From contig CAVXZB010000024.1 in the NCBI GenBank assembly GCA_963765895.1, positions 1 through 64,000 on the forward strand: a stretch of DNA of 64,000 bases, in the 5' to 3' direction. The translations under genes were made by a program, and so were the position numbers. Below, piece by piece: positions 1-64,000 of this stretch; the stretch's first letter is position 1; the number at the start of each line of letters is the position of its first letter. Source of the DNA: an uncultured Nitrososphaeraceae archaeon (GTDB lineage Archaea > Thermoproteota > Nitrososphaeria > Nitrososphaerales > Nitrososphaeraceae). Below the pieces are notes generated by a model, which saw only the letters and a program-made list of their open reading frames with translations, was not told the origin of the DNA and made no database searches.

Positions 1-37
1 TGTTAACCTACTCGACACCTTTCAGTTACGTATTGCT
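1..37 (+). other. Untrimmed Oxford Nanopore ligation-adapter remnant (technical sequence)
   Basis: 21-37 TTCAGTTACGTATTGCT matches the 3' end of the ONT ligation adapter (..TACTTCGTTCAGTTACGTATTGCT). Similarity to the mirror copy begins right after it (38 AACGAATTGCT = revcomp of 41783-41793). Confidence 0.9.
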
Positions 38-507
38 AACGAATTGCTAGAAATAGGCTAAACGTTCACTGTGCGATAGAACTTTCAAACCTTCCTGTCG
101 ACAGACAGTCCGAAATTATTGAGCAAGTAATCGATAACAGACTTGACTGTGAGACAGATAAGGGAAATAAAATCCAGTCTAAGATATGTTGGTGAATCAA
201 ACTTCAAACATTCTAATGAATATAAGAAGTCAATACAAATTTTGAAAGTTACAAAAAAGACTACGCTGGCATTAAAAATATATTGGCTAGATTAGACAGC
301 CTAATTGATGAAATTCATGAAACCGTAGAGCCGGCTCAAAGGGGTGAAATAATTAATTTTTTGATGGAAACAAGATTAAGGACTCATAGTATGATTGACG
401 ACGCTATTAGATTCAAAAATTCTAATTCGAAGCACTTAAATAGTAATGTGCCCTATAAAATATACAACAAACATGACAGGGACCAATCATCTGCCAAGAA
501 AGGGTGA
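38..507 (+). CDS. C-terminal fragment of the ParB-like protein (left-arm copy, truncated at the read start)
   Basis: ARLDSLIDEIHETVEPAQRGEIINFLMETRLR is identical to the C-terminus of 41387..42073(-). Confidence 0.8.
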
Positions 508-1026
508 AATCCACTCACCTGAGAATTTTCTTTGCTCATCAAATGTATGAGCAAGTGCATGAGTCGATAGTTCTTTCATCGGTATAAAGTCATATACTTC
601 ATATGACTGAATAATATCTCCAAACAGATTTCGATAGATGTCACTTTCCTCATCAGCAATATCTTCATTCAGAAAGCATTGAATAGTAATCCAGTCATAT
701 CCTCCTCTGGTTCGTCCACAATAGAGCACAAACTGGGCTTCATGTAGGTATTTCTTTAGACCCTCTAGTCGCTTGAGAAGGTGTTGCGATGCCTTAAAGC
801 GAACGAGTGCGACCCTTATAATCCTACGTTTAATCTTTGTTGAATCAATGGAAATAGTATATCTCGAAATCACTTTTTCCTTCTCTAAACTGATGATTCG
901 AGAATCTATTTCATCCTCAGTCACGTTATGTCCATAGTCCCTTAGATAATCGCATATCTCTACGGTGTCTTGTTTAGTATTCTTACTTAGCGTGGATAGA
1001 ATCAACTCATCGATCGCGTCTATCAT
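487..1026 (-). CDS. Lrp/AsnC-family transcriptional regulator (left copy)
   Basis: N-terminal IDAIDELILSTLSKN..RIISLEKEKVISRYTISID wHTH pattern, followed by a RAM-like domain (GRTRGGYDW). Confidence 0.75.
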   Translation of the reverse strand: MIDAIDELILSTLSKNTKQDTVEICDYLRDYGHNVTEDEIDSRIISLEKEKVISRYTISIDSTKIKRRIIRVALVRFKASQHLLKRLEGLKKYLHEAQFVLYCGRTRGGYDWITIQCFLNEDIADEESDIYRNLFGDIIQSYEVYDFIPMKELSTHALAHTFDEQRKFSGEWISPFLGR

Positions 1027-1266
1027 GAATGACCCTGTATTACTAACGAAGGATATAGAAGTTTATGATTCCAATGTATAATAAGGAAAAGAGCCAAATT
1101 TGCTTAATTTGCTGTTCAAAGGACGAATCAGCCAGAAGCTTGATTGCCTTCTACTTAAACATCCTTTGATGAATTTAACTCTTTAAATATATGAAAAAGG
1201 AGCCTCAATTCAAATTCTGTACAGGTTACTAATTTACAATATTGACATTAATTAAATATCAAGGTC

Positions 1267-1363
1267 AAAACATGATAGTAATACTGAGTTCATTAATCTC
1301 TGGAACGCCACAAACAACTTGATCTTTCCTGCATTAGTAGACGTCGGCTAACTATCATGTTTT
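1267..1363. repeat. 13-bp perfect inverted repeat AAAACATGATAGT / ACTATCATGTTTT in the lrp-UT divergent intergenic region
   Basis: Arms at 1267-1279 and 1351-1363 with a 71-bp spacer. Also present in the mirror copy. Confidence 0.6.
1334..1351. promoter_or_regulatory. Putative operator TTAGTAGACGTCGGCTAA upstream of the urea transporter
   Basis: Quasi-palindrome, 17/18 identical to the reverse complement of the site upstream of ureA (3547-3564). Confidence 0.6.
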
Positions 1364-1506
1364 TCTTAAAGTACGTAGTATCTAGCCAATAGTAGTCTAT
1401 TAGTTTCGCAATGATTTACTATGAGTTGCCATGCGATAGTAACGTGATTAATAAACATGAATAATTTACAAATCGTTAAAATATACCTCCACAGATGTAG
1501 CTTGGT

Positions 1507-2680
1507 TTGATAGAAGTATTTCATTCATTCCTCCCGATAATTGCGGCCGTTGCACCAATAGCTGGGTCGGCTACTTACTCAACCGGAAATCCAGTATTGG
1601 ACTTCTTCTATATTTTGTTTAATGGTATTTCTGAGGTACCGTTATTTAGTTCACCAGTAACTGGGATTTTAATTGTTTCAGGAGTGTTTTTGGCTTCAAG
1701 AAAAGCTGGTGCAATGATGGTCCTGGCTGGACTTATCGGAGCAGGAATGGCCATTATATTCGGTGCTTCTTATACAAATGTTGCCTTTGGTTTGTTTGGT
1801 TATAACTCGATTTTGACGGGTATGGCATTTTGGTCAGGTCCATTTGTGAAGGCAAACAAAGCCACATTCTGGATATCTGTATTCGGAGCTGCTATAACTG
1901 CAGTAGTATGGCAAGCTTTTGGTCACTGGATGGGCGATATATTTGTTAATGGCGGCCACGGCTGGGCGATACCTGGATTTACGTCATCATTCATATTTAC
2001 TACCTGGGCAATGATGTATGCTAGTAGAAGATATGGTCATGATATATGGCCAGAGCTTCCTCCGCCCGAGAAGGAAGTATTGATTCCTGGAAGTGGCAAT
2101 CCGGAGCCCTCAGCTCCTTTTAAATGGACTGCTAAGGAATTTATGATTGCAACGCTGAAGGGTGTTTCACAGGTCACATTTGTCGAAAACTGGAAGACAG
2201 GCGTCTTTTGGGTGGTCGGGCTTACATTAGCATTTGAGCTTGCCCCAATAATAACAACCGCGACTGGTGTCCAAGTTCGTCCTTGGTGGACTAACGCTTA
2301 TACTGCCGGATGGAACCCCTTGTCTCCGCTTTACCTTGGGGGGTTAATGGCGCTGATTGGTTCGGCTATTGGAGCCGCCTTGGCAATTCTAACAAAGCTC
2401 GCCTACTGCTGAGGTAAGGATAGGTCTTCACGGATTTAATCAAGTCCTGGTAATGATCGCACTTACCTCATTTCTTCCGTTGACACCTCAAACATTTTTC
2501 ATGGCTATATTGGCCACCGTGACCTGTTCAGTAGTTGTAATGCCTGCATTGCAAAAATTCTTTGGAACATGGGGACTTCCTGCGCTAACTGGTCCCTTTG
2601 TGTTTACTGCTTGGGTTTGGATGATAGCAACAGCAGGATTAATGCATATTCCAGCAGGAATAGGCTGGTCAAGACCTTAG
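1507..2680 (+). CDS. UT-family urea transporter (left copy, 1-bp frameshift near 2400)
   Basis: Two internal repeats with GLFGYNSIL / GLHGFNQVL and PGFTSSF / LPALTGPFV. The ORFs 1507..2412 and 2453..2680 join to match the intact copy 39153..40325. Confidence 0.88.
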
Positions 2681-2924
2681 ACACGATCGGTAAATCATAA
2701 CTCAGGACTTTACAGGGGACTCTACGGTCGCTTTTTAGACCATATTTCCAGACAAGGTATAAAAATTTGCCAACGAACAGTTACATGAACTACTATTAAT
2801 CTCTACGATCTGAACATTTACTTGACTCCTTAGTATCTTAGGTTGGATGATTAACCCTCGTTGTTTAATAGCAATAATCTAGATTCCAATATAAGTCGAT
2901 AAGTATATGCAAAGTTATATTTAG

Positions 2925-3539
2925 ATGTCGGGAATTCGTACATCAGGTGTTCTTGTGATTCCTGAGCAGTTTGCCGAATTTTTGGATTATTCCAAAGATA
3001 TTCTGATCACAAAGTCTGACTCTGAAAAGGTCTTGTTTTTTATTGACTGGTGCAAGAGCCGTGACATTGAGGAGACGATCCTCAGATTAAGTTCCGAAAC
3101 AAAAGGTGGTTGGGGGAAGAACCTACAGCTAGATTTTACTACAAATAGAATAATTGTTAGTCAAAAGGGAGTACTAAAAAAATTTGTAGATTTAGGTTAC
3201 GTTGCGGGAATGGCCCCTTATCCCTATCTACTCTTAAAAAACAAACTGAGGGAATCTGACTTCAGTTCTAACTCGTGTGTCATAAATCCAAGAGCATTAT
3301 TAGACAACCCTTCAAACTTTTATATTGAATATTCAAAAATAGATGCCTTCATTTTGAGAAAGGGCATAGAGACGACTATTACGAACATGGTTGGAAGGAT
3401 GATACAATCAAATTTCATTGAAATCCATTCTCAAACAAAAGTCTATGATTTCGCTCTGCCGGTCAATAAAAATGGAAAATATGAACAGATTGTTTTCTGG
3501 CTTGGAGTCGTGGTCCCAGTTAGCATCTCTACGCATTAA
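2925..3539 (+). CDS. Hypothetical protein in the urease cluster (possible PH-like beta domain)
   Basis: 204-aa ORF present in both arms, between the transporter and ureA. LDFTTNRIIVS resembles PH-like strands (weak). Confidence 0.7.
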   Translation: MSGIRTSGVLVIPEQFAEFLDYSKDILITKSDSEKVLFFIDWCKSRDIEETILRLSSETKGGWGKNLQLDFTTNRIIVSQKGVLKKFVDLGYVAGMAPYPYLLLKNKLRESDFSSNSCVINPRALLDNPSNFYIEYSKIDAFILRKGIETTITNMVGRMIQSNFIEIHSQTKVYDFALPVNKNGKYEQIVFWLGVVVPVSISTH

Positions 3540-3546
3540 TGAAATT

Positions 3547-3564
3547 TTAGTCGACGTCTACTAA
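3547..3564. promoter_or_regulatory. Putative operator TTAGTCGACGTCTACTAA upstream of ureA
   Basis: 16/18 palindromic, about 70 bp upstream of a TATA-like TTAAATA (~3637-3643), and nearly identical to the site at 1334-1351. Confidence 0.65.
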
Positions 3565-3680
3565 ATAATCCTCTTTGAACTAAGCGTCAGTAGAAGGTGG
3601 TTTTCTTCAGAATTATAGCACGTAGGACTTCTACACTTAAATATTTCAGATCTATTCTATACAATGAGGTAATAGAAAAA

Positions 3681-3983
3681 TTGATGTTAGCACCGAGGGA
3701 AATGGAAAAGATGGTCATTTGGACTGCTGCACAAATTGCAGAAGGACGAAAGAAAAAAGGTGTAAAACTTAACTATCCTGAAGCCATTGCGTATATTGCA
3801 AACTTTGTTGTAGAAGGCGCAAGAGAAGGCAAAACTGTCGCTGATTTGATGAAATCAGCAAGAGAAGTTCTAAAGAGCGCCGACGTTATGAAAGGCGTTC
3901 CGGAAATGATACATACAGTTCAGGTAGAAGCTACATTCCCAGACGGCACTAAACTGGTAACAGTACATGACCCAGTTTATTAG
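3681..3983 (+). CDS. ureA: Urease gamma subunit
   Basis: [45 protein letters not shown] at 3666-3670 favours a start at 3681/3684 over 3597. Confidence 0.96.
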
Positions 3984-4034
3984 GTGATTTTAGTTGGTTG
4001 AAACCAAAAAAATGAAAATTAAAAAAAACAAATT

Positions 4035-4424
4035 ATGGAGGAAGGTTCCAAAAATATGATCCCTGGAGAATATGTTTTGGCACAAAGCCCTGTTAATTGC
4101 AATGAGAATAAAAAGACAATCAAAATCAATGTCAAGAATGCCGGAGATAGACCTTGCCAGGTTGGTTCACATACTCACTTCTTTGAAGTAAATAGAGCAC
4201 TAGACTTTCCAAGAGAAAAGGCGTTTGGGTTTAGATTGAATATTCCTGCAGGTACTTCGGTGAGATTTGAGCCAGGTGATTCTAAGGAGGTAGAATTGTG
4301 CGAATTGGGAGGGTCTCGCGTTGTGCATGGATTCAACGGGCTTGTAATGGGAGGACTGAATTCATCAGTAGCAAAGAACGCGGCACTGGAAAAGGCAAAG
4401 AAGCAGGGCTTTAGGGGCGCATAA
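4035..4424 (+). CDS. ureB: Urease beta subunit
   Basis: [40 protein letters not shown]. Confidence 0.97.
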
Positions 4425-4440
4425 AAGGAGAAGATTAATA

Positions 4441-6167
4441 ATGGTTCTTAAATTAACTCGCAAACAATACACAGATTTATTCGGTCCAACGACTGGAGAT
4501 AAGGTAAGATTGGGAGATTCTGATTTATTAATTGAGATAGAAAAGGACTTCATAACTCCTGGAGATGAGTGTGTATTTGGTGGGGGCAAAACTATAAGAG
4601 ATGGCTTGGCTCAAACACCAGGTGTAACCAATGCTAATGGTGCCCTTGATTTTCTAATCACAAATGCTGTCGTATTGGATCCTGAAATTGGCATAGTAAA
4701 AGGAGACATCGGTATAAAGGACGGAAAGATCGCCGGGATCGGCAAAGCAGGGAACCCGAACATCATGGATAAGGTAAGTAAGAATATGGTAGTATCAGCA
4801 TGTACAGAGGCAACTGCAGGGGAGCATACAATATGCACTCCAGGACATTTTGATACTCATGTTCATAACATCTCTCCCCAACAATATATCGATGCCATAA
4901 GTGGAGGAATATGTAATATGATAGGTGGAGGTACCGGACCTGCTGATGGGACTAATGCTACAACATGTACCCCTGGCGTATTCAATATGAGCCGAATGTT
5001 AGAATCTATAGAGGATATACCAATGAATTTCGGATTCCTTGGTAAAGGGAATGATTCACATCCATCTCTAGCTACGCAGATGGAACAGATAGAAGCAGGC
5101 GCCTGCGGGCTAAAGGACCACGAGGACTGGGGAACAACTGCGGCAGTCTTGGATGCATCGCTCAGAGCATGTGATCTAACGGATACTCAGTTAGCAATAC
5201 ATACAGATTCCATTAATGAATGCGCATACGTAGAAGACACTATCAATGCGATAGATGGGCGAACATTACATACCTATCATACAGAAGGAGCTGGTGGTGG
5301 ACACGCCCCTGATATTATGAAGATTGCTGGCGAACCCTTTGCATTACCATCATCGACAAATCCCACAAGACCATATACAATGAATACTATAGCTGAGCAT
5401 CTTGATATGCTGATGTTTTGTCATCACCTGAACCCAAGTGTCCCAGAGGACGTACACTTTGCAGAATCTCGTATCAGAGCAGAAACGATTGAGCCGAGGA
5501 CGTATTACATGACGAAGGTGTTCTAAGTATGTATTCCTCAGATAGCCAAGCAATGGGTAGAATAGGTGAAGTTGTGATACGAGCATGGCAGACAGCCGAT
5601 AAAATGAAGAAAATGAAGGGTAGTCTGAAAGAAGACTCAGAAGGTAATGACAACTTCAGAGCAAAGAGGTACATTGCGAAAACCACAATAAATCCTGCAA
5701 CCACGCACGGAGTTGCAGATTATTTGGGCTCACTTGAAGTAGGAAAATATGCTGATATCGCAATGTATTCAACAGCCTTCTTCCCGGCAAAGCCAAAAAT
5801 GATATTCAAGGGAGGATTCATTGCGTGGTCAATAATGGGAGATCCTAATGCTTCGCTTCCGACGCCAGAACCAGTATTCTATAGACCTATGTTTGGAGCA
5901 CTCGGAAAGGCTGTAAAGAAAACATCGTTCACATTCACATCAAAGGCGGCAGTGAAGCTTGGCGTCCCAGAAAAATTAGGATTAGAGAAAGTAGTTTTGC
6001 CAGTAAAGAACTGTAGAAGCATTAGCAAAAGAAATATGATGTGGAATGACAAGACTCCAGAAATAACGATTGATCCTGAGACATATGAGGTAAAATTGGA
6101 CGGCAAGATTGCAACAGTTGATCCGGCAAAAGAACTTTCTTCTGCCCAAAGGTACTTCATGGCATAA
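4441..6167 (+). CDS. ureC: Urease alpha subunit (left copy, frameshift near 5490)
   Basis: Ni-ligand motifs [45 protein letters not shown]. The mirror copy is intact. Confidence 0.95.
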
Positions 6168-6244
6168 CTTCGACCAAGAAAAACTCATTTTTTTTATTTT
6201 TGATGTTTTCAATATCTTTATTTTTGTCTGTTTGACATGTCCTT

Positions 6245-7804
6245 ATGATGTCAAATCCTAATTTTGGTGTGTGGAGACCGATGGCGGAGAGTATTGAGTT
6301 CAATGCTCTCGAATCAAACTCCAACGCAGTTATGGCCGTTGCCGATACAGTGAGGACGACTTTAGGACCTAAAGGATTGGATAAATTATTAATAGACCAA
6401 GCTATGAATAGGCATGTTTCAAATGACGGGGTAACCATTCTTCTCTCCCTAAGAGCTATTCATCCAGTAGCACGAATGATCGTGGAAATTGCTGAAAGAC
6501 AAGAACAGCTAGTAGGAGACGGTACTACAACAGCAGTTGTCATGGCTGCGGAAATGATCAAGGAAGGAAAGAAACTTGTAAAGGAGCTTGGCGTACATCC
6601 AACCAAAGTTGTTGAAGGAATAGATAGTGGAGTAAGGCACGCCTGTGAATTGTTAGAAGCCGAATCCAAAACAATTTCAATTAAGGATGTAGCATTAGAA
6701 CAAGTAGTAAATACATCACTTTCTTCAAAGTTAGACGGTAGACAACTTTCCTCACTCGTCATAACTGCTCTTAGAACAGTTGGAGAAAATGCAAGGTTTG
6801 ATGGTTCATTTGATTTTGATAAATCAATCATGGTAATACGGAAAACAAATATGGAAGATCGCATTGTGAGCGGATTAGTCTTGGAACGAAAGAGGGTAGA
6901 CCCAGCGATGCCGACTAAGATTAATGAAGCGAGGATTATGATTGCTAGACTTGATCTCAAGCCCGTAAAAGAATCTTGGCTCAAGGATAATAGCAAATAT
7001 CAGGAAATATTGAGCATGGAGAATGATAGAATAGAGAAATCGAAACAATTAGTCGACGCGATGATTGCAACTGGTGCGAATACTTTCCTGCTTGCTTCGA
7101 CAGAGATAGATCAAGTAGTTGAGGACTTGTTAGTCAGTCATAACGTATTTGCAGTGCGGATCTCTATAGAAGAGATGGAGTACATGTCTAGATATACTGG
7201 TGCAAAAATAGTTAGAATGATCGATGATTTGTCTAAACCTGACATAGTTGGCAAAGCAGATCGTGTATTCGAAGAGGAAGAAAATGGGGTTGTATGCATC
7301 GAGGGTGGATCGGGTAAGAATATGGTAACTTTGGTTGTCTCGGGATCAACTAAAGAAACTTCCCTGGAACGATGGAGGGCCGCTATTGATGGTGTAAATG
7401 CTGCTGAGGCGGCATTGAATAAGGGAGTCGTGGCAGGAGGGGGGGCCGCAGAATTGCATGTTATAGAGCAGGTAAAAGATATGCGGCTAAAGGGTCTTGA
7501 GCAGGTGGGACTTGAAGTTGTAGCATCGGCCCTTGAAAGTATAATGAGACAAATTCTCTCGAATGCTGGATACAATGGTTTAGAGAAGGTTATGGCTGCT
7601 AAAGCATCGCCTAGTGGTTTCGGCATAGATATCGATGGCGGGGAACCTGTTGATATGTGGAATAAGGGAATTTTGGACCCATTATTGGTTAAGACGATGG
7701 CCTTGAAAGCTGCTGGTGAAATAGCAAAATCTGTTTTGCGTATCGATAGAAACCTAGCCGCAGAAAATCTAGATCCCCACGCTGTTTCTGATACAAAGAG
7801 GTGA
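6245..7804 (+). CDS. Divergent group II-type chaperonin (thermosome/TCP-1 family) inside the urease operon (left copy)
   Basis: TTLGPKGLDKLL, SNDGVTIL, VGDGTTT, VVAGGGAAE, GILDP..VK motifs; 519 aa. Confidence 0.92.
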   Translation: MMSNPNFGVWRPMAESIEFNALESNSNAVMAVADTVRTTLGPKGLDKLLIDQAMNRHVSNDGVTILLSLRAIHPVARMIVEIAERQEQLVGDGTTTAVVMAAEMIKEGKKLVKELGVHPTKVVEGIDSGVRHACELLEAESKTISIKDVALEQVVNTSLSSKLDGRQLSSLVITALRTVGENARFDGSFDFDKSIMVIRKTNMEDRIVSGLVLERKRVDPAMPTKINEARIMIARLDLKPVKESWLKDNSKYQEILSMENDRIEKSKQLVDAMIATGANTFLLASTEIDQVVEDLLVSHNVFAVRISIEEMEYMSRYTGAKIVRMIDDLSKPDIVGKADRVFEEEENGVVCIEGGSGKNMVTLVVSGSTKETSLERWRAAIDGVNAAEAALNKGVVAGGGAAELHVIEQVKDMRLKGLEQVGLEVVASALESIMRQILSNAGYNGLEKVMAAKASPSGFGIDIDGGEPVDMWNKGILDPLLVKTMALKAAGEIAKSVLRIDRNLAAENLDPHAVSDTKR

Positions 7805-7813
7805 ATACTAGGT

Positions 7814-8155
7814 TTGCTTATACGTCATTGCGTGGAGGAGTCGAATATTGATGAGAATATGTTGGTATTAGACCCAACTCGCGTAAGGCATGTTGTGGTC
7901 GTTGCGGGAATGATCAAGTCCATGTCTGGAATGATTGATCCAGCTTCTCATCTCAATTTGGACTATCCAGATCATAAGGTCACCTCTTGTATCGTAGCTG
8001 AAAAGTTTGAAATTGGTGCTAAGGTGAAGATGCAAGAAAATGGCCTAGTATTTGTCTTAGTCGACTCGTCAAAATACGAACATTACGGCTATGTTGATTA
8101 CACTCAGAGGCTTTTCAACATGATTGATGCAGTAAAGAAGGGCGAGCAAAGATAG
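7814..8155 (+). CDS. Small uncharacterised urease-operon protein (left copy)
   Basis: Open in both arms with near-identical translation; lies between the chaperonin and ureE. Confidence 0.8.
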   Translation: MLIRHCVEESNIDENMLVLDPTRVRHVVVVAGMIKSMSGMIDPASHLNLDYPDHKVTSCIVAEKFEIGAKVKMQENGLVFVLVDSSKYEHYGYVDYTQRLFNMIDAVKKGEQR

Positions 8156-8203
8156 ACATATGAATAGGAGACAATCTCAGGTAAGCGAAGTGTCATAGGC
8201 TAA

Positions 8204-8716
8204 ATGATTACTATTAATTCTATACTTGGGAATGTTAAGGATGCAGAATTTGCAGACAAATACGAACAATTGTCAAAAACCAACTCATGTGAGGTTATTA
8301 GGATTCAAAGGTCCGAGTCGCAACGCGTAAGGATGCGCAAGACCTCCGATAAGGGAACTGATATCGCCTTCACTTTGCCGCAGGGGATTCAACTAAGACA
8401 CAAAGATGTGGTTTTGTCTAGTCCAAATAAGATGATCATAATCGAAATTGAACCTGAAAGCGTTGCTACGATATCCATTAACGAAGATATTGGGAATCTG
8501 AATTCCATAGAAATTCCTGTACGGCTAGGGCATACAATCGGAAATTTGCATAGGCCTCTTAGAATAGAGGGTCGAAAAATCTACTTTCCAATCCAGGCTG
8601 ATACAGAACTCGAGATGTTTAGAAAGCTCCTAGATCCTATAATTGACCATATCAAGATAAACAAGGCGCATATGGTGTTTGAACCAGAGGAAGGATCACA
8701 TATTCATGAACACTAA
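8204..8716 (+). CDS. ureE: Urease accessory Ni chaperone UreE
   Basis: RMRKTSDKGTDI, RLGHTIGNLHRP, C-terminal HIHEH. Confidence 0.92.
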   Translation: MITINSILGNVKDAEFADKYEQLSKTNSCEVIRIQRSESQRVRMRKTSDKGTDIAFTLPQGIQLRHKDVVLSSPNKMIIIEIEPESVATISINEDIGNLNSIEIPVRLGHTIGNLHRPLRIEGRKIYFPIQADTELEMFRKLLDPIIDHIKINKAHMVFEPEEGSHIHEH

Positions 8717-9416
8717 CTATAATCCACAGGCTGAGGAGATTAATATTTTACAACTTTCTGATTCCTTCTTTCCAACCGGAATGTATACAACATCTAGCGG
8801 ACTTGAGGCACTATTTTACAGTGAAAATAAGATAAAAACTCCCGACGAGCTTAGGACCCTGATAACAGTCTATCTGGAGCACCAGATAGGACCGGCTGAT
8901 TGCACTGCTCTAGGCGTATCATACGGCTGTATTGAAATGGCTGATATTAATGAGTTGATAAAAGTGGATCGAACCATCTACTCAATGAAGCTTATCGAAG
9001 AGGTCAGGAACGCATCTGTAAGGTCTGGTACTCAGCTTCTAAGATGCGTAAACTATTTCCTACCTGGTAACGAATTCATCACCAAATTTCAAGAGGCCAT
9101 CAAAGAGAACAAGGCCTCCGGTGTGTATCCCGTCGCACTGGCAGTTGCAAGCCAATCGTTAGGCATATCAAAATATAACAGTGGTATCATGATGCTTTAC
9201 ACTTTTATTGTCAGCATCATCGGAGCGGCTCTTAGGTTAGGAATGATACAGCACCTTGATGGTCAGAAATTGATCCACGAACTAAAACCTTCGATTTTGG
9301 CTACGGTGGCAAAGAATATAAATAGACCATTGTCCAGCATGTGGCAATTTACTCCGGGCATCGATATTTTCCAAATAGCTCACGAGCTCATGCCTTCAAA
9401 AATGTTTATTACATGA
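8706..9416 (+). CDS. ureF: Urease accessory protein UreF
   Basis: LQLSDSFFPTGMYTTSSGLE and C-terminal HELMPSKMFIT. ATG at 8706 overlaps the end of ureE. Confidence 0.93.
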   Translation: MNTNYNPQAEEINILQLSDSFFPTGMYTTSSGLEALFYSENKIKTPDELRTLITVYLEHQIGPADCTALGVSYGCIEMADINELIKVDRTIYSMKLIEEVRNASVRSGTQLLRCVNYFLPGNEFITKFQEAIKENKASGVYPVALAVASQSLGISKYNSGIMMLYTFIVSIIGAALRLGMIQHLDGQKLIHELKPSILATVAKNINRPLSSMWQFTPGIDIFQIAHELMPSKMFIT

Positions 9417-9435
9417 ATAAATCGTACGAATATCA

Positions 9436-10092
9436 ATGAGTTCAAAGAGAATACCTCGAGTAGGAATTGGTGGGCCAGTCGGTTCAGGAAAAACTATGTT
9501 AATCGAGCAGGTAGTCCCTCTTTTGTATTTAAAAGGCTATAAGGTTGGGATAATTTCAAATGATGTAGTATCACGTGAAGACGCTGACCGTATGAGAAGA
9601 AATCTGGCAACTGAGAAGGGACTGATGGCAGAAGATCTTGTTATAGGTCTAGCGACTGGAGGATGTCCGCATACGGCTGTGCGTGAGGATCCGTCTATGA
9701 ATATTTCAGTAGTAGAAGAAATGGAGTCCAAACATGATTACCTTGATCTGATTATAATTGAAAGCGGAGGAGACAATATCACGACTACGTTTAGCCCTGC
9801 TTTGGCAGATTACTTTATTTATATTATAGATGTTTCTGGAGGCGACAAATACCCTAGAAAACGTGGGCTCGGAATAGAGACTTGTGATCTTTTGGTCATA
9901 AACAAGATAGATATTGCCCCCTCAGTTGGAGCTGACCTGACAGTGATGGATAGGGATGCCAAGACCGTTCGTGGAAACAAACCTTATGTATTTGTTAACT
10001 CAAGGACAGGTCAGGGAGTAAATGAAGTAGCCGAGAATATCATAAGGGACGTCCTTTTCGAGGAGACTCCAAAAGCCTTAGTGAAACATTAG
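9436..10092 (+). CDS. ureG: Urease accessory GTPase UreG
   Basis: GGPVGSGKT P-loop, TGGCPHTAVREDP, ESGGDN, INKID. Confidence 0.97.
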   Translation: MSSKRIPRVGIGGPVGSGKTMLIEQVVPLLYLKGYKVGIISNDVVSREDADRMRRNLATEKGLMAEDLVIGLATGGCPHTAVREDPSMNISVVEEMESKHDYLDLIIIESGGDNITTTFSPALADYFIYIIDVSGGDKYPRKRGLGIETCDLLVINKIDIAPSVGADLTVMDRDAKTVRGNKPYVFVNSRTGQGVNEVAENIIRDVLFEETPKALVKH

Positions 10093-10101
10093 GTTACGTG
10101 G

Positions 10102-11031
10102 ATGAGCGAGATTCAATACTATACGCCTGGTGATATACCACCAGAGGTACTTGCATATGACCAAAAACTCGATCAACTAGGAATTGGAAAAGCTGGTAAG
10201 ATCGGAGCACTAGTATTAAGATTGGAAAATGACGTACAAAGGAACAAGACTATAATCACCGACCAGTATTCCCGAGTGCCCCTCTTTACACAACGAGCAC
10301 TATACCTAGAAGAATCTCTGCCCTCAATGGCCTATGTATTTATTATTTCACCGTCTGGCGGGATATTACAGGGCGATAGATATAGAATGGATATTACGGT
10401 TACGAATAATGCTTGTGCCCACATAACTACACAAGGGGCTACCAGAATATACAGAATGGAAAAAAATTTCGCAACGCAGATGGTGAATGTATCAGTCGAC
10501 GAAGGTTGTTATTTTGAATTTATCCCCGATCAAATTATTCCGTATCGGGATTCAAGGTTCTACCAAACTCTTAATTTCAAAGTACATGAAAATGCAACAG
10601 CAGTATATTCTGAGATGGTTGTTCCAGGCAGAGTCGCAAGTGGGGAGTCCTTTGAATATGATATTTGCTATCTAAAGGCAGTAGCACGAGATTATTTGGA
10701 TAATCTGCGATTTATCGATATAGCCATATTGGAACCAAAAAAAAGAAATTTGAGTAGCATAGGAATTTTGGGCAATTATACTGTTGTCGGTAGCGTATAT
10801 GTGCTCGCGCAGCGAAGATATGTGCGAATCCTTAATGATGAGATAAATGCGAGGTTGAGGGGGTCTGATTCTATTGTTGGAGGATCTTCCATCCTTCCAG
10901 GATCTTCGGGAATAGTTGTGCGAATGCTTGGACATTTAGCGGGTGATATTAGAAATGCGATATTTGAAGTTCTAAAAATAGTTCGAAAACATGTGTTGAA
11001 TGCAAATTTTAGCGGCTTAAGGAAAGGTTGA
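10102..11031 (+). CDS. ureD: Urease accessory protein UreD
   Basis: ISPSGGILQGD, HITTQGATRIY, PDQIIPY, PGRVASGESF. Confidence 0.93.
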   Translation: MSEIQYYTPGDIPPEVLAYDQKLDQLGIGKAGKIGALVLRLENDVQRNKTIITDQYSRVPLFTQRALYLEESLPSMAYVFIISPSGGILQGDRYRMDITVTNNACAHITTQGATRIYRMEKNFATQMVNVSVDEGCYFEFIPDQIIPYRDSRFYQTLNFKVHENATAVYSEMVVPGRVASGESFEYDICYLKAVARDYLDNLRFIDIAILEPKKRNLSSIGILGNYTVVGSVYVLAQRRYVRILNDEINARLRGSDSIVGGSSILPGSSGIVVRMLGHLAGDIRNAIFEVLKIVRKHVLNANFSGLRKG

Positions 11032-11114
11032 ACGAGTCTAATATAATATTTAGCACATTGCTATCCTAGTAGCGAATAACTAGCGAATAACTTGAGCAAT
11101 GGATTACGTATTTT

Positions 11115-11267
11115 TCAACGCCTTTTCGTGATCCAGAACTCAATTATTCTCACGCTGTGAGAAGTTTCGATCTTGTGAACATTCGCAGTGGATAGCGCGT
11201 CAAACACTTGATCGCATCGTTCACACCATGCAGTAACATTTTTGCTATGTTTATCGAAGGCGTTCAT
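11115..11267 (-). CDS. 50-aa C2H2 zinc-finger microprotein (left copy; not in the ORF track)
   Basis: Same translation as 30553..30705. The two nucleotide differences between copies are both synonymous. Confidence 0.7.
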   Translation of the reverse strand: MNAFDKHSKNVTAWCERCDQVFDALSTANVHKIETSHSVRIIEFWITKRR

Positions 11268-11642
11268 CTAATCTTATTGTATCTACCATGAAATATAATG
11301 TTTCAGATGGATTTAGGCGGCTTTTATCAGTTGGCATTTTATAGATAGAGTTCAGATAGATACATTTTCGTCGATGGGGCATGGTAATAACTCGACTTCT
11401 TATCAAATGCTCTAAGGTCTGCAGTGTATCATTCCATTAAGCAACACAAGGCAGTGAAAAACGACGATGCGGAACATCTAGCTAAACCAGTTGCGCAGAG
11501 ATGTACGAAGGTATTCTGAACTGGTCTATAATAGATATAAACTCAATAGACTATTCACAGAGTAACTACCCTATGGATAGAGACAGTAGATCTTTGGCAG
11601 TTATATGATTGTAGAGAGTACTCGAATCTAGCAGAAAAGGGA

Positions 11643-13923
11643 TTAAGTCTTATTAGTGGATCTGGAAGTATTTGTTACGGAATTTGTGTGATTTGCTAGG
11701 TTCGTATTATGATTAGGTTTAGGATTTGAACCGCCACTAATCGGATTAGGCACATAGTCGTGATTTACTTTGTAAACCAAAACAGCAAAGACGAGACCAG
11801 GGGTATTGGTTCTGAAACTAGGTGATGCATATACTAACGAAAAAGGTTGGTTCTTCGTTTCGTTCTGAGGATATTTTATGTTTTCAGTATATAACGCAAA
11901 GCTTCCAGGAGTGTAAGTTGGCTGTAAGACTTGCCGTCCATTTTGAGATGATGCGTAGAATTGCGGGGTAAATGGGATCATCTTACCCAACAATGTGGAA
12001 TTCCAGAATGTGGGAGTAGGGGTAACTCCGTCCTGTTCTAGATAAGTGCTTTCATTAAAGCCACCGATTCTAATGAACCATTGTTTCTTGCTCTCGTCTC
12101 CACCGTTTCCCAAAGCATAGATAGAGCTACCGTTTCCGGCTGCAAACCGTTGTGCAACGATATAGACCAAAACGTAGTCGGCTTTAAGATCTCTGGCCAC
12201 TTTGGCGCCAATGTCAGGTTTGTCCATAAACATTTTAGCTATCGTCGCAATACGGGTTTGATTGATGGTAGCGTTATCCGCGATACTTGTCCTATTTGCT
12301 AATGTAGTAATCCAGTATCCATAGTCCCACCATGATGCAATAACAGATCGCTTTGGGGTGTGCGTTGACATCCAAGCCAGAGTATCTAACCAGTCGTTCG
12401 TTTGAAACTTGTATCCAGTTCCGCCATTGGCAATCGAAGGTGGAATGTCTGCAAGACTTAACCAGCCAGAATTCTGAGGATATATCATGGGGATGGTTAG
12501 TAAGAAAATAATGAGTACCTGTGTAACCAATGAGAATAATGCGATTCTTAGACGGCTGCTCAGTTGACCGCTCAGAAAATTTCCTACCTTTTGACATCTT
12601 TCCGGGCTTTACCTGTCTTGAACTGGCTGAAGAACTGCTCTTGCTCATAAAGCTGCGAGTTATCTCATAAAGTCCCAATCCAGCTAATACGATTATACCA
12701 ATTGATGCAAATACCAAAAGTCTCGCAAACGTAGCACTTACGTAGATAGCAGTTATGCCAATTATCAAGGCAAATATTGAGGATGGAGTCCGATATCTAA
12801 ACGCCATCCAGATCCCTATCCCGGCAAACATTAACAATATCGAATAATTTGTGAAGTAGTCTACCAAGGTGGGCGTAAAGTGCTCAGCAACCGAGGCTGT
12901 GAGAGGGTTTTGAGATGACAAAAAGGGATTTATTGCATTTAGATACCTAAAAGATGCCGGATGATAAGCACCTGCTATTACCACTCCTAACCCTACAACT
13001 ACAAATCCACCGAGCAAAAAAAGTAAATTCCGGGTTTCTTTGCGTTCGCTACTTATCCTTTTTAGGATCTCAGCGCCAATCATAAAAACTGTACCTCCAA
13101 TTAATGCGATACCAGGAAGGCCTAGTATGAACGAGATTCCGGGTCTTGGAAATGCGCCTGCGCTAGCTATCGAAAAGACTGTAAAGGCTATTGCCACATA
13201 GGTAGATATTCTAGTATTTCTTTGGAAGAACGGAAGGGCAATGAAAAATAATGAGATTGGTATACTGAAATACTGAACACCTCCCCAGGAAGCGTTTCCG
13301 AGTCCTAGAAGCAAGCCTCCTAAAACTGCTTTTGGAATCGCATATTTTAATGACTTGTGCTTGATTGCAGATATCAAAAGGTACACTGCGAGCAGACCAA
13401 AGAATAAGCCCAGCGGTTCCGACTTGAACCAGCCAAGATTTCCCCTTTGAATGATAGCTGGCGTAAAGGCGAACAATAATGCTGAGAACATGCCTGCAGT
13501 AGTACCACCAAGTGTCCTCACAAGAGCAAAAATTACTATTGTAGTCAATGAGCCGAGAATGACGGGCAATAGAATAGTAAAATCTAATAAGGAACTTCCA
13601 GCGCCAAAGATCTCGTATAAGTAGGCGGAAACAATATGGAGCCCGGATTGAGAGGTCTTAGGAACATCTCTGCCTTCAGGATACCATGACATCATGTCCT
13701 GCCATTTCCAATATGCATTAAGCCCATGATCTACAATGTATTTAGTAGCGCGATAATCAAAATATGGGTCAAATTCATTAAGATAAAACCCATACTTTAC
13801 AGGATATGAACGCATTATAAAGCCGGTAGCAAAAGCAAGAGCTAAAACCCCGATTACCAAAAGATGTTTTATCTTAAAATCAAAGATGCCCTTGTGGAAT
13901 AAAGTTTTACTTCCTTCAAGCAT
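11643..13923 (-). CDS. aglB: Oligosaccharyltransferase AglB/STT3 (left copy, frameshift near 12520)
   Basis: EFDPY and WWDYG motifs split over two ORFs that join to match 27898..30168. Confidence 0.9.
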
Positions 13924-14205
13924 ATTCTTGGATGTTAATTATTACCGCTTTTTTAAGGTACTGCCAATTGCATCAAGCATGTTTAGCAAACAATATCAAC
14001 TTCTGCCCTGCACAAACGCACTCTAGGATTGGTTCAAGTATTTAGATTTAGATGTGGATCGGTTTTGGTATATCCCAAGGCTTTATTCTAGGTGCTCCTC
14101 TGCATGTTCTAACGGCTGGCCAATCCAGATTATTCAGACAAATTAGTTCCATTCATGGTAGTTTTAGGTGATCTGCCGAATGGTTGTTAATTAGTTTTAA
14201 AAATC

Positions 14206-15324
14206 TCATGCTCCGATCTTCTTTGTTATTGTCAAAATGTCCGAGTCATGAAGTCGGTGATCGAGACCAACTTTCTGGCCAGCAAACTTGACACTCCTTC
14301 CCCACACGTTTGCAAATCGAAATTCCCTTGCCATATTGCGATGGATCTTGTTGCAAACGTCTTCGATGGAGGATCCGTCTCGGACTATCATTGGTTCTTT
14401 GAAATCAGTTTCTCCGCCTTTCGGCCGCATAAATATCTTGATAAATTCGAGTTTTTGATATATTGCTTCCTTTAGCGACCCGATATTAATATTGGCATCT
14501 GCGGAGACAGGCACAAAATTAGATCCTATTTTCGATTGAATTTCTCTTACAAAGCCTTGGTTCACTAAATCGATCTTATTTAATACCATTATTGAAGGAA
14601 TGTACACTCGATTACCATTCAAGATATCAATCAGTTGTTCATCGGTTAACCCTGGTTGCCTAATAATCAAGCGACCGTTATGAAAACCATAGATCCTCAG
14701 GATTTCCTTGATTAATTTTTCTGATATATCTACCTTGACCTGAGTATTTATTGACATTCCTCCTGTAGATGTCTTTTCCAAAGTAACATTTGGAGGCTTT
14801 TCATCTACTCGAATGCCCATATCAAATAATTCCTTTTTTAGCACGGACAAATGATGGGTTTGAAATACATCAAGTACAATCAGGATTAGGTCAGCGCCTC
14901 TAGCAACTGATAATACCCTCTTGCCAAGTCCCTTACCAGAAGCGGCTCCGCCAATTATTCCTGGCATATCGAGTATTTGAATACTGGCGCCATCGTGGTA
15001 CATCATTCCCGGTACAACTGTAAGCGTCGTAAATTGATACGAGGCAACTCTAGATTTTGCATTTGTTAACCTATTTAGCAGAGTCGACTTTCCAACACTT
15101 GGAAGTCCTATAAGGACTACGGTACCATTACCAGTCCTCTTAACATCAAATCCGCTCAAAGCACCTCCAGCTGATATAACCTTCCCGTGAGTATTCTCTT
15201 CCATCTCACGCTTGAGGCGAGCTATTTTAGCCTTTAAAAGGCCAATGTGGAATTCCGTAGCCTTGTTAATTTGGGTTTTGTGAATTTCATCTTCAATGGC
15301 TTTGATCTTCTCTGGAATACCCAT
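14206..15324 (-). CDS. DRG/Obg-family GTPase with TGS domain (left copy)
   Basis: TQINKATEFHIGLLKAK, GLPSVGKS, YQFTTL, DMPG, NKID, C-terminal TGS (VWGRSVKFAGQKVG). Confidence 0.93.
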   Translation of the reverse strand: MGIPEKIKAIEDEIHKTQINKATEFHIGLLKAKIARLKREMEENTHGKVISAGGALSGFDVKRTGNGTVVLIGLPSVGKSTLLNRLTNAKSRVASYQFTTLTVVPGMMYHDGASIQILDMPGIIGGAASGKGLGKRVLSVARGADLILIVLDVFQTHHLSVLKKELFDMGIRVDEKPPNVTLEKTSTGGMSINTQVKVDISEKLIKEILRIYGFHNGRLIIRQPGLTDEQLIDILNGNRVYIPSIMVLNKIDLVNQGFVREIQSKIGSNFVPVSADANINIGSLKEAIYQKLEFIKIFMRPKGGETDFKEPMIVRDGSSIEDVCNKIHRNMAREFRFANVWGRSVKFAGQKVGLDHRLHDSDILTITKKIGA

Positions 15325-15475
15325 AATGACATTTTTTTAGCATATCATCAAATATTACCGTTTCTTGCACGACTAGGACTGCCAATGAATTCAGTGTAAA
15401 TTCCAGTAGCGATGGACACTATAAATCGAATTTTCTAAAACATATCTAGACTTCAACCTACCCGAATGCACGGGG

Positions 15476-16033
15476 TCAGTGCAAAATGTAAGTAAACTTC
15501 AAGGCATCAACTAAGGCAATAGCTGCACAGACACAGGCCATCACCTTCCAAGGAATTGCTGGCAGAGCCGGTGCGCGAAGTTGGATATGATGATTATCAA
15601 TTATGTTTGAAATATAGTCCCGAACCTTTTCATTCCATATGCGATATTCTATCTTGTGCTTGTTAAGTATGGATTCTAATTCGTATATCACGGGAACCCT
15701 GACAAATCTGATATGCTGTATGTATCTTCTGGATATTTCGACCTCTGCTTGAATGGCGATCAAACCATGTTGGTGCATATCCAGGAGTCTGACATGCATT
15801 TCCCATGGTCTCATGAGTTTCTTTGCAAACCCATTACCAATCTGAGCTGCCTTCCTATTTTCGAACTTGACACGGCTAAACCCCTCGGATATCAATGTCC
15901 GGATAATCTCGTCTTTTTTTAATTTGACCGTTATACTTAACTGGTCTAGCTCGATTTCCTCGTGACGAATAAGGCCAACGAGGCCCTTTACGAAGCTTAT
16001 GCGTTTTGGATATTTTGTTAGAAACTCGGACAA
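15476..16033 (-). CDS. Conserved hypothetical protein with C-terminal hydrophobic anchor (left copy, intact)
   Basis: 185-aa ORF with PWEMHVR. The mirror copy at 25787..26345 is split by one indel. Confidence 0.7.
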   Translation of the reverse strand: MSEFLTKYPKRISFVKGLVGLIRHEEIELDQLSITVKLKKDEIIRTLISEGFSRVKFENRKAAQIGNGFAKKLMRPWEMHVRLLDMHQHGLIAIQAEVEISRRYIQHIRFVRVPVIYELESILNKHKIEYRIWNEKVRDYISNIIDNHHIQLRAPALPAIPWKVMACVCAAIALVDALKFTYILH

Positions 16034-16091
16034 TAGGTTACAACTCTGTTCATGGGATATATTAAAACTCTATGAGTCATTATTATTTAAT

Positions 16092-16850
16092 CTATCTAGA
16101 GAATTCATACGCAATATTTCTCATGTATATATCTTGCGAGGGCTCAATAGTCATGTCACGCCAAGTTAGATCCCTCTCAGTACGCTTCATTTGGGCTCCT
16201 CTGATAATTACAGCGGGTATAGATTCATCACTCTCGCCCATAATCATTACACCGATAGTAGCAAAATCATCGGCGATAGCTTTCATTGTAACCCTTAATA
16301 CGTTTCCGAATAGATCCCTCTTTCCTCTTTGGTCTTCAACTGGTTCAAAGCCTGCTCTGCCAATCGCTAAGCCGGTAGTCCCTATCCTAGTTGGCATTAA
16401 GCGACTATCAGAGAAGACGACTGCAAGGTTAACTCCAAGATTAATCCGGAATTTCAACCTCAAATTTTTAGCAAGTAAAAAAGGGTTAACTGGATAAAGA
16501 ACTACTTGGCGCGGCGGTACGTTAGATCTATCAATTCCGGCGTTTGGAGCCAAAATTCCATCCTTGGTTGTTAGAAGATAGCCGGGCATACCCATTAAAA
16601 TACAGTCAGATTCTCTTAGAATTATCTCGGCAAGTTCCTTCTGAATCTGGAATCTCTTTGATATAGCAATTGCCTTCTGACTTACTCTTACTCTATTTAA
16701 AGAAATTAGACATCCCTGACTTACAGATACAAATTTACTTGAAATTACCAAAACATCATTTTCCAAGAAATCGAAACCTGAATTAACTAGATTCATGTAC
16801 AAATCAAATTTTCTAGATTGCCGGGCTAACTTTATGGGTATTACTTCCAA
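16092..16850 (-). CDS. cofE: Coenzyme F420-0:L-glutamate ligase family (left copy)
   Basis: DVLVISSK, PNAGIDRSN, VFSDSR..R.GTTGLAIG, D.RGKRDLFG, MGESDESIP. Confidence 0.85.
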   Translation of the reverse strand: MEVIPIKLARQSRKFDLYMNLVNSGFDFLENDVLVISSKFVSVSQGCLISLNRVRVSQKAIAISKRFQIQKELAEIILRESDCILMGMPGYLLTTKDGILAPNAGIDRSNVPPRQVVLYPVNPFLLAKNLRLKFRINLGVNLAVVFSDSRLMPTRIGTTGLAIGRAGFEPVEDQRGKRDLFGNVLRVTMKAIADDFATIGVMIMGESDESIPAVIIRGAQMKRTERDLTWRDMTIEPSQDIYMRNIAYEFSR

Positions 16851-17085
16851 AATTCTGATGGCAGATGTGTATTTATATCTAGCACTTTTTCTATTTTTCC
16901 ATTCGTTTTGTAATGTTTTCCTGTTTTATCAGTTACCATAAACTCACATGCTGCCGGGTACCTTAAAGAAGTCTCTCTCTAATACAACGGATAATTATGT
17001 GAAAAGAATGTGAAGAGAGATGGACCAAAGTTCATAACGTTTTAATTCACGATCGTGTAAGGTTTACCCGGTGTGGTGATATTCA

Positions 17086-18380
17086 TTGGGAATGACGATT
17101 ACGGAAAAGATTCTGGCAAGGGCATCTGGAAAAAGCGTTGTCTCTCCAGATGAAGTGGTATTTGGTAATGTAGATAATGTAATGATGCACGATGTATCTG
17201 GTCCTGGTGTAATAAAGATCCTGACGGAGTGGGAGAAAAAGGGAAACAAGTTCAATCGAGTTTGGGACCCGGATAAAGTCTGGATTAGCGAGGATCATTT
17301 CGTGCCAGCCTCAGATCGGATATCTGCAGAGAATGTTGCTCTCTTATCAAGATGGACTAAAAAATTTGAGATAAGGCGTCACTTCAAATATGGGTTAGGA
17401 CAGTATGGGATATGCCACACTTTGTCGCACGAAGAAGGACTTGTTCTTCCCGGCCAAGTATACGTCGGAGGCGATTCTCATACTAATACCACCGGTGCGA
17501 CCGGTGCTTTCGCCACTGGTTTGGGGCACACAGATATTGCTTACGTCTTGATGAAAGGAAAAATATGGTTCAAGGTTCCTCAAACGTTACTTTTCAAATT
17601 AAATGGAAGGAAACCTGCGTATATCATGGCAAAGGATATGATTTTGCATATAATCGCTGATATAGGTATAGAAGGGGCCAACTACAAGTCGATGCAGTTT
17701 ACTGGAGATATAATAAAGGAAATCAGTATGGAAGAACGCCTTACTTTAACTAATATGTCGACTGAAGCGGGTGCAAAGAGTGGGATAATTGAACCTGACT
17801 CTGTAACCTACGACTATATAAACAAGCGTACTACATCTAATTACTCACCAATACACGGCGATGATAACGCTCAATATCTAGACATGTATGAGTATGAGAT
17901 TAATAAGCTAGAACCAACTGTTGCCAAACCTTTTTCTCCAGCCAATATCAGTACTGCTAGAGAACTACAAAGTATTGAAATAGATAAGGCCTATATAGGT
18001 TCATGCACTGGCGCTAAATTAGAAGATCTAAGAATGTCAGAAAGGATTCTGGATGGTAAAAAAAGGTGAAAGTGAGACCCGAAGTATTGCCTGTGCCGCT
18101 CAATCAAAATAGATTTGAAAGTTTTGAAAGAGGGTTTAATTCGACATATTTATGCAGGCAGGGGCGGTGAAAGTTGGTCCGCCTACTTGTGGGGCGTGCT
18201 GTGGCGCCCATATGGGTGTGCTTGCAAAGGATGGCAAGTATGCATAAGAATGACAAATAAGAAACTTTCCCGGGCGAATGCCTCATGTCGATTCAAAGAC
18301 CTACCTCGCTTCACCTGTGGTTGTTGGCTGTGTTGGCTTTGAAAGGCATTAATTACCGATCCAAAGGATTTGGACGATTC
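17086..18380 (+). CDS. leuC: 3-isopropylmalate dehydratase/homoaconitase large subunit (left copy, 3' part garbled by indels after ~18065; end approximate)
   Basis: MTITEKILARAS, GICH, GGDSHT, TNMSTEAGAK, IGSCTG. Confidence 0.85.
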
Positions 18381-20936
18381 AACATCAAGAAAAGGCTGAA
18401 GTTCGCAAATATGCTCGCGATAACATTGATACAGGACGTTATTATTCCTGGACGATACGTAAAAATTTCACGATCCAAAAGAATTGGCTATGCATGCCAT
18501 GGAAGGTATCGATCCTGGCTTCCACACCAAGGTATCCCCAGGCCATTTTCTATTATGTGGAGCAAATTTCGGATGTGGCTCCAGCAGGAGAACACGTGCC
18601 AATAGCCCTATCCAAATTAGGTATAAAGGCGATCTTAGCACCCCTCATTCGCAAGGATATTTTACAGAAATGCTGTTGATGGGGGTTATCTCTTGCCAAT
18701 TGAAAGAGAGAGATTCTACATTTGAACAAATAAGATGACAGGAACAAAAATAGATATTGATCTTCAGAATGACAGAATAATTAACCTGGGATAAAAACGA
18801 CAAGTCCTATTCGAATAAAGCCCTTATCAGATATGATAATCAAGATAGTTGAAGCGGGAGGCCTATTATACTATTCAGATGACGAGAAAGGCTCTGCTAG
18901 CTGAAATTCTTAGCAAAGCTAGACATTATGAGCGACTGTGAGAATTATCGAGTTGGATATAGATATTATGAGCAAATATTAGAAGTGTCTTTTCTATCTG
19001 AATTCCTGGATTTATCTGAGAATTTTGAAAAGATACCGGCAAGTAGAATTTATTTAGTGAAAAGGAACGGAATTTATCTATATCAAAGTCATAATTATGT
19101 GAAATTGCTTTCATAATACTCTGAACACGAACAATAAAAATAACTATATAAATCCCATTTACAAGTCACTGCTTATATTGGCACCATTATATCTTTTTAG
19201 AAGAGAATCACAGAAACAAAAATAAAGGAACAAAACGCCTGGGATTGTTCACTTATCCAGGCGTTCACTCATTATTTGATACTTGAGTCTACATAGCCTG
19301 AGCCTGTTATGTTCTGATCCCGTAGCGTTTGCTGCTGCTAGGGTAGCTGCTGCTATACTTTGGAGATCGTTGGACCATCTTACCTTTACTACCTACTACG
19401 TTTAATGGAGTATGTAGGATGTGAAGTCTTTAATTCTCGCCTCCTCCTGTATTCACAGGCTCAATAGCATTTCCTGTGAATGGATAAGAACCAGATTTGT
19501 CCTTTGATCCCAATGTTGCTTGTGTCACAGTATTCTTTCCCATTTTTATGATGTCTCTCATGACTTCCAAATTGCTTTGGTATTGCGGTCTTGTTATTAA
19601 GATTCAGAGCATTCCACTACAACAACCTTTACAGGTTTACTTGCCTGATATGTGAGTATTCCTGAATATACACCTTGTATTATTTCTAGGACTTAAAATA
19701 TGAGCTGAACTTTCTTTTTCATGTCCAGGAAAAATAGCCTTGCTTTTGAGGCTATGAAACCCTGCCAAACAACATTTTTGTTTAATGGAGGTTGATTTTG
19801 GGTAAATTCACCAGTACTTTGCTGACTAGAATTTGAGCTTCCTGAAGTACTTTGAGACGACGGTAATTCATTTGGTGTTACTGCAGTAGTTGATGGTGCA
19901 AGCATGCGTTTCCACCCGCAGAGCCTGAGGGTGATGTTGTATTGTTTTTCGATGCCCCCGCATTGTTGAATTGTTCACTGTTTGTTGGAGCTCATCCGCC
20001 ATGACCTAACGCCTGATGTGAGGGACTTGTGTGCCAGCTGCGTCTTACTGACAAAAGCAGAAATCCAGAGATTGCAATCGTTGTGATTACATACAATTTT
20101 TTCAGTTCATTCTTATGCATTATTAAAAAAAGGCACCGTCTGAAATTTAACTGTTTCATTATTCGCATCTGCAAATAAGTTCGATTTCTTCTTCTATATA
20201 AGAAAATAACCCTCTCAAATGATCTGATCTGGATATCTTATCTTCAAATTATAGATACGTACTTGAATACGCGGAAGGATTATATATCCTGGAGGCACCA
20301 TTACAAAATAAAAAATCTTGCACTGTCTCCCTCCTCGCCAATATGGGTAGCATATCTCCAAACTGGAGTATTCCAGTCAATCCTTACTTGTCTCTTTATT
20401 GTTCGTAAGGCAGCAAATTCCCTAATCAGGCTACCTTTTTTGGGTTTGTCAAGATTCGCAGTACAAAATTGACATATGGAAACTGAGCACTGGCATCCGC
20501 ATTTTTCGTATTTTCGGTGACGACTGGGTATGCAATGCATGCCAATGGACTGTTTCTTCATATATTATAACTCGATAGCCCACATTTGGGGCTCTCAGGT
20601 CTGAATAGGTATCAAGAAAAGGAGACAGTTATCTCCAGTAGCATACCTGTTTTGGATGATCTGATACATTAAAATTTCTTCCAGGACCATCACCAAGGCT
20701 ATTCCTACCAATTACTACTCGTGGGGGCCACACCTTCAATTTCCAAATTATTCCTTCGGGCACTTTCCCTCAATCTTTGATTTTTCGTGTGGTAACAGCA
20801 AGACACCAAATGTGCCAAGTACTCTATTGATGGAAAATATTGTCTATATATACAACAATCTGAACACCCATCGACACATCGAAATTGCTTATACATATAA
20901 GCTCACTATACTTTATGCTATTATACTCAACGCTAT
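18380..20936. other. Error-rich mirror copy of leuD/hacB, the DUF504-like gene, the Ser/Thr-rich secreted protein and the YkgJ-like gene
   Basis: Fragments (AMEGIDPGFHTKVSPG, ENYRVGY, NKNVVWQGF, FRCVDGCSDCC) match the right-arm genes but with dense indels. Confidence 0.8.
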
Positions 20937-20982
20937 CAGGATTTATCACCATATAGTGTTGAGTATAATAGCATAAAGTATA

Positions 20983-21566
20983 GTGAGTGATATGTATAAG
21001 CAATTTCGATGTGTCGATGGGTGTTCAGATTGTTGTAGATATAGACAATATTTTCCATCAAGAGAGGCAACGGTAAAACTGGTGTCTTGCTGTTACCACA
21101 CGAAAAATCAAAGATTGAGGAAAGTGCCCGAAGGAATAATTTGGAAATTAAAATCCTGCCACGAGTAGGAATAGGTAGGAATAGCCTTGGTGATGGTCCT
21201 GAAGAAATTTTAATGTATCAGATCATGGGAAGGGACGCTACTGGAGATAACTGTCCTTTTCTTGATACCTATTTAGACCTGAGAGCCCCAAATGGGGGCT
21301 ATCGATGTATAATTTATGAAGAACGTCCATTGGCATGCCGTGCATACCCAGTCACCGAAAATACGAATAATCGGGATCCAGTGCTAGATTCCAGATGTCA
21401 ATTTTATACTGCGAATCTTGACAAACCCAAAAAAGGTAGCCTGATTAGGGAATTAGCTCCCTTACGAACAATAAAGAGACAAGTAAGGATTGACAGGAAT
21501 ACTCCAGTTTGGAGATATGCTACCCATATTGGCGAGGAGCGGAGACAGTGCAAAATTTTTTCCTGA
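20983..21566 (+). CDS. YkgJ-family Cys-cluster (zinc/iron-chelating) protein, frameshift near 21060-21090
   Basis: FRCVDGCSDCC, CPFLD, C.IYEERPLACRAYP. Confidence 0.8.
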
Positions 21567-21748
21567 GGGATGGCTCCTCCAGGATATATAATCCCTCCAC
21601 ATTCAAATACGTATCTATAATTTGAAGATAAGATATCCAGATCAGATCATTTAAAGAAGGGTTATTTTCTTATAGAAGAAGAAATCGAACTTATTTGCAG
21701 ATACGAATAATGAAACAGTTAAATTTCAGACGGTGCCCTTTTTTAATA

Positions 21749-22570
21749 ATGCATAAGAATGAACTGAAAAAATCGTATCTAATAGCAACGATTGCAATCT
21801 CTGGATTTCTGCTTTTGTCAGTAACAGCAGTCTGGCACACAGTCCTCACATCAGGCATTTGCACAAGGCGGATCAGCTCCGACAAACAGTGAACAATTCA
21901 ACAATGCGGGGGCATCGAATAACAATACAACATCATCCTCAGGCTCTACGGGTGGAAACGCATCAAGCCCATCGACTACTGGAGTAACACCAAATGAATT
22001 ACCGTCTTCTCAAAGTACTTCAGGAAGCTCAAATTCTAGTCAGCAAAGAACTGGTGCGTCAACTCAAAATCAACCACCATTAAACAAAAATGTTGTTTGG
22101 CAGGGTTTCATAGCCTCAAAACCGAGCGTATATTCCTGGACATGAAAAAGAAAGTTCAGCTCCCATTTTAAGTCCTAGAAATGATCAAGGTGTATATTCA
22201 GGAATACTCACATATCAGGCAAGTAAGCCTGTAAAGGTTGTTGTATGGAATACTGTGAATCTTAATAACAAGACCGCAATACCAAAGCAATTTGGAAGTC
22301 AAGAAGACATGATAAAAATGGGAAAGAATACTGTCTCATTGACAACGTTGGGATCAAAGGACAAATCTGGTTCTATTCCATTCACAGGAAATGCTATTGA
22401 GCTTGTCAATACAGGAGGAGGCAAGAATAAAGATTTCACAGCCTACATACTCCGTAAACGTAGTAGGTAGTCAAGGTAAGATGGTCAACAATCTCCAAAG
22501 TATAGGAGTATCGGATTAGCGGCAAACGCTACGGGATCAAACTCAACAGGCTCGTGGCTAAATAGACTCA
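21749..22570 (+). CDS. Putative secreted Ser/Thr/Asn/Gln-rich protein (fragmented by indels; end approximate)
   Basis: Signal-peptide-like MHKNELKKSYLIATIAISGFLLLSV, then a low-complexity S/T/N/Q stretch and a globular part (VVWQGF..GSIPFTGNAIEL). Recognisable in both arms. Confidence 0.55.
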
Positions 22571-22716
22571 AGTAGCAAAGATCGTGAATGCCTGGATAAC
22601 TGAAAAATCCCAGGCTTTTATTCCTTTATTTTTGTTTCTGTAATTCTGTTCTAAAAGGAGAGATTAGTGTCATTATAAGAAGTGACTTGTAAATCAGATT
22701 AGTATAGTTATTTTTA

Positions 22717-22968
22717 TTATTCGTGTTCAGATACCGATGAAAGCAATTTCATATAATTATAACTTTGATATATATAAATTCCGTTCCTTTTCACGAAATA
22801 AATTCTACTTGCCGGTATCTTTTCAAAATTCTCAGATAGATCCAGGAATTCAGATAAAGACACTTCTAATATTTGCTCATAATCTCTATATCCAACTCGA
22901 TAATTCTCACAGTCGTCATAATGTCTAGCTTTGCTAAGAATTTCAGCTAGCAGACCCTTTCTCGTCAT
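22717..22968 (-). CDS. DUF504/MJ1316-like small protein
   Basis: MTRKGLLAEILSKAR..YRVGYRD..IPASRIYFVKRNG resembles the MJ1316/DUF504 IP.HRI pattern. Overlaps the leuD 3' end. Confidence 0.65.
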   Translation of the reverse strand: MTRKGLLAEILSKARHYDDCENYRVGYRDYEQILEVSLSEFLDLSENFEKIPASRIYFVKRNGIYIYQSYNYMKLLSSVSEHE

Positions 22969-23458
22969 CTGAATAGTATAACAGGCCTCCCGCTTCAACG
23001 ATCTTGATTATCATATCTGATAAGGGTTTTATTCGATAGGACTTGTCGTTTTTATCCAGGTTAATTATTCTGTAGTTCTGAAGATCAATATCTATTATGT
23101 TCCCGTCATCTATTTGCTCAAGTGTAGACCTCTCTATTTCAATTGGCAAGAGATAACCCCCATCAACGGCGTTTCTGTAAAATATCCTTGCGAATGAGGG
23201 TGCTAAGATTGCCCTTATACCTAATTTGGATAGGGCTATTGGCGCGTGTTCTCTGCTGGAGCCACATCCGAAATTTGCTCCACATAATAGAAAATCGCCT
23301 GGGGATACCTTGGTGTGGAAGCCAGGATCGATACCTTCCATGGCATGCATAGCCAATTCTTTTGGATCGTGAATTTTTAGGTATGGTCCAGGAATAATAA
23401 CGTCTGTATCAATGTTATCGCGAGCATATTTGTGAACTCGGCCTTTCTTGATGTTCAA
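22943..23458 (-). CDS. leuD: 3-isopropylmalate dehydratase/homoaconitase small subunit
   Basis: DNIDTDVIIPGPYL, NFGCGSSREHA, SFARIFYRNA. Confidence 0.9.
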   Translation of the reverse strand: MNIKKGRVHKYARDNIDTDVIIPGPYLKIHDPKELAMHAMEGIDPGFHTKVSPGDFLLCGANFGCGSSREHAPIALSKLGIRAILAPSFARIFYRNAVDGGYLLPIEIERSTLEQIDDGNIIDIDLQNYRIINLDKNDKSYRIKPLSDMIIKIVEAGGLLYYSDDEKGSAS

Positions 23459-24736
23459 TTGTCCAAATCCCTTGGATCAGTAATTCTACCTTTCAAAGCC
23501 GACGCAGCAACAACAAGAGGTGAAGCGAGGTAGGTCTTTGAATCGACATGACCCATTCGCCCCGGAAAGTTTCTATTTGTAGTACTTATGCATACTTCAT
23601 CCTTTGCAAGCACACCCATATGGGCGCCACAGCAGGCCCCACAAGTAGGCGGACCAACTACCGCACCTGCCTGCATAAATATGTCGACTAAACCCTCTTT
23701 CAAAGCTTTCAAATATATTGATTGAGTAGCAGGCAATACCTCGGTTCTCACTTTCACCTTTTTACCATCCAGAAGCCTTGCTGACATTCTTAGGTCTTCT
23801 AATTTAGCGCCAGTGCATGAACCTATATAGGCCTTATCTATTTCAATACTTTGTAGTTCCCTAGCAGTACTGATATTGGCTGGAGAAAAAGGTTTGGCAA
23901 CAGTTGGTTCTAGCTTATTAATCTCATACTCATACATGTCTAAATATTGCGCGTTATCATCGCCGTGTATTGGTGAGTAATTAGATGTAGTAACGCTTGT
24001 TTATATAGTCGTACGTTACAGAGTCAGGTTCAATTATCCCACTCTTTGCACCCGCTTCAGTCGACATATTAGTTAAAGTAAGGCGTTCTTCCATACTGAT
24101 TTCCTTTATTATATCTCCGGTAAACTGCATCGACTTGTAGTTGGCCCCTTCTATACCTATATCAGCGATTATATGCAAAATCATATCCTTTGCCATGATA
24201 TACGCAGGTTTCCTTCCATTTAATTTGAAAAGTAACGTATGAGGAACCTTGAACCATATTTTTCCTTTCATCAAGACGTAAGCAATATCTGTGTGCCCCA
24301 AACCAGTGGCGAAAGCACCTGTCGCGCCGGTGGTATTAGTATGAGAATCGCCTCCGACGTATACTTGGCCGGGAAGAACAAGTCCTTCTTCGTGCGACAA
24401 AGTGTGGCATATCCCATACTGCCCTAATCCATATTTGAAGTGACGCCTTATCTCAAATTTTTTAGTCCATCTTGATAAGAGAGCAACATTCTCTGCAGAT
24501 ATCCGATCTGAGGCTGGCACGAAGTGATCCTCGCTAATCCAGACCTTATCCGGGTCCCAAACTCGATCGAACTTGTTTCCCTTTTTCTCCCACTCCGTCA
24601 GGATCTTTATTACACCAGGACCAGATACGTCGTGCATCATTACATTATCTACATTACCAAATACCACTTCATCTGGAGAGACAACACTTTTTCCAGATGC
24701 CCTTGCCAGAATCTTTTCCGTAATCGTCATTCCCAA
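23455..24736 (-). CDS. leuC: 3-isopropylmalate dehydratase/homoaconitase large subunit (frameshift near 23990)
   Basis: DSHT, IGSCTG, CGACCG, STTNRNFPGRMG. The frameshift is absent from the left copy. Confidence 0.9.
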
Positions 24737-24969
24737 TGAATATCACCAGACCGGGTAAACCTTGCACGATCGTGAATTAAAACGTTATGAACTTTGGTAC
24801 CATCTCTCTTCACATTCTTTTTACATAATTATCCGTTGTATTAGAGAGGGCCTTCTTTAAGTACCGGCACCATGTGAGTTTATGGTAGACTATAAAACAG
24901 GAAAACATCACAAAATGAATGGAAAAATAAAAAAGTGCTAGATATAAAAACACATCTGCCATCAGAATT

Positions 24970-25728
24970 TTGGAAGTAATACCCATAAAGTTAGCCCGGC
25001 AATCTAGAAAATTTGATTTTTACACTAATCTAGTTCATTCAGGTTTCGATTTCTTGGAAAATGATGTTTTGGTAATTTCAAGTAAATATGTATCCGTAAG
25101 TCAGGGATGTCTCATTTCTTTAAATAGAGTAAGAGTAAGTCAGAAGGCAATTGCAATATCAAAAAGATTCCAGATTCAGAAGGAACTTGCCGAGGTAATT
25201 CTAAGAGAATCTGACTGTATTTTAATGGGTATGCCCGGCTATCTTCTAACAACCAAGGATGGAATTTTGGCTCCAAACGCAGGAATTGATAGATCTAACT
25301 TACCGCCGCGCCAAATAGTTCTTTATCCAGTTAACCCTTTTTTGCTAGCTAAAAACTTGAGGTTGAAATTCCGGATCAATCTTGGAGTTAACCTTGCAGT
25401 CGTCTTCTCGGATAGTCGCTTAATGCCAACTAGGATAGGGACCACCGGCTTAGCAATAGGAGGAGCAGGCTTTGAACCAGTTGAAGACCAAAGAGGAAAG
25501 AGGGATCTATTCGGAAACGTATTAAGGGTTACAATGAAAGCTATCGCCGATGATTTTGCTACTATCGGTGTAATGATTATGGGCGAGAGTGATGAATCTA
25601 TACCCGCTGTAATTATAAGAGGAGCCCAAGTGAAGCGTACTGAGAGGGATCTAACTTGGCGTGACATGACTATTGAGCCCTCGCAAGATATATACATGAG
25701 AAATATTGCGTATGAATTCTCTAGATAG
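24970..25728 (+). CDS. cofE: Coenzyme F420-0:L-glutamate ligase family
   Basis: PNAGIDRSN, SDSR..RIGTTG, GKRDLFG. Confidence 0.85.
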   Translation: MEVIPIKLARQSRKFDFYTNLVHSGFDFLENDVLVISSKYVSVSQGCLISLNRVRVSQKAIAISKRFQIQKELAEVILRESDCILMGMPGYLLTTKDGILAPNAGIDRSNLPPRQIVLYPVNPFLLAKNLRLKFRINLGVNLAVVFSDSRLMPTRIGTTGLAIGGAGFEPVEDQRGKRDLFGNVLRVTMKAIADDFATIGVMIMGESDESIPAVIIRGAQVKRTERDLTWRDMTIEPSQDIYMRNIAYEFSR

Positions 25729-25786
25729 ATTAAATAATAATGACTCATAGAGTTTTAATATACCGCATGAACAGAGTTGTAATCTA

Positions 25787-26345
25787 TTGTCCGAGTTTCT
25801 AACAAAATATCCAAAACGCATAAGCTTCGTAAAGGGCCTCGTTGGCCTTATTCGTCACGAGGAAATCGAGCTAGACCAGTTAAGTATAACGGTCAAATTA
25901 AAAAAAGACGAGATTATCCGGACATTGATATCCGAGGGGTTTAGCCGCGTCAAGTTCGAAAATAGAAAGGCAGACTCAGATTGGTAATGGGTTTGCAAAG
26001 AAACTCATGAGACCATGGGAAATGCATGTCAGACTCCTGGATATGCACCAACATGGTTTGATCGCCATTCAAGCAGAGGTCGAAATATCCAGAAGATACA
26101 TACAGCATATTAGATCTGTCAGGGTTCCCGTGATATATGAATTAGAATCCATACTTAACAAGCACAAGATAGAATATCGTATATGGAATGAAAAGGTTCG
26201 GGACTATATTTCAAACATAATAGATAATCATCATATCCAACTTCGCGCACCGACTCTGCCAGCAATTCCTTGGAAGGTAATGGCCTGTGTCTGTGCAGCT
26301 ATTGCCTTAGTTGATGCCTTGAAGTTTACTTACATTTTGCACTGA
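25787..26345 (+). CDS. Conserved hypothetical protein (frameshift near 25975)
   Basis: Two ORFs join to match the intact 15476..16033. Confidence 0.7.
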
Positions 26346-26497
26346 CCCCGTGCATTCGTGTAGGCTTAAAGTCTAGATATGTTTTAGAAAATTCGATTTA
26401 TAGTGTCCACCGCTACTAGAATTTACAGCGAATTCATTGGCAGTTCTAGTCGTGCAAGAAACGGTAATATTTGATAATATGCTAAAAAAATGTCATT

Positions 26498-27616
26498 ATG
26501 GGTATTCCAGAGAAGATCAAAGCCATTGAAGATGAAATTCACAAAACCCAAATTAACAAGGCCACGGAATTCCACATTGGCCTTTTAAAGGCTAAAATAG
26601 CTCGCCTCAAGCGTGAGATGGAAGAGAATACTCACGGGAAGGTTATATCAGCTGGAGGTGCTTTGAGCGGATTTGATGTTAAGAGGACTGGTAATGGTAC
26701 CGTAGTCCTCATAGGACTTCCAAGTGTTGGAAAGTCGACCCTGCTAAATAGGTTAACAAATGCAAAATCTAGAGTTGCCTCGTATCAATTTACGACGCTT
26801 ACAGTTGTACCGGGAATGATGTACCACGATGGCGCTAGTATCCAAATACTCGATATGCCAGGAATAATTGGCGGAGCCGCTTCTGGTAAGGGACTTGGCA
26901 AGAGGGTATTATCAGTTGCTAGAGGCGCTGATCTAATCCTGATTGTACTTGATGTATTTCAAACCCATCATTTGTCCGTGCTAAAAAAGGAATTATTTGA
27001 TATGGGCATTCGAGTAGATGAAAAGCCTCCAAATGTTACTCTAGAAAAGACATCCACCGGAGGAATGTCAATAAATACTCAGGTCAAGATAGATATATCA
27101 GAAAAACTAATCAAGGAAATCCTTAGGATCTATGGTTTTCATAACGGTCGCTTAATTATTAGGCAACCAGGGTTAACTGATGAACAACTGATTGATATCT
27201 TGAATGGTAATCGAGTGGACATTCCTTCAATAATGGTATTAAATAAGATCGATTTAGTGAACCAAGGCTTTGTAAGAGAAATTCAATCAAAAATAGGATC
27301 TAATTTTGTGCCTGTCTCCGCAGACGCCAATATTAATATCGGGTCGCTAAAGGAAGCAATATATCGAAAACTCGAATTTATCAAGATATTTATGCGGCCG
27401 AAAGGCGGAGAAACTGATTTCAAAGAACCAATGATAGTCCGAGACGGATCCTCCATCGAAGACGTTTGCAACAAGATCCATCGCAATATGGCAAGGGAAT
27501 TTCGATTTGCAAACGTGTGGGGAAGGAGCGTCAAGTTTGCTGGCCAGAAAGTTGGTCTTGATCACCGACTTTATGACTCGGACATTTTGACAATAACAAA
27601 GAAGATCGGAGCATAA
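26498..27616 (+). CDS. DRG/Obg-family GTPase with TGS domain
   Basis: G1-G4 motifs plus TGS domain. Confidence 0.93.
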   Translation: MGIPEKIKAIEDEIHKTQINKATEFHIGLLKAKIARLKREMEENTHGKVISAGGALSGFDVKRTGNGTVVLIGLPSVGKSTLLNRLTNAKSRVASYQFTTLTVVPGMMYHDGASIQILDMPGIIGGAASGKGLGKRVLSVARGADLILIVLDVFQTHHLSVLKKELFDMGIRVDEKPPNVTLEKTSTGGMSINTQVKIDISEKLIKEILRIYGFHNGRLIIRQPGLTDEQLIDILNGNRVDIPSIMVLNKIDLVNQGFVREIQSKIGSNFVPVSADANINIGSLKEAIYRKLEFIKIFMRPKGGETDFKEPMIVRDGSSIEDVCNKIHRNMAREFRFANVWGRSVKFAGQKVGLDHRLYDSDILTITKKIGA

Positions 27617-27897
27617 GATTTTTAAAACTAACTAACAACCACTCGGCAGATCACCCAATACTACCATGAATGGAACTAATTTGTCTGAATAATCTGGATT
27701 GGCCAGCCGTTAGAACATGCAGAGGACACCTGGAATAAAGCCTTGGGATATACCAAAACCGATCCACATCTAGATCTAAATACTTGAACCAATCCTAGAG
27801 TGCATTTGTACAGGGCAGAAGTTGATATTGCTTGCTAAATATGCTTGTTGCAATTGGCAGTACCTTAAAAAAGCGGTAATAATTAACATCCAAGAAT

Positions 27898-30168
27898 ATG
27901 CTTGAAGGAAGTAAAACTTTATTCCACAAGGGCATCTTTGATTTTAAGATAAAACATCTTTTGGTAATCGGGGTTTTAGCTCTTGCTTTTGCTACCGGCT
28001 TTATAATGCGTTCATATCCTGTAAAGTACGGGTTTTATCTTAATGAATTTGACCCATATTTTGATTATCGCGCTACTAAATACATTGTAGATCATGGGCT
28101 TAATGCATATTGGAAATGGCAGGACATGATGTCATGGTATCCTGAAGGCAGAGATGTTCCTAAGACCTCTCAGTCCGGGCTCCATATTGTTTCCGCCTAC
28201 TTATACGAGATCTTTGGCGCTGGAAGTTCCTTATTAGATTTTACTATTCTATTGCCCGTCATTCTTGGCTCACTGACTACAATAGTAATTTTTGCTCTTG
28301 TGAGGACACTTGGTGGTACTACTGCAGGCATGTTCTCAGCATTATTGTTCGCCTTTACGCCAGCTATCATTCAAAGGGGAAATCTTGGCTGGTTCAAGTC
28401 GGAGCCGCTGGGCTTATTCTTTGGTCTGCTCGCAGTGTACCTTTTGATATCTGCGATCAAGCACAAATCATTAAAATATGCGATTCCAAAAGCAGTTTTA
28501 GGAGGCTTACTCCTAGGACTAGGAAACGCTTCCTGGGGAGGTGTTCAGTATTTCAGTATACCAATCTCATTATTTTTCATTGCCCTTCCGTTCTTCCAAA
28601 GAAATACTAGAATATCTACCTATGCGGCAATAGCCTTTACAGTCTTTTCGATAGCTAGCGCAGGCGCATTTCCAAGACCAGGAATCTCGTTCATACTAGG
28701 CCTTCCTGGTATCGCATTAATTGGAGGTACAGTTTTTATGATTGGCGCTGAGATCCTAAAAAGGATAAGTAGCGAACGCAAAGAAACCCGGAATTTACTT
28801 TTTTTGCTCGGTGGATTTGTAGTTGTAGGGTTAGGAGTCGTAATAGCAGGTGCTTATCATCCGGCATCTTTTAGATATCTAAATGCGATAAATCCCTTTT
28901 TGTCATCTCAAAACCCCCTCACAGCCTCGGTCGCTGAGCACTTTACGCCCACCTTGGTAGACTACTTCACAAATTATTCGATATTGTTAATGTTTGCCGG
29001 GATAGGGATCTGGATGGCGTTTAGATATCGGACTCCATCCTCAATATTTGCCTTGATAATTGGCATAACTGCTATCTACGTAAGTGCTACGTTTGCGAGA
29101 CTTTTGGTATTTGCATCAATTGGCATAATCGTACTAGCTGGATTGGGGCTTTATGAGATAACTCGCAGCTTTATGAGCAAGAGCAGTTCATCAGCCAGTT
29201 CAAGGCAGGTAAAGCCCGGAAAGATGTCAAAAGGTAGGAAATTTTCTGAGCGGTCAACTGAGCAGCCGTCAAAGAATCGCATTACTCTCATTGGTTACAC
29301 AGTACTCATTATTTTCTTACTAACCATCCCCATGATATATCCTCAGAATTCTGGCTGGTTAAGTCTTGCAGACATTCCACCTTCCATTGCCAATGGCGGA
29401 ACTGGATATAAGTTTCAAACGAACGACTGGTTAGATACTCTGGCTTGGATGTCAACGCACACCCCAAAGCGATCTGTTATTGCATCATGGTGGGACTATG
29501 GATACTGGATTACTACATTGGCAAATAGGACAAGTATCGCGGATAACGCTACCATCAATCAAACACGTATTGCGACGATAGCTAAAATGTTTATGGACAA
29601 ACCTGACATTGGCGCCAAAGTGGCCAGAGATCTTAAAGCCGACTACGTTTTGGTCTATATCGTTGCACAACGGTTTGCAGCGGGAAACGGTAGCTCTATC
29701 TATGCTTTGGGAAACGGTGGAGACGAGAGCAAGAAACAATGGTTCATTAGAATCGGTGGCTTTAATGAAAGCACGTATCTAGAACAGGACGGAGTTACAC
29801 CTACTCCCACATTCTGGAATTCCACATTGTTGAGTAAGATGATCCCATTTACGCCGCAATTTTACGCCTCATCTCAAAATGGACGACAAGTCTTACAACC
29901 AACTTACACTCCTGGAAGCTTTGCGTTATATACTGAAAACATAAAATATCCGCAGAACGAAACAAAGGACCAACCTTTTTCGTTAGTATATGCATCACCT
30001 AGTTTCAGAACCAACACCCCCGGTCTCGTCTTTGCTGTTTTGGTTTACAAAGTGAATCACGACTATGTGCCTAATTCGATTAGTGGCGGTTCAAATCCTC
30101 AACCTAATCATAATACGAACTCTAGCAAATCACACAAATTCCGTAACAAATACTTCCAGATCCACTAA
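27898..30168 (+). CDS. aglB: Oligosaccharyltransferase AglB/STT3
   Basis: Multi-TM N-terminal half, EFDPY, SVAEH, WWDYGY, DESKK. The last ~15 codons differ in frame from the left copy. Confidence 0.93.
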   Translation: MLEGSKTLFHKGIFDFKIKHLLVIGVLALAFATGFIMRSYPVKYGFYLNEFDPYFDYRATKYIVDHGLNAYWKWQDMMSWYPEGRDVPKTSQSGLHIVSAYLYEIFGAGSSLLDFTILLPVILGSLTTIVIFALVRTLGGTTAGMFSALLFAFTPAIIQRGNLGWFKSEPLGLFFGLLAVYLLISAIKHKSLKYAIPKAVLGGLLLGLGNASWGGVQYFSIPISLFFIALPFFQRNTRISTYAAIAFTVFSIASAGAFPRPGISFILGLPGIALIGGTVFMIGAEILKRISSERKETRNLLFLLGGFVVVGLGVVIAGAYHPASFRYLNAINPFLSSQNPLTASVAEHFTPTLVDYFTNYSILLMFAGIGIWMAFRYRTPSSIFALIIGITAIYVSATFARLLVFASIGIIVLAGLGLYEITRSFMSKSSSSASSRQVKPGKMSKGRKFSERSTEQPSKNRITLIGYTVLIIFLLTIPMIYPQNSGWLSLADIPPSIANGGTGYKFQTNDWLDTLAWMSTHTPKRSVIASWWDYGYWITTLANRTSIADNATINQTRIATIAKMFMDKPDIGAKVARDLKADYVLVYIVAQRFAAGNGSSIYALGNGGDESKKQWFIRIGGFNESTYLEQDGVTPTPTFWNSTLLSKMIPFTPQFYASSQNGRQVLQPTYTPGSFALYTENIKYPQNETKDQPFSLVYASPSFRTNTPGLVFAVLVYKVNHDYVPNSISGGSNPQPNHNTNSSKSHKFRNKYFQIH

Positions 30169-30552
30169 TAAGACTTAATCCTTTTTTGCTAGATTCGAGT
30201 ACTCTCTACAATCATATAATTGCCAATGATATACTGTCTCTATCCATAGAGAGTAATTACTCTATTGAATTTATATCTATTATAGACCAGTTCATACTAC
30301 CTTCGTACATCCTACAAAACTGGTTTACCTAGATGTTCCGCATCGTCGTTTTTCACTACCTCTCGTAGCTAAATGGAACGATACACTGCAGACCTTAGAG
30401 CATTTGACAAGAAGTTGAGTTATTACCATGCCCCATCGACGAAAATGTATCACTGAACTCTATCGGTAGACGCTATCTACAAAATGCCAACTGATAAAGG
30501 CCGCCTAAATCAAGCCGAAACATTATATTTCATGGTAGATACAAAAGATTAG

Positions 30553-30705
30553 ATGAACGCCTTCGATAAACATAGCAAAAATGTTACTGCATGGTGTGAA
30601 CGGTGCGATCAAGTGTTTGACGCTCTATCCACTGCGAATGTTCACAAGATCGAAACTTCTCACAGCGTGAGAATAATTGAGTTCTGGATCACGAAAAGGC
30701 GTTGA
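30553..30705 (+). CDS. 50-aa C2H2 zinc-finger microprotein (not in the ORF track)
   Basis: Manual translation MNAFDKHSKNVTAWCERCDQVFDALSTANVHKIETSHSVRIIEFWITKRR*, with C-x2-C-x3-F-x8-H-x5-H. Confidence 0.72.
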   Translation: MNAFDKHSKNVTAWCERCDQVFDALSTANVHKIETSHSVRIIEFWITKRR

Positions 30706-30728
30706 AAAATACGGAAGCCATTGCTCAA

Positions 30729-30761
30729 GTTATTCGCTAGGTATTCGCTAGTTATTCGCTA
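30729..30761. repeat. 11-bp tandem repeat (GTTATTCGCTA) x3
   Basis: Three units here (the middle one with 1 mismatch) versus two units at 11070-11091 in the mirror arm. Confidence 0.75.
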
Positions 30762-30799
30762 CTAGGATAGCAATGTGCTAAATATTATATTAGACTCGG

Positions 30800-31729
30800 T
30801 CAACCTTTCCTTAAGCCGCTAAAATTTGCATTCAACACATGTTTTCGAACTATTTTTAGAACTTCAAATATCGCATTTCTAATATCACCCGCCAAATGTC
30901 CAAGCATTCGCACAACTATTCCCGAAGAGCCTGGAAGGATGGAAGATCCTCCAACAATAGAATCAGACCCCCTCAACGTCGCATTTATCTCATCATTGAG
31001 GATTCGTACATATCTTCGCTGCGCGAGCACATATACGCTACCGACAACAGTATAATTGCCCAAAATTCCTATAATACTCAAATTTCTTTTTTTTGGTTCC
31101 AATATGGCTATATCGATAAATCGCAGATTATCCAAATAATCTCGTGCTACTGCCTTTAGATAGCAAATATCATATTCAAAGGACTCCCCACTTGCAACTC
31201 TGCCTGGAACAACCATCTCAGAATATACTGCCGTTGCATTTTCATGTACTTTGAAATTAAGAGTTTGGTAGAACCTTGAATCCCGATACGGAATAATTTG
31301 ATCGGGGATAAATTCAAAATAACAGTCTTCGTCGACTGATACATTCACCATCTGCGTTGCGAAATTTTTTTCCATCCTGTATATTCTGGTAGCCCCTTGT
31401 GTAGTTATGTGGGCACAAGCATTATTCGTAACCGTAATATCCATTCTATATCTATCGCCCTGTAATATTCCGCCAGACGGTGAAATAATAAATACATAGG
31501 CCATTGAGGGTAGAGATTCTTCTAGGTATAGTGCTCGTTGTGTAAAGAGGGGCACTCGGGAATACTGGTCGGTGATTATAGTCTTGTTCCTTTGTACGTC
31601 ATTTTCCAATCTTAATACTAGTGCTCCGATCTTACCAGCTTTTCCAATTCCTAGTTGATCGAGTTTTTGGTCATATGCAAGTACCTCTGGTGGTATATCA
31701 CCAGGCGTATAGTATTGAATCTCGCTCAT
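30800..31729 (-). CDS. ureD: Urease accessory protein UreD
   Basis: Mirror of 10102..11031. Confidence 0.93.
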   Translation of the reverse strand: MSEIQYYTPGDIPPEVLAYDQKLDQLGIGKAGKIGALVLRLENDVQRNKTIITDQYSRVPLFTQRALYLEESLPSMAYVFIISPSGGILQGDRYRMDITVTNNACAHITTQGATRIYRMEKNFATQMVNVSVDEDCYFEFIPDQIIPYRDSRFYQTLNFKVHENATAVYSEMVVPGRVASGESFEYDICYLKAVARDYLDNLRFIDIAILEPKKRNLSIIGILGNYTVVGSVYVLAQRRYVRILNDEINATLRGSDSIVGGSSILPGSSGIVVRMLGHLAGDIRNAIFEVLKIVRKHVLNANFSGLRKG

Positions 31730-31738
31730 CAACGTAAC

Positions 31739-32395
31739 CTAATTTTTCACTAAGGCTTTTGGAGTCTCCTCGAAAAGGACGTCCCTTATGATATTCTCGG
31801 CTACTTCATTTACTCCCTGACCTGTCCTTGAGTTAACAAATACATAAGGTTTGTTTCCACGAACGGTCTTGGCATCCCTATCCATCACTGTCAGGTCAGC
31901 TCCAACTGAGGGGGCAATATCTATCTTGTTTATGACCAAAAGATCACAAGTCTCTATTCCGAGCCCACGTTTTCTAGGGTATTTGTCGCCTCCAGAAACA
32001 TCTATAATATAAATAAAGTAGTCTGCCAAAGCAGGGCTAAACGTAGTCGTGATATTGTCTCCTCCGCTTTCAATTATAATCAGATCAAGGTAATCATGTT
32101 TGGATTCCATTTCTTCTACTACTGAAATATTCATAGACGGATCCTCACGCACAGCCGTATGCGGACATCCTCCAGTCGCTAGACCTATAACAAGATCTTC
32201 TGCCATCAGTCCCTTCTCAGTTGCCAGATTTCTTCTCATACGATCAGCATCTTCACGTGATACTACATCATTTGAAATTATCCCAACCTTATAGCCTTTT
32301 AAATACAAAAGAGGGACTACCTGCTCGATTAACATAGTTTTTCCTGAACCAACTGGCCCACCAATTCCTACTCGAGGTATTCTCTTTGAACTCAT
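31739..32395 (-). CDS. ureG: Urease accessory GTPase UreG
   Basis: P-loop and CPH motif. Confidence 0.97.
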   Translation of the reverse strand: MSSKRIPRVGIGGPVGSGKTMLIEQVVPLLYLKGYKVGIISNDVVSREDADRMRRNLATEKGLMAEDLVIGLATGGCPHTAVREDPSMNISVVEEMESKHDYLDLIIIESGGDNITTTFSPALADYFIYIIDVSGGDKYPRKRGLGIETCDLLVINKIDIAPSVGADLTVMDRDAKTVRGNKPYVFVNSRTGQGVNEVAENIIRDVLFEETPKALVKN

Positions 32396-32414
32396 TGGTA
32401 TTCGTACGATTTAT

Positions 32415-33125
32415 TCATGTAATAAACATTTTTGAAGGCATGAGCTCGTGAGCTATTTGGAAAATATCGATGCCCGGAGTAAATTGCCACATGCTGGACA
32501 ATGGTCTATTTATATTCTTTGCCACTGTAGCCAAGATCGAAGGTTTTAGTTGGTGGATCAATTTCTGACCATCAAGGTGCTGTATCATTCCTAACCTAAG
32601 AGCCGCTCCGATAATGCTGACAATAAAAGTGTAAAGCATCATGATACCACTGTTATATTTTGATATGCCTAACGATTGGCTTGCAACTGCCAGTGCGACT
32701 GGATAAACACCGGAGGCCTTGTTCTGTTTGATGGCTTCTTGAAATTTGGTGATGAATTCGTTACCAGGTAGGAAATAGTTTACGCATCTTAGAAGCTGAG
32801 TGCCAGACCTTGCAGATGCGTTCCTGACCTCTTCGATAAGCTTCATTGAGTAGATGGTTCGATCCACTTTTATCAATTCATTAATATTAGCCATTTCAAT
32901 ACAGCCGTATGATACGCCTAGAGCAGTGCAATCAGCCGGTCCTATCTGGTGCTCCAGATAGACTGTTATCATGGTCCTAAGCTCGTCGGGGGTTTTTATC
33001 TTATTTTCACTGTAAAATAGTGCCTCAAGTCCGCTAGATGTTGTATACATTCCGGTTGGAAAGAAGGAATCAGAAAGTTGTAAAATACTAATCTCCTCAG
33101 CCTGTGGATCATAGTTAGTGTTCAT
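32415..33125 (-). CDS. ureF: Urease accessory protein UreF
   Basis: LSDSFFPTG..HELMPSKMFIT. Confidence 0.93.
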   Translation of the reverse strand: MNTNYDPQAEEISILQLSDSFFPTGMYTTSSGLEALFYSENKIKTPDELRTMITVYLEHQIGPADCTALGVSYGCIEMANINELIKVDRTIYSMKLIEEVRNASARSGTQLLRCVNYFLPGNEFITKFQEAIKQNKASGVYPVALAVASQSLGISKYNSGIMMLYTFIVSIIGAALRLGMIQHLDGQKLIHQLKPSILATVAKNINRPLSSMWQFTPGIDIFQIAHELMPSKMFIT

Positions 33126-33627
33126 GAATATGTGATCCTTCTTCTGGTTCAAACACCATATGCGCCTTGTTTATCTTGATATGGTCAATTATAGGATCTA
33201 GGAGCTTTCTAAACATCTCGAGCTCTGTATCAGCCTGGATTGGAAAGTAGATTTTTCGACCCTCTATTCTAAGAGGCCTATGCAAATTTCCGATTGTATG
33301 CCCTAGCCGTACAGGAATTTCTATGGAATTCAGATTCCCAATATCTTCATTAATGGATATCGTGGCAACGTTTTCAGGTTCAATTTCGATTATGATCATC
33401 TTATTTGGACTAGACAAGACCACATCTTTGTGTCTTAGTAGAATCCCCTGCGGCAAAGTGAAGGCGATATCTGTTCCCTTATCGGAGGTCTTGCGCATCC
33501 TTACGCGTTGCGACTCGGACCTTTGAATCCGAATAACCTCACATAAGTTGATTTTTGACAATTGTTCGTATTTGTCTGCAAATTCTGCATCCTTAACATT
33601 CCCAAGTATAGAATTAATGGTAATCAT
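33115..33627 (-). CDS. ureE: Urease accessory protein UreE
   Basis: GHTIGNLH and HIHEH tail. Confidence 0.92.
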   Translation of the reverse strand: MITINSILGNVKDAEFADKYEQLSKINLCEVIRIQRSESQRVRMRKTSDKGTDIAFTLPQGILLRHKDVVLSSPNKMIIIEIEPENVATISINEDIGNLNSIEIPVRLGHTIGNLHRPLRIEGRKIYFPIQADTELEMFRKLLDPIIDHIKINKAHMVFEPEEGSHIHEH

Positions 33628-34023
33628 TTAGCCTATGACACTTCGCTTACCTGAGATTGTCTCATTCATATGTCTATCTTTGCTGCCCTTCTTTACTGCA
33701 TCAATCATGTTGAAAAGCCTCTGAGTGTAATCAACATAGCCGTAATGTTCGTATTTTGACGAGTCAACTAAGACAAATACTAGGCCATTTTCTTGCATCT
33801 TCACCTTAGCACCAATTTCAAACTTTTCAGCTACGATACAGGAGGTGACCTTATGATCTGGATAGTCCAAATTGAGATGAGAAGCTGGATCAATCATTCC
33901 AGACATGGACTTGATCATTCCCGCAACGACCACAACATGCCTTATACGAGTTGGGTCCAATACCAACATATTCTCATCAATATTCGACTCCTCCACGCAA
34001 TGACGTATAAGCAAACCTGGCAT
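33628..34023 (-). CDS. Small uncharacterised urease-operon protein
   Basis: ATG directly abuts the chaperonin stop (TGA-ATG). The C-terminal end differs between arms by one indel. Confidence 0.8.
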   Translation of the reverse strand: MPGLLIRHCVEESNIDENMLVLDPTRIRHVVVVAGMIKSMSGMIDPASHLNLDYPDHKVTSCIVAEKFEIGAKVKMQENGLVFVLVDSSKYEHYGYVDYTQRLFNMIDAVKKGSKDRHMNETISGKRSVIG

Positions 34024-35583
34024 TCACCTCTTTGTATCAGAAACTGTCTGGGGATCTAGATTTTCTGCGGCTAGGTTTCTATCGATACGCAAAACAGATT
34101 TTGCTATTTCACCAGCAGCTTTCAAGGCCATCGTCTTAACCAATAATGGGTCCAAAATTCCCTTATTCCACATATCAACAGGTTCCCCGCCATCAATATC
34201 TATGCCGAAACCACTAGGCGATGCTTTAGCAGCCATAACCTTCTCTAAACCATTGTATCCAGCATTCGAGAGAATTTGTCTCATTATACTTTCAAGGGCC
34301 GATGCTACAACTTCAAGTCCCACCTGCTCAAGACCCTTTAGCCGCATATCTTTTACCTGCTCTATAACATGCAATTCTGCGGCCCCCCCTCCTGCCACGA
34401 CTCCCTTATTCAATGCCGCCTCAGCAGCATTTACACCATCAATAGCGGCCCTCCATCGTTCCAGGGAAGTTTCTTTAGTTGATCCCGAGACTACCAAAGT
34501 TACCATATTCTTACCCGATCCACCTTCGATGCATACAACCCCATTTTCTTCCTCTTCGAATACACGATCTGCTCTGCCAACTATGTCAGGTTTAGACAAA
34601 TCATCGATCATTCTAACTATTTTTGCACCAGTATATCTAGACATGTACTCCATCTCTTCTATAGAGATCCGCACTGCAAATACGTTATGACTGACTAACA
34701 AGTCCTCAACTACTTGATCTATCTCTGTCGAAGCAAGCAGGAAAGTATTCGCACCAGTTGCAATCATCGCATCGACTAGTCGTTTCGATTTCTCTATTCT
34801 ATCATTCTCCATGCTCAATATTTCTTGATATTTGCTATTATCCTTGAGCCAAGACTCTTTTACGGGTTTGAGATCAAGTCTAGCAATCATAATCCTCGCT
34901 TCATTAATCTTAGTCGGCATCGCTGGGTCTACCCTCTTTCGTTCCAGGACTAATCCGGTCACAATGCGATCTTCCATATTTGTTTTCCGTATTACCATGA
35001 TTGATTTATCAAAATCAAATGAACCATCAAACTTTGCATTTTCTCCAACTGTTCTAAGAGCAGTAATGACGAGTGAGGAAAGTTGTCTACCGTCTAGCTT
35101 TGAAGAAAGTGATGTATTTACTACTTGTTCTAATGTTACTTCCTTAATTGAAATTGTTTTGGATTCGGCTTCTAACAATTCACAGGCGTGCCTTACTCCA
35201 CTGTCTATTCCTTCAACAACTTTGGTTGGATGTACGCCAAGCTCCTTTACAAGTTTCTTTCCTTCCTTGATCATTTCCGCAGCCATGACAACTGCTGTTG
35301 TAGTACCGTCTCCTACTAGCTGTTCTTGTCTTTCAGCAATTTCCACGATCATTCGTGCTACTGGATGAATAGCTCTTAGGGAGAGAAGAATGGTTACCCC
35401 GTCATTTGAGATATGCCTATTCATAGCTTGGTCTATTAATAATTTATCCAGTCCTTTAGGTCCTAAAGTCGTCCTCACTGTATCGGCAACGGCCATAACT
35501 GCGTTGGAGTTTGATTCGAGAGCATTGAACTCAATACTCTCCGCCATCGGTCTCCACACACCAAAATTAGGATTTGACATCAT
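34024..35583 (-). CDS. Divergent group II-type chaperonin inside the urease operon
   Basis: LGPKG, NDG, GDGTTT, GGGAAE motifs. Confidence 0.92.
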   Translation of the reverse strand: MMSNPNFGVWRPMAESIEFNALESNSNAVMAVADTVRTTLGPKGLDKLLIDQAMNRHISNDGVTILLSLRAIHPVARMIVEIAERQEQLVGDGTTTAVVMAAEMIKEGKKLVKELGVHPTKVVEGIDSGVRHACELLEAESKTISIKEVTLEQVVNTSLSSKLDGRQLSSLVITALRTVGENAKFDGSFDFDKSIMVIRKTNMEDRIVTGLVLERKRVDPAMPTKINEARIMIARLDLKPVKESWLKDNSKYQEILSMENDRIEKSKRLVDAMIATGANTFLLASTEIDQVVEDLLVSHNVFAVRISIEEMEYMSRYTGAKIVRMIDDLSKPDIVGRADRVFEEEENGVVCIEGGSGKNMVTLVVSGSTKETSLERWRAAIDGVNAAEAALNKGVVAGGGAAELHVIEQVKDMRLKGLEQVGLEVVASALESIMRQILSNAGYNGLEKVMAAKASPSGFGIDIDGGEPVDMWNKGILDPLLVKTMALKAAGEIAKSVLRIDRNLAAENLDPQTVSDTKR

Positions 35584-35661
35584 AAGGACATGTCAAACAG
35601 ACAAAAATAAAGATATTGAAAACATCAAAAATAAAAAAAATTGAGTTTTTCTTGGTCGAAG

Positions 35662-37389
35662 TTATGCCATAAAGTACCTTTGGGCAGAAGAAAGTTCTTT
35701 TGCCGGATCAACTGTTGCAATCTTGCCGTCCAATTTTACCTCATATGTCTCAGGATCAATCGTTATTTCTGGAGTCTTGTCATTCCACATCATATTTCTT
35801 TTGCTAATGCTTCTACAGTTCTTTACTGGCAAGACTACTTTCTCTAATCCTAATTTTTCTGGGACGCCTAGCTTTACTGCCGCCTTTGATGTGAATGTGA
35901 ACGATGTCTTCTGTACAGCCTTTCCGAGTGCTCCAAACATAGGTCTATAGAATACTGGTTCTGGCGTTGGAAGCGAAGCATTAGGATCTCCCATTATTGA
36001 CCACGCAATGAATCCTCCCTTGAATATCATTTTTGGCTTTGCCGGGAAGAAGGCTGTTGAATACATTGCGATATCAGCATATTTTCCTACTTCAAGTGAG
36101 CCCAAATAATCTGCAACTCCGTGCGTGGTTGCAGGATTTATTGTGGTTTTCGCAATGTACCTCTTTGCTCTGAAGTTGTCATTACCTTCTGAGTCTTCTT
36201 TCAGACTACCCTTCATTTTCTTCATTTTATCGGCTGTCTGCCATGCTCGTATCACAACTTCACCTATTCTACCCATTGCTTGGCTATCTGAGGAATACAT
36301 ACTTAGAACACCTTCGTCATGTAATACGTCCTCGGCTGCAATCGTTTCTGCTCTAATACGAGATTCTGCAAAGTGTACGTCCTCTGGGACACTTGGGTTC
36401 AGGTGATGACAAAACATCAGCATATCAAGATGCTCAGCTATAGTATTCATTGTATACGGTCTTGTGGGATTTGTCGATGATGGTAAGGCAAAGGGTTCGC
36501 CAGCAATCTTCATAATATCAGGGGCGTGTCCACCACCAGCTCCTTCTGTATGATAGGTATGTAATGTTCGCCCATCTATCGCGTTGATAGTGTCTTCTAC
36601 GTATGCGCATTCATTAATGGAATCTGTATGTATTGCTAACTGAGTATCCGTTAGATCACATGCTCTGAGCGATGCATCCAAGACTGCCGCAGTTGTTCCC
36701 CAGTCCTCGTGGTCCTTTAGCCCGCAGGCGCCTGCTTCAATCTGTTCCATCTGCGTAGCTAGAGATGGATGTGAATCATTCCCTTTACCAAGGAATCCGA
36801 AATTCATTGGTATATCCTCTATAGATTCTAACATTCGGCTCATATTGAATACGCCAGGGGTACAAGTTGTAGCATTAGTCCCATCAGCAGGTCCAGTACC
36901 TCCACCTATCATATTACATATTCCTCCACTTATGGCATCGATATATTGTTGGGGAGAGATGTTATGAACATGAGTATCAAAATGTCCAGGAGTGCATATT
37001 GTATGCTCCCCTGCGGTTGCCTCTGTACATGCTGATACTACCATATTCTTACTTACCTTATCCATGATGTTCGGGTTCCCTGCTTTGCCGATCCCGGCGA
37101 TCTTTCCGTCCTTTATACCGATGTCTCCTTTTACTATGCCAATTTCAGGATCCAATACGACTGCATTTGTGATTAGAAAATCAAGGGCACCATTAGCATT
37201 GGTTACACCTGGTGTTTGAGCCAAGCCATCTCTTATCGTTTTGCCCCCACCAAATACACACTCATCTCCAGGAGTTATGAAATCCTTTTCTATCTCAATT
37301 AATAAATCAGAATCTCCCAATCTTACCTTATCTCCAGTCGTTGGACCGAATAAATCTGTGTATTGTTTGCGAGTTAATTTAAGAACCAT
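35662..37389 (-). CDS. ureC: Urease alpha subunit (intact)
   Basis: All Ni-ligand motifs present. Start [10 protein letters not shown] at 37389. Confidence 0.97.
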
Positions 37390-37405
37390 TATTAATCTTC
37401 TCCTT

Positions 37406-37795
37406 TTATGCGCCCCTAAAGCCCTGCTTCTTTGCCTTTTCCAGTGCCGCGTTTTTTGCAACCGATGAATTCAGTCCTCCCATTACAAGCCCGTTAAATC
37501 CATGCACAACGCGAGACCCTCCCAATTCGCACAATTCTACCTCCTTAGAATCACCTGGCTCAAATCTCACTGAAGTACCTGCAGGAATATTCAATCTAAA
37601 CCCAAACGCCTTTTCTCTTGGAAAGTCTAGTGCTCTATTTACTTCAAAGAAGTGAGTGTGTGAACCGACCTGGCAAGGTCTATCTCCGGCATTCTTGACA
37701 TTGATTTTGATTGTCTTTTTATTCTCATTGCAATTAACAGGGCTTTGTGCCAAAACATATTCTCCAGGGATCATATTTTTGGAACCTTCCTCCAT
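37406..37795 (-). CDS. ureB: Urease beta subunit
   Basis: Same translation as 4035..4424. Confidence 0.97.
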
Positions 37796-37846
37796 AATTG
37801 GTTTTTTTTAATTTTCATCTTTTTGGTATCAACCAACTAAAATCAC

Positions 37847-38150
37847 CTAATAAACTGGGTCATGTACTGTTACCAGTTTAGTGCCGTCTGGGAATGTAGC
37901 TTCTACCTGAACTGTATGTATCATTTCCGGAACGCCTTTCATAACGTCGGCGCTCTTTAGAACTTCTCTTGCTGATTTCATCAAATCAGCGACAGTTTTG
38001 CCTTCTCTTGCGCCTTCTACAACAAAGTTTGCAATATACGCAATGGCTTCAGGATAGTTAAGTTTTACGCCTTTTTTCTTTCGTCCTTCTGCAATTTGTG
38101 GCGACAGTCCAAATGACCATCTTTTCCATTTCCCTCGGTGCTAACATCAA
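37847..38150 (-). CDS. ureA: Urease gamma subunit (frameshift near 38103)
   Basis: Mirror of 3681..3983 with one extra base. Confidence 0.9.
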
Positions 38151-38267
38151 ATTTTTCTATTACCTCATTGTATAGAATAGATCTGAAATATTTAAGTATA
38201 GAAGTCCTACGTGCTATAATTCTGAAGAAAACCACCTTCTACTGACGCTTAGTTCAAAGAGGATTAT

Positions 38268-38285
38268 TTAGTAGACGTCGACTAA
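38268..38285. promoter_or_regulatory. Putative operator TTAGTAGACGTCGACTAA upstream of ureA (mirror copy)
   Basis: Reverse complement of 3547-3564. Confidence 0.62.
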
Positions 38286-38292
38286 AATTTCA

Positions 38293-38908
38293 TTAATGCG
38301 TAGAGATGCTAACTGGGACCACGACTCCAAGCCAGAAAACAATCTGTTCATATTTTCCATTTTTATTGACCGGCAGAGCGAAATCATAGACTTTTGTTTG
38401 AGAATGGATTTCAATGAAATTTGATTGTATCATCCTTCCAACCATGTTCGTAATAGTCGTCTCTATGCCCTTTCTCAAAATGAAGGCATCTATTTTTGAA
38501 TATTCAATATAAAAGTTTGAAGGGTTATCTAATAATGCTGCTGGATTTATGACACACGAGTTAGAACTGAAGTCAGATTCCCTCAGTTTGTTTTTTAAGA
38601 GTAGATAGGGATAAGGGGCCATTCCTGCAACGTAACCTAAATCTACAAATTTTTTTAGTACTCCCTTTTGACTAACAATTATTCTATTTGTAGTAAAATC
38701 TAGCCGTAGATTCTTCCCCCAACCACCTTTTGTTTCGGAACTTAATCTGAGGATCGTCTCCTCAATGTCACGGCTCTTGCACCAGTCAATAAAAAACAAG
38801 ACCTTTTCAGAGTCAGACTTTGTGATCAGAATATCTTTGGAATAATCCAAAAATTCGGCAAACTGCTCAGGAATCACAAGAACACCTGACGTACAGAATT
38901 CCCGACAT
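38293..38908 (-). CDS. Hypothetical urease-cluster protein (indel near the 5' end)
   Basis: Mirror of 2925..3539. Confidence 0.7.
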
Positions 38909-39152
38909 CTAAATATAACTTTGCATATGCTTATCGACTTATATTGGAATCTAGATTATTGCTATTAAACAACGAGGGTTAATCACCCAACCTAAGATAC
39001 TAAGGAGTCAAGTAAATGTTCAGATAGTAGAGATTAATAGTAGTTCATGTAACTGTTCGTTGGCAAATTTTTATACCTTGTCTGGAAATATGGTCTAAAA
39101 AGCGACCGTAGAGTCCCCTGTAAAGTCCTGAGTTATGATTTACCGATCGTGT

Positions 39153-40325
39153 CTAAGGTCTTGACCAGCCTATTCCTGCTGGAATATGCATTAATCCTGC
39201 TGTTGCTATCATCCAAACCCAAGCAGTAAACACAAAGGGACCAGTTAGCGCAGGAAGTCCCCATGTTCCAAAGAATTTTTGCAACGCAGGCATTACAACT
39301 ACTGAACAGGTCACGGTGGCCAATATAGCCATGAAAAATGTTTGAGGTGTCAACGGAAGAAATGAGGTAAGTGCGATCATTACCAGGACTTGATTAAATC
39401 CGTGAAGACCTATCCTTACCTCAGCAGTAGGCAGCTTTGTTAGAATTGCCAAGGCGGCTCCAATAGCCGAACCAATCAGCGCCATTAACCCCCCAAGGTA
39501 AAGCGGAGACAAGGGGTTCCATCCGGCAGTATAAGCGTTAGTCCACCAAGGACGAACTTGCACACCAGTCGCGGTTGTTATTATTGGGGCAAGCTCAAAT
39601 GCTAATGTAAGCCCGACCACCCAAAAGACGCCTGTCTTCCAGTTTTCGACAAATGTGACCTGTGAAACACCCTTCAGCGTTGCAATCATAAATTCCTTAG
39701 CAGTCCATTTAAAAGGAGCTGAGGGCTCCGGATTGCCACTTCCAGGAATCAATACTTCCTTCTCGGGCGGAGGAAGCTCTGGCCATATATCATGACCATA
39801 TCTTCTACTAGCATACATCATTGCCCAGGTAGTAAATATGAATGATGACGTAAATCCAGGTATCGCCCAGCCGTGGCCGCCATTAACAAATATATCGCCC
39901 ATCCAGTGACCAAAAGCTTGCCATACTACTGCAGTTATAGCAGCTCCGAATACAGATATCCAGAATGTGGCTTTGTTTGCCTTCACAAATGGACCTGACC
40001 AAAATGCCATACCCGTCAAAATCGAGTTATAACCAAACAAACCAAAGGCAACATTTGTATAAGAAGCACCGAATATAATGGCCATTCCTGCTCCGATAAG
40101 TCCAGCCAGGACCATCATTGCACCAGCTTTTCTTGAAGCCAAAAACACTCCTGAAACAATTAAAATCCCAGTTACTGGTGAACTAAATAACGGTACCTCA
40201 GAAATACCATTAAACAAAATATAGAAGAAGTCCAATACTGGATTTCCGGTTGAGTAAGTAGCCGACCCAGCTATTGGTGCAACGGCCGCAATTATCGGGA
40301 GGAATGAATGAAATACTTCTATCAA
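39153..40325 (-). CDS. UT-family urea transporter (intact, 390 aa)
   Basis: Two homologous halves with G-x-x-G-Y/F-N and P-x-x-T-x-x-F signatures; highly hydrophobic. Confidence 0.92.
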   Translation of the reverse strand: MIEVFHSFLPIIAAVAPIAGSATYSTGNPVLDFFYILFNGISEVPLFSSPVTGILIVSGVFLASRKAGAMMVLAGLIGAGMAIIFGASYTNVAFGLFGYNSILTGMAFWSGPFVKANKATFWISVFGAAITAVVWQAFGHWMGDIFVNGGHGWAIPGFTSSFIFTTWAMMYASRRYGHDIWPELPPPEKEVLIPGSGNPEPSAPFKWTAKEFMIATLKGVSQVTFVENWKTGVFWVVGLTLAFELAPIITTATGVQVRPWWTNAYTAGWNPLSPLYLGGLMALIGSAIGAALAILTKLPTAEVRIGLHGFNQVLVMIALTSFLPLTPQTFFMAILATVTCSVVVMPALQKFFGTWGLPALTGPFVFTAWVWMIATAGLMHIPAGIGWSRP

Positions 40326-40480
40326 ACCAAGCTACATCTGTGGAGGTATATTTTAACGATTTGTAAATTATTCATGTTTATTAATCACGTTACTATCGCA
40401 TGGCAACTCATAGTAAATCATTGCGAAACTAATAGACTACTATTGGCTAGATACTACGTACTTTAAGAAAAACATGATAG

Positions 40481-40498
40481 TTAGCCGACGTCTACTAA
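40481..40498. promoter_or_regulatory. Putative operator TTAGCCGACGTCTACTAA upstream of the urea transporter (mirror copy)
   Basis: Reverse complement of 1334-1351. Confidence 0.58.
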
Positions 40499-40805
40499 TG
40501 CAGGAAAGATCAAGTTGTTTGTGGCGTTCCAGAGATTAATGAACTCAGTATTACTATCATGTTTTGACCTTGATATTTAATTAATGTCAATATTGTAAAT
40601 TAGTAACCTGTACAGAATTTGAATTGAGGCTCCTTTTTCATATATTTAAAGAGTTAAATTCATCAAAGGAAGTTTAAGTAGAAGGCAATCAAGCTTCTGG
40701 CTGATTCGTCCTTTGAACAGCAAATTAAGCAAATTTGGCTCTTTTCCTTATTACACATTGGAATCATAAACTTCTATATCCTTCGTTAGTAATACAGGGT
40801 CATTC

Positions 40806-41345
40806 ATGATAGACGCGATCGATGAGTTGATTCTATCCACGCTAAGTAAGAATTCTAAACAAGACACCGTAGAGATATGCGATTATCTAAGGGACTATGG
40901 ACATAACGTGACTGAGGATGAAATAGATTCTCGAATTATCAGTTTAGAGAAGGAAAAAGTGATTTCGCGATATACTATTTCCATTGATTCAACAAAGATT
41001 AAACGTAGGATTATAAGGGTCGCACTCGTTCGCTTTAAGGTATCGCAACACCTTCTCAAGCGACTAGAGGGTCTAAAGAAATACCTAACTGAAGCCCCGT
41101 TTGTGCTCTATTGCGGACGAACCAGAGGTGGATATGACTGGATTACTATTCAATGCTTTCTGAATGAAGATGTTGCTGATGAGGAAAGTGACATCTATCG
41201 AAATCTGTTTGGAGATATTATTCAGTCATATGAAGTATATGACTTTATACCGATGAAAGAACTATCGACTCACGCACTTGCTCATACATTTGACGAGCAC
41301 AGAAAATTCTTAGGTGAGTGGATTTCACCCTTTCTTGGCAGATGA
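40806..41345 (+). CDS. Lrp/AsnC-family transcriptional regulator
   Basis: wHTH plus RAM-like domain; divergent from the urea transporter. Confidence 0.75.
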   Translation: MIDAIDELILSTLSKNSKQDTVEICDYLRDYGHNVTEDEIDSRIISLEKEKVISRYTISIDSTKIKRRIIRVALVRFKVSQHLLKRLEGLKKYLTEAPFVLYCGRTRGGYDWITIQCFLNEDVADEESDIYRNLFGDIIQSYEVYDFIPMKELSTHALAHTFDEHRKFLGEWISPFLGR

Positions 41346-41386
41346 TCTGGTGCCTGTCATGTTTGTTGTATATTTCATAGGGCACA

Positions 41387-42260
41387 TTACTCATTGAGCT
41401 TCGAATTAGAATTTTTGAATATAATAGCGTCGTCAATCATACTATGAGCTCTTAATCTTGTTTCCATCAAAAAATTAATTATTTCACCCCTTTGAGCCGG
41501 CTCTACGGTTTCATGAATTTCATCAATTAGGCTGTCTAATCTAGCCAGTAAAATTCTTAATGCCAGCGTAGTCTTTTTTGTAACTTTCAAAATTTGAATT
41601 GATTTCTTATATTCATTAGAAGCTTTGAGGTTGGATTCACCAACATATCTTAGACTGGATTTTATTTCCCTTATCTGTCTCACAGTCAAGCTGTTATTGG
41701 TCACTTGCTCAATAATTTCGGACTGTCTGTCGAAAGGAAGATTTGAAAGTTCTATCGCACAGCTAACGTTTAGCCTATTTGCAGCAATTCGTTCTTTAAG
41801 ACTATCGGGCAATCTTAGTAGCTGAATTCTATGCGAAACATATTCCTCACTCATTCCGATCTTCTTAGCAAGTTCGCTCACGCCACCCCAGCCAAAGTCA
41901 ATTACATATCTTCTGAATGCCTCTGCTTCCTCAATCGCATCCATTGCTTTACGTTGCATGTTTTCCGTAAGTTGAATTTCATATGCATCCTTATCTGACA
42001 TCTCCCGTATTTTGCAAGCTATGAAACGGCAGCGAAGAGATCTGCATGCTTGAAATCTTCTGTGCCCAGCCACAATCTCAAAACCTTGCGCAAGCGGGCC
42101 TTATCAGGATAGGTTGCAGCAATCCATGTTCTCGTATGCTGGCGACCAGGCTGTCATCTTCAGGTGAAATTTTTTGAAATTTATTTCTAACTGCGAATTG
42201 AGATGGCTTTATCATTTTCATCTCGATATGTTCTACTATGCTTGTATCAAAAAATTCCAT
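41387..42260 (-). CDS. ParB/RepB/Spo0J-family protein (1-bp frameshift near 42096)
   Basis: LVASIREHGLLQPILIRP, then (after removing one C of a CCC run) LAQGFEIVAGHRRFQA, ENMQRKAM..IEEAEAF, and HTH ELAKKIGMSEEYVSHRIQLL. Confidence 0.88.
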
Positions 42261-42639
42261 GGAAAGAATTGCAAATCTAACTACTTATTGTTTGCTGAGA
42301 TCAGGTAATTATCACAACATGTGTCTATTATCTAATAAATTTAGTAAGAATCTTTAAATAAATAATAAAATGGTGATACAATCTTGTTCATAAAGTCCAA
42401 AGCAAATATGTTTACTTTTAGCGGCAAATCTGGCCAGTTCTTAAATAACGATTCGGATCCAGGCATTATTTTAGGCAAGTAATCTAATCTACTAATTATT
42501 AGTAGAATAACACCATGCTGATTTGCCCCTGTAAATAGCAAGACCCTTTCCTGCCCCTAATTGGATAATAATAATCCCTAAATGTAAGAAAAATTCATAA
42601 ATGATTACCTTACCCCCATCTGACTGAGAACGTATTCCA

Positions 42640-43368
42640 ATGACTAAAAAAATACTGTCAATTCAAAATATCGAATGCGAGACACTTGGAATACTCGAGC
42701 CACTTCTACTGGCTGATGGATATGAAATACAAAATGTCCTAGCAAAAGAACTTCCTGGTCACATAAACCCAGAATCGTATAAGGCTATAATAGTACTTGG
42801 TGGGCCCATGTCGGCATACGACAACTTGAAATATCTTAACTTCGAAAAGCTATTGATCAAAAATGCTGTACTTGAACAGATTCCAGTCCTGGGGATATGT
42901 TTGGGTTCGCAACTCATCGCCTCTGCGCTTGGTGGTAAGGTCTATAAGGGAAATCAAAAAGAGATAGGCTGGCATTACATCGATCTTTCTGAAGATGGCA
43001 AGGAAGGAGTGTTTAAGGGGATAAGCAATTCTAGACTAGAAGTATTTCAGTGGCACGGGGACACTTTTGAGCTTCCGGTCAATAGCAAAATTCTAGCTTC
43101 CAGCGAACTCTATATTCAGGCCTTCAAGATCGGGACAGCTATTGGCATCCAATTCCATATCGAAGTTACCGAAGATATGATTAATGACTGGCTAACACAG
43201 TATGGTATGGAAATCCGCACTGAACTCATAAGTTCCACGAAAATATCTCTGGACATTCATACAAAAACTCAGAATCTCAGGAAATACTGTCTTGCTTTTT
43301 ATTCCAACTTTTGCAGTTTCATAGAACAATGCGATTCTGCCAAAAAATCAGCGTCTACTCTTTCATGA
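42640..43368 (+). CDS. Stand-alone class I glutamine amidotransferase (GMP-synthase-like)
   Basis: IVLGGPMS, GICLGSQ (nucleophile Cys), QWHGD, QFHIE. Confidence 0.9.
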   Translation: MTKKILSIQNIECETLGILEPLLLADGYEIQNVLAKELPGHINPESYKAIIVLGGPMSAYDNLKYLNFEKLLIKNAVLEQIPVLGICLGSQLIASALGGKVYKGNQKEIGWHYIDLSEDGKEGVFKGISNSRLEVFQWHGDTFELPVNSKILASSELYIQAFKIGTAIGIQFHIEVTEDMINDWLTQYGMEIRTELISSTKISLDIHTKTQNLRKYCLAFYSNFCSFIEQCDSAKKSASTLS

Positions 43369-43827
43369 TTGATAGCCTACGTTATCTGCAACACATCATT
43401 TACAAAAATTTAGGCAGCAGAAAATGTGAGGTATACAAACCTTGTATTGGAATAAGCGCACTGACTCCATGAACTCATGTATCATGATAGATAAGATGAT
43501 AAAGGAAAAATAGTACCGATATGATTGCCTACAATACCCTGGTTTTCCCAAATTGATGCTGCCCATATATCATTACCATTCTCAAGTATAATTCTAATTC
43601 AAGAGAATGACTATCTATTTCCAGAATATTTTCATAGTGAAGTACTTCATGCACTTCAAGATGTCGTGTACTTCAAGGTGATCCCTAGAGTGATAAGTTA
43701 TCACTTGCGGATTGCTAAAGAATGAAGGGAACAATTTAAGTGGATGGCCTATTGCAATACACTACGGTATCGGTGCACACAGTTAATAGGTTTGAGATAT
43801 CAAATTAGATGGATTCGAATAATTTTC

Positions 43828-44820
43828 CTAACTTATCATACCAGCATACATGAAAGGCAACAAGGTAGTTACCTCCCCATGAATGGTGATCTGCTTTGCC
43901 ATTGTTCTAACTTTTCCCCAAGAAATGGCTTCAGCGACTTTTGCACCGCTGAGACTACCGTCCCACTCCGCTCCCGTAGTCACATATACGGCATAATCTA
44001 AACCACCTCTAAATTGGTTCCACCAAAGGGTATGATGCTTAGAAATTCCTCCGCCTAACATAAAAGCCCCCGTTTTCTTAGCCTCGTATATTACATCAGA
44101 TAACTTCGATTGATCACTCAGAAGATTAAGCTTAAAATCTTTATGATTTTGATAAAATAACCATATTTGGCTTCCGACTGCGCCGTCGAGGATGCCAGGA
44201 ACTATTACTGGAATATTATTTTTGTTTGCCCAATACAAAAATGAAGTTTCGTCCAATCTGCTGCCGATATATTTAGTAATATCAAAACTAGAAAATTCTT
44301 TAGTGTCGCTTTCTCTATACATTTCCATTAACCATTTTTGCATTTTTTTCTCTATTAATGGCCCATAGTTTTCATTAGGAATTAGTACATTGCCCAGACG
44401 GTGTATTTTTTTATCGTGTAGGAGGCTGTCGTCTATCTCGAACTCACCAGCGAAATATTTTTCATACGTCCTTGCGATATCGTGGTCAAGGGCACCGCAT
44501 GTGGTTATCACACATTGAAACATATTGTCCTTTAACATGTCACGTATTATTCCCCGGGTGCCCGTCGAGATAATTGCTGCTACAAAAGAAAGAAATCTAG
44601 TACATTTGCTGTCATTGCGCATAGTTCTGAGTATATTGATGCCGGTTGCGAGATTTCTAGACTCAAATCCTCCGGAGCTTGACATTGATCGAATTATAGA
44701 ACCAACATCATCTGATCTAATTGAGAAATCAGCTATGTTCTCTGTCAATAAGGATTTCTTTCTGATCTTATTTCTATACTCGGTTCTGTTTCTGTTTCTG
44801 TGTGGTACGGCCATAGTCAT
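43828..44820 (-). CDS. dys: Deoxyhypusine synthase (canonical type)
   Basis: IHRLGNV, PGILDGAVG, GGGISKHH, DGSLSGA..EAISWGK (catalytic Lys). Confidence 0.9.
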   Translation of the reverse strand: MTMAVPHRNRNRTEYRNKIRKKSLLTENIADFSIRSDDVGSIIRSMSSSGGFESRNLATGINILRTMRNDSKCTRFLSFVAAIISTGTRGIIRDMLKDNMFQCVITTCGALDHDIARTYEKYFAGEFEIDDSLLHDKKIHRLGNVLIPNENYGPLIEKKMQKWLMEMYRESDTKEFSSFDITKYIGSRLDETSFLYWANKNNIPVIVPGILDGAVGSQIWLFYQNHKDFKLNLLSDQSKLSDVIYEAKKTGAFMLGGGISKHHTLWWNQFRGGLDYAVYVTTGAEWDGSLSGAKVAEAISWGKVRTMAKQITIHGEVTTLLPFMYAGMIS

Positions 44821-45309
44821 CTTACTATTACAGTGGAATAAAATTTCTTGCTAGTAGTCTAGAGACTATCTTTATTTTGGATGATCTTTAAGTTGTTACA
44901 CAAGTGGTATGACTGTATCGCCCTAAACAATTTCAACTCGGATAAGTCAGGAACTCTTTATTTTATTGGTTGTCAATATCAAATCATCAAAGCTTGGATA
45001 ATTTATAAACGGTTAGTCGATATTCAAAGTATAGGCAAGTCATATTCAGCTCATCCAAGTCATTAGTTTCGAGGTAAAGCAGTCTAGACAGTCTCAGCTG
45101 TCTTATTTGATTACACCTAATTTTCAGCATAGGAAATATTCACGGATACTCGCTGAATGTCACTTCGATATAATTTAGATTCCTGTTGTTGTAATTCCAC
45201 TGATATTTATAATTGATAATTGGACTATCAAGCCATTAGAAACTTCTGAATCGATGTTGACAATCACAGACTGGACTATGCAATTTTTAAAAGTAACTGG
45301 CATTAATGA

Positions 45310-46389
45310 TTGCAAATGGATAATTATCATGCGTTCACGGGTAGGAAAATAGATCCCCCTAGTATTAGTGAAAATATGACTGTGTCTAAACTTATAGAGT
45401 ATTTTGGTTCAACTGGATATAATGCGCGTCGTCTGGCAGAGGCAGCCAGTATATTTAAACACATGATCGATAGTAATGCGACAATCTGTCTAACTATAGC
45501 AGGAGCCATGACTCCAGCAGGAATAGGTGGAGCCATCAAAATAATGATTGAAAAAGGTTTCGTTGACTGGATAGTTTCTACCGGGGCAAATATTTATCAC
45601 GATCTACATTTTGCGTATGGCCTACCAGTACGTCAAGGCCATTTCAATGTAGACGATGACATCCTCTATTCCAAACAAATAGTTAGGATATACGACGTCT
45701 ATATTAAGGAAACAGGAACGCTCCAAGCGCAAGATATCATAGTTCAAAACGACGTCAGAAATGGTATGAAATATACGTCTGATCTCAATTCAACTGCTGA
45801 TGTATCGCATATTCTTGGGAGAGCTGCGAAAGCAAATTCACATTTTCCTGAAAAATCATTTACAGTGGCGGCCTTCGAAAATGACATTCCAATCTACATC
45901 CCTGCGATTAGTGACTCCTCTATAGGGTTGAATATGTTGCCTTTATTATTTGATGACCAGCACATGCCCTTTAATGTCATAAACGATGTAGCCGAATCAG
46001 CCGCCATCCTCTGGAAGTCTCGAAAATCCGGCGCACTGGAACTAGGCGGAGGAGTTCCAAAAAATTTTTTTCAACAAACCGGTCCGACACTATACCAAAT
46101 ACTGAAACTAAAGGAAGGCGGCCACGATTACATTATTCAGTTAACTGATGCAAGACCAGACACCGGCGGATTATCTGGGGCGACGATACAGGAAGGAAAA
46201 AGCTGGGGTAAAATCAAGACCTCCCATTCAGGCAACGTAATTGTATATGGTGATGCTTCCGTGTATTTTCCAATATTGTGTGCTTATGCCATTTCTGAGT
46301 GTAAACCCCGTAAGCAGAAGAGGATTTTTGCATGTAAGACTAAGTGGACGAAGGAGATGAAAGAAATTTATCTTAACAAGAAAAGGTAA
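45310..46389 (+). CDS. Deoxyhypusine synthase-like paralog (SpeY/homospermidine synthase-like)
   Basis: TIAGAMTPAG, STGANIYHD, RIYDV, GGGVPKNF, TDARPDTGGLSGAT..EGKSWGK. Confidence 0.88.
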   Translation: MQMDNYHAFTGRKIDPPSISENMTVSKLIEYFGSTGYNARRLAEAASIFKHMIDSNATICLTIAGAMTPAGIGGAIKIMIEKGFVDWIVSTGANIYHDLHFAYGLPVRQGHFNVDDDILYSKQIVRIYDVYIKETGTLQAQDIIVQNDVRNGMKYTSDLNSTADVSHILGRAAKANSHFPEKSFTVAAFENDIPIYIPAISDSSIGLNMLPLLFDDQHMPFNVINDVAESAAILWKSRKSGALELGGGVPKNFFQQTGPTLYQILKLKEGGHDYIIQLTDARPDTGGLSGATIQEGKSWGKIKTSHSGNVIVYGDASVYFPILCAYAISECKPRKQKRIFACKTKWTKEMKEIYLNKKR

Positions 46390-46418
46390 TTAATACTCGT
46401 AGAATTAGGCTTTAGAGT

Positions 46419-46880
46419 ATGTCCAATATTAGAAGTGGTAACTTTTTGATACGTGAATTAGACAATGCTGATCTGGATAACGGTTTTTACGAAAGTTTGT
46501 CCAACTTATCAAATGTATCTGGGATGGACCGCTTACGAGCTCTGCAGTTGTTTGATTTTATTAAATCTGATCCACAACACAAAATTTTCGTAGCAGTCCT
46601 TAATGATGGAACTGTAATAGGTTCAATAACAGTATTAATAGAGAAGAAGTTTATTCATAATTGTGGAAAAGCTGCCCATATAGAAGATGTTGTAACGCGC
46701 AAGGGACATGAAGGTATGGGGATCGGGTCAGCTCTAGTGAAAAGGGCGCTTGATTTTTCGGCCAGCGTTGGCTGCTATAAAGTTATTTTGGATTGTTCGG
46801 AAAGAAATGTAGCATTTTATGAAAATAATGGATTCAAAAGGTATGGGGTAGCGATGAGATACGATCTGTCTAGCACATAA
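46419..46880 (+). CDS. GNAT acetyltransferase, glucosamine-6-phosphate N-acetyltransferase (GNA1)-like
   Basis: IEKKFIH, HIEDVV..GMGIG, GCYKVILDC..NVAFYE..GF. Confidence 0.85.
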   Translation: MSNIRSGNFLIRELDNADLDNGFYESLSNLSNVSGMDRLRALQLFDFIKSDPQHKIFVAVLNDGTVIGSITVLIEKKFIHNCGKAAHIEDVVTRKGHEGMGIGSALVKRALDFSASVGCYKVILDCSERNVAFYENNGFKRYGVAMRYDLSST

Positions 46881-47264
46881 TGGGACGGAGGATATGCATT
46901 TGTTCGAAATGAACATTTATTACTCCTGACACATTAAATAGTCAGTCAATTTCCTAGTAAGTATTCAGCCGGTTGATATGTTAGGAGAGCCAACTAATCT
47001 ATATCGTAGAACAGTATCATATCCTAAAGACACTATTGCTAATATCGTACTAAGTAAAATCAAATTATGGTGACACTATAAGACATACATACAATCTTCA
47101 AGTCCTACTTTTGAGTAAAAACCTAATTGAAAATAATTGGTGATTAAGGACAATAAAAAAATTAGGTTCACATTCATTACGCCAACCCGCAAATAAAAAG
47201 TTTTGACGATAAAATATCAATTGAAAGCAAACAATGCTACCAGGCAGATCGATGAAAGAGGCTA

Positions 47265-48179
47265 AGAACTTATCCCAAAATAGATAGACATATAGCTTGT
47301 GAGGGTTTTGTTCATAAGTGTGGCTTATGAAGGTCAAGTATCTTCCAACTGTCAAAAGAATCCCTGATGCGTTAAGGAATGAGGCCAGGTTGTTGATACT
47401 TCCAATAGAAAAACCAAATAGCACCACAGGACATTCAGCAGTACCATTTAGAAAGGTACTGGATAGCATTCTACATGTATTAAGAAATTGATGTCAGTGG
47501 AAGTTGAATCCAAATGAAGATGATTAGGGGTCGACATCATACAAGATTCCGGCAATGATCAATATCAAAGATATTTGAAAGATTATGGACTAGACTTGCA
47601 AAAAGTGTAGGATGACGGCCGGCTATGCATTCAATAGGGGGCAATAGCAATAGTGTATGTAAAGGCACATTTAGTCGATAATGACTCGTTGAACCCAAAT
47701 CTTACAATTAGAGATAAGTCAGTTATGGACAAAACATCATCGTTTATTGACTGATGAGTAAGGTGTTCCATTATATGTTGTTGTAACTGCAGAGAATACC
47801 CATGATATGAACGGCACTATGAATATGCGATAATATTGTAGTCAAAAAGACCATCATCTATGATATATAAAGGAACAGAATCTTTATCTTGATAAAGGAT
47901 ATGACTTTCAAGCGATCGAAGTGTACGAACCAATAAAGGATATCTACCACATATTTGACATAGAGGAGAACAATCAGTTACAAAGATTAATGGTGGTAAT
48001 AATCATTGTCATCATGCTAGAAGAAGATTGGTTGTAGGAACAACTAACTCTTGGCACAACAGGTTCAGAAGACTTTTAGTTGGATATGAGAAGAAGTTAG
48101 GAAGGTATTTTGCGTTAGTAGTAGTATGTTTAGGCTGTTGTATAGTTATCTATAGGAGAATAATTTTGGGATAGGCTCT
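47265..48179 (+). mobile_element. Decayed IS5-family insertion sequence (transposase pseudogene)
   Basis: Terminal inverted repeats AGAACTTATCCCAAAAT (47265-47281) and ATTTTGGGATAGGCTCT (48163-48179) match 15/17. Broken frames read RIPD..VPFRKVLDSILHVLR..CQWK, LYLDKGYD, TNSWHNRFRRL..YEKK..IYRRIILG. Confidence 0.85.
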
Positions 48180-48330
48180 ACGTATCAACTTGTAACGAAG
48201 ATACCATATCGTATTTGCCAATGGATTCGTGTCCTGTTTCAGCGACATGGGATTCCACGTCTGATTTGAATATAAAATCGAACTTGCAAATATGACAAAT
48301 CCAAACGCTCTTAAGATCATCATAATTCAT
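48178..48330 (-). CDS. 50-aa C2H2 zinc-finger microprotein
   Basis: MNYDDLKSVWICHICKFDFIFKSDVESHVAETGH.., with C-x2-C-x3-F-x8-H-x5-H. The likely start is the ATG at 48330 rather than 48492. Confidence 0.72.
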   Translation of the reverse strand: MNYDDLKSVWICHICKFDFIFKSDVESHVAETGHESIGKYDMVSSLQVDT

Positions 48331-48492
48331 GGAAAATGTATTGAAAAAACTTTGGTTATAAAGAGTCGGTATATATTTAGTAGAGGTTTTCACGATGATA
48401 ACTTCTAGAAGAAAAGAACAAAGTAATCTTCTAGCGCATGTGACTCGGGATATAAAATTTGAGCCAGTCTGAAATAACTCTTCTTGGTCCAT

Positions 48493-48930
48493 TTAAGCTG
48501 ATTTTTGGATCATTGATTTTAGTTTTGCTTTTAGGTTCGACATCCCAATAGGCTTTATTATAAAATCTTTGACATCTATGGATGGCAATACCTTGCTGAA
48601 TTCTTCTTGGTTAATCTCGAATGCAGTGATAAATGCTATTTTCAGAGATGAATTTTTCTCTTTAATACGTCTATATAGTTCAAAACCGTTCATTTTAGGC
48701 ATCCTAATGTCAGTAAGTACCAGATCATAATAGTTTTCAGGATGACTTTCTACTGCTTTTAGGGCCTCTTCAGCATTTGAATATGTCTCAACATTAAATC
48801 TGTCCTGCGAGGAACTATCATTGTCAAAGAAAGATGATTCCAGGTCCCGTTTAATTATACGTAATATATCCTTCTCATCATCAACAACCAAGATTCTAGG
48901 TCGTTCGTCTTCTATTCGATTGTTGATCAT
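48493..48930 (-). CDS. Stand-alone response-regulator receiver protein
   Basis: ILVVDDE, LTDIRMPKMNGFEL, FITAF, IIKP. Confidence 0.93.
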   Translation of the reverse strand: MINNRIEDERPRILVVDDEKDILRIIKRDLESSFFDNDSSSQDRFNVETYSNAEEALKAVESHPENYYDLVLTDIRMPKMNGFELYRRIKEKNSSLKIAFITAFEINQEEFSKVLPSIDVKDFIIKPIGMSNLKAKLKSMIQKSA

Positions 48931-49407
48931 TGACTATTGAAAAAAATGACTAATATTTAATGTTATCAAACAATTTACTGTAATACTTGACCTTGAAAGT
49001 ATTGACGGTTAGCAATAATTTTTCATCTATCAGTAATAGATAGGAGATAGGACTGCATCACAAAAAGGAGTTGATAATATTTCAAATTGAATTTATAACT
49101 AATGAATTAGTTAAACAAAAAATATTCCCAAAGAAAATTAGTATGAGATATGTTACCTATCGCTTAAAAGACATGCTATCGCTCATAATTCGTTATGCAT
49201 CCCGATGACCTAAAGATAATATGGATTTGCCAAGATTGTGACTCACATTTCATATTCTATTCCGACGTAATTGATCATAAAGAGCAGACTGGTCATTCAA
49301 AATTAATAAAGAATAGTATAATGTCCAACGAATCCATTGAAAAATAGTCTCAGAATTTTAGCCTAGTGTTGATTTGTTCATCTATTTAGTACTGAGCTAC
49401 ACGGGTT

Positions 49408-51354
49408 CTATGATATACAGATACGCATTTTCTTTATCTCACACCCAATGGAATGCAAAAGGTAAATGTCGCACCTCGTTCGGGTACCGTTATTATCTGC
49501 CCAAATTTTTCCGCCGTGTGCCTCGATTATGCTTCGTGAAATGAACAGCCCCAACCCTGTCCCATTTTCGGACTTTGACGCAAATTTAGAAAAGAGTCTT
49601 GGGAGAATTTCGGAATCTATTCCAAGACCGGTGTCCCGAACCGAGACAGTAACTTGATTTGGCGATTTTTGGACTTCTACTGAAATCGAACCTCTTTCAG
49701 AAAATTTTACGGCATTACTAAGTAAATTGGAAGCTACCTGATACAGTCTCCCCTTATCTGCAAAGACATCAACGTTAACCGGTTTGTAAAGTACTTGAAT
49801 ATATTGAAGCTCTGGGTTATTTGCAATCTGCAGTTTTACATCTTGTCCTGCTGCTGCTAGGACATCGTTCAAGTTGAACAGCTCTTTGCGAAGTTTAAGG
49901 CTCTTGCTCTCAATTTTGGTGACGTCCAAAATATCGGACGCAAGACGATCAAGTCTCTTTGCATTACGAATTATAGACTTAATTTGTTCATTGTCAAGGA
50001 ACGTTGGCTCTATTCCCGTGTTAACCTGTCTTTCCATGTATTCGGCATCCCCTAAAATGGGCATTATTGGCGTACGGAGTTCGTGCGCTGCGATATTAAT
50101 GAATTCTTTTTGCATCTTGTCGTGGACTTTAAGTTGTTCATTTGCGCTTGCAAGTAACCTGTTGGATTCGATCAAGGATTGGTTGGCATTCTTTAGCTCA
50201 CTAGTTCTAGTATTAACTGCCGTTACCAATCTTCTATTCCAAGAGAGGATCAGAAAGGCCATACCCATGGAGATAGCGGCAATGGTAGCAACAACTATTG
50301 TACTAAAATTCTTTTGTTGGTCAATCAAGTATCCCACATCGCTCGTCAAATTGTGCGGGGATCCTATAAATATAGTCCAGAGATGCTTTCCGTTAATTAG
50401 GACAGGTTGGTAAGAAATGGTACTTGTATTACCACGAAAAGTGATATCTTCTGCGCCAGGACTATCTCCCAAAGATCGCTTTAATATGCTATTGTATGAT
50501 CTTTTTGCGTCTGCAGGAATAGTGGATTGGAACTCATCCGATAGATAGTTTTTGCCTACAAGAGTGTGATTTCTTGCATAGATAAAAACGCCATTCTCAT
50601 CCATCAGGCCTAAACTACTTATAAAGTAAGGCGAGAGTCCTTTCTGTAAGAATTTCCCAATAGTTTGTACGCTAATTGCAGCGATTATAATTCCTCCAAA
50701 CTTTCTTGTTTCAGTGGAGTTTCGTGAACTGGTCGAATTTAAATCTGACTTATTCGGTTCGAATATCGGATATGAAATATACAATCTAGGGATTTTATCA
50801 GGCGATTCGAATATGCTGCTGTAGTATGGAACTCGCAAATCTCTTGGAACTTTGAAAAATTCACGGTCACTCAGATTGAATCCCTTATATTTTTTCAGAG
50901 TCTGGGCATCTATATTACTCCAGGTAACAATTCTGCCTTGTTTATCAAGCCAATAGTAACCATCGGTCAATTGTTTGGTAGAATCCTGTGCCGCGTTAAG
51001 CAATACTTGTCCTGTCTTGGCTTGACTAGCGTTTTGGAGCGGAGGTGCGTTTGTGAGGGCTTGTAAGTTGTTAGTAACTGAATCTATACTGTGGACTAGA
51101 ATTTGGGATAGATCATGTGCTTCTATCTTTGCGTTGGATCGCACATCCATTGAGGCAATTTGCGATATTTCGTTTGCCGTAATCGTGGAATACTGATATG
51201 AAATTGCAGACAAAAATATCCCGATGGCTGCAATAGAAAGTAAGATCGCAAGATTACTCTTTGTTAGCGTTGTTTTTATCAAGAGATGATATCTATTTCT
51301 ACCATATTCTGATACATAAAGTATGAATATCGATCTTCTATCATATTTTATCAC
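49408..51354 (-). CDS. Membrane sensor histidine kinase with Cache-type extracellular domain (C-terminal 1-bp frameshift)
   Basis: Two TM segments, Cache-like LSDREFF..PYYS, H-box AAHELRTP, N-box NLLSNAVKF, DTGLGI, GTGLGL. Removing one C near 49482 restores GATFTFCIPL. Confidence 0.92.
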   Translation of the reverse strand: MIKYDRRSIFILYVSEYGRNRYHLLIKTTLTKSNLAILLSIAAIGIFLSAISYQYSTITANEISQIASMDVRSNAKIEAHDLSQILVHSIDSVTNNLQALTNAPPLQNASQAKTGQVLLNAAQDSTKQLTDGYYWLDKQGRIVTWSNIDAQTLKKYKGFNLSDREFFKVPRDLRVPYYSSIFESPDKIPRLYISYPIFEPNKSDLNSTSSRNSTETRKFGGIIIAAISVQTIGKFLQKGLSPYFISSLGLMDENGVFIYARNHTLVGKNYLSDEFQSTIPADAKRSYNSILKRSLGDSPGAEDITFRGNTSTISYQPVLINGKHLWTIFIGSPHNLTSDVGYLIDQQKNFSTIVVATIAAISMGMAFLILSWNRRLVTAVNTRTSELKNANQSLIESNRLLASANEQLKVHDKMQKEFINIAAHELRTPIMPILGDAEYMERQVNTGIEPTFLDNEQIKSIIRNAKRLDRLASDILDVTKIESKSLKLRKELFNLNDVLAAAGQDVKLQIANNPELQYIQVLYKPVNVDVFADKGRLYQVASNLLSNAVKFSERGSISVEVQKSPNQVTVSVRDTGLGIDSEILPRLFSKFASKSENGTGLGLFISRSIIEAHGGKIWADNNGTRTRCDIYLLHSIGCEIKKMRICIS

Positions 51355-51758
51355 AAATATTTTAGCATGTTAAGAGGTCAAGTAGGGTGAACTATGCTTG
51401 TTGGTCTTCGATTTGATGAGTTTAGGTATCGTTGCAAATCTCTTGTTTGATGGCTATGTAATATTTTCTTGAAATTGACAAGAATTGTTTTTATCCTAAC
51501 TATGGGGGCAGCTATCGAATTCTGCTAACAGTCATCAGTCAAGAGGGGTTTTAGGCAAAAGATAACTGTAATAGTACGATATTTCAGACCATTTTTGAAA
51601 CAGCTTTGCAAAGATCTGTTGCGGACAAGAGATACATATCCAGATATACAAACGGATTTAGTATTTTCTTTATTCTAAATAACGAATTCTGTTTATGGAA
51701 AATATATATCTGCTCTGGGCATAATTAGTTTTATATCAGTTTAGTCAATTACAAATAC

Positions 51759-52028
51759 GTGACTCTACCAAGATCCTGCTCTTTTAGGTCCCAGCAAACT
51801 AATTGTAATTTGCCCCCTAATTATATACTTTCACTTGAAGATAATGATAATAACGAATACATGATTGGGGCGGTTTGCGACATACATAAGGAGGCTGTAA
51901 AGGCTAGAATTCAAGCCTTGCAAGCTCGTTCAAAAATACCTAGTGGCAAAATAAAATTCAATCCGGTAGTGTTTCTTGGAACGAATTGTTTGAAGATACC
52001 ATACGAGGAGTATGAAAATTCTCGATAA
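51759..52028 (+). CDS. Small Cys/His-containing hypothetical protein
   Basis: 89-aa ORF with C..C..CDIH..C pattern; TATA-like TTTATAT about 25 bp upstream. Confidence 0.65.
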   Translation: MTLPRSCSFRSQQTNCNLPPNYILSLEDNDNNEYMIGAVCDIHKEAVKARIQALQARSKIPSGKIKFNPVVFLGTNCLKIPYEEYENSR

Positions 52029-52077
52029 AGCTGATGGATCTGGCGTCCCCGATAACCTAAAATTTTATCATAATTGT

Positions 52078-52429
52078 CTACTAGCTGACAAGCTAATTTA
52101 GTATGAAAATCACTTGATAGACAATAGAAGATAATGTTAAACTCGTGCCGTTGAAAGAGATCAAAATATATACCACGGATTATAGCAAGGAAAATTATCT
52201 ATCCTTATAGCCTTGCGTAAAGACCAAGTAGCCTTATAAGAGGCGCTAGGAGACATCAACATCATGTTCTTATTCTTCGAAACAGAATTAATCCACCAAT
52301 AGCATTACTGCAGGTATAATAAAGGATGATATACAGTAGCTAATTGATTGTGAAGATCTCTTTGGAATTTGTCCGTGAACAAAGCTGGATCAAGGCCAGT
52401 CTGCCCGAAATCAGGTTGTCAGCTACTAG
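52078..52429. mobile_element. Possible MITE/IS remnant bounded by 14-bp inverted repeats
   Basis: CTACTAGCTGACAA (52078-52091) and TTGTCAGCTACTAG (52416-52429) match 13/14 inside an 800-bp ORF-poor gap. Confidence 0.3.
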
Positions 52430-52833
52430 TGAGTCTTGCTAGATCAGCAACTAGGGAAAACTAACAAACGCCTTCTGTAGAAATGATTACGTCAGGGCGC
52501 AAAGTTCATAATTCTTCCGTATGATTGAATAAATGTTGCACTTTAATGTGTAATAATGTTAGCCCGCTGGCTCAGGTTCTACTGCACTAAAAACTTTTGA
52601 TAATAGTAATTGCAACACGAGATGAGACTTGATATTGGTACATCCTCAAATGCTTAAAGACGAGGGTGGTTCGATTGTTCTATGCAGTACACTTGTAGTT
52701 CAGTATGGTAGACGATCTTTTCATCCTATTTAATTGTCAATCTATCTAAAACTGAAATTGATAGTTAATACGATCCGATTTATTAATAAACAAATGAAAT
52801 GTTTAAAGCATCTATCATTTCAGCCTTGATAAG

Positions 52834-53457
52834 ATGGATCCGACAGATAAGGCCATTCTAGTGTCGCTATATATAAGCTCATTAGATCCAACACAAGCTC
52901 CGCTAGAAAGGATTAGAACTCGCTTTCCATTGCCTAACGACATTTATAATAACAGAATTAAAGATCTAGTCTCCAAAGGATTAGTTGAAAAAAATGCTGA
53001 TAGGCTTACCTTTATAGGCAGAGACGCTATTAAGGTGGTTTTGGTAGGTGGAGTGTTTGATCTGATCCATCCTGGCCACATTCGGACCTTGCTCGGAGCA
53101 AGATCACATGGAGATGTTTTGATAGTGGTTATTGCACGAACCTCTACTGCACTTAAGTTAAAGAAATACAGACAAATTTATCATGATGAAGATTTGCGTA
53201 GGGAATTGGTATCATCCCTGAGTTTTGTTAATCTAGCTGTAATTGGCAGAGAAAGCTCACTTTATGATACTGTCGAATTTATCAAACCTGATATTATTGC
53301 GCTGGGATACGATCAGACCCACAGCGAGAAAGAAATTGCAGAGAACTGTCGAAAGAGGAATCTAAACGTTAGGGTAATCAGGTTAAATACGCCAGTACCG
53401 AAGATCAAAAGCTCTAAGATAAAAGAAGAACTTGGAGAATCAATTTATGGGATATAA
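52834..53457 (+). CDS. ribL: FAD synthase (cytidylyltransferase family) with N-terminal extension
   Basis: GGVFDLIHPGH, PDIIALGYDQ, SSKIK; adjacent to riboflavin kinase. Confidence 0.82.
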   Translation: MDPTDKAILVSLYISSLDPTQAPLERIRTRFPLPNDIYNNRIKDLVSKGLVEKNADRLTFIGRDAIKVVLVGGVFDLIHPGHIRTLLGARSHGDVLIVVIARTSTALKLKKYRQIYHDEDLRRELVSSLSFVNLAVIGRESSLYDTVEFIKPDIIALGYDQTHSEKEIAENCRKRNLNVRVIRLNTPVPKIKSSKIKEELGESIYGI

Positions 53458-53472
53458 TCGATTGACCGAATT

Positions 53473-54180
53473 TTATCGTCGCCTAACGTTACTAGAGTGA
53501 ACTCTTATCTTGACATTGTCTCCATTTCGAATTCCCAAATAATCTTTGATACAGACCGGGGCGATAACTTCTAATAGACTATTGTCATAATGTGTTCTCT
53601 CCAAAATCAGGATCGCTGAGTCTGTGATAGCTCCATCATTTATGTCTGCAGGGTAACATTTAACCCAACCATACGTCCGTGATCCATCGCTAAATCCATC
53701 AATATAGATATGAGAGGATCGATCTATGTCGTGTCTCGGATTGGTATACAATTGTTCAGACAATTTGACATTTAAAGTTCCAGGATATGGTTGATAACCA
53801 AGCTTTTCGATAAATTGTGTCCGATACCCCTCCAGCGACATATAGTAGGCTCCTTCACCCATACCCGACACGACTTTTCCTTCAAATGAAATAAGTGTCG
53901 ACTTAGAGGGGGCTTCTAACGCCGTTTTAAGCAAAGACGACATGTTTTCGATTTCCTTATAGCCTCGATCTGTTACTCGCACCTTGAACTTTTGCCCTGT
54001 TCGCGCCCGTGCAATAAATCCCAAAGATTCCAATTCCAAAAGGTGCTTTGAAGCGGCTTGCTGCGATTTATTTATGCGCTTTCCTAATTTGCTAGTATTA
54101 ATTTCTATAAAGCCTTGACCTGCACCCATTACCAGCAGCTCTGCTAATGTAGGTATGTGAATAAAGTTGACATCTGACAT
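53473..54180 (-). CDS. ribK: CTP-dependent riboflavin kinase with N-terminal wHTH (RbkR-type)
   Basis: SQQAASKHLLELE HTH, GKVVSGMGEGAYY, PYPGTLNV, RTHY..LEVIAP. Confidence 0.92.
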   Translation of the reverse strand: MSDVNFIHIPTLAELLVMGAGQGFIEINTSKLGKRINKSQQAASKHLLELESLGFIARARTGQKFKVRVTDRGYKEIENMSSLLKTALEAPSKSTLISFEGKVVSGMGEGAYYMSLEGYRTQFIEKLGYQPYPGTLNVKLSEQLYTNPRHDIDRSSHIYIDGFSDGSRTYGWVKCYPADINDGAITDSAILILERTHYDNSLLEVIAPVCIKDYLGIRNGDNVKIRVHSSNVRRR

Positions 54181-54191
54181 TTGGCCTACTA

Positions 54192-55448
54192 CTAATTGCC
54201 TGTACCTATATCTCCAAATGTTCTTATTTTTATATCTAAAGGCTTCTTAAAATCAGTTGTTCTATGTCCTACAATATATTCAATACCCGCCTTGTTTGCA
54301 GCTTCCACCAGTCTTTGGGTGACTATTCCGTCTAGAACCAATACCTTTGCACCTTCTGTACTATTCAGGCGTTTTAGTAGATCTGATACCGGGACTTTCA
54401 GAAGAATTTTCATTGAGCCATCCAAAATTATGGCCTCTAATGTTTCATTAATCTGGGGGTAAACGTCTCTAACAACCGAAACAATTTGCTGATTATCTTG
54501 ATTGTCAACATCATTTCCAGCAGGAACCGTTTGGGCCTGGTTTGCCTCACGCTCTACAGCCATTGGATACTCTTGTCTCTCTCTTCTGTGAGTATGTTTT
54601 CTATCCGATAATTGCTCTGTGCTAACTACGTCTGGGATGCTGATCGGAGCCACCTCGCGTAGTATTTCTGCGAGCTCCAGTGGAGTACAATCCTCAACCT
54701 CTCTACCTGGAGGAGCCCTAACTACTCGATCCATCTTAACCATACCCTGCAACTCCTTTAGTATTAGATCACCTGCTCGATCACCATCCAAAAACGCTAC
54801 CACTCTTTTTCCGTCCGTAAGCTTTGTTATGGATTCGTCTATTTTTGCGCCCTCTATAGCAATAGCATTATCAAAACCTGCACGAAGAAGGTTTATCACA
54901 TCTGCTCGTCCCTCTACAAGGATAATCCAATCAGAATCAAAAACTCCGCTTCCACAGGCAAGTTGTGCCTTGCCAAACGCTGTCAACTTTCCTGGCTTGC
55001 TAGCATCATAGACATCCTTTAGCATTTCTTCTCCTTCGCTAATAGTTTTTGTTGCCCAATCCTGAACTATTTTCTTTGCTCGGTCCACGATAACTTTTTT
55101 CTTTATTGCTCTGATATCATCAATGCCGACGAGCCCGAATTTAGCTTGAAAGGGGCCTACCTTGTCGATACTTTCGATCGCAGCCGCTATAAGGGCTGCT
55201 GTAGAGATATCAGTACTCATTGGAATTAAGGCGTCTCCTCTTGCCATATTAGACCGAGTGTCAACATTTACCTCGATCCTTCCGACTTTTGAAACCTTTT
55301 GCAGTTCATTCAGATTCATTTCCGGGCCGAGGAGACCTTCTGTTTGTCCAAAAATCGCACCTATTATATCGGCCTTCTCAACTAAACCATCAACCTCGAA
55401 CTTTAATTTAACATGATACTTTACAATACCGGTACTGGGCAATTTCAT
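54192..55448 (-). CDS. dnaG: Archaeal DnaG (primase-like, exosome-associated)
   Basis: VEKADIIGAIFGQTEGLLG, ILVEGRADV, FLDGDRAG. Confidence 0.95.
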   Translation of the reverse strand: MKLPSTGIVKYHVKLKFEVDGLVEKADIIGAIFGQTEGLLGPEMNLNELQKVSKVGRIEVNVDTRSNMARGDALIPMSTDISTAALIAAAIESIDKVGPFQAKFGLVGIDDIRAIKKKVIVDRAKKIVQDWATKTISEGEEMLKDVYDASKPGKLTAFGKAQLACGSGVFDSDWIILVEGRADVINLLRAGFDNAIAIEGAKIDESITKLTDGKRVVAFLDGDRAGDLILKELQGMVKMDRVVRAPPGREVEDCTPLELAEILREVAPISIPDVVSTEQLSDRKHTHRRERQEYPMAVEREANQAQTVPAGNDVDNQDNQQIVSVVRDVYPQINETLEAIILDGSMKILLKVPVSDLLKRLNSTEGAKVLVLDGIVTQRLVEAANKAGIEYIVGHRTTDFKKPLDIKIRTFGDIGTGN

Positions 55449-55531
55449 AACCTCATTATTATTAAGTGAATTTACGGAGTCATCGCTTGAATATAAGTGC
55501 TTTGACAGTACTTACTTCTGAAGCATTCCAA

Positions 55532-55969
55532 TCACGTATAGAAATAAAGGTCAGGTCGGGAACCTGTGATCCCCCAAAGGTAAGGCGCATAAGATGAAAG
55601 ATCCTCGACATGTCTTATCTTTCCGTTGTCAATGCCGGCCATTTTCTTTTTATATAATAAACTCACATTTCCTCCTCTATATTGTAGCTGGTTTAGCAGT
55701 TTTCTTGTCAAATGCTTTCCAGTTCTATCCATGTCGAACAACAAAATTATCTTCTTCTTAGCCAAAGAATGGCTGTCGACAAAATCCGTAACTCCCTTAA
55801 AATGGTTGAATACGCTTAGATTGCCATTGAATCCGGCGCTCGTTAGCGCTTTGACATCCCTCTTGCCCTCAACCACAATAACTGAACCATTTTCCGATTC
55901 CTTATTTAACATGAAGATGAAATCGTGCAATCTATTAAGCTTCTCATGATCAATAGGTCTAAAGATCAA
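55532..55969 (-). CDS. Small TOPRIM-domain protein
   Basis: IVVEGKRDVKAL and LFDMDRTG. Confidence 0.85.
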   Translation of the reverse strand: MIFRPIDHEKLNRLHDFIFMLNKESENGSVIVVEGKRDVKALTSAGFNGNLSVFNHFKGVTDFVDSHSLAKKKIILLFDMDRTGKHLTRKLLNQLQYRGGNVSLLYKKKMAGIDNGKIRHVEDLSSYAPYLWGITGSRPDLYFYT

Positions 55970-56158
55970 TTGAACTTATGTTACTCCGGTAGTGCCGACA
56001 TTTATTTTTTGTTATAATCCTTATATAGCTGTGAACTGAAAGATCCCAATTTTAATTAGCTCAAGGCGAGTAAACTTCGCATTCGTTACTATTACTATTA
56101 ATTTTCTCCCATTATATCTAGCTGAGAAGCAAAGTTATAATTATCGGCAAGTCATTAA

Positions 56159-56521
56159 ATGTATTCACCAGTGCTATTCGGTTCGTTCGTGTTAGAGATT
56201 GGTGGATCAGAATGGCTAATCATAATCCTGCTTGCGTTGATCTTGCTGTTTGGTTCGAAAAAAATTCCCGAGTTATCAAGAACCCTAGGAAGGGCAGCTG
56301 GGGAATACCAAAAAGCTCATCAAATGTTCAAAAGCCAAATGCAGAACGCCAACTTGGGCTATTCTAACGATGTGAATTTTGTGTCGCCAAACATAATTGG
56401 ACCAGTATCTAGCGAGAAGGAAAAATTGGCAACAATTGCAGATTCGCTTGGCATTATGTATTCGGATACCACAACTGAAGAGCAACTAAGGATTATGATA
56501 TCCGAGAGAATGAATGGGTGA
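56159..56521 (+). CDS. tatA: Twin-arginine translocase TatA/E
   Basis: IGGSEWLIIILLALILLFGSKKIPELSRTLGRA. Confidence 0.88.
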   Translation: MYSPVLFGSFVLEIGGSEWLIIILLALILLFGSKKIPELSRTLGRAAGEYQKAHQMFKSQMQNANLGYSNDVNFVSPNIIGPVSSEKEKLATIADSLGIMYSDTTTEEQLRIMISERMNG

Positions 56522-56646
56522 TACTTTTAAAATAGGTCCGCAGTCCAGATAAGAAATTGGAAAATAGATAAGATAATAAGTTCTGATATTGTACGAGATG
56601 TCAATAGATTCAACACTTAAATATATCGATTTTTTGAATCACTACA

Positions 56647-57916
56647 ATGTCAAAATCAGACAACGATGTCACTCTAAACCCTTTCGAAATAGCGCTCAAA
56701 CAATTAGATGAAGCGGCTAATTTAATAAACCTTGAATCAGGCATGCGAGATGTGTTGGCTAATCCTAAACGTGTACTCACTGTCTCACTTCCTATTAAGA
56801 TGGATAATGGAAAGATACGAGTTTTTACCGGATTTAGATCTCAACATAACGATGCGAGAGGACCATTTAAGGGTGGTATACGCTATCATCCTCAAGTGAC
56901 TGTAGAAGAAGTCAAGGCATTATCTATGTGGATGACATGGAAGTGTGCAATAGCTGATATTCCTTACGGGGGTGGCAAAGGCGGAATAATTTGCAATCCT
57001 AAGGAAATGTCGGAGATAGAATTAGAACGGCTGACGAGACGATACGCTTATTCTATAGCTGATATAATTGGTCCTAGGACTGATATTCCTGCCCCTGATG
57101 TGTATACGGGAGGAAAAGAGATGGCATGGATTATGGATACTTATTCTGCTCTTAAAGGAAATTTCGGTCAACCTGAAATAATCACTGGCAAGCCTCTTTC
57201 AATTGGAGGCTCATTGGGTCGAACTGAAGCCACCGGCAGAGGATTGACGTTTACAGTACGAGAAGGCAGCAAAGAAATTAGCAGTTGACTTGAAACAAGC
57301 TACTGTAGCAATCCAGGGCTTCGGAAACGCCGGACAGTATGCTGGGCAGTTACTAGAGGATCAAGGAGCTAAAATAGTGGCAGTTTCAGATTCCAGGGCT
57401 GCTGTCTTCAATAAAAATGGACTAAATGTGGAAGGTCTGAGAAATCATAAGGAAAAGAATGGTTCTGTGGTAGGCTTTCCTGAAGCCAAAGCTATATCTG
57501 GTGAGGAAATCATTGAGACTGAATGCACGATCTTGATACCAGCAGCACTTGAAAATCAAATTACGCAGAAAAATGCCTCAAGAATAAGCGCAAAAATTGT
57601 AGCAGAGGCAGCAAATGGTCCCACTACTCCCCAGGCTGACGAAACATTGTTTAAAAATAAAATCCTGTTAATCCCCGATATTTTAGCAAACGGGGGTGGT
57701 GTAACTGTATCTTATTTTGAATGGCTACAAAATCTACGTAGAGAGTACTGGACTGAATCTGACGTTAACGAGAGATTGGATAAAAATATCTCGAAGGCCT
57801 TTGCTGACGTTTACAATACTCATGAAAAACATGGAGTAAACATGAGAAAAGCCAGCACTCTGTTGGCTATAGAAAAAGTCGCAGAGGCGACACGGATCAG
57901 GGGTCTTTGGCCTTAG
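56647..57916 (+). CDS. gdhA: Glutamate dehydrogenase (1-bp frameshift near 57265)
   Basis: RGPFKGGIRYHP, GGGKGG, DIPAPD, QGFGNAG, EAANGP, NGGGVTVSYFEW. Removing one G in GAAGGCAGC restores REAAKKLAVDLK. Confidence 0.92.
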
Positions 57917-57943
57917 ATTACGGCCTATTATTTTCCTCCTTGC

Positions 57944-58294
57944 TTATTCGGTATTAAATGAATGTCCGCATGAACAGCTCTTCGTAACATTGGGATTATT
58001 GATTTTAAATCCAGAACCCATAAGGCTGTCTACGTAATCCACGTTTGCTCCTTTAAGATACCTCTGACTATATCCATCAATTAACACCTTTACTCCGTTC
58101 TGCTCTATTACGCTGTCATCTTCCTCTGGCTTCTCTTCAAATCCCATACCATATGACAGACCCGAGCATCCACCACCAGAAACGTAAACTCTAAGATACA
58201 AACTATTATTTCCTTCCTGTTTCATAAATTCAGCCACCTTCTCTGCTGCCTTGGTGGTAATCGTTATTACTTGGCTTTGTTGTGTGCTCTCCAT
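57944..58294 (-). CDS. A-type Fe-S carrier (HesB/IscA/ErpA family)
   Basis: GGGCSGLSY, GFKINNPN..CSCGHSF. Likely start MESTQQ at 58294. Confidence 0.93.
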   Translation of the reverse strand: MESTQQSQVITITTKAAEKVAEFMKQEGNNSLYLRVYVSGGGCSGLSYGMGFEEKPEEDDSVIEQNGVKVLIDGYSQRYLKGANVDYVDSLMGSGFKINNPNVTKSCSCGHSFNTE

Positions 58295-58403
58295 TTTGCT
58301 ATATTTAGGCTTAATAAATATAATAACTTTTGCTTTCAATACTATTGAATTTTTTACCTCACAACAAATTATCAAAAAATTTGATGATTACCCACGCCTG
58401 CAG

Positions 58404-60521
58404 TCATTGCTTGGTCAGATTAGACCACTTTGCGAGAGTGCTTGCAGCACTGACCCATGTAGTAACAGAATCGTAGACTGGAACATTCCTATCTTCTATT
58501 TCTCTAGAAATTTTTTTCGTAAAAGGTCCTCCCATCGCTCCGACTAGTATAGGCTTTTTCATTAGCTTTTGAAAACCTCCCAGAACATCCACTATGTTCT
58601 CTTCCAAGGGATCATCCTGGAATACAAACCAAGGCATAACGATATCGACATTTGGATCATCCAAAAAGGCTTGGATCGCAAAGCTATAATCACTAGTATT
58701 CGCTGAACCAGTAACATCACAAGGGTTACCAATCACATAAGTTGGCGGATAGTGATCTTTTAGCTTTTGCTTTGTCTCCTCTGTTATCTCTGCTAGCTGT
58801 AGGCCGAGCCTATCAAATTGATCTATGGCTGCAATGATTGGTCCTGCTCCGTTTGTCACCATTGCTACTCTATTACCAGATGGAACAGGTTGCCATGTTA
58901 ATGCCTTAAGTGATCCAGTAAGTTCCTCATAACTATCGACTGAGATAATTCCGGCTTGGTCAAATGCGCCCTTTACTACCTTGTAGGTTCCTCCAAGTGA
59001 ACCAGTATGCGAAGCAGCCTGTTTTGCACCTCTGGAACTACGGCCGTTCTTAAATACTACAATTGGCTTTTTCCTATTTTTAATTACATCTTTGGCTGCA
59101 TTTATAAACTTGCGCCCATCTCCTAGTCCTTCTACATAAAGACCTAAAACTTTTGTTTCAGGGTCTTCTGACAGATACCAAATCATGTCTGCCTCATCAA
59201 CATCTGATCGATTTCCGTATGAAATCATCTTGCTCATCCCAAATGAATCAGCGGTCTCCATGAACGCTATACCCACGGTGCCGCTCTGGGATAGAAAAGC
59301 AACATCTCCCTTCTTAGGTCGTAACATCCTCTGATGTCCCTGGAACGCACAATCTAGCCGATTATCGCCATTGAATACGCCTATGCAATTCGGCCCAATG
59401 ATTCTGATACCCAGGCTACTCGATAACTCCTTTACCTGTTGTTCAATAGCTGCGCGCTCTCCACCTAACTCTTTTCCGCCACCTGAAATAATCACCATAT
59501 TGTGAATGCCCTTAGCTCCACTTGTTCTGAGCAAGTCAGGAACAAATCTGAGATCGACTGTTACAACAACAAGCTCGATTAGATCTGATATATCCTCAAG
59601 GTTTTTGTAGGATTTAATTCCCAGTATTTCCGGATAGCCCTTGGCATTGACAGGATAAACTTTCCCCTTATACTCATGTTTGACAAGGCTTTCTAGAACT
59701 GAGTTGCCTATTTTCCCAACTTCTGGAGAGGCCCCTATCAATGCAATTGCTTTGGCGTTAAAAAAGAGATCCATATATGTAGAATTAGGTTTTGCCATTG
59801 AAATAATGTCTGAATTGATACTGTCTCTTAAGATTATCTTTGCATCTACCACGCAATAATCTCGGGGGTATAATATTACCGGATTAAAGTCAACACTTTC
59901 GAAATAGGGCGCTAAATCAATCCCTAGTCTCCCAATATTCAATAGAGCGTCCTTTAATACACCAATGTCAATAGCTTCTGAACCCCGGAAGCCCTTCAAA
60001 AGCTTCGAGCCTTTTAGATCTTTTAACATTTCCTCAGCATCATTTTCATTAATAGGAAGAACTCTGAAGGACACATCTTGAAAGACTTCTGTAAGTATCC
60101 CGCCCAATCCAACCATTAGAACCGGTCCGAATTGGGCGTCGTTTTGTAGACCAATTATTATCTCAATTCCTGGAGGAACCATTTTTTCTAACAGGATACC
60201 CTTTATTGGATATTGCTTTGACAATCTATCATACATTTCCGAAAAGACCGCCTCGGCTTCTGAACCTGACTTTATCCCAACCTTGACTCCCTTTACATCA
60301 GTCTTGTGCAGAATCTCTGGTGAAACCACTTTGGCTACCAATGGAAAACCGATCTCAGTAGCCTTCTTCTCTGCCTCACCAGGAGTAGTAACGAGAGCAT
60401 AAGGGGGCACCTTGATTCCATAATCAGCAAGAAGCTTCTTTGAGGACTCTTCGGTAATTACTTTTTGATCGAGTGCTAATGTACTATCAAACATCTCTTT
60501 TAGGTTAGTTTTAACGCTCAT
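58404..60521 (-). CDS. ADP-forming acyl-CoA synthetase, probably 3-hydroxypropionyl-CoA synthetase of the thaumarchaeal 3HP/4HB cycle
   Basis: 705 aa with an N-terminal ATP-grasp domain ([10 protein letters not shown]) before the CoA-binding domain ([25 protein letters not shown]). This domain order matches the Nmar_1309 type as I recall it. Confidence 0.82.
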
Positions 60522-60731
60522 TGACTATGCCTCCAAAAGAAGGACTGCTTCTAATTAACTTTTACTTCAAAGACAAAATCTCGACCCATCTACCACTGGT
60601 CCAAATATCAGTCTCAGTTTTGTTCGCTGCGGTAATAGTGTATTTCAGTCAGACTCTTGTATTGCTAATAAATTGATAGGGAGAGATCGGCCGATTATAT
60701 CGTATCTCACCTAAAAATGTGAGTACGTTCA

Positions 60732-61430
60732 TTATTTATATGCAGCCACAATAATAGCGCCGCCCATAAGTCTAGAATTAAATTCAACTTTGGAGAACCT
60801 TCTCAGTAAATTTTTGAGCTCTGAGTTTCTGGGCCACTTCAAGTACGTGCCATATAGTGTCCTGAACTTTAATCCTTTTTTACCCGCGGCTGCGTAGGCA
60901 AGTATCCTGAGTAAGTATTTCAGATAAAACGAAACCCCCATTCTTTTCAAGAACGAATCTGGTTTACCCAAATCTACGATAACAAGCAAGCCTCCGTCGC
61001 GTAATATTCGATGCATTTCAGAAATAGCTTGTTCAAGATGGATTGCGTCACGCAAGGAGTAGCCGCAGAGTATAACATCGAAAGCCCCATTTTGAAATGG
61101 CATATACTCAAAAATGCCTGAAGATAGTGCTGTTGAAAAATTATTATCAAACATTTCCTTTGCTCTTCTGAGCATATCAATAATTGGATCATACATTATC
61201 AAAGTTAGTTCACCATTAGCCTCCTCGTGTGCCATCCTGGACATATTACCATAGCCAGATCCTGCATCTAATACGATGCTTTTAGGTAATATCCTGCCTT
61301 CCATTCCTAGACGGCGATACTTGACATCTTTGCCTAAAGATATAGCTGAATTGACTTTGTCGTAGACGGGAATTACATAACGCAGGACTTGTATTACCTC
61401 GTTCCAATATTTCTCGCCAAGTCCTGACAA
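60732..61430 (-). CDS. UbiE/MenG-like SAM-dependent methyltransferase
   Basis: YDKVN..ISLG, VLDAGSGYG, MPFQNGAFD, EMHRILRDGG. Confidence 0.85.
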   Translation of the reverse strand: MSGLGEKYWNEVIQVLRYVIPVYDKVNSAISLGKDVKYRRLGMEGRILPKSIVLDAGSGYGNMSRMAHEEANGELTLIMYDPIIDMLRRAKEMFDNNFSTALSSGIFEYMPFQNGAFDVILCGYSLRDAIHLEQAISEMHRILRDGGLLVIVDLGKPDSFLKRMGVSFYLKYLLRILAYAAAGKKGLKFRTLYGTYLKWPRNSELKNLLRRFSKVEFNSRLMGGAIIVAAYK

Positions 61431-61528
61431 AGGCGGTAACTCTTATCGAAGCACTCTATTATGGCTTTGTATTGATAGGTCTATCTAACCTGCCGACGTT
61501 GGCTAGTCGAGATTCCAAAAACTGATAA

Positions 61529-62200
<672 letters not shown>

Positions 62201-62305
62201 ACCTAGGTAGCGTTTCTGCGACTATCATTTCATGGATGGTTATTTAGTGCATATTCACAAAATCTTCCGGCAAAGTGTCAATCATGCAGAATAGTATTTG
62301 AAGTA

Positions 62306-62779
62306 TTGAGGAGATTTAGTCTCGCAGCAACTGGAGGAACTTTTGACATACTGCACGCAGGCCATTTTGCCTTGTTGTCAAAAGCCTTTGAAATCTCCAA
62401 TAAAGTAATAATAGGAGTCACAAGCGACGAGTTTGCTGCAAGGATGAAAGGGAAAGCCGAAATATACCATACCTACGAACTTAGGATAGCTGCCCTTAGG
62501 CAAGCAATTGGCAACAGATTTGGCAACGTGAATTATTCGATTAGCAAACTGCATACCAATTTCGGACCTGCTGTGGTTTTTGGAGAAGTTGAGGTTTTAG
62601 TGGCTAGTAGTGAAACTGCAGTCAGAGGTAAAGAATTGAATGAAATTAGACGTGCAAAGGGTTTGAAGCCTATTGAAATAGTGAGTGTTAAGTTGTTGAA
62701 AGCAGACGACGGTCAACCTATCTCATCCACACGGATAAGACTAGGTCAGATCGATAGTTCGGGCAGATTACTAAAATGA
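62306..62779 (+). CDS. coaD: Phosphopantetheine adenylyltransferase (archaeal type)
   Basis: GGTFDILHAGH, IGVTSD, FGPA, VASSET..N..R, ISSTRIR. Confidence 0.9.
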   Translation: MRRFSLAATGGTFDILHAGHFALLSKAFEISNKVIIGVTSDEFAARMKGKAEIYHTYELRIAALRQAIGNRFGNVNYSISKLHTNFGPAVVFGEVEVLVASSETAVRGKELNEIRRAKGLKPIEIVSVKLLKADDGQPISSTRIRLGQIDSSGRLLK

Positions 62780-62852
62780 ACCGGAGGCTAGCTCAAAATC
62801 TTTTGATGCTTTATATTTTATCGTGATTCCGCTATCTGGGAAAGAGTAGAAC

Positions 62853-63185
62853 ATGGGAATTCTCAGTTACGATTCAAACGAAAAACTTGAACTAGCAATT
62901 TCAAATCTAAAAGATGGATTAGATCCAGAAAATCTTGCGTACTGGTACAAAAGGATCGAGGAAAAATCTAGAGAAATAGCCCCAACCCACCTGAGAGAAA
63001 AATTACATTTTAGGCAAGACCGGATATTGTGGATGAAATTCGAACTAAATATTTCAAAGAGGGCAGTTCCATATTTAATGCAAGCTATCGAAGAGTACAT
63101 TGAGATGATGCCTTATTCTACCGGCTTGTATTTCAGAAATGTCCAACAAATCGTCACTAATGAAGTCGTCAAACAACTTCGCTAA
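62853..63185 (+). CDS. Conserved hypothetical protein
   Basis: 110-aa ORF with globular-protein composition and upstream TTTATAT. Confidence 0.7.
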   Translation: MGILSYDSNEKLELAISNLKDGLDPENLAYWYKRIEEKSREIAPTHLREKLHFRQDRILWMKFELNISKRAVPYLMQAIEEYIEMMPYSTGLYFRNVQQIVTNEVVKQLR

Positions 63186-63306
63186 TTTAGAATGAAGCAT
63201 ATATTTACTTCTAAAAGATTCAAAATTATATAATTTATTTAACTGAATAATCATGAATAGAACAATTCTAAATTCTGAAGATTAACAAAACGCGGCCAAA
63301 TTCTAG

Positions 63307-63627
63307 TTACTCCAGGCGGTACTCGATGTGTAAGCGGGTACCTTCAAATCCGCTCGAGTACAATTCGCCTTTTCCATTAATGATTTCATTCATAATCTTT
63401 GTTAGATTCGAAACTGAAACTTCGTCTCTTAGTACAATACAATGAGATGATTTATCTGCGAGAGTGATGACTAGTTCATTATCTCTGGCCTTAATAGCTC
63501 TTATTAAACTTGAGTCATCCTTCTGTTTTGTTAAAAATGCTGCTAATTTTTCTGCTTCATAGCCGTCTTCACATTCTATTATATCTTTATATTCCATAAG
63601 GCTAGATTGAAGACGGATCGTTATCAT
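63307..63627 (-). CDS. Hypothetical protein downstream of trpS (start possibly MEYKD at 63597)
   Basis: Open frame co-oriented with and directly following trpS. Confidence 0.65.
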   Translation of the reverse strand: MITIRLQSSLMEYKDIIECEDGYEAEKLAAFLTKQKDDSSLIRAIKARDNELVITLADKSSHCIVLRDEVSVSNLTKIMNEIINGKGELYSSGFEGTRLHIEYRLE

Positions 63628-64000
63628 ACATAAATTCTTTTATAGAATCCTCAGCTTTTTCCCTACGCTTTTGGAAATTGGCAATAAATGGCTTGGCATC
63701 ATTCGTTAAATCAGCTTTGCACTCACCGCACAGGAGATTACCGATTTTGCATTTCAAGAATCTCTCATCTGATTCTCTTTCTGTATCAAAAAAATAGCGC
63801 AAGTACCAGAAAACCGGGCAAACGTTAGGATTTCCCCCAAGTTTTCGTTGCAATTCTACAGTTGCTTGGCCTCCAGTAAAGGCAGAAAGTATTTTCTTAT
63901 CAATAATTTCCGGGCTATCTGTGGTAAACAAAGCTGTATCAGGTTTTGAAGATGACATCTTTCCGGATATGCCTAGTCCAGGTACAAATTTACTATGTAT
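63602..64000 (-). CDS. trpS: Tryptophanyl-tRNA synthetase, 3' part (runs off the window end)
   Basis: HSKFVPGLGISGKMSSS, AFTGG..QRKLGGNP..CPV, CK.G.LLCGECK. Confidence 0.93.
   Translation of the reverse strand: MHSKFVPGLGISGKMSSSKPDTALFTTDSPEIIDKKILSAFTGGQATVELQRKLGGNPNVCPVFWYLRYFFDTERESDERFLKCKIGNLLCGECKADLTNDAKPFIANFQKRREKAEDSIKEFMYDNDPSSI

Follow-up and report, generated by a model that had tools for sequence, protein, structure and literature searches.

Chaperonins have been tied to urease before. Hsp60 of Helicobacter pylori, a group I chaperonin dependent on a lid of the GroES type, serves as the general chaperonin of the cell, and its gene does not lie in the ure operon; Helicobacter HspA carries a nickel-binding tail. 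What Hsp60 and the chaperonin described here have in common is the functional tie to urease; in sequence their kinship is that of the superfamily only. The closest described counterpart comes from ammonia-oxidising archaea (AOA). In the passages of their paper that concern urease, Abby et al. (2018; PMC5797428) list an 'Hsp60 homolog (arCOG01257)' in the urease loci of Nitrosocaldus, including Ca. Nitrosocaldus cavascurensis, and of Nitrososphaerales, put forward urease stabilisation as its role, purely as a proposal, and draw the analogy with Helicobacter Hsp60 and urease by citing Evans et al. (1992).

The chaperonin gene of the window (the whole 64,000-nt stretch of DNA analysed here) is a member of that family: it lies inside a urease locus, is distinct from the thermosome, is likewise flanked by ureC and ureE (with the small ORF in between) and invites the same proposed role. 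The distribution given in those passages, soil AOA and Nitrosocaldus and not Nitrosopumilales (PMC5797428), is also matched by our data, with no orthologue in 23 genomes of family f13. The first-pass annotation had ranked the gene as a candidate for an undescribed system; as gene and hypothesis have both been in print since 2018 (PMC5797428), the window adds a member and a stronger, wider case, not a discovery. New to the known family are members from anammox bacteria and a Methanomassiliicoccus-like lineage, a small partner protein, a placement outside the thermosomes and promoter-like signals. We found no experimental test of a urease-linked chaperonin in the literature on AOA, anammox bacteria and Methanomassiliicoccus, and no mention of a chaperonin in the main text, supplements aside, of the anammox and Methanomassiliicoccales papers examined.

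With a probability of roughly 0.6, we read the gene product as an ATP-driven, self-lidded ring chaperonin private to urea utilisation, which would most likely head a maturation unit and fold or hold UreC or apo-urease. The gene itself, its intact ATPase motifs and retained lid, its synteny, co-occurrence and phylogenetic position, and its presence in RNA libraries are observed; that the protein assembles into a ring, which client it has, what the small protein does and that there is a promoter, we infer. The maturation unit would consist of the chaperonin, most likely as the first gene, the small His/Cys protein and ureE, F, G and D; the chaperonin would fold or hold the 62-kDa UreC or the apo-urease, which could then be carbamylated and loaded with nickel by UreDFG and UreE, and the small partner may act as a metal-handling or adaptor factor.

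Results and discussion

The urease locus and its mirror copy

As first annotated, the 519-aa chaperonin follows ureC on the same strand after a gap of 78 nt, and a small ORF and ureE, F, G and D come next. The TGA of the chaperonin abuts the ATG of the small ORF, and all these genes are on the minus strand (Table 1). The canonical UreD/UreF/UreG/UreE accessory set is complete beside the chaperonin, as judged by Pfam models, and the chaperonin is apparently transcribed with it. The annotated TTG start of ureC probably lies about 24 codons too far upstream, the UreC tree alignments starting near residue 25.

Table 1. Features of the urease cluster in the window
Feature	Coordinates	Strand	Remarks
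Urease-cluster chaperonin, 519 aa (P0001)	34024..35583	minus	'clade B' of the Cpn60/TCP-1 superfamily; PF00118
ureC-chaperonin spacer, 78 nt	35584..35661	minus	T8 and T5 runs, then TATA-like box
Small conserved partner ORF	33628..34023	minus	core ~105 aa, starts near M-x-IRHCVEE
ureC (urease alpha), 'type 1' lineage	35662..37461	minus	PF00449 and PF01979
ureB (urease beta)	37406..37795	minus	PF00699, E 8.6e-43
ureA (urease gamma) position, broken in this arm	37849..38235	minus	coordinates mirrored from arm 1
ureE	33115..33627	minus	UreE_N and UreE_C
ureF	32415..33152	minus	family-model match
ureG	31739..32395	minus	family-model match
ureD	30800..31732	minus	family-model match
UT-family urea transporter, head of cluster	39153..40325	minus	PF03253
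Chaperonin mirror copy, palindrome arm 1	6245..7804	plus	protein 98% identical

The mirror copy of the chaperonin gene reported in the first annotation does exist. It sits in one arm of a 20.9-kb terminal palindrome that begins with the contig, extends to about 41.8 kb and is probably an assembly or strain chimera. The arms have different genes broken: arm 1 has lost the integrity of ureC, STT3 and the urea transporter gene, and arm 2 that of ureA, for which there is no ORF of at least 60 aa in this arm and an intact one at 3597-3983 (+) in arm 1 (PF00547, E 7e-43). Two chaperonin copies were found in this genome only, among six of its genus. It is for these reasons, the palindrome, the different broken genes and the single genome with two copies, that we do not count the mirror copy as a second operon. 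Between the arms, the chaperonin differs by 13 synonymous and 9 non-synonymous codons, a difference that we count in favour of the reading given above.

A lidded, ATPase-type chaperonin

The protein belongs to the Cpn60/TCP-1 superfamily, matching PF00118 (Cpn60_TCP1) over its full length (E 1.7e-105; 354 bits, cut-off 34.3; residues 32-502 aligned with positions 1-484 of the 490 in the model). The strings LGPKG, SNDG, GDGTTT, RAAIDG, GGGAAE, LKPVKESWLKDNSKYQEILSMENDRIEK and IMVIRKTNMEDR, picked out in the first annotation, all occur in its translation. In an alignment of 26 sequences of the clade to which it belongs (clade B, below), LGPKG, NDG, GDGTT[TS], the Asp at the catalytic position and GGG are invariant throughout, and the Asp of IDG aligns with the one found in the HDA of thermosomes and in the EDA of E. 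coli GroEL. The apical protrusion region is just 2 residues shorter than in thermosomes and bears a clade-wide KESW lid signature; the AF2 model (pLDDT 82) places helices 243-247 and 252-275 in the protrusion, the tip (243-245) having a pLDDT below 50. Both the nucleotide-binding and hydrolysis motifs and the built-in lid of group II chaperonins are therefore present.

The model has the three-domain fold common to the canonical thermosome, Mm-cpn and CCT (PDB 1a6d, 1q3r and 5w79), with a TM of 0.74-0.81 to thermosomes, and it has their ATP motifs and a helical protrusion of normal length. Differences lie in the sequence: identity to AOA thermosomes is 31-36%, there is a 3-residue deletion in the IRKTN-MEDR stretch and a shorter loop past the SK(L) motif, and an ERWR..DG signature stands in place of the DE.ER..HDA of thermosomes. 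The absence of a GGM tail was also correctly noted, the protein ending in ...DPQTVSDTKR with no Gly/Met-rich tail. Scores against the curated thermosome models TIGR02339, NF041082 and NF041083 (301.2, 302.3 and 295.4 bits) fall short of the respective cut-offs of 671.1, 450 and 400. To this extent the first description holds: the chaperonin is divergent, has a lid, is of group II type and, by its motifs, is ATPase-competent.

Phylogenetic placement

Chaperonins of AOA, of anammox bacteria and of a Methanomassiliicoccus-like lineage formed one clade, here called clade B, with support of 100 in both trees, a FastTree analysis of 169 rows (122 canonical group II) and an IQ-TREE LG+C20 analysis of 57 rows (30 canonical group II). 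The canonical thermosome/CCT clade excluded clade B, likewise with support of 100 in each, and uniting the AOA members with the AOA thermosomes in one clade was rejected (delta lnL 214, p-AU 3e-7). As judged from these trees, the chaperonin is not a recent thermosome paralogue, and it does not cluster with housekeeping thermosome subunits. Hence the idea of a substrate-specialised group II paralog survives as to group II type and urease linkage, and fails as to descent from housekeeping thermosomes, which form a clade separate from this deep one.

The bacterial TCP-1-like or 'group III' chaperonins (PDB 5x9v; Thermoactinomyces, Peptococcaceae and the Bacillota proteins P0127, P0129 and P0132) resemble the window protein in length (~505-525 aa) and in having no GGM tail, and they were its best-scoring relatives outside clade B in the representative search, at 33-37% identity and a TM of 0.74-0.77. 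They are reportedly linked to dnaK operons. In both trees they nevertheless formed a clade of their own (25 and 11 members), apart from clade B, with moderate support of 98 and 82, and the window protein is not one of them. Support for clade B as sister to group II reached only 88-89 on stems of 0.76-0.91, and long-branch effects may inflate the depth of this placement. As part of the whole explanation that we favour, and held with the same confidence, clade B would be distinct from housekeeping thermosomes and from bacterial 'group III', and would have been inherited and transferred with urease or urea-transport genes. En-bloc acquisition from bacteria, which Abby et al. suggest in the passages cited above (PMC5797428), is neither shown nor excluded by our trees.

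Signals in the spacer

Between ureC and the chaperonin, a TATA-like box, 'ctttattttt', lies about 20-29 nt before the chaperonin ATG, and an A/T box stands at equal distance in all 18 related loci, as assessed by eye. The preceding T8 and T5 runs look like an archaeal terminator, and the box suggests a promoter from which the chaperonin would head the transcription unit of the accessory genes. Against the simple co-transcription with ureC that the first annotation expected, the conserved box and the T-runs in the 78-nt gap suggest a separate accessory unit. Contigs from soil or rhizosphere RNA libraries, which may stem from DNA carry-over and cannot prove a transcript, cover the chaperonin gene in all four libraries, and in three of these libraries the ureC/chaperonin junction is bridged by contigs among those listed. 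In three runs contig depth was greater over ureC than over the chaperonin; depth of this kind gives no ranking of genes and was left out of account.

The small partner and possible metal handling

The small ORF accompanies the chaperonin in 18/18 AOA loci and in 7 anammox loci, always just before ureE, and was not found in 12 urease loci lacking the chaperonin. Its invariant residues are R7, H8, E11, N14, H29, G42, H49, L50, N51, H57, C62, F68, G95 and D98. In this arm the last 20 or so residues are probably frameshifted: compared with the window, contigs from the RNA libraries have insertions of 2 nt and 13 nt at 33663-33688, within the small ORF, and the arm-1 version (7814-8155) has a different end. 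The protein could not be assigned to a known family, as Pfam gave no family for the window copy and none in more than one of 21 members, and NCBIfam gave none. Models of the Ure accessory proteins (UreD, UreE, UreF and UreG) match neither the chaperonin nor the small ORF. Its structural model is good (pLDDT 85.9); Foldseek against the PDB returned nothing at E <=0.001 (best 0.48), the wide VIA-align search a single row (NagA amidohydrolase, Z 2.2) and the profile search against PDB sequences no match at E <=10, and all ESM Atlas scores were below 0.8. A likeness to the UreC beta-domain, raised by several weak amidohydrolase rows, was dropped when hhalign of the profile against UreC came back empty. 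The predicted complex of chaperonin and small ORF scored 0.00, which speaks neither for nor against binding.

The partner gives rise to the alternative that fares best, though we think it unlikely, namely that chaperonin and small protein together handle nickel or activate urease, and that the pair is no folding machine. As scaffold or holdase, the ring would then hold apo-urease in an open state, with metal supplied or buffered by the small protein, in loose analogy to the Helicobacter co-chaperonin that binds nickel. Four invariant His and one Cys, together with a Glu and an Asp, would suit such a role, as would the strict co-occurrence of the two proteins in AOA and in anammox bacteria, the constant place of the small ORF just ahead of ureE and the abutting stop and start codons, and the Helicobacter Hsp60 link is cited in the passages of Abby et al. 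(PMC5797428). Metal binding by the small protein is, however, putative, and an HMM search of 5 loci of the third, Methanomassiliicoccus-like lineage returned no small ORF. The chaperonin, moreover, keeps a full ATPase site and a lid, both of which a foldase should have.

Linkage to urea genes in three lineages

Within a sample of 151 genomes of the order, orthologues at 67-78% identity were found in 18 genomes besides the window's own, every one of them 1.7-2.1 kb past the ureC start on the same strand, and the remaining chaperonin matches were at most 36% identical. The orthologues are restricted to families f1 and f9 (0/23 genomes of f13 and 0/24 of f10), and none of 107 ureC-negative genomes holds a full-length copy. 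The converse does not apply, since 25 of 44 ureC-positive genomes lack the chaperonin (including 13/13 of f13 and 4/4 of f4), and urease in general therefore does not need it. A sample of 111 genomes of the family yielded 77 matches. In 67 of them ureC immediately precedes the gene, and 10 lie at contig ends, where each of the six that were checked belongs to a ure cluster. Here the chaperonin is present in 70 of 73 genomes with type-1 ureC and was found in none of 18 with the other ureC type alone. The ureC-negative genome G045 has a chaperonin fragment only (residues 220-452), beside an integrase fragment and ureFGD; the chaperonin has decayed along with the decayed ure locus. The proposed co-occurrence and synteny with ureC are thus upheld across both samples, and the pattern supports a tie of the chaperonin to urea metabolism. 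UreCs of the chaperonin-linked lineages share no indel and differ from other UreCs in only 6 columns, too few to build on, and so no client feature is visible in UreC. The outgroup of our UreC tree consisted of four sequences.

All ten anammox loci carry a chaperonin of 42-45% identity directly after ureD. Among 92 Brocadiales genomes, 10 have the chaperonin, 9 ureC and 8 both, and those anammox bacteria also keep 3-4 GroEL-range matches each (260-277 bits). The third lineage is represented by P0126, which is 84% identical to a protein of Ca. Methanomassiliicoccus intestinalis, an organism reported to have a urease operon (PMC4153887). In 5/5 of its loci the chaperonin gene is divergent from an adjoining UT urea transporter gene, whose product is 50-60% identical to the window's transporter, and once it stands beside ureD; no urease structural gene was found within about 10 kb of these five chaperonins. 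A place in the urease operon past ureC accordingly describes the window and AOA, not the anammox loci, where the gene is behind ureD, or the third lineage, where it is beside the transporter.

Could the gene be a hitchhiker that encodes a general or stress chaperonin and has come to lie among or beside urea genes through, for instance, common regulation under nitrogen or energy limitation, with no urease-specific client? We hold this to be improbable, somewhat more so than the nickel module. A probable promoter of its own and the position outside the ure operon in the third lineage would fit, and a related case shows that neighbourhood by itself can mislead. The thermosome paralogue cpn2, which adjoins type-2 ureABC in 15 of 23 loci, across some genera, was considered as a second urease chaperonin and rejected, cpn2-like genes also occurring in nine genomes with no ureC match (G160, G181, G189, G196, G217, G153, G218, G224 and G226). 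Seven of the nine also lack the clade-B chaperonin, and in two, G181 and G217, ure clusters are present with the ureC N-terminus off the contig. Against hitchhiking, the gene has stayed linked to urea genes in three unrelated lineages, each with its own gene order, the sampled ureC-negative genomes of the order hold no full-length copy, the gene was lost with the locus in G045, and housekeeping thermosomes or GroELs are present alongside.

That the chaperonin serves the urea transporter or urea sensing (UT biogenesis or regulation, for example) and not urease seems very improbable: the UT gene next to every third-lineage chaperonin and at the head of the AOA cluster would agree with it, but the folding of polytopic membrane proteins is not known from cytosolic chaperonins. 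In anammox bacteria, furthermore, the chaperonin lies behind ureD, and the transporters described there are of the ABC-type urt kind, not UT (PMC10467342).

A proposed chaperonin for urea utilisation

Our preferred reading remains that of a urea-dedicated chaperonin acting on UreC or apo-urease. A bolder version, which we advance tentatively and, as a joint claim, at clearly less than even odds, is that clade B is an ancient lineage and the fourth of the chaperonin superfamily, outside both canonical group II and bacterial group III, dedicated to urea metabolism and moved between Archaea and Bacteria with urease genes, and that together with the small His/Cys metal-binding protein, which would have a new fold, it constitutes a two-part maturation module in AOA and anammox bacteria. 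If this is true, a nickel enzyme would for the first time be seen to have a chaperonin of its own, and the two proteins would be urease accessory factors that have been overlooked.

Urea is a major source of nitrogen and energy for soil nitrifiers, and their ureases have been difficult to study. A missing helper could explain why ureases of soil nitrifiers are poorly expressed in heterologous hosts. Should the chaperonin and its partner prove to be genuine accessory factors, the UreDEFG scheme of the textbooks would be incomplete for a whole urease lineage, one that serves soil ammonia oxidisers, anammox bacteria and perhaps also the gut-methanogen lineage of Methanomassiliicoccus intestinalis. 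Beyond urease, a chaperonin devoted to one enzyme only would be instructive for the study of how chaperonins evolve.

The chaperonin gene and its cluster

The minus strand of the window carries a complete urease cluster, with a broken ureA, in the second half (arm 2) of a terminal palindrome. The 519-aa Cpn60/TCP-1 protein (the chaperonin) lies among the ure genes 78 nt after ureC, as the first-pass annotation had claimed from sequence; the Pfam match, the coordinates and the spacer length bear this out, and only the strand, which is minus, required correction. Each of the chaperonin motifs quoted in that annotation is present in the translation, and the C-terminus indeed lacks a Gly/Met tail. 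The ATG of the following small ORF directly abuts the chaperonin TGA.

Features of the urease cluster and of related loci
Feature	Sequence	Position	Strand	Remark
179-aa ORF	window	40806-41345	+	divergent from urea transporter
UT urea transporter	window	39153-40325	-	first in cluster
194-aa ORF	window	38293-38877	-	no Pfam/NCBIfam family; between transporter and ureA; mirror 2925-3539 (+)
ureA	window	after 194-aa ORF	-	broken
ureB	window	37406-37795	-	
ureC	window	35662-37461	-	
Chaperonin, 519 aa	window	34024-35583	-	Pfam Cpn60_TCP1, E 1.7e-105
Small ORF	window	33628-34023	-	3' of chaperonin
ureE, ureF, ureG, ureD	window	33627 down to 30800	-	gene order as listed
Aconitase-family (LeuC-like) pieces	window	17086-18069	+	
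Aconitase-family (LeuC-like) pieces	window	23455-24736	-	
cpn2, genome G121	L118	10067-11752		
cpn2, genome G030	L119	1258-2997		
cpn2, genome G112	L120	1681-3480		
Decayed urease locus, genome G045	L036	9340-12790		

Two further ORFs accompany the cluster. The 194-aa ORF is kept (35-53% identity) in five of six loci examined that carry type-1 UreC, one of two UreC lineages in ammonia-oxidising archaea (AOA), and was not seen in the anammox loci examined. The 179-aa ORF resembles Lrp/AsnC-type HTH proteins weakly (E 1e-5 to the LrpA model, well short of its cut-off) and is a possible regulator of the cluster.

The proposal that this is an undescribed system does not stand, since both the observation and the idea of a urease helper were published in Abby et al. 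(2018; PMC5797428), a passage of which describes the gene for Nitrosocaldus cavascurensis and Nitrososphaerales, gives it as absent from Nitrosopumilales and regards it as a likely urease stabiliser, as in Helicobacter. The window's gene is an ordinary, already known member of the family described in 2018. We found no experimental test of a urease-linked chaperonin in the literature.

The mirror copy

A mirror copy of the chaperonin gene at 6245..7804 is present as first described, but it probably does not represent a second operon; it lies in an arm of a palindrome that starts at the contig start. This single palindrome, running from window position 38 to about 41793 and beginning at the contig's first bases, hinges without a spacer near 20.94 kb (about 20936-20953). 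Its arms of 20.9 kb share 96.8% identity across 20.4 kb. They differ by 524 mismatches and by 101 indels, of which 37 lie in homopolymers, and identity drops to 89-92% close to the hinge. The broken genes differ by arm (ureC, the transporter and STT3 in arm 1, ureA in arm 2). Within intact genes, 57 of 89 differences fall at third codon positions, codon differences are synonymous in 60 cases versus 26 non-synonymous, and there are 70 transitions versus 19 transversions; these excesses make the differences look evolutionary, not random. The divergence is as large as that from other species of the genus (the chaperonin protein is 98% identical in G172 and 97% in G187), and among the six genomes of the genus only the window's has two copies of ureC and the chaperonin. 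The palindrome is thus probably a terminal fold-back or a strain chimera of the assembly. Aconitase-family genes lie in pieces in both arms, additional evidence for frameshift errors in the assembly. Contigs from RNA libraries (four runs) carry 2-nt and 13-nt insertions relative to the window at 33663-33688; the arm-2 small ORF is probably frameshifted near its 3' end, and that end and its direct abutment on ureE are probably assembly errors.

A deep chaperonin clade

The first-pass annotation took the chaperonin for a substrate-specialised group II paralog, and here the evidence points elsewhere. Against the NCBIfam thermosome models it reaches 295-302 bits, well under their cut-offs of 400-671, and an exhaustive search of 1.84 billion representatives turned up no more than three such clusters, P0059 (AOA), P0124 (41% identical) and P0126 (38%), followed by bacterial TCP-1/cpn60 proteins from Thermoactinomyces, Peptococcaceae and Bacillota (33-37%). 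Trees rooted on E. coli GroEL (FastTree, 169 rows; IQ-TREE LG+C20+F+G4, 57 rows) both set the chaperonin apart from housekeeping thermosomes and resolve three groups: a bacterial TCP-1-like clade; clade B, uniting the AOA urease-linked sequences with P0124/anammox and P0126 (support 100, stem 0.5-0.76); and the canonical group II clade (support 100), to which the AOA housekeeping thermosomes belong and which is sister to clade B (88-89). A constraint that joins the urease-linked sequences of AOA and the AOA thermosomes in one clade lowers the log-likelihood by 214 units (p-AU 3e-7). The model scores, the tree position and the rejected constraint argue against a recent specialised paralog of the housekeeping subunits, although the depth of clade B could be exaggerated by long branches. 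Of ordinary thermosome genes, the window's own genome has one that is intact (624 bits) and another interrupted by stop codons.

All 26 clade-B sequences share, without variation, LGPKG, NDG, GDGTT[TS], GGG and an Asp at the alignment position of the catalytic Asp (that of HDA in thermosomes and of EDA in GroEL). The lid region is just two residues shorter than that of thermosomes, and AOA and anammox members share the lid signature LDLKP[VI]KESW[LI]K. An AF2 model (pLDDT 82, pTM 0.79) matches chaperonins of Thermococcus, Methanococcus and Thermoplasma with TM 0.74-0.81 and a closed group III chaperonin with 0.74-0.77; judged by motifs and model, the machine looks active. Two double-length proteins, P0125 (1057 aa) and P0128 (1047 aa), have two chaperonin-like stretches apiece and look like tandem-fused chaperonins; one of them carries the annotation 'thermosome subunit alpha [Candidatus Freyarchaeota archaeon]'.

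Linkage to urease in AOA

Co-occurrence was assessed in an order sample of 151 genomes and an overlapping family sample of 111; the counts take in G108, G173, G203 and G225, flagged unpublished, and no claim depends on those four. Besides the window's own, 18 genomes of the order sample carry orthologues (67-78% identity, at least 790 bits), the best remaining full-length match anywhere being at 35% and 230 bits. Each of the 18 shares contig and strand with ureC and follows it immediately downstream. Of the 151 genomes, 44 have a true ureC match, and 25 of those 44 have no orthologue (8, 4 and 13 in families f1, f4 and f13). No full copy was found in ureC-negative genomes of this sample; one of them, G045, retains only residues 220-452, flanked by part of an integrase gene and by ureF-ureG-ureD, in a decayed locus where ureABC, the small ORF and ureE are absent.

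The family sample yielded 77 matches in 75 genomes. The ureC start lies 1688-2139 nt upstream in 67, and for the remaining 10 the contig ends before that point is reached; six of these were fetched, and all six lie in ure clusters with the small ORF after the chaperonin, the ureC 3' end being visible upstream in four and a full ureE-ureF-ureG run following in five. The chaperonin accompanies one of the two UreC lineages: it is present in 70 of 73 genomes with type-1 UreC and in none of 18 with type 2 only.

In 15 of the 23 loci with a second ureABC set, one that lacks accessory genes, ureA is divergently adjoined by a distinct thermosome paralogue, cpn2 (43-47% identical to AOA thermosomes and their sister in the tree). 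As cpn2-like genes are also present in nine genomes without a ureC match, cpn2 is not urease-dedicated.

Anammox bacteria and a third lineage

P0124 has relatives at 65-71% identity in Ca. Scalindua sediminis, Ca. Subterrananammoxibius and Brocadia sp., among others. The chaperonin is directly 3' of ureD in all ten anammox loci, seven of which display the whole array ureA-B-C, small ORF, ureE-F-G-D, chaperonin. Among 92 Brocadiales genomes, 10 have the chaperonin, 9 ureC and 8 both, one ureC-only genome having UreC of a different type; the chaperonin-bearing bacteria also have three to four GroEL-range matches each. G240 (Ca. Subterrananammoxibius) holds two copies on separate contigs, one beginning at ureE (L038, ureE-F-G-D-chaperonin) and one with the whole cluster (L043). 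Neither 'thermosome' nor words beginning with 'chaperon' occur in the main text of two anammox papers describing these operons.

The P0126 lineage is seen in five metagenome loci of archaeal context. In all five the chaperonin divergently adjoins a UT urea transporter 50-60% identical to the window's, and ureD follows it in one. Its relatives with a name come from Ca. Methanomassiliicoccus intestinalis (84%), one MAG each of Methanomicrobiales (65%) and Nitrososphaerota (57%), and Acidiplasma (48%, partial), followed by AOA urease chaperonins (35-38%). M. intestinalis has a ureA-G operon and a urea transporter, according to a passage in Borrel et al. (2014; PMC4153887).

The small partner protein and transcription

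The small ORF is kept after the chaperonin in 18 of 18 AOA loci and directly 3' of ureC in seven anammox loci. Its HMM (E <= 1) found nothing in 12 urease loci without the chaperonin, in the five P0126 loci or in the decayed G045 locus. The conserved core of about 105 aa has invariant R7, H8, E11, N14, H29, G42, H49, L50, N51, H57, C62, F68, G95 and D98, and from its His and Cys residues we would guess that the protein binds metal. It belongs to no Pfam or NCBIfam family; there are 962 homologues, with no functional name among the 120 matches listed. Its confident model (pLDDT 85.9) is a beta-rich domain with a C-terminal helix, and neither fold nor profile matched the PDB.

Within the ureC-chaperonin spacer, T-runs (T8, T5) precede a TATA-like box located 20-29 nt 5' of the chaperonin ATG. 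An A/T box of TTTATCT or ATATATA type recurs by eye at the same distance in 18 of 18 related loci, mostly preceded by T-runs. From these elements we infer that the chaperonin may head a unit comprising itself, the small ORF and ureEFGD, which read-through from ureABC would also reach to some extent. RNA-library contigs from four soil/rhizosphere libraries (four studies) cover 30 of 30 bins of 33000-38000 at 92-99% identity, and listed contigs span the ureC/chaperonin junction in three libraries and the chaperonin, small ORF and ureE in all four; such contigs do not prove a single transcript, and DNA carry-over is possible.

Evolution and proposed function

A thinly sampled UreC tree (28 sequences, four outgroups) places anammox UreC (100) as the sister group of AOA UreC as a whole (94), within which type 1 (100) stands apart from type 2, f4 and f13 (99). 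On the simplest reading, the ancestral operon of this urease group had the chaperonin and small ORF, and one AOA branch lost both; transfer between domains is equally open. Nitrosocaldaceae-like genomes (f9) fall beside genus g6 in the chaperonin trees (92-93) and basal to f1 in the UreC tree (97), a conflict that could reflect transfer or rate differences.

The strongest argument for a functional link between the chaperonin and urea genes is that the tie is kept in three gene orders and three phyla. The most likely reading, at roughly 60% probability, is a putative lidded ring chaperonin, driven by ATP and reserved for urea utilisation, that is produced along with the maturation proteins. Its role would be to fold UreC or apo-urease, or to hold either for UreDFG/UreE, with the small protein as another, possibly metal-binding, helper. 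Against this reading, maturation proceeds without the chaperonin in many AOA ureases (all 13 in f13 among them), the third-lineage gene adjoins a transporter, and a client feature sought in UreC was not found. The role of this chaperonin is a well-posed, testable problem in view of its wider distribution, its deep clade and its partner protein.
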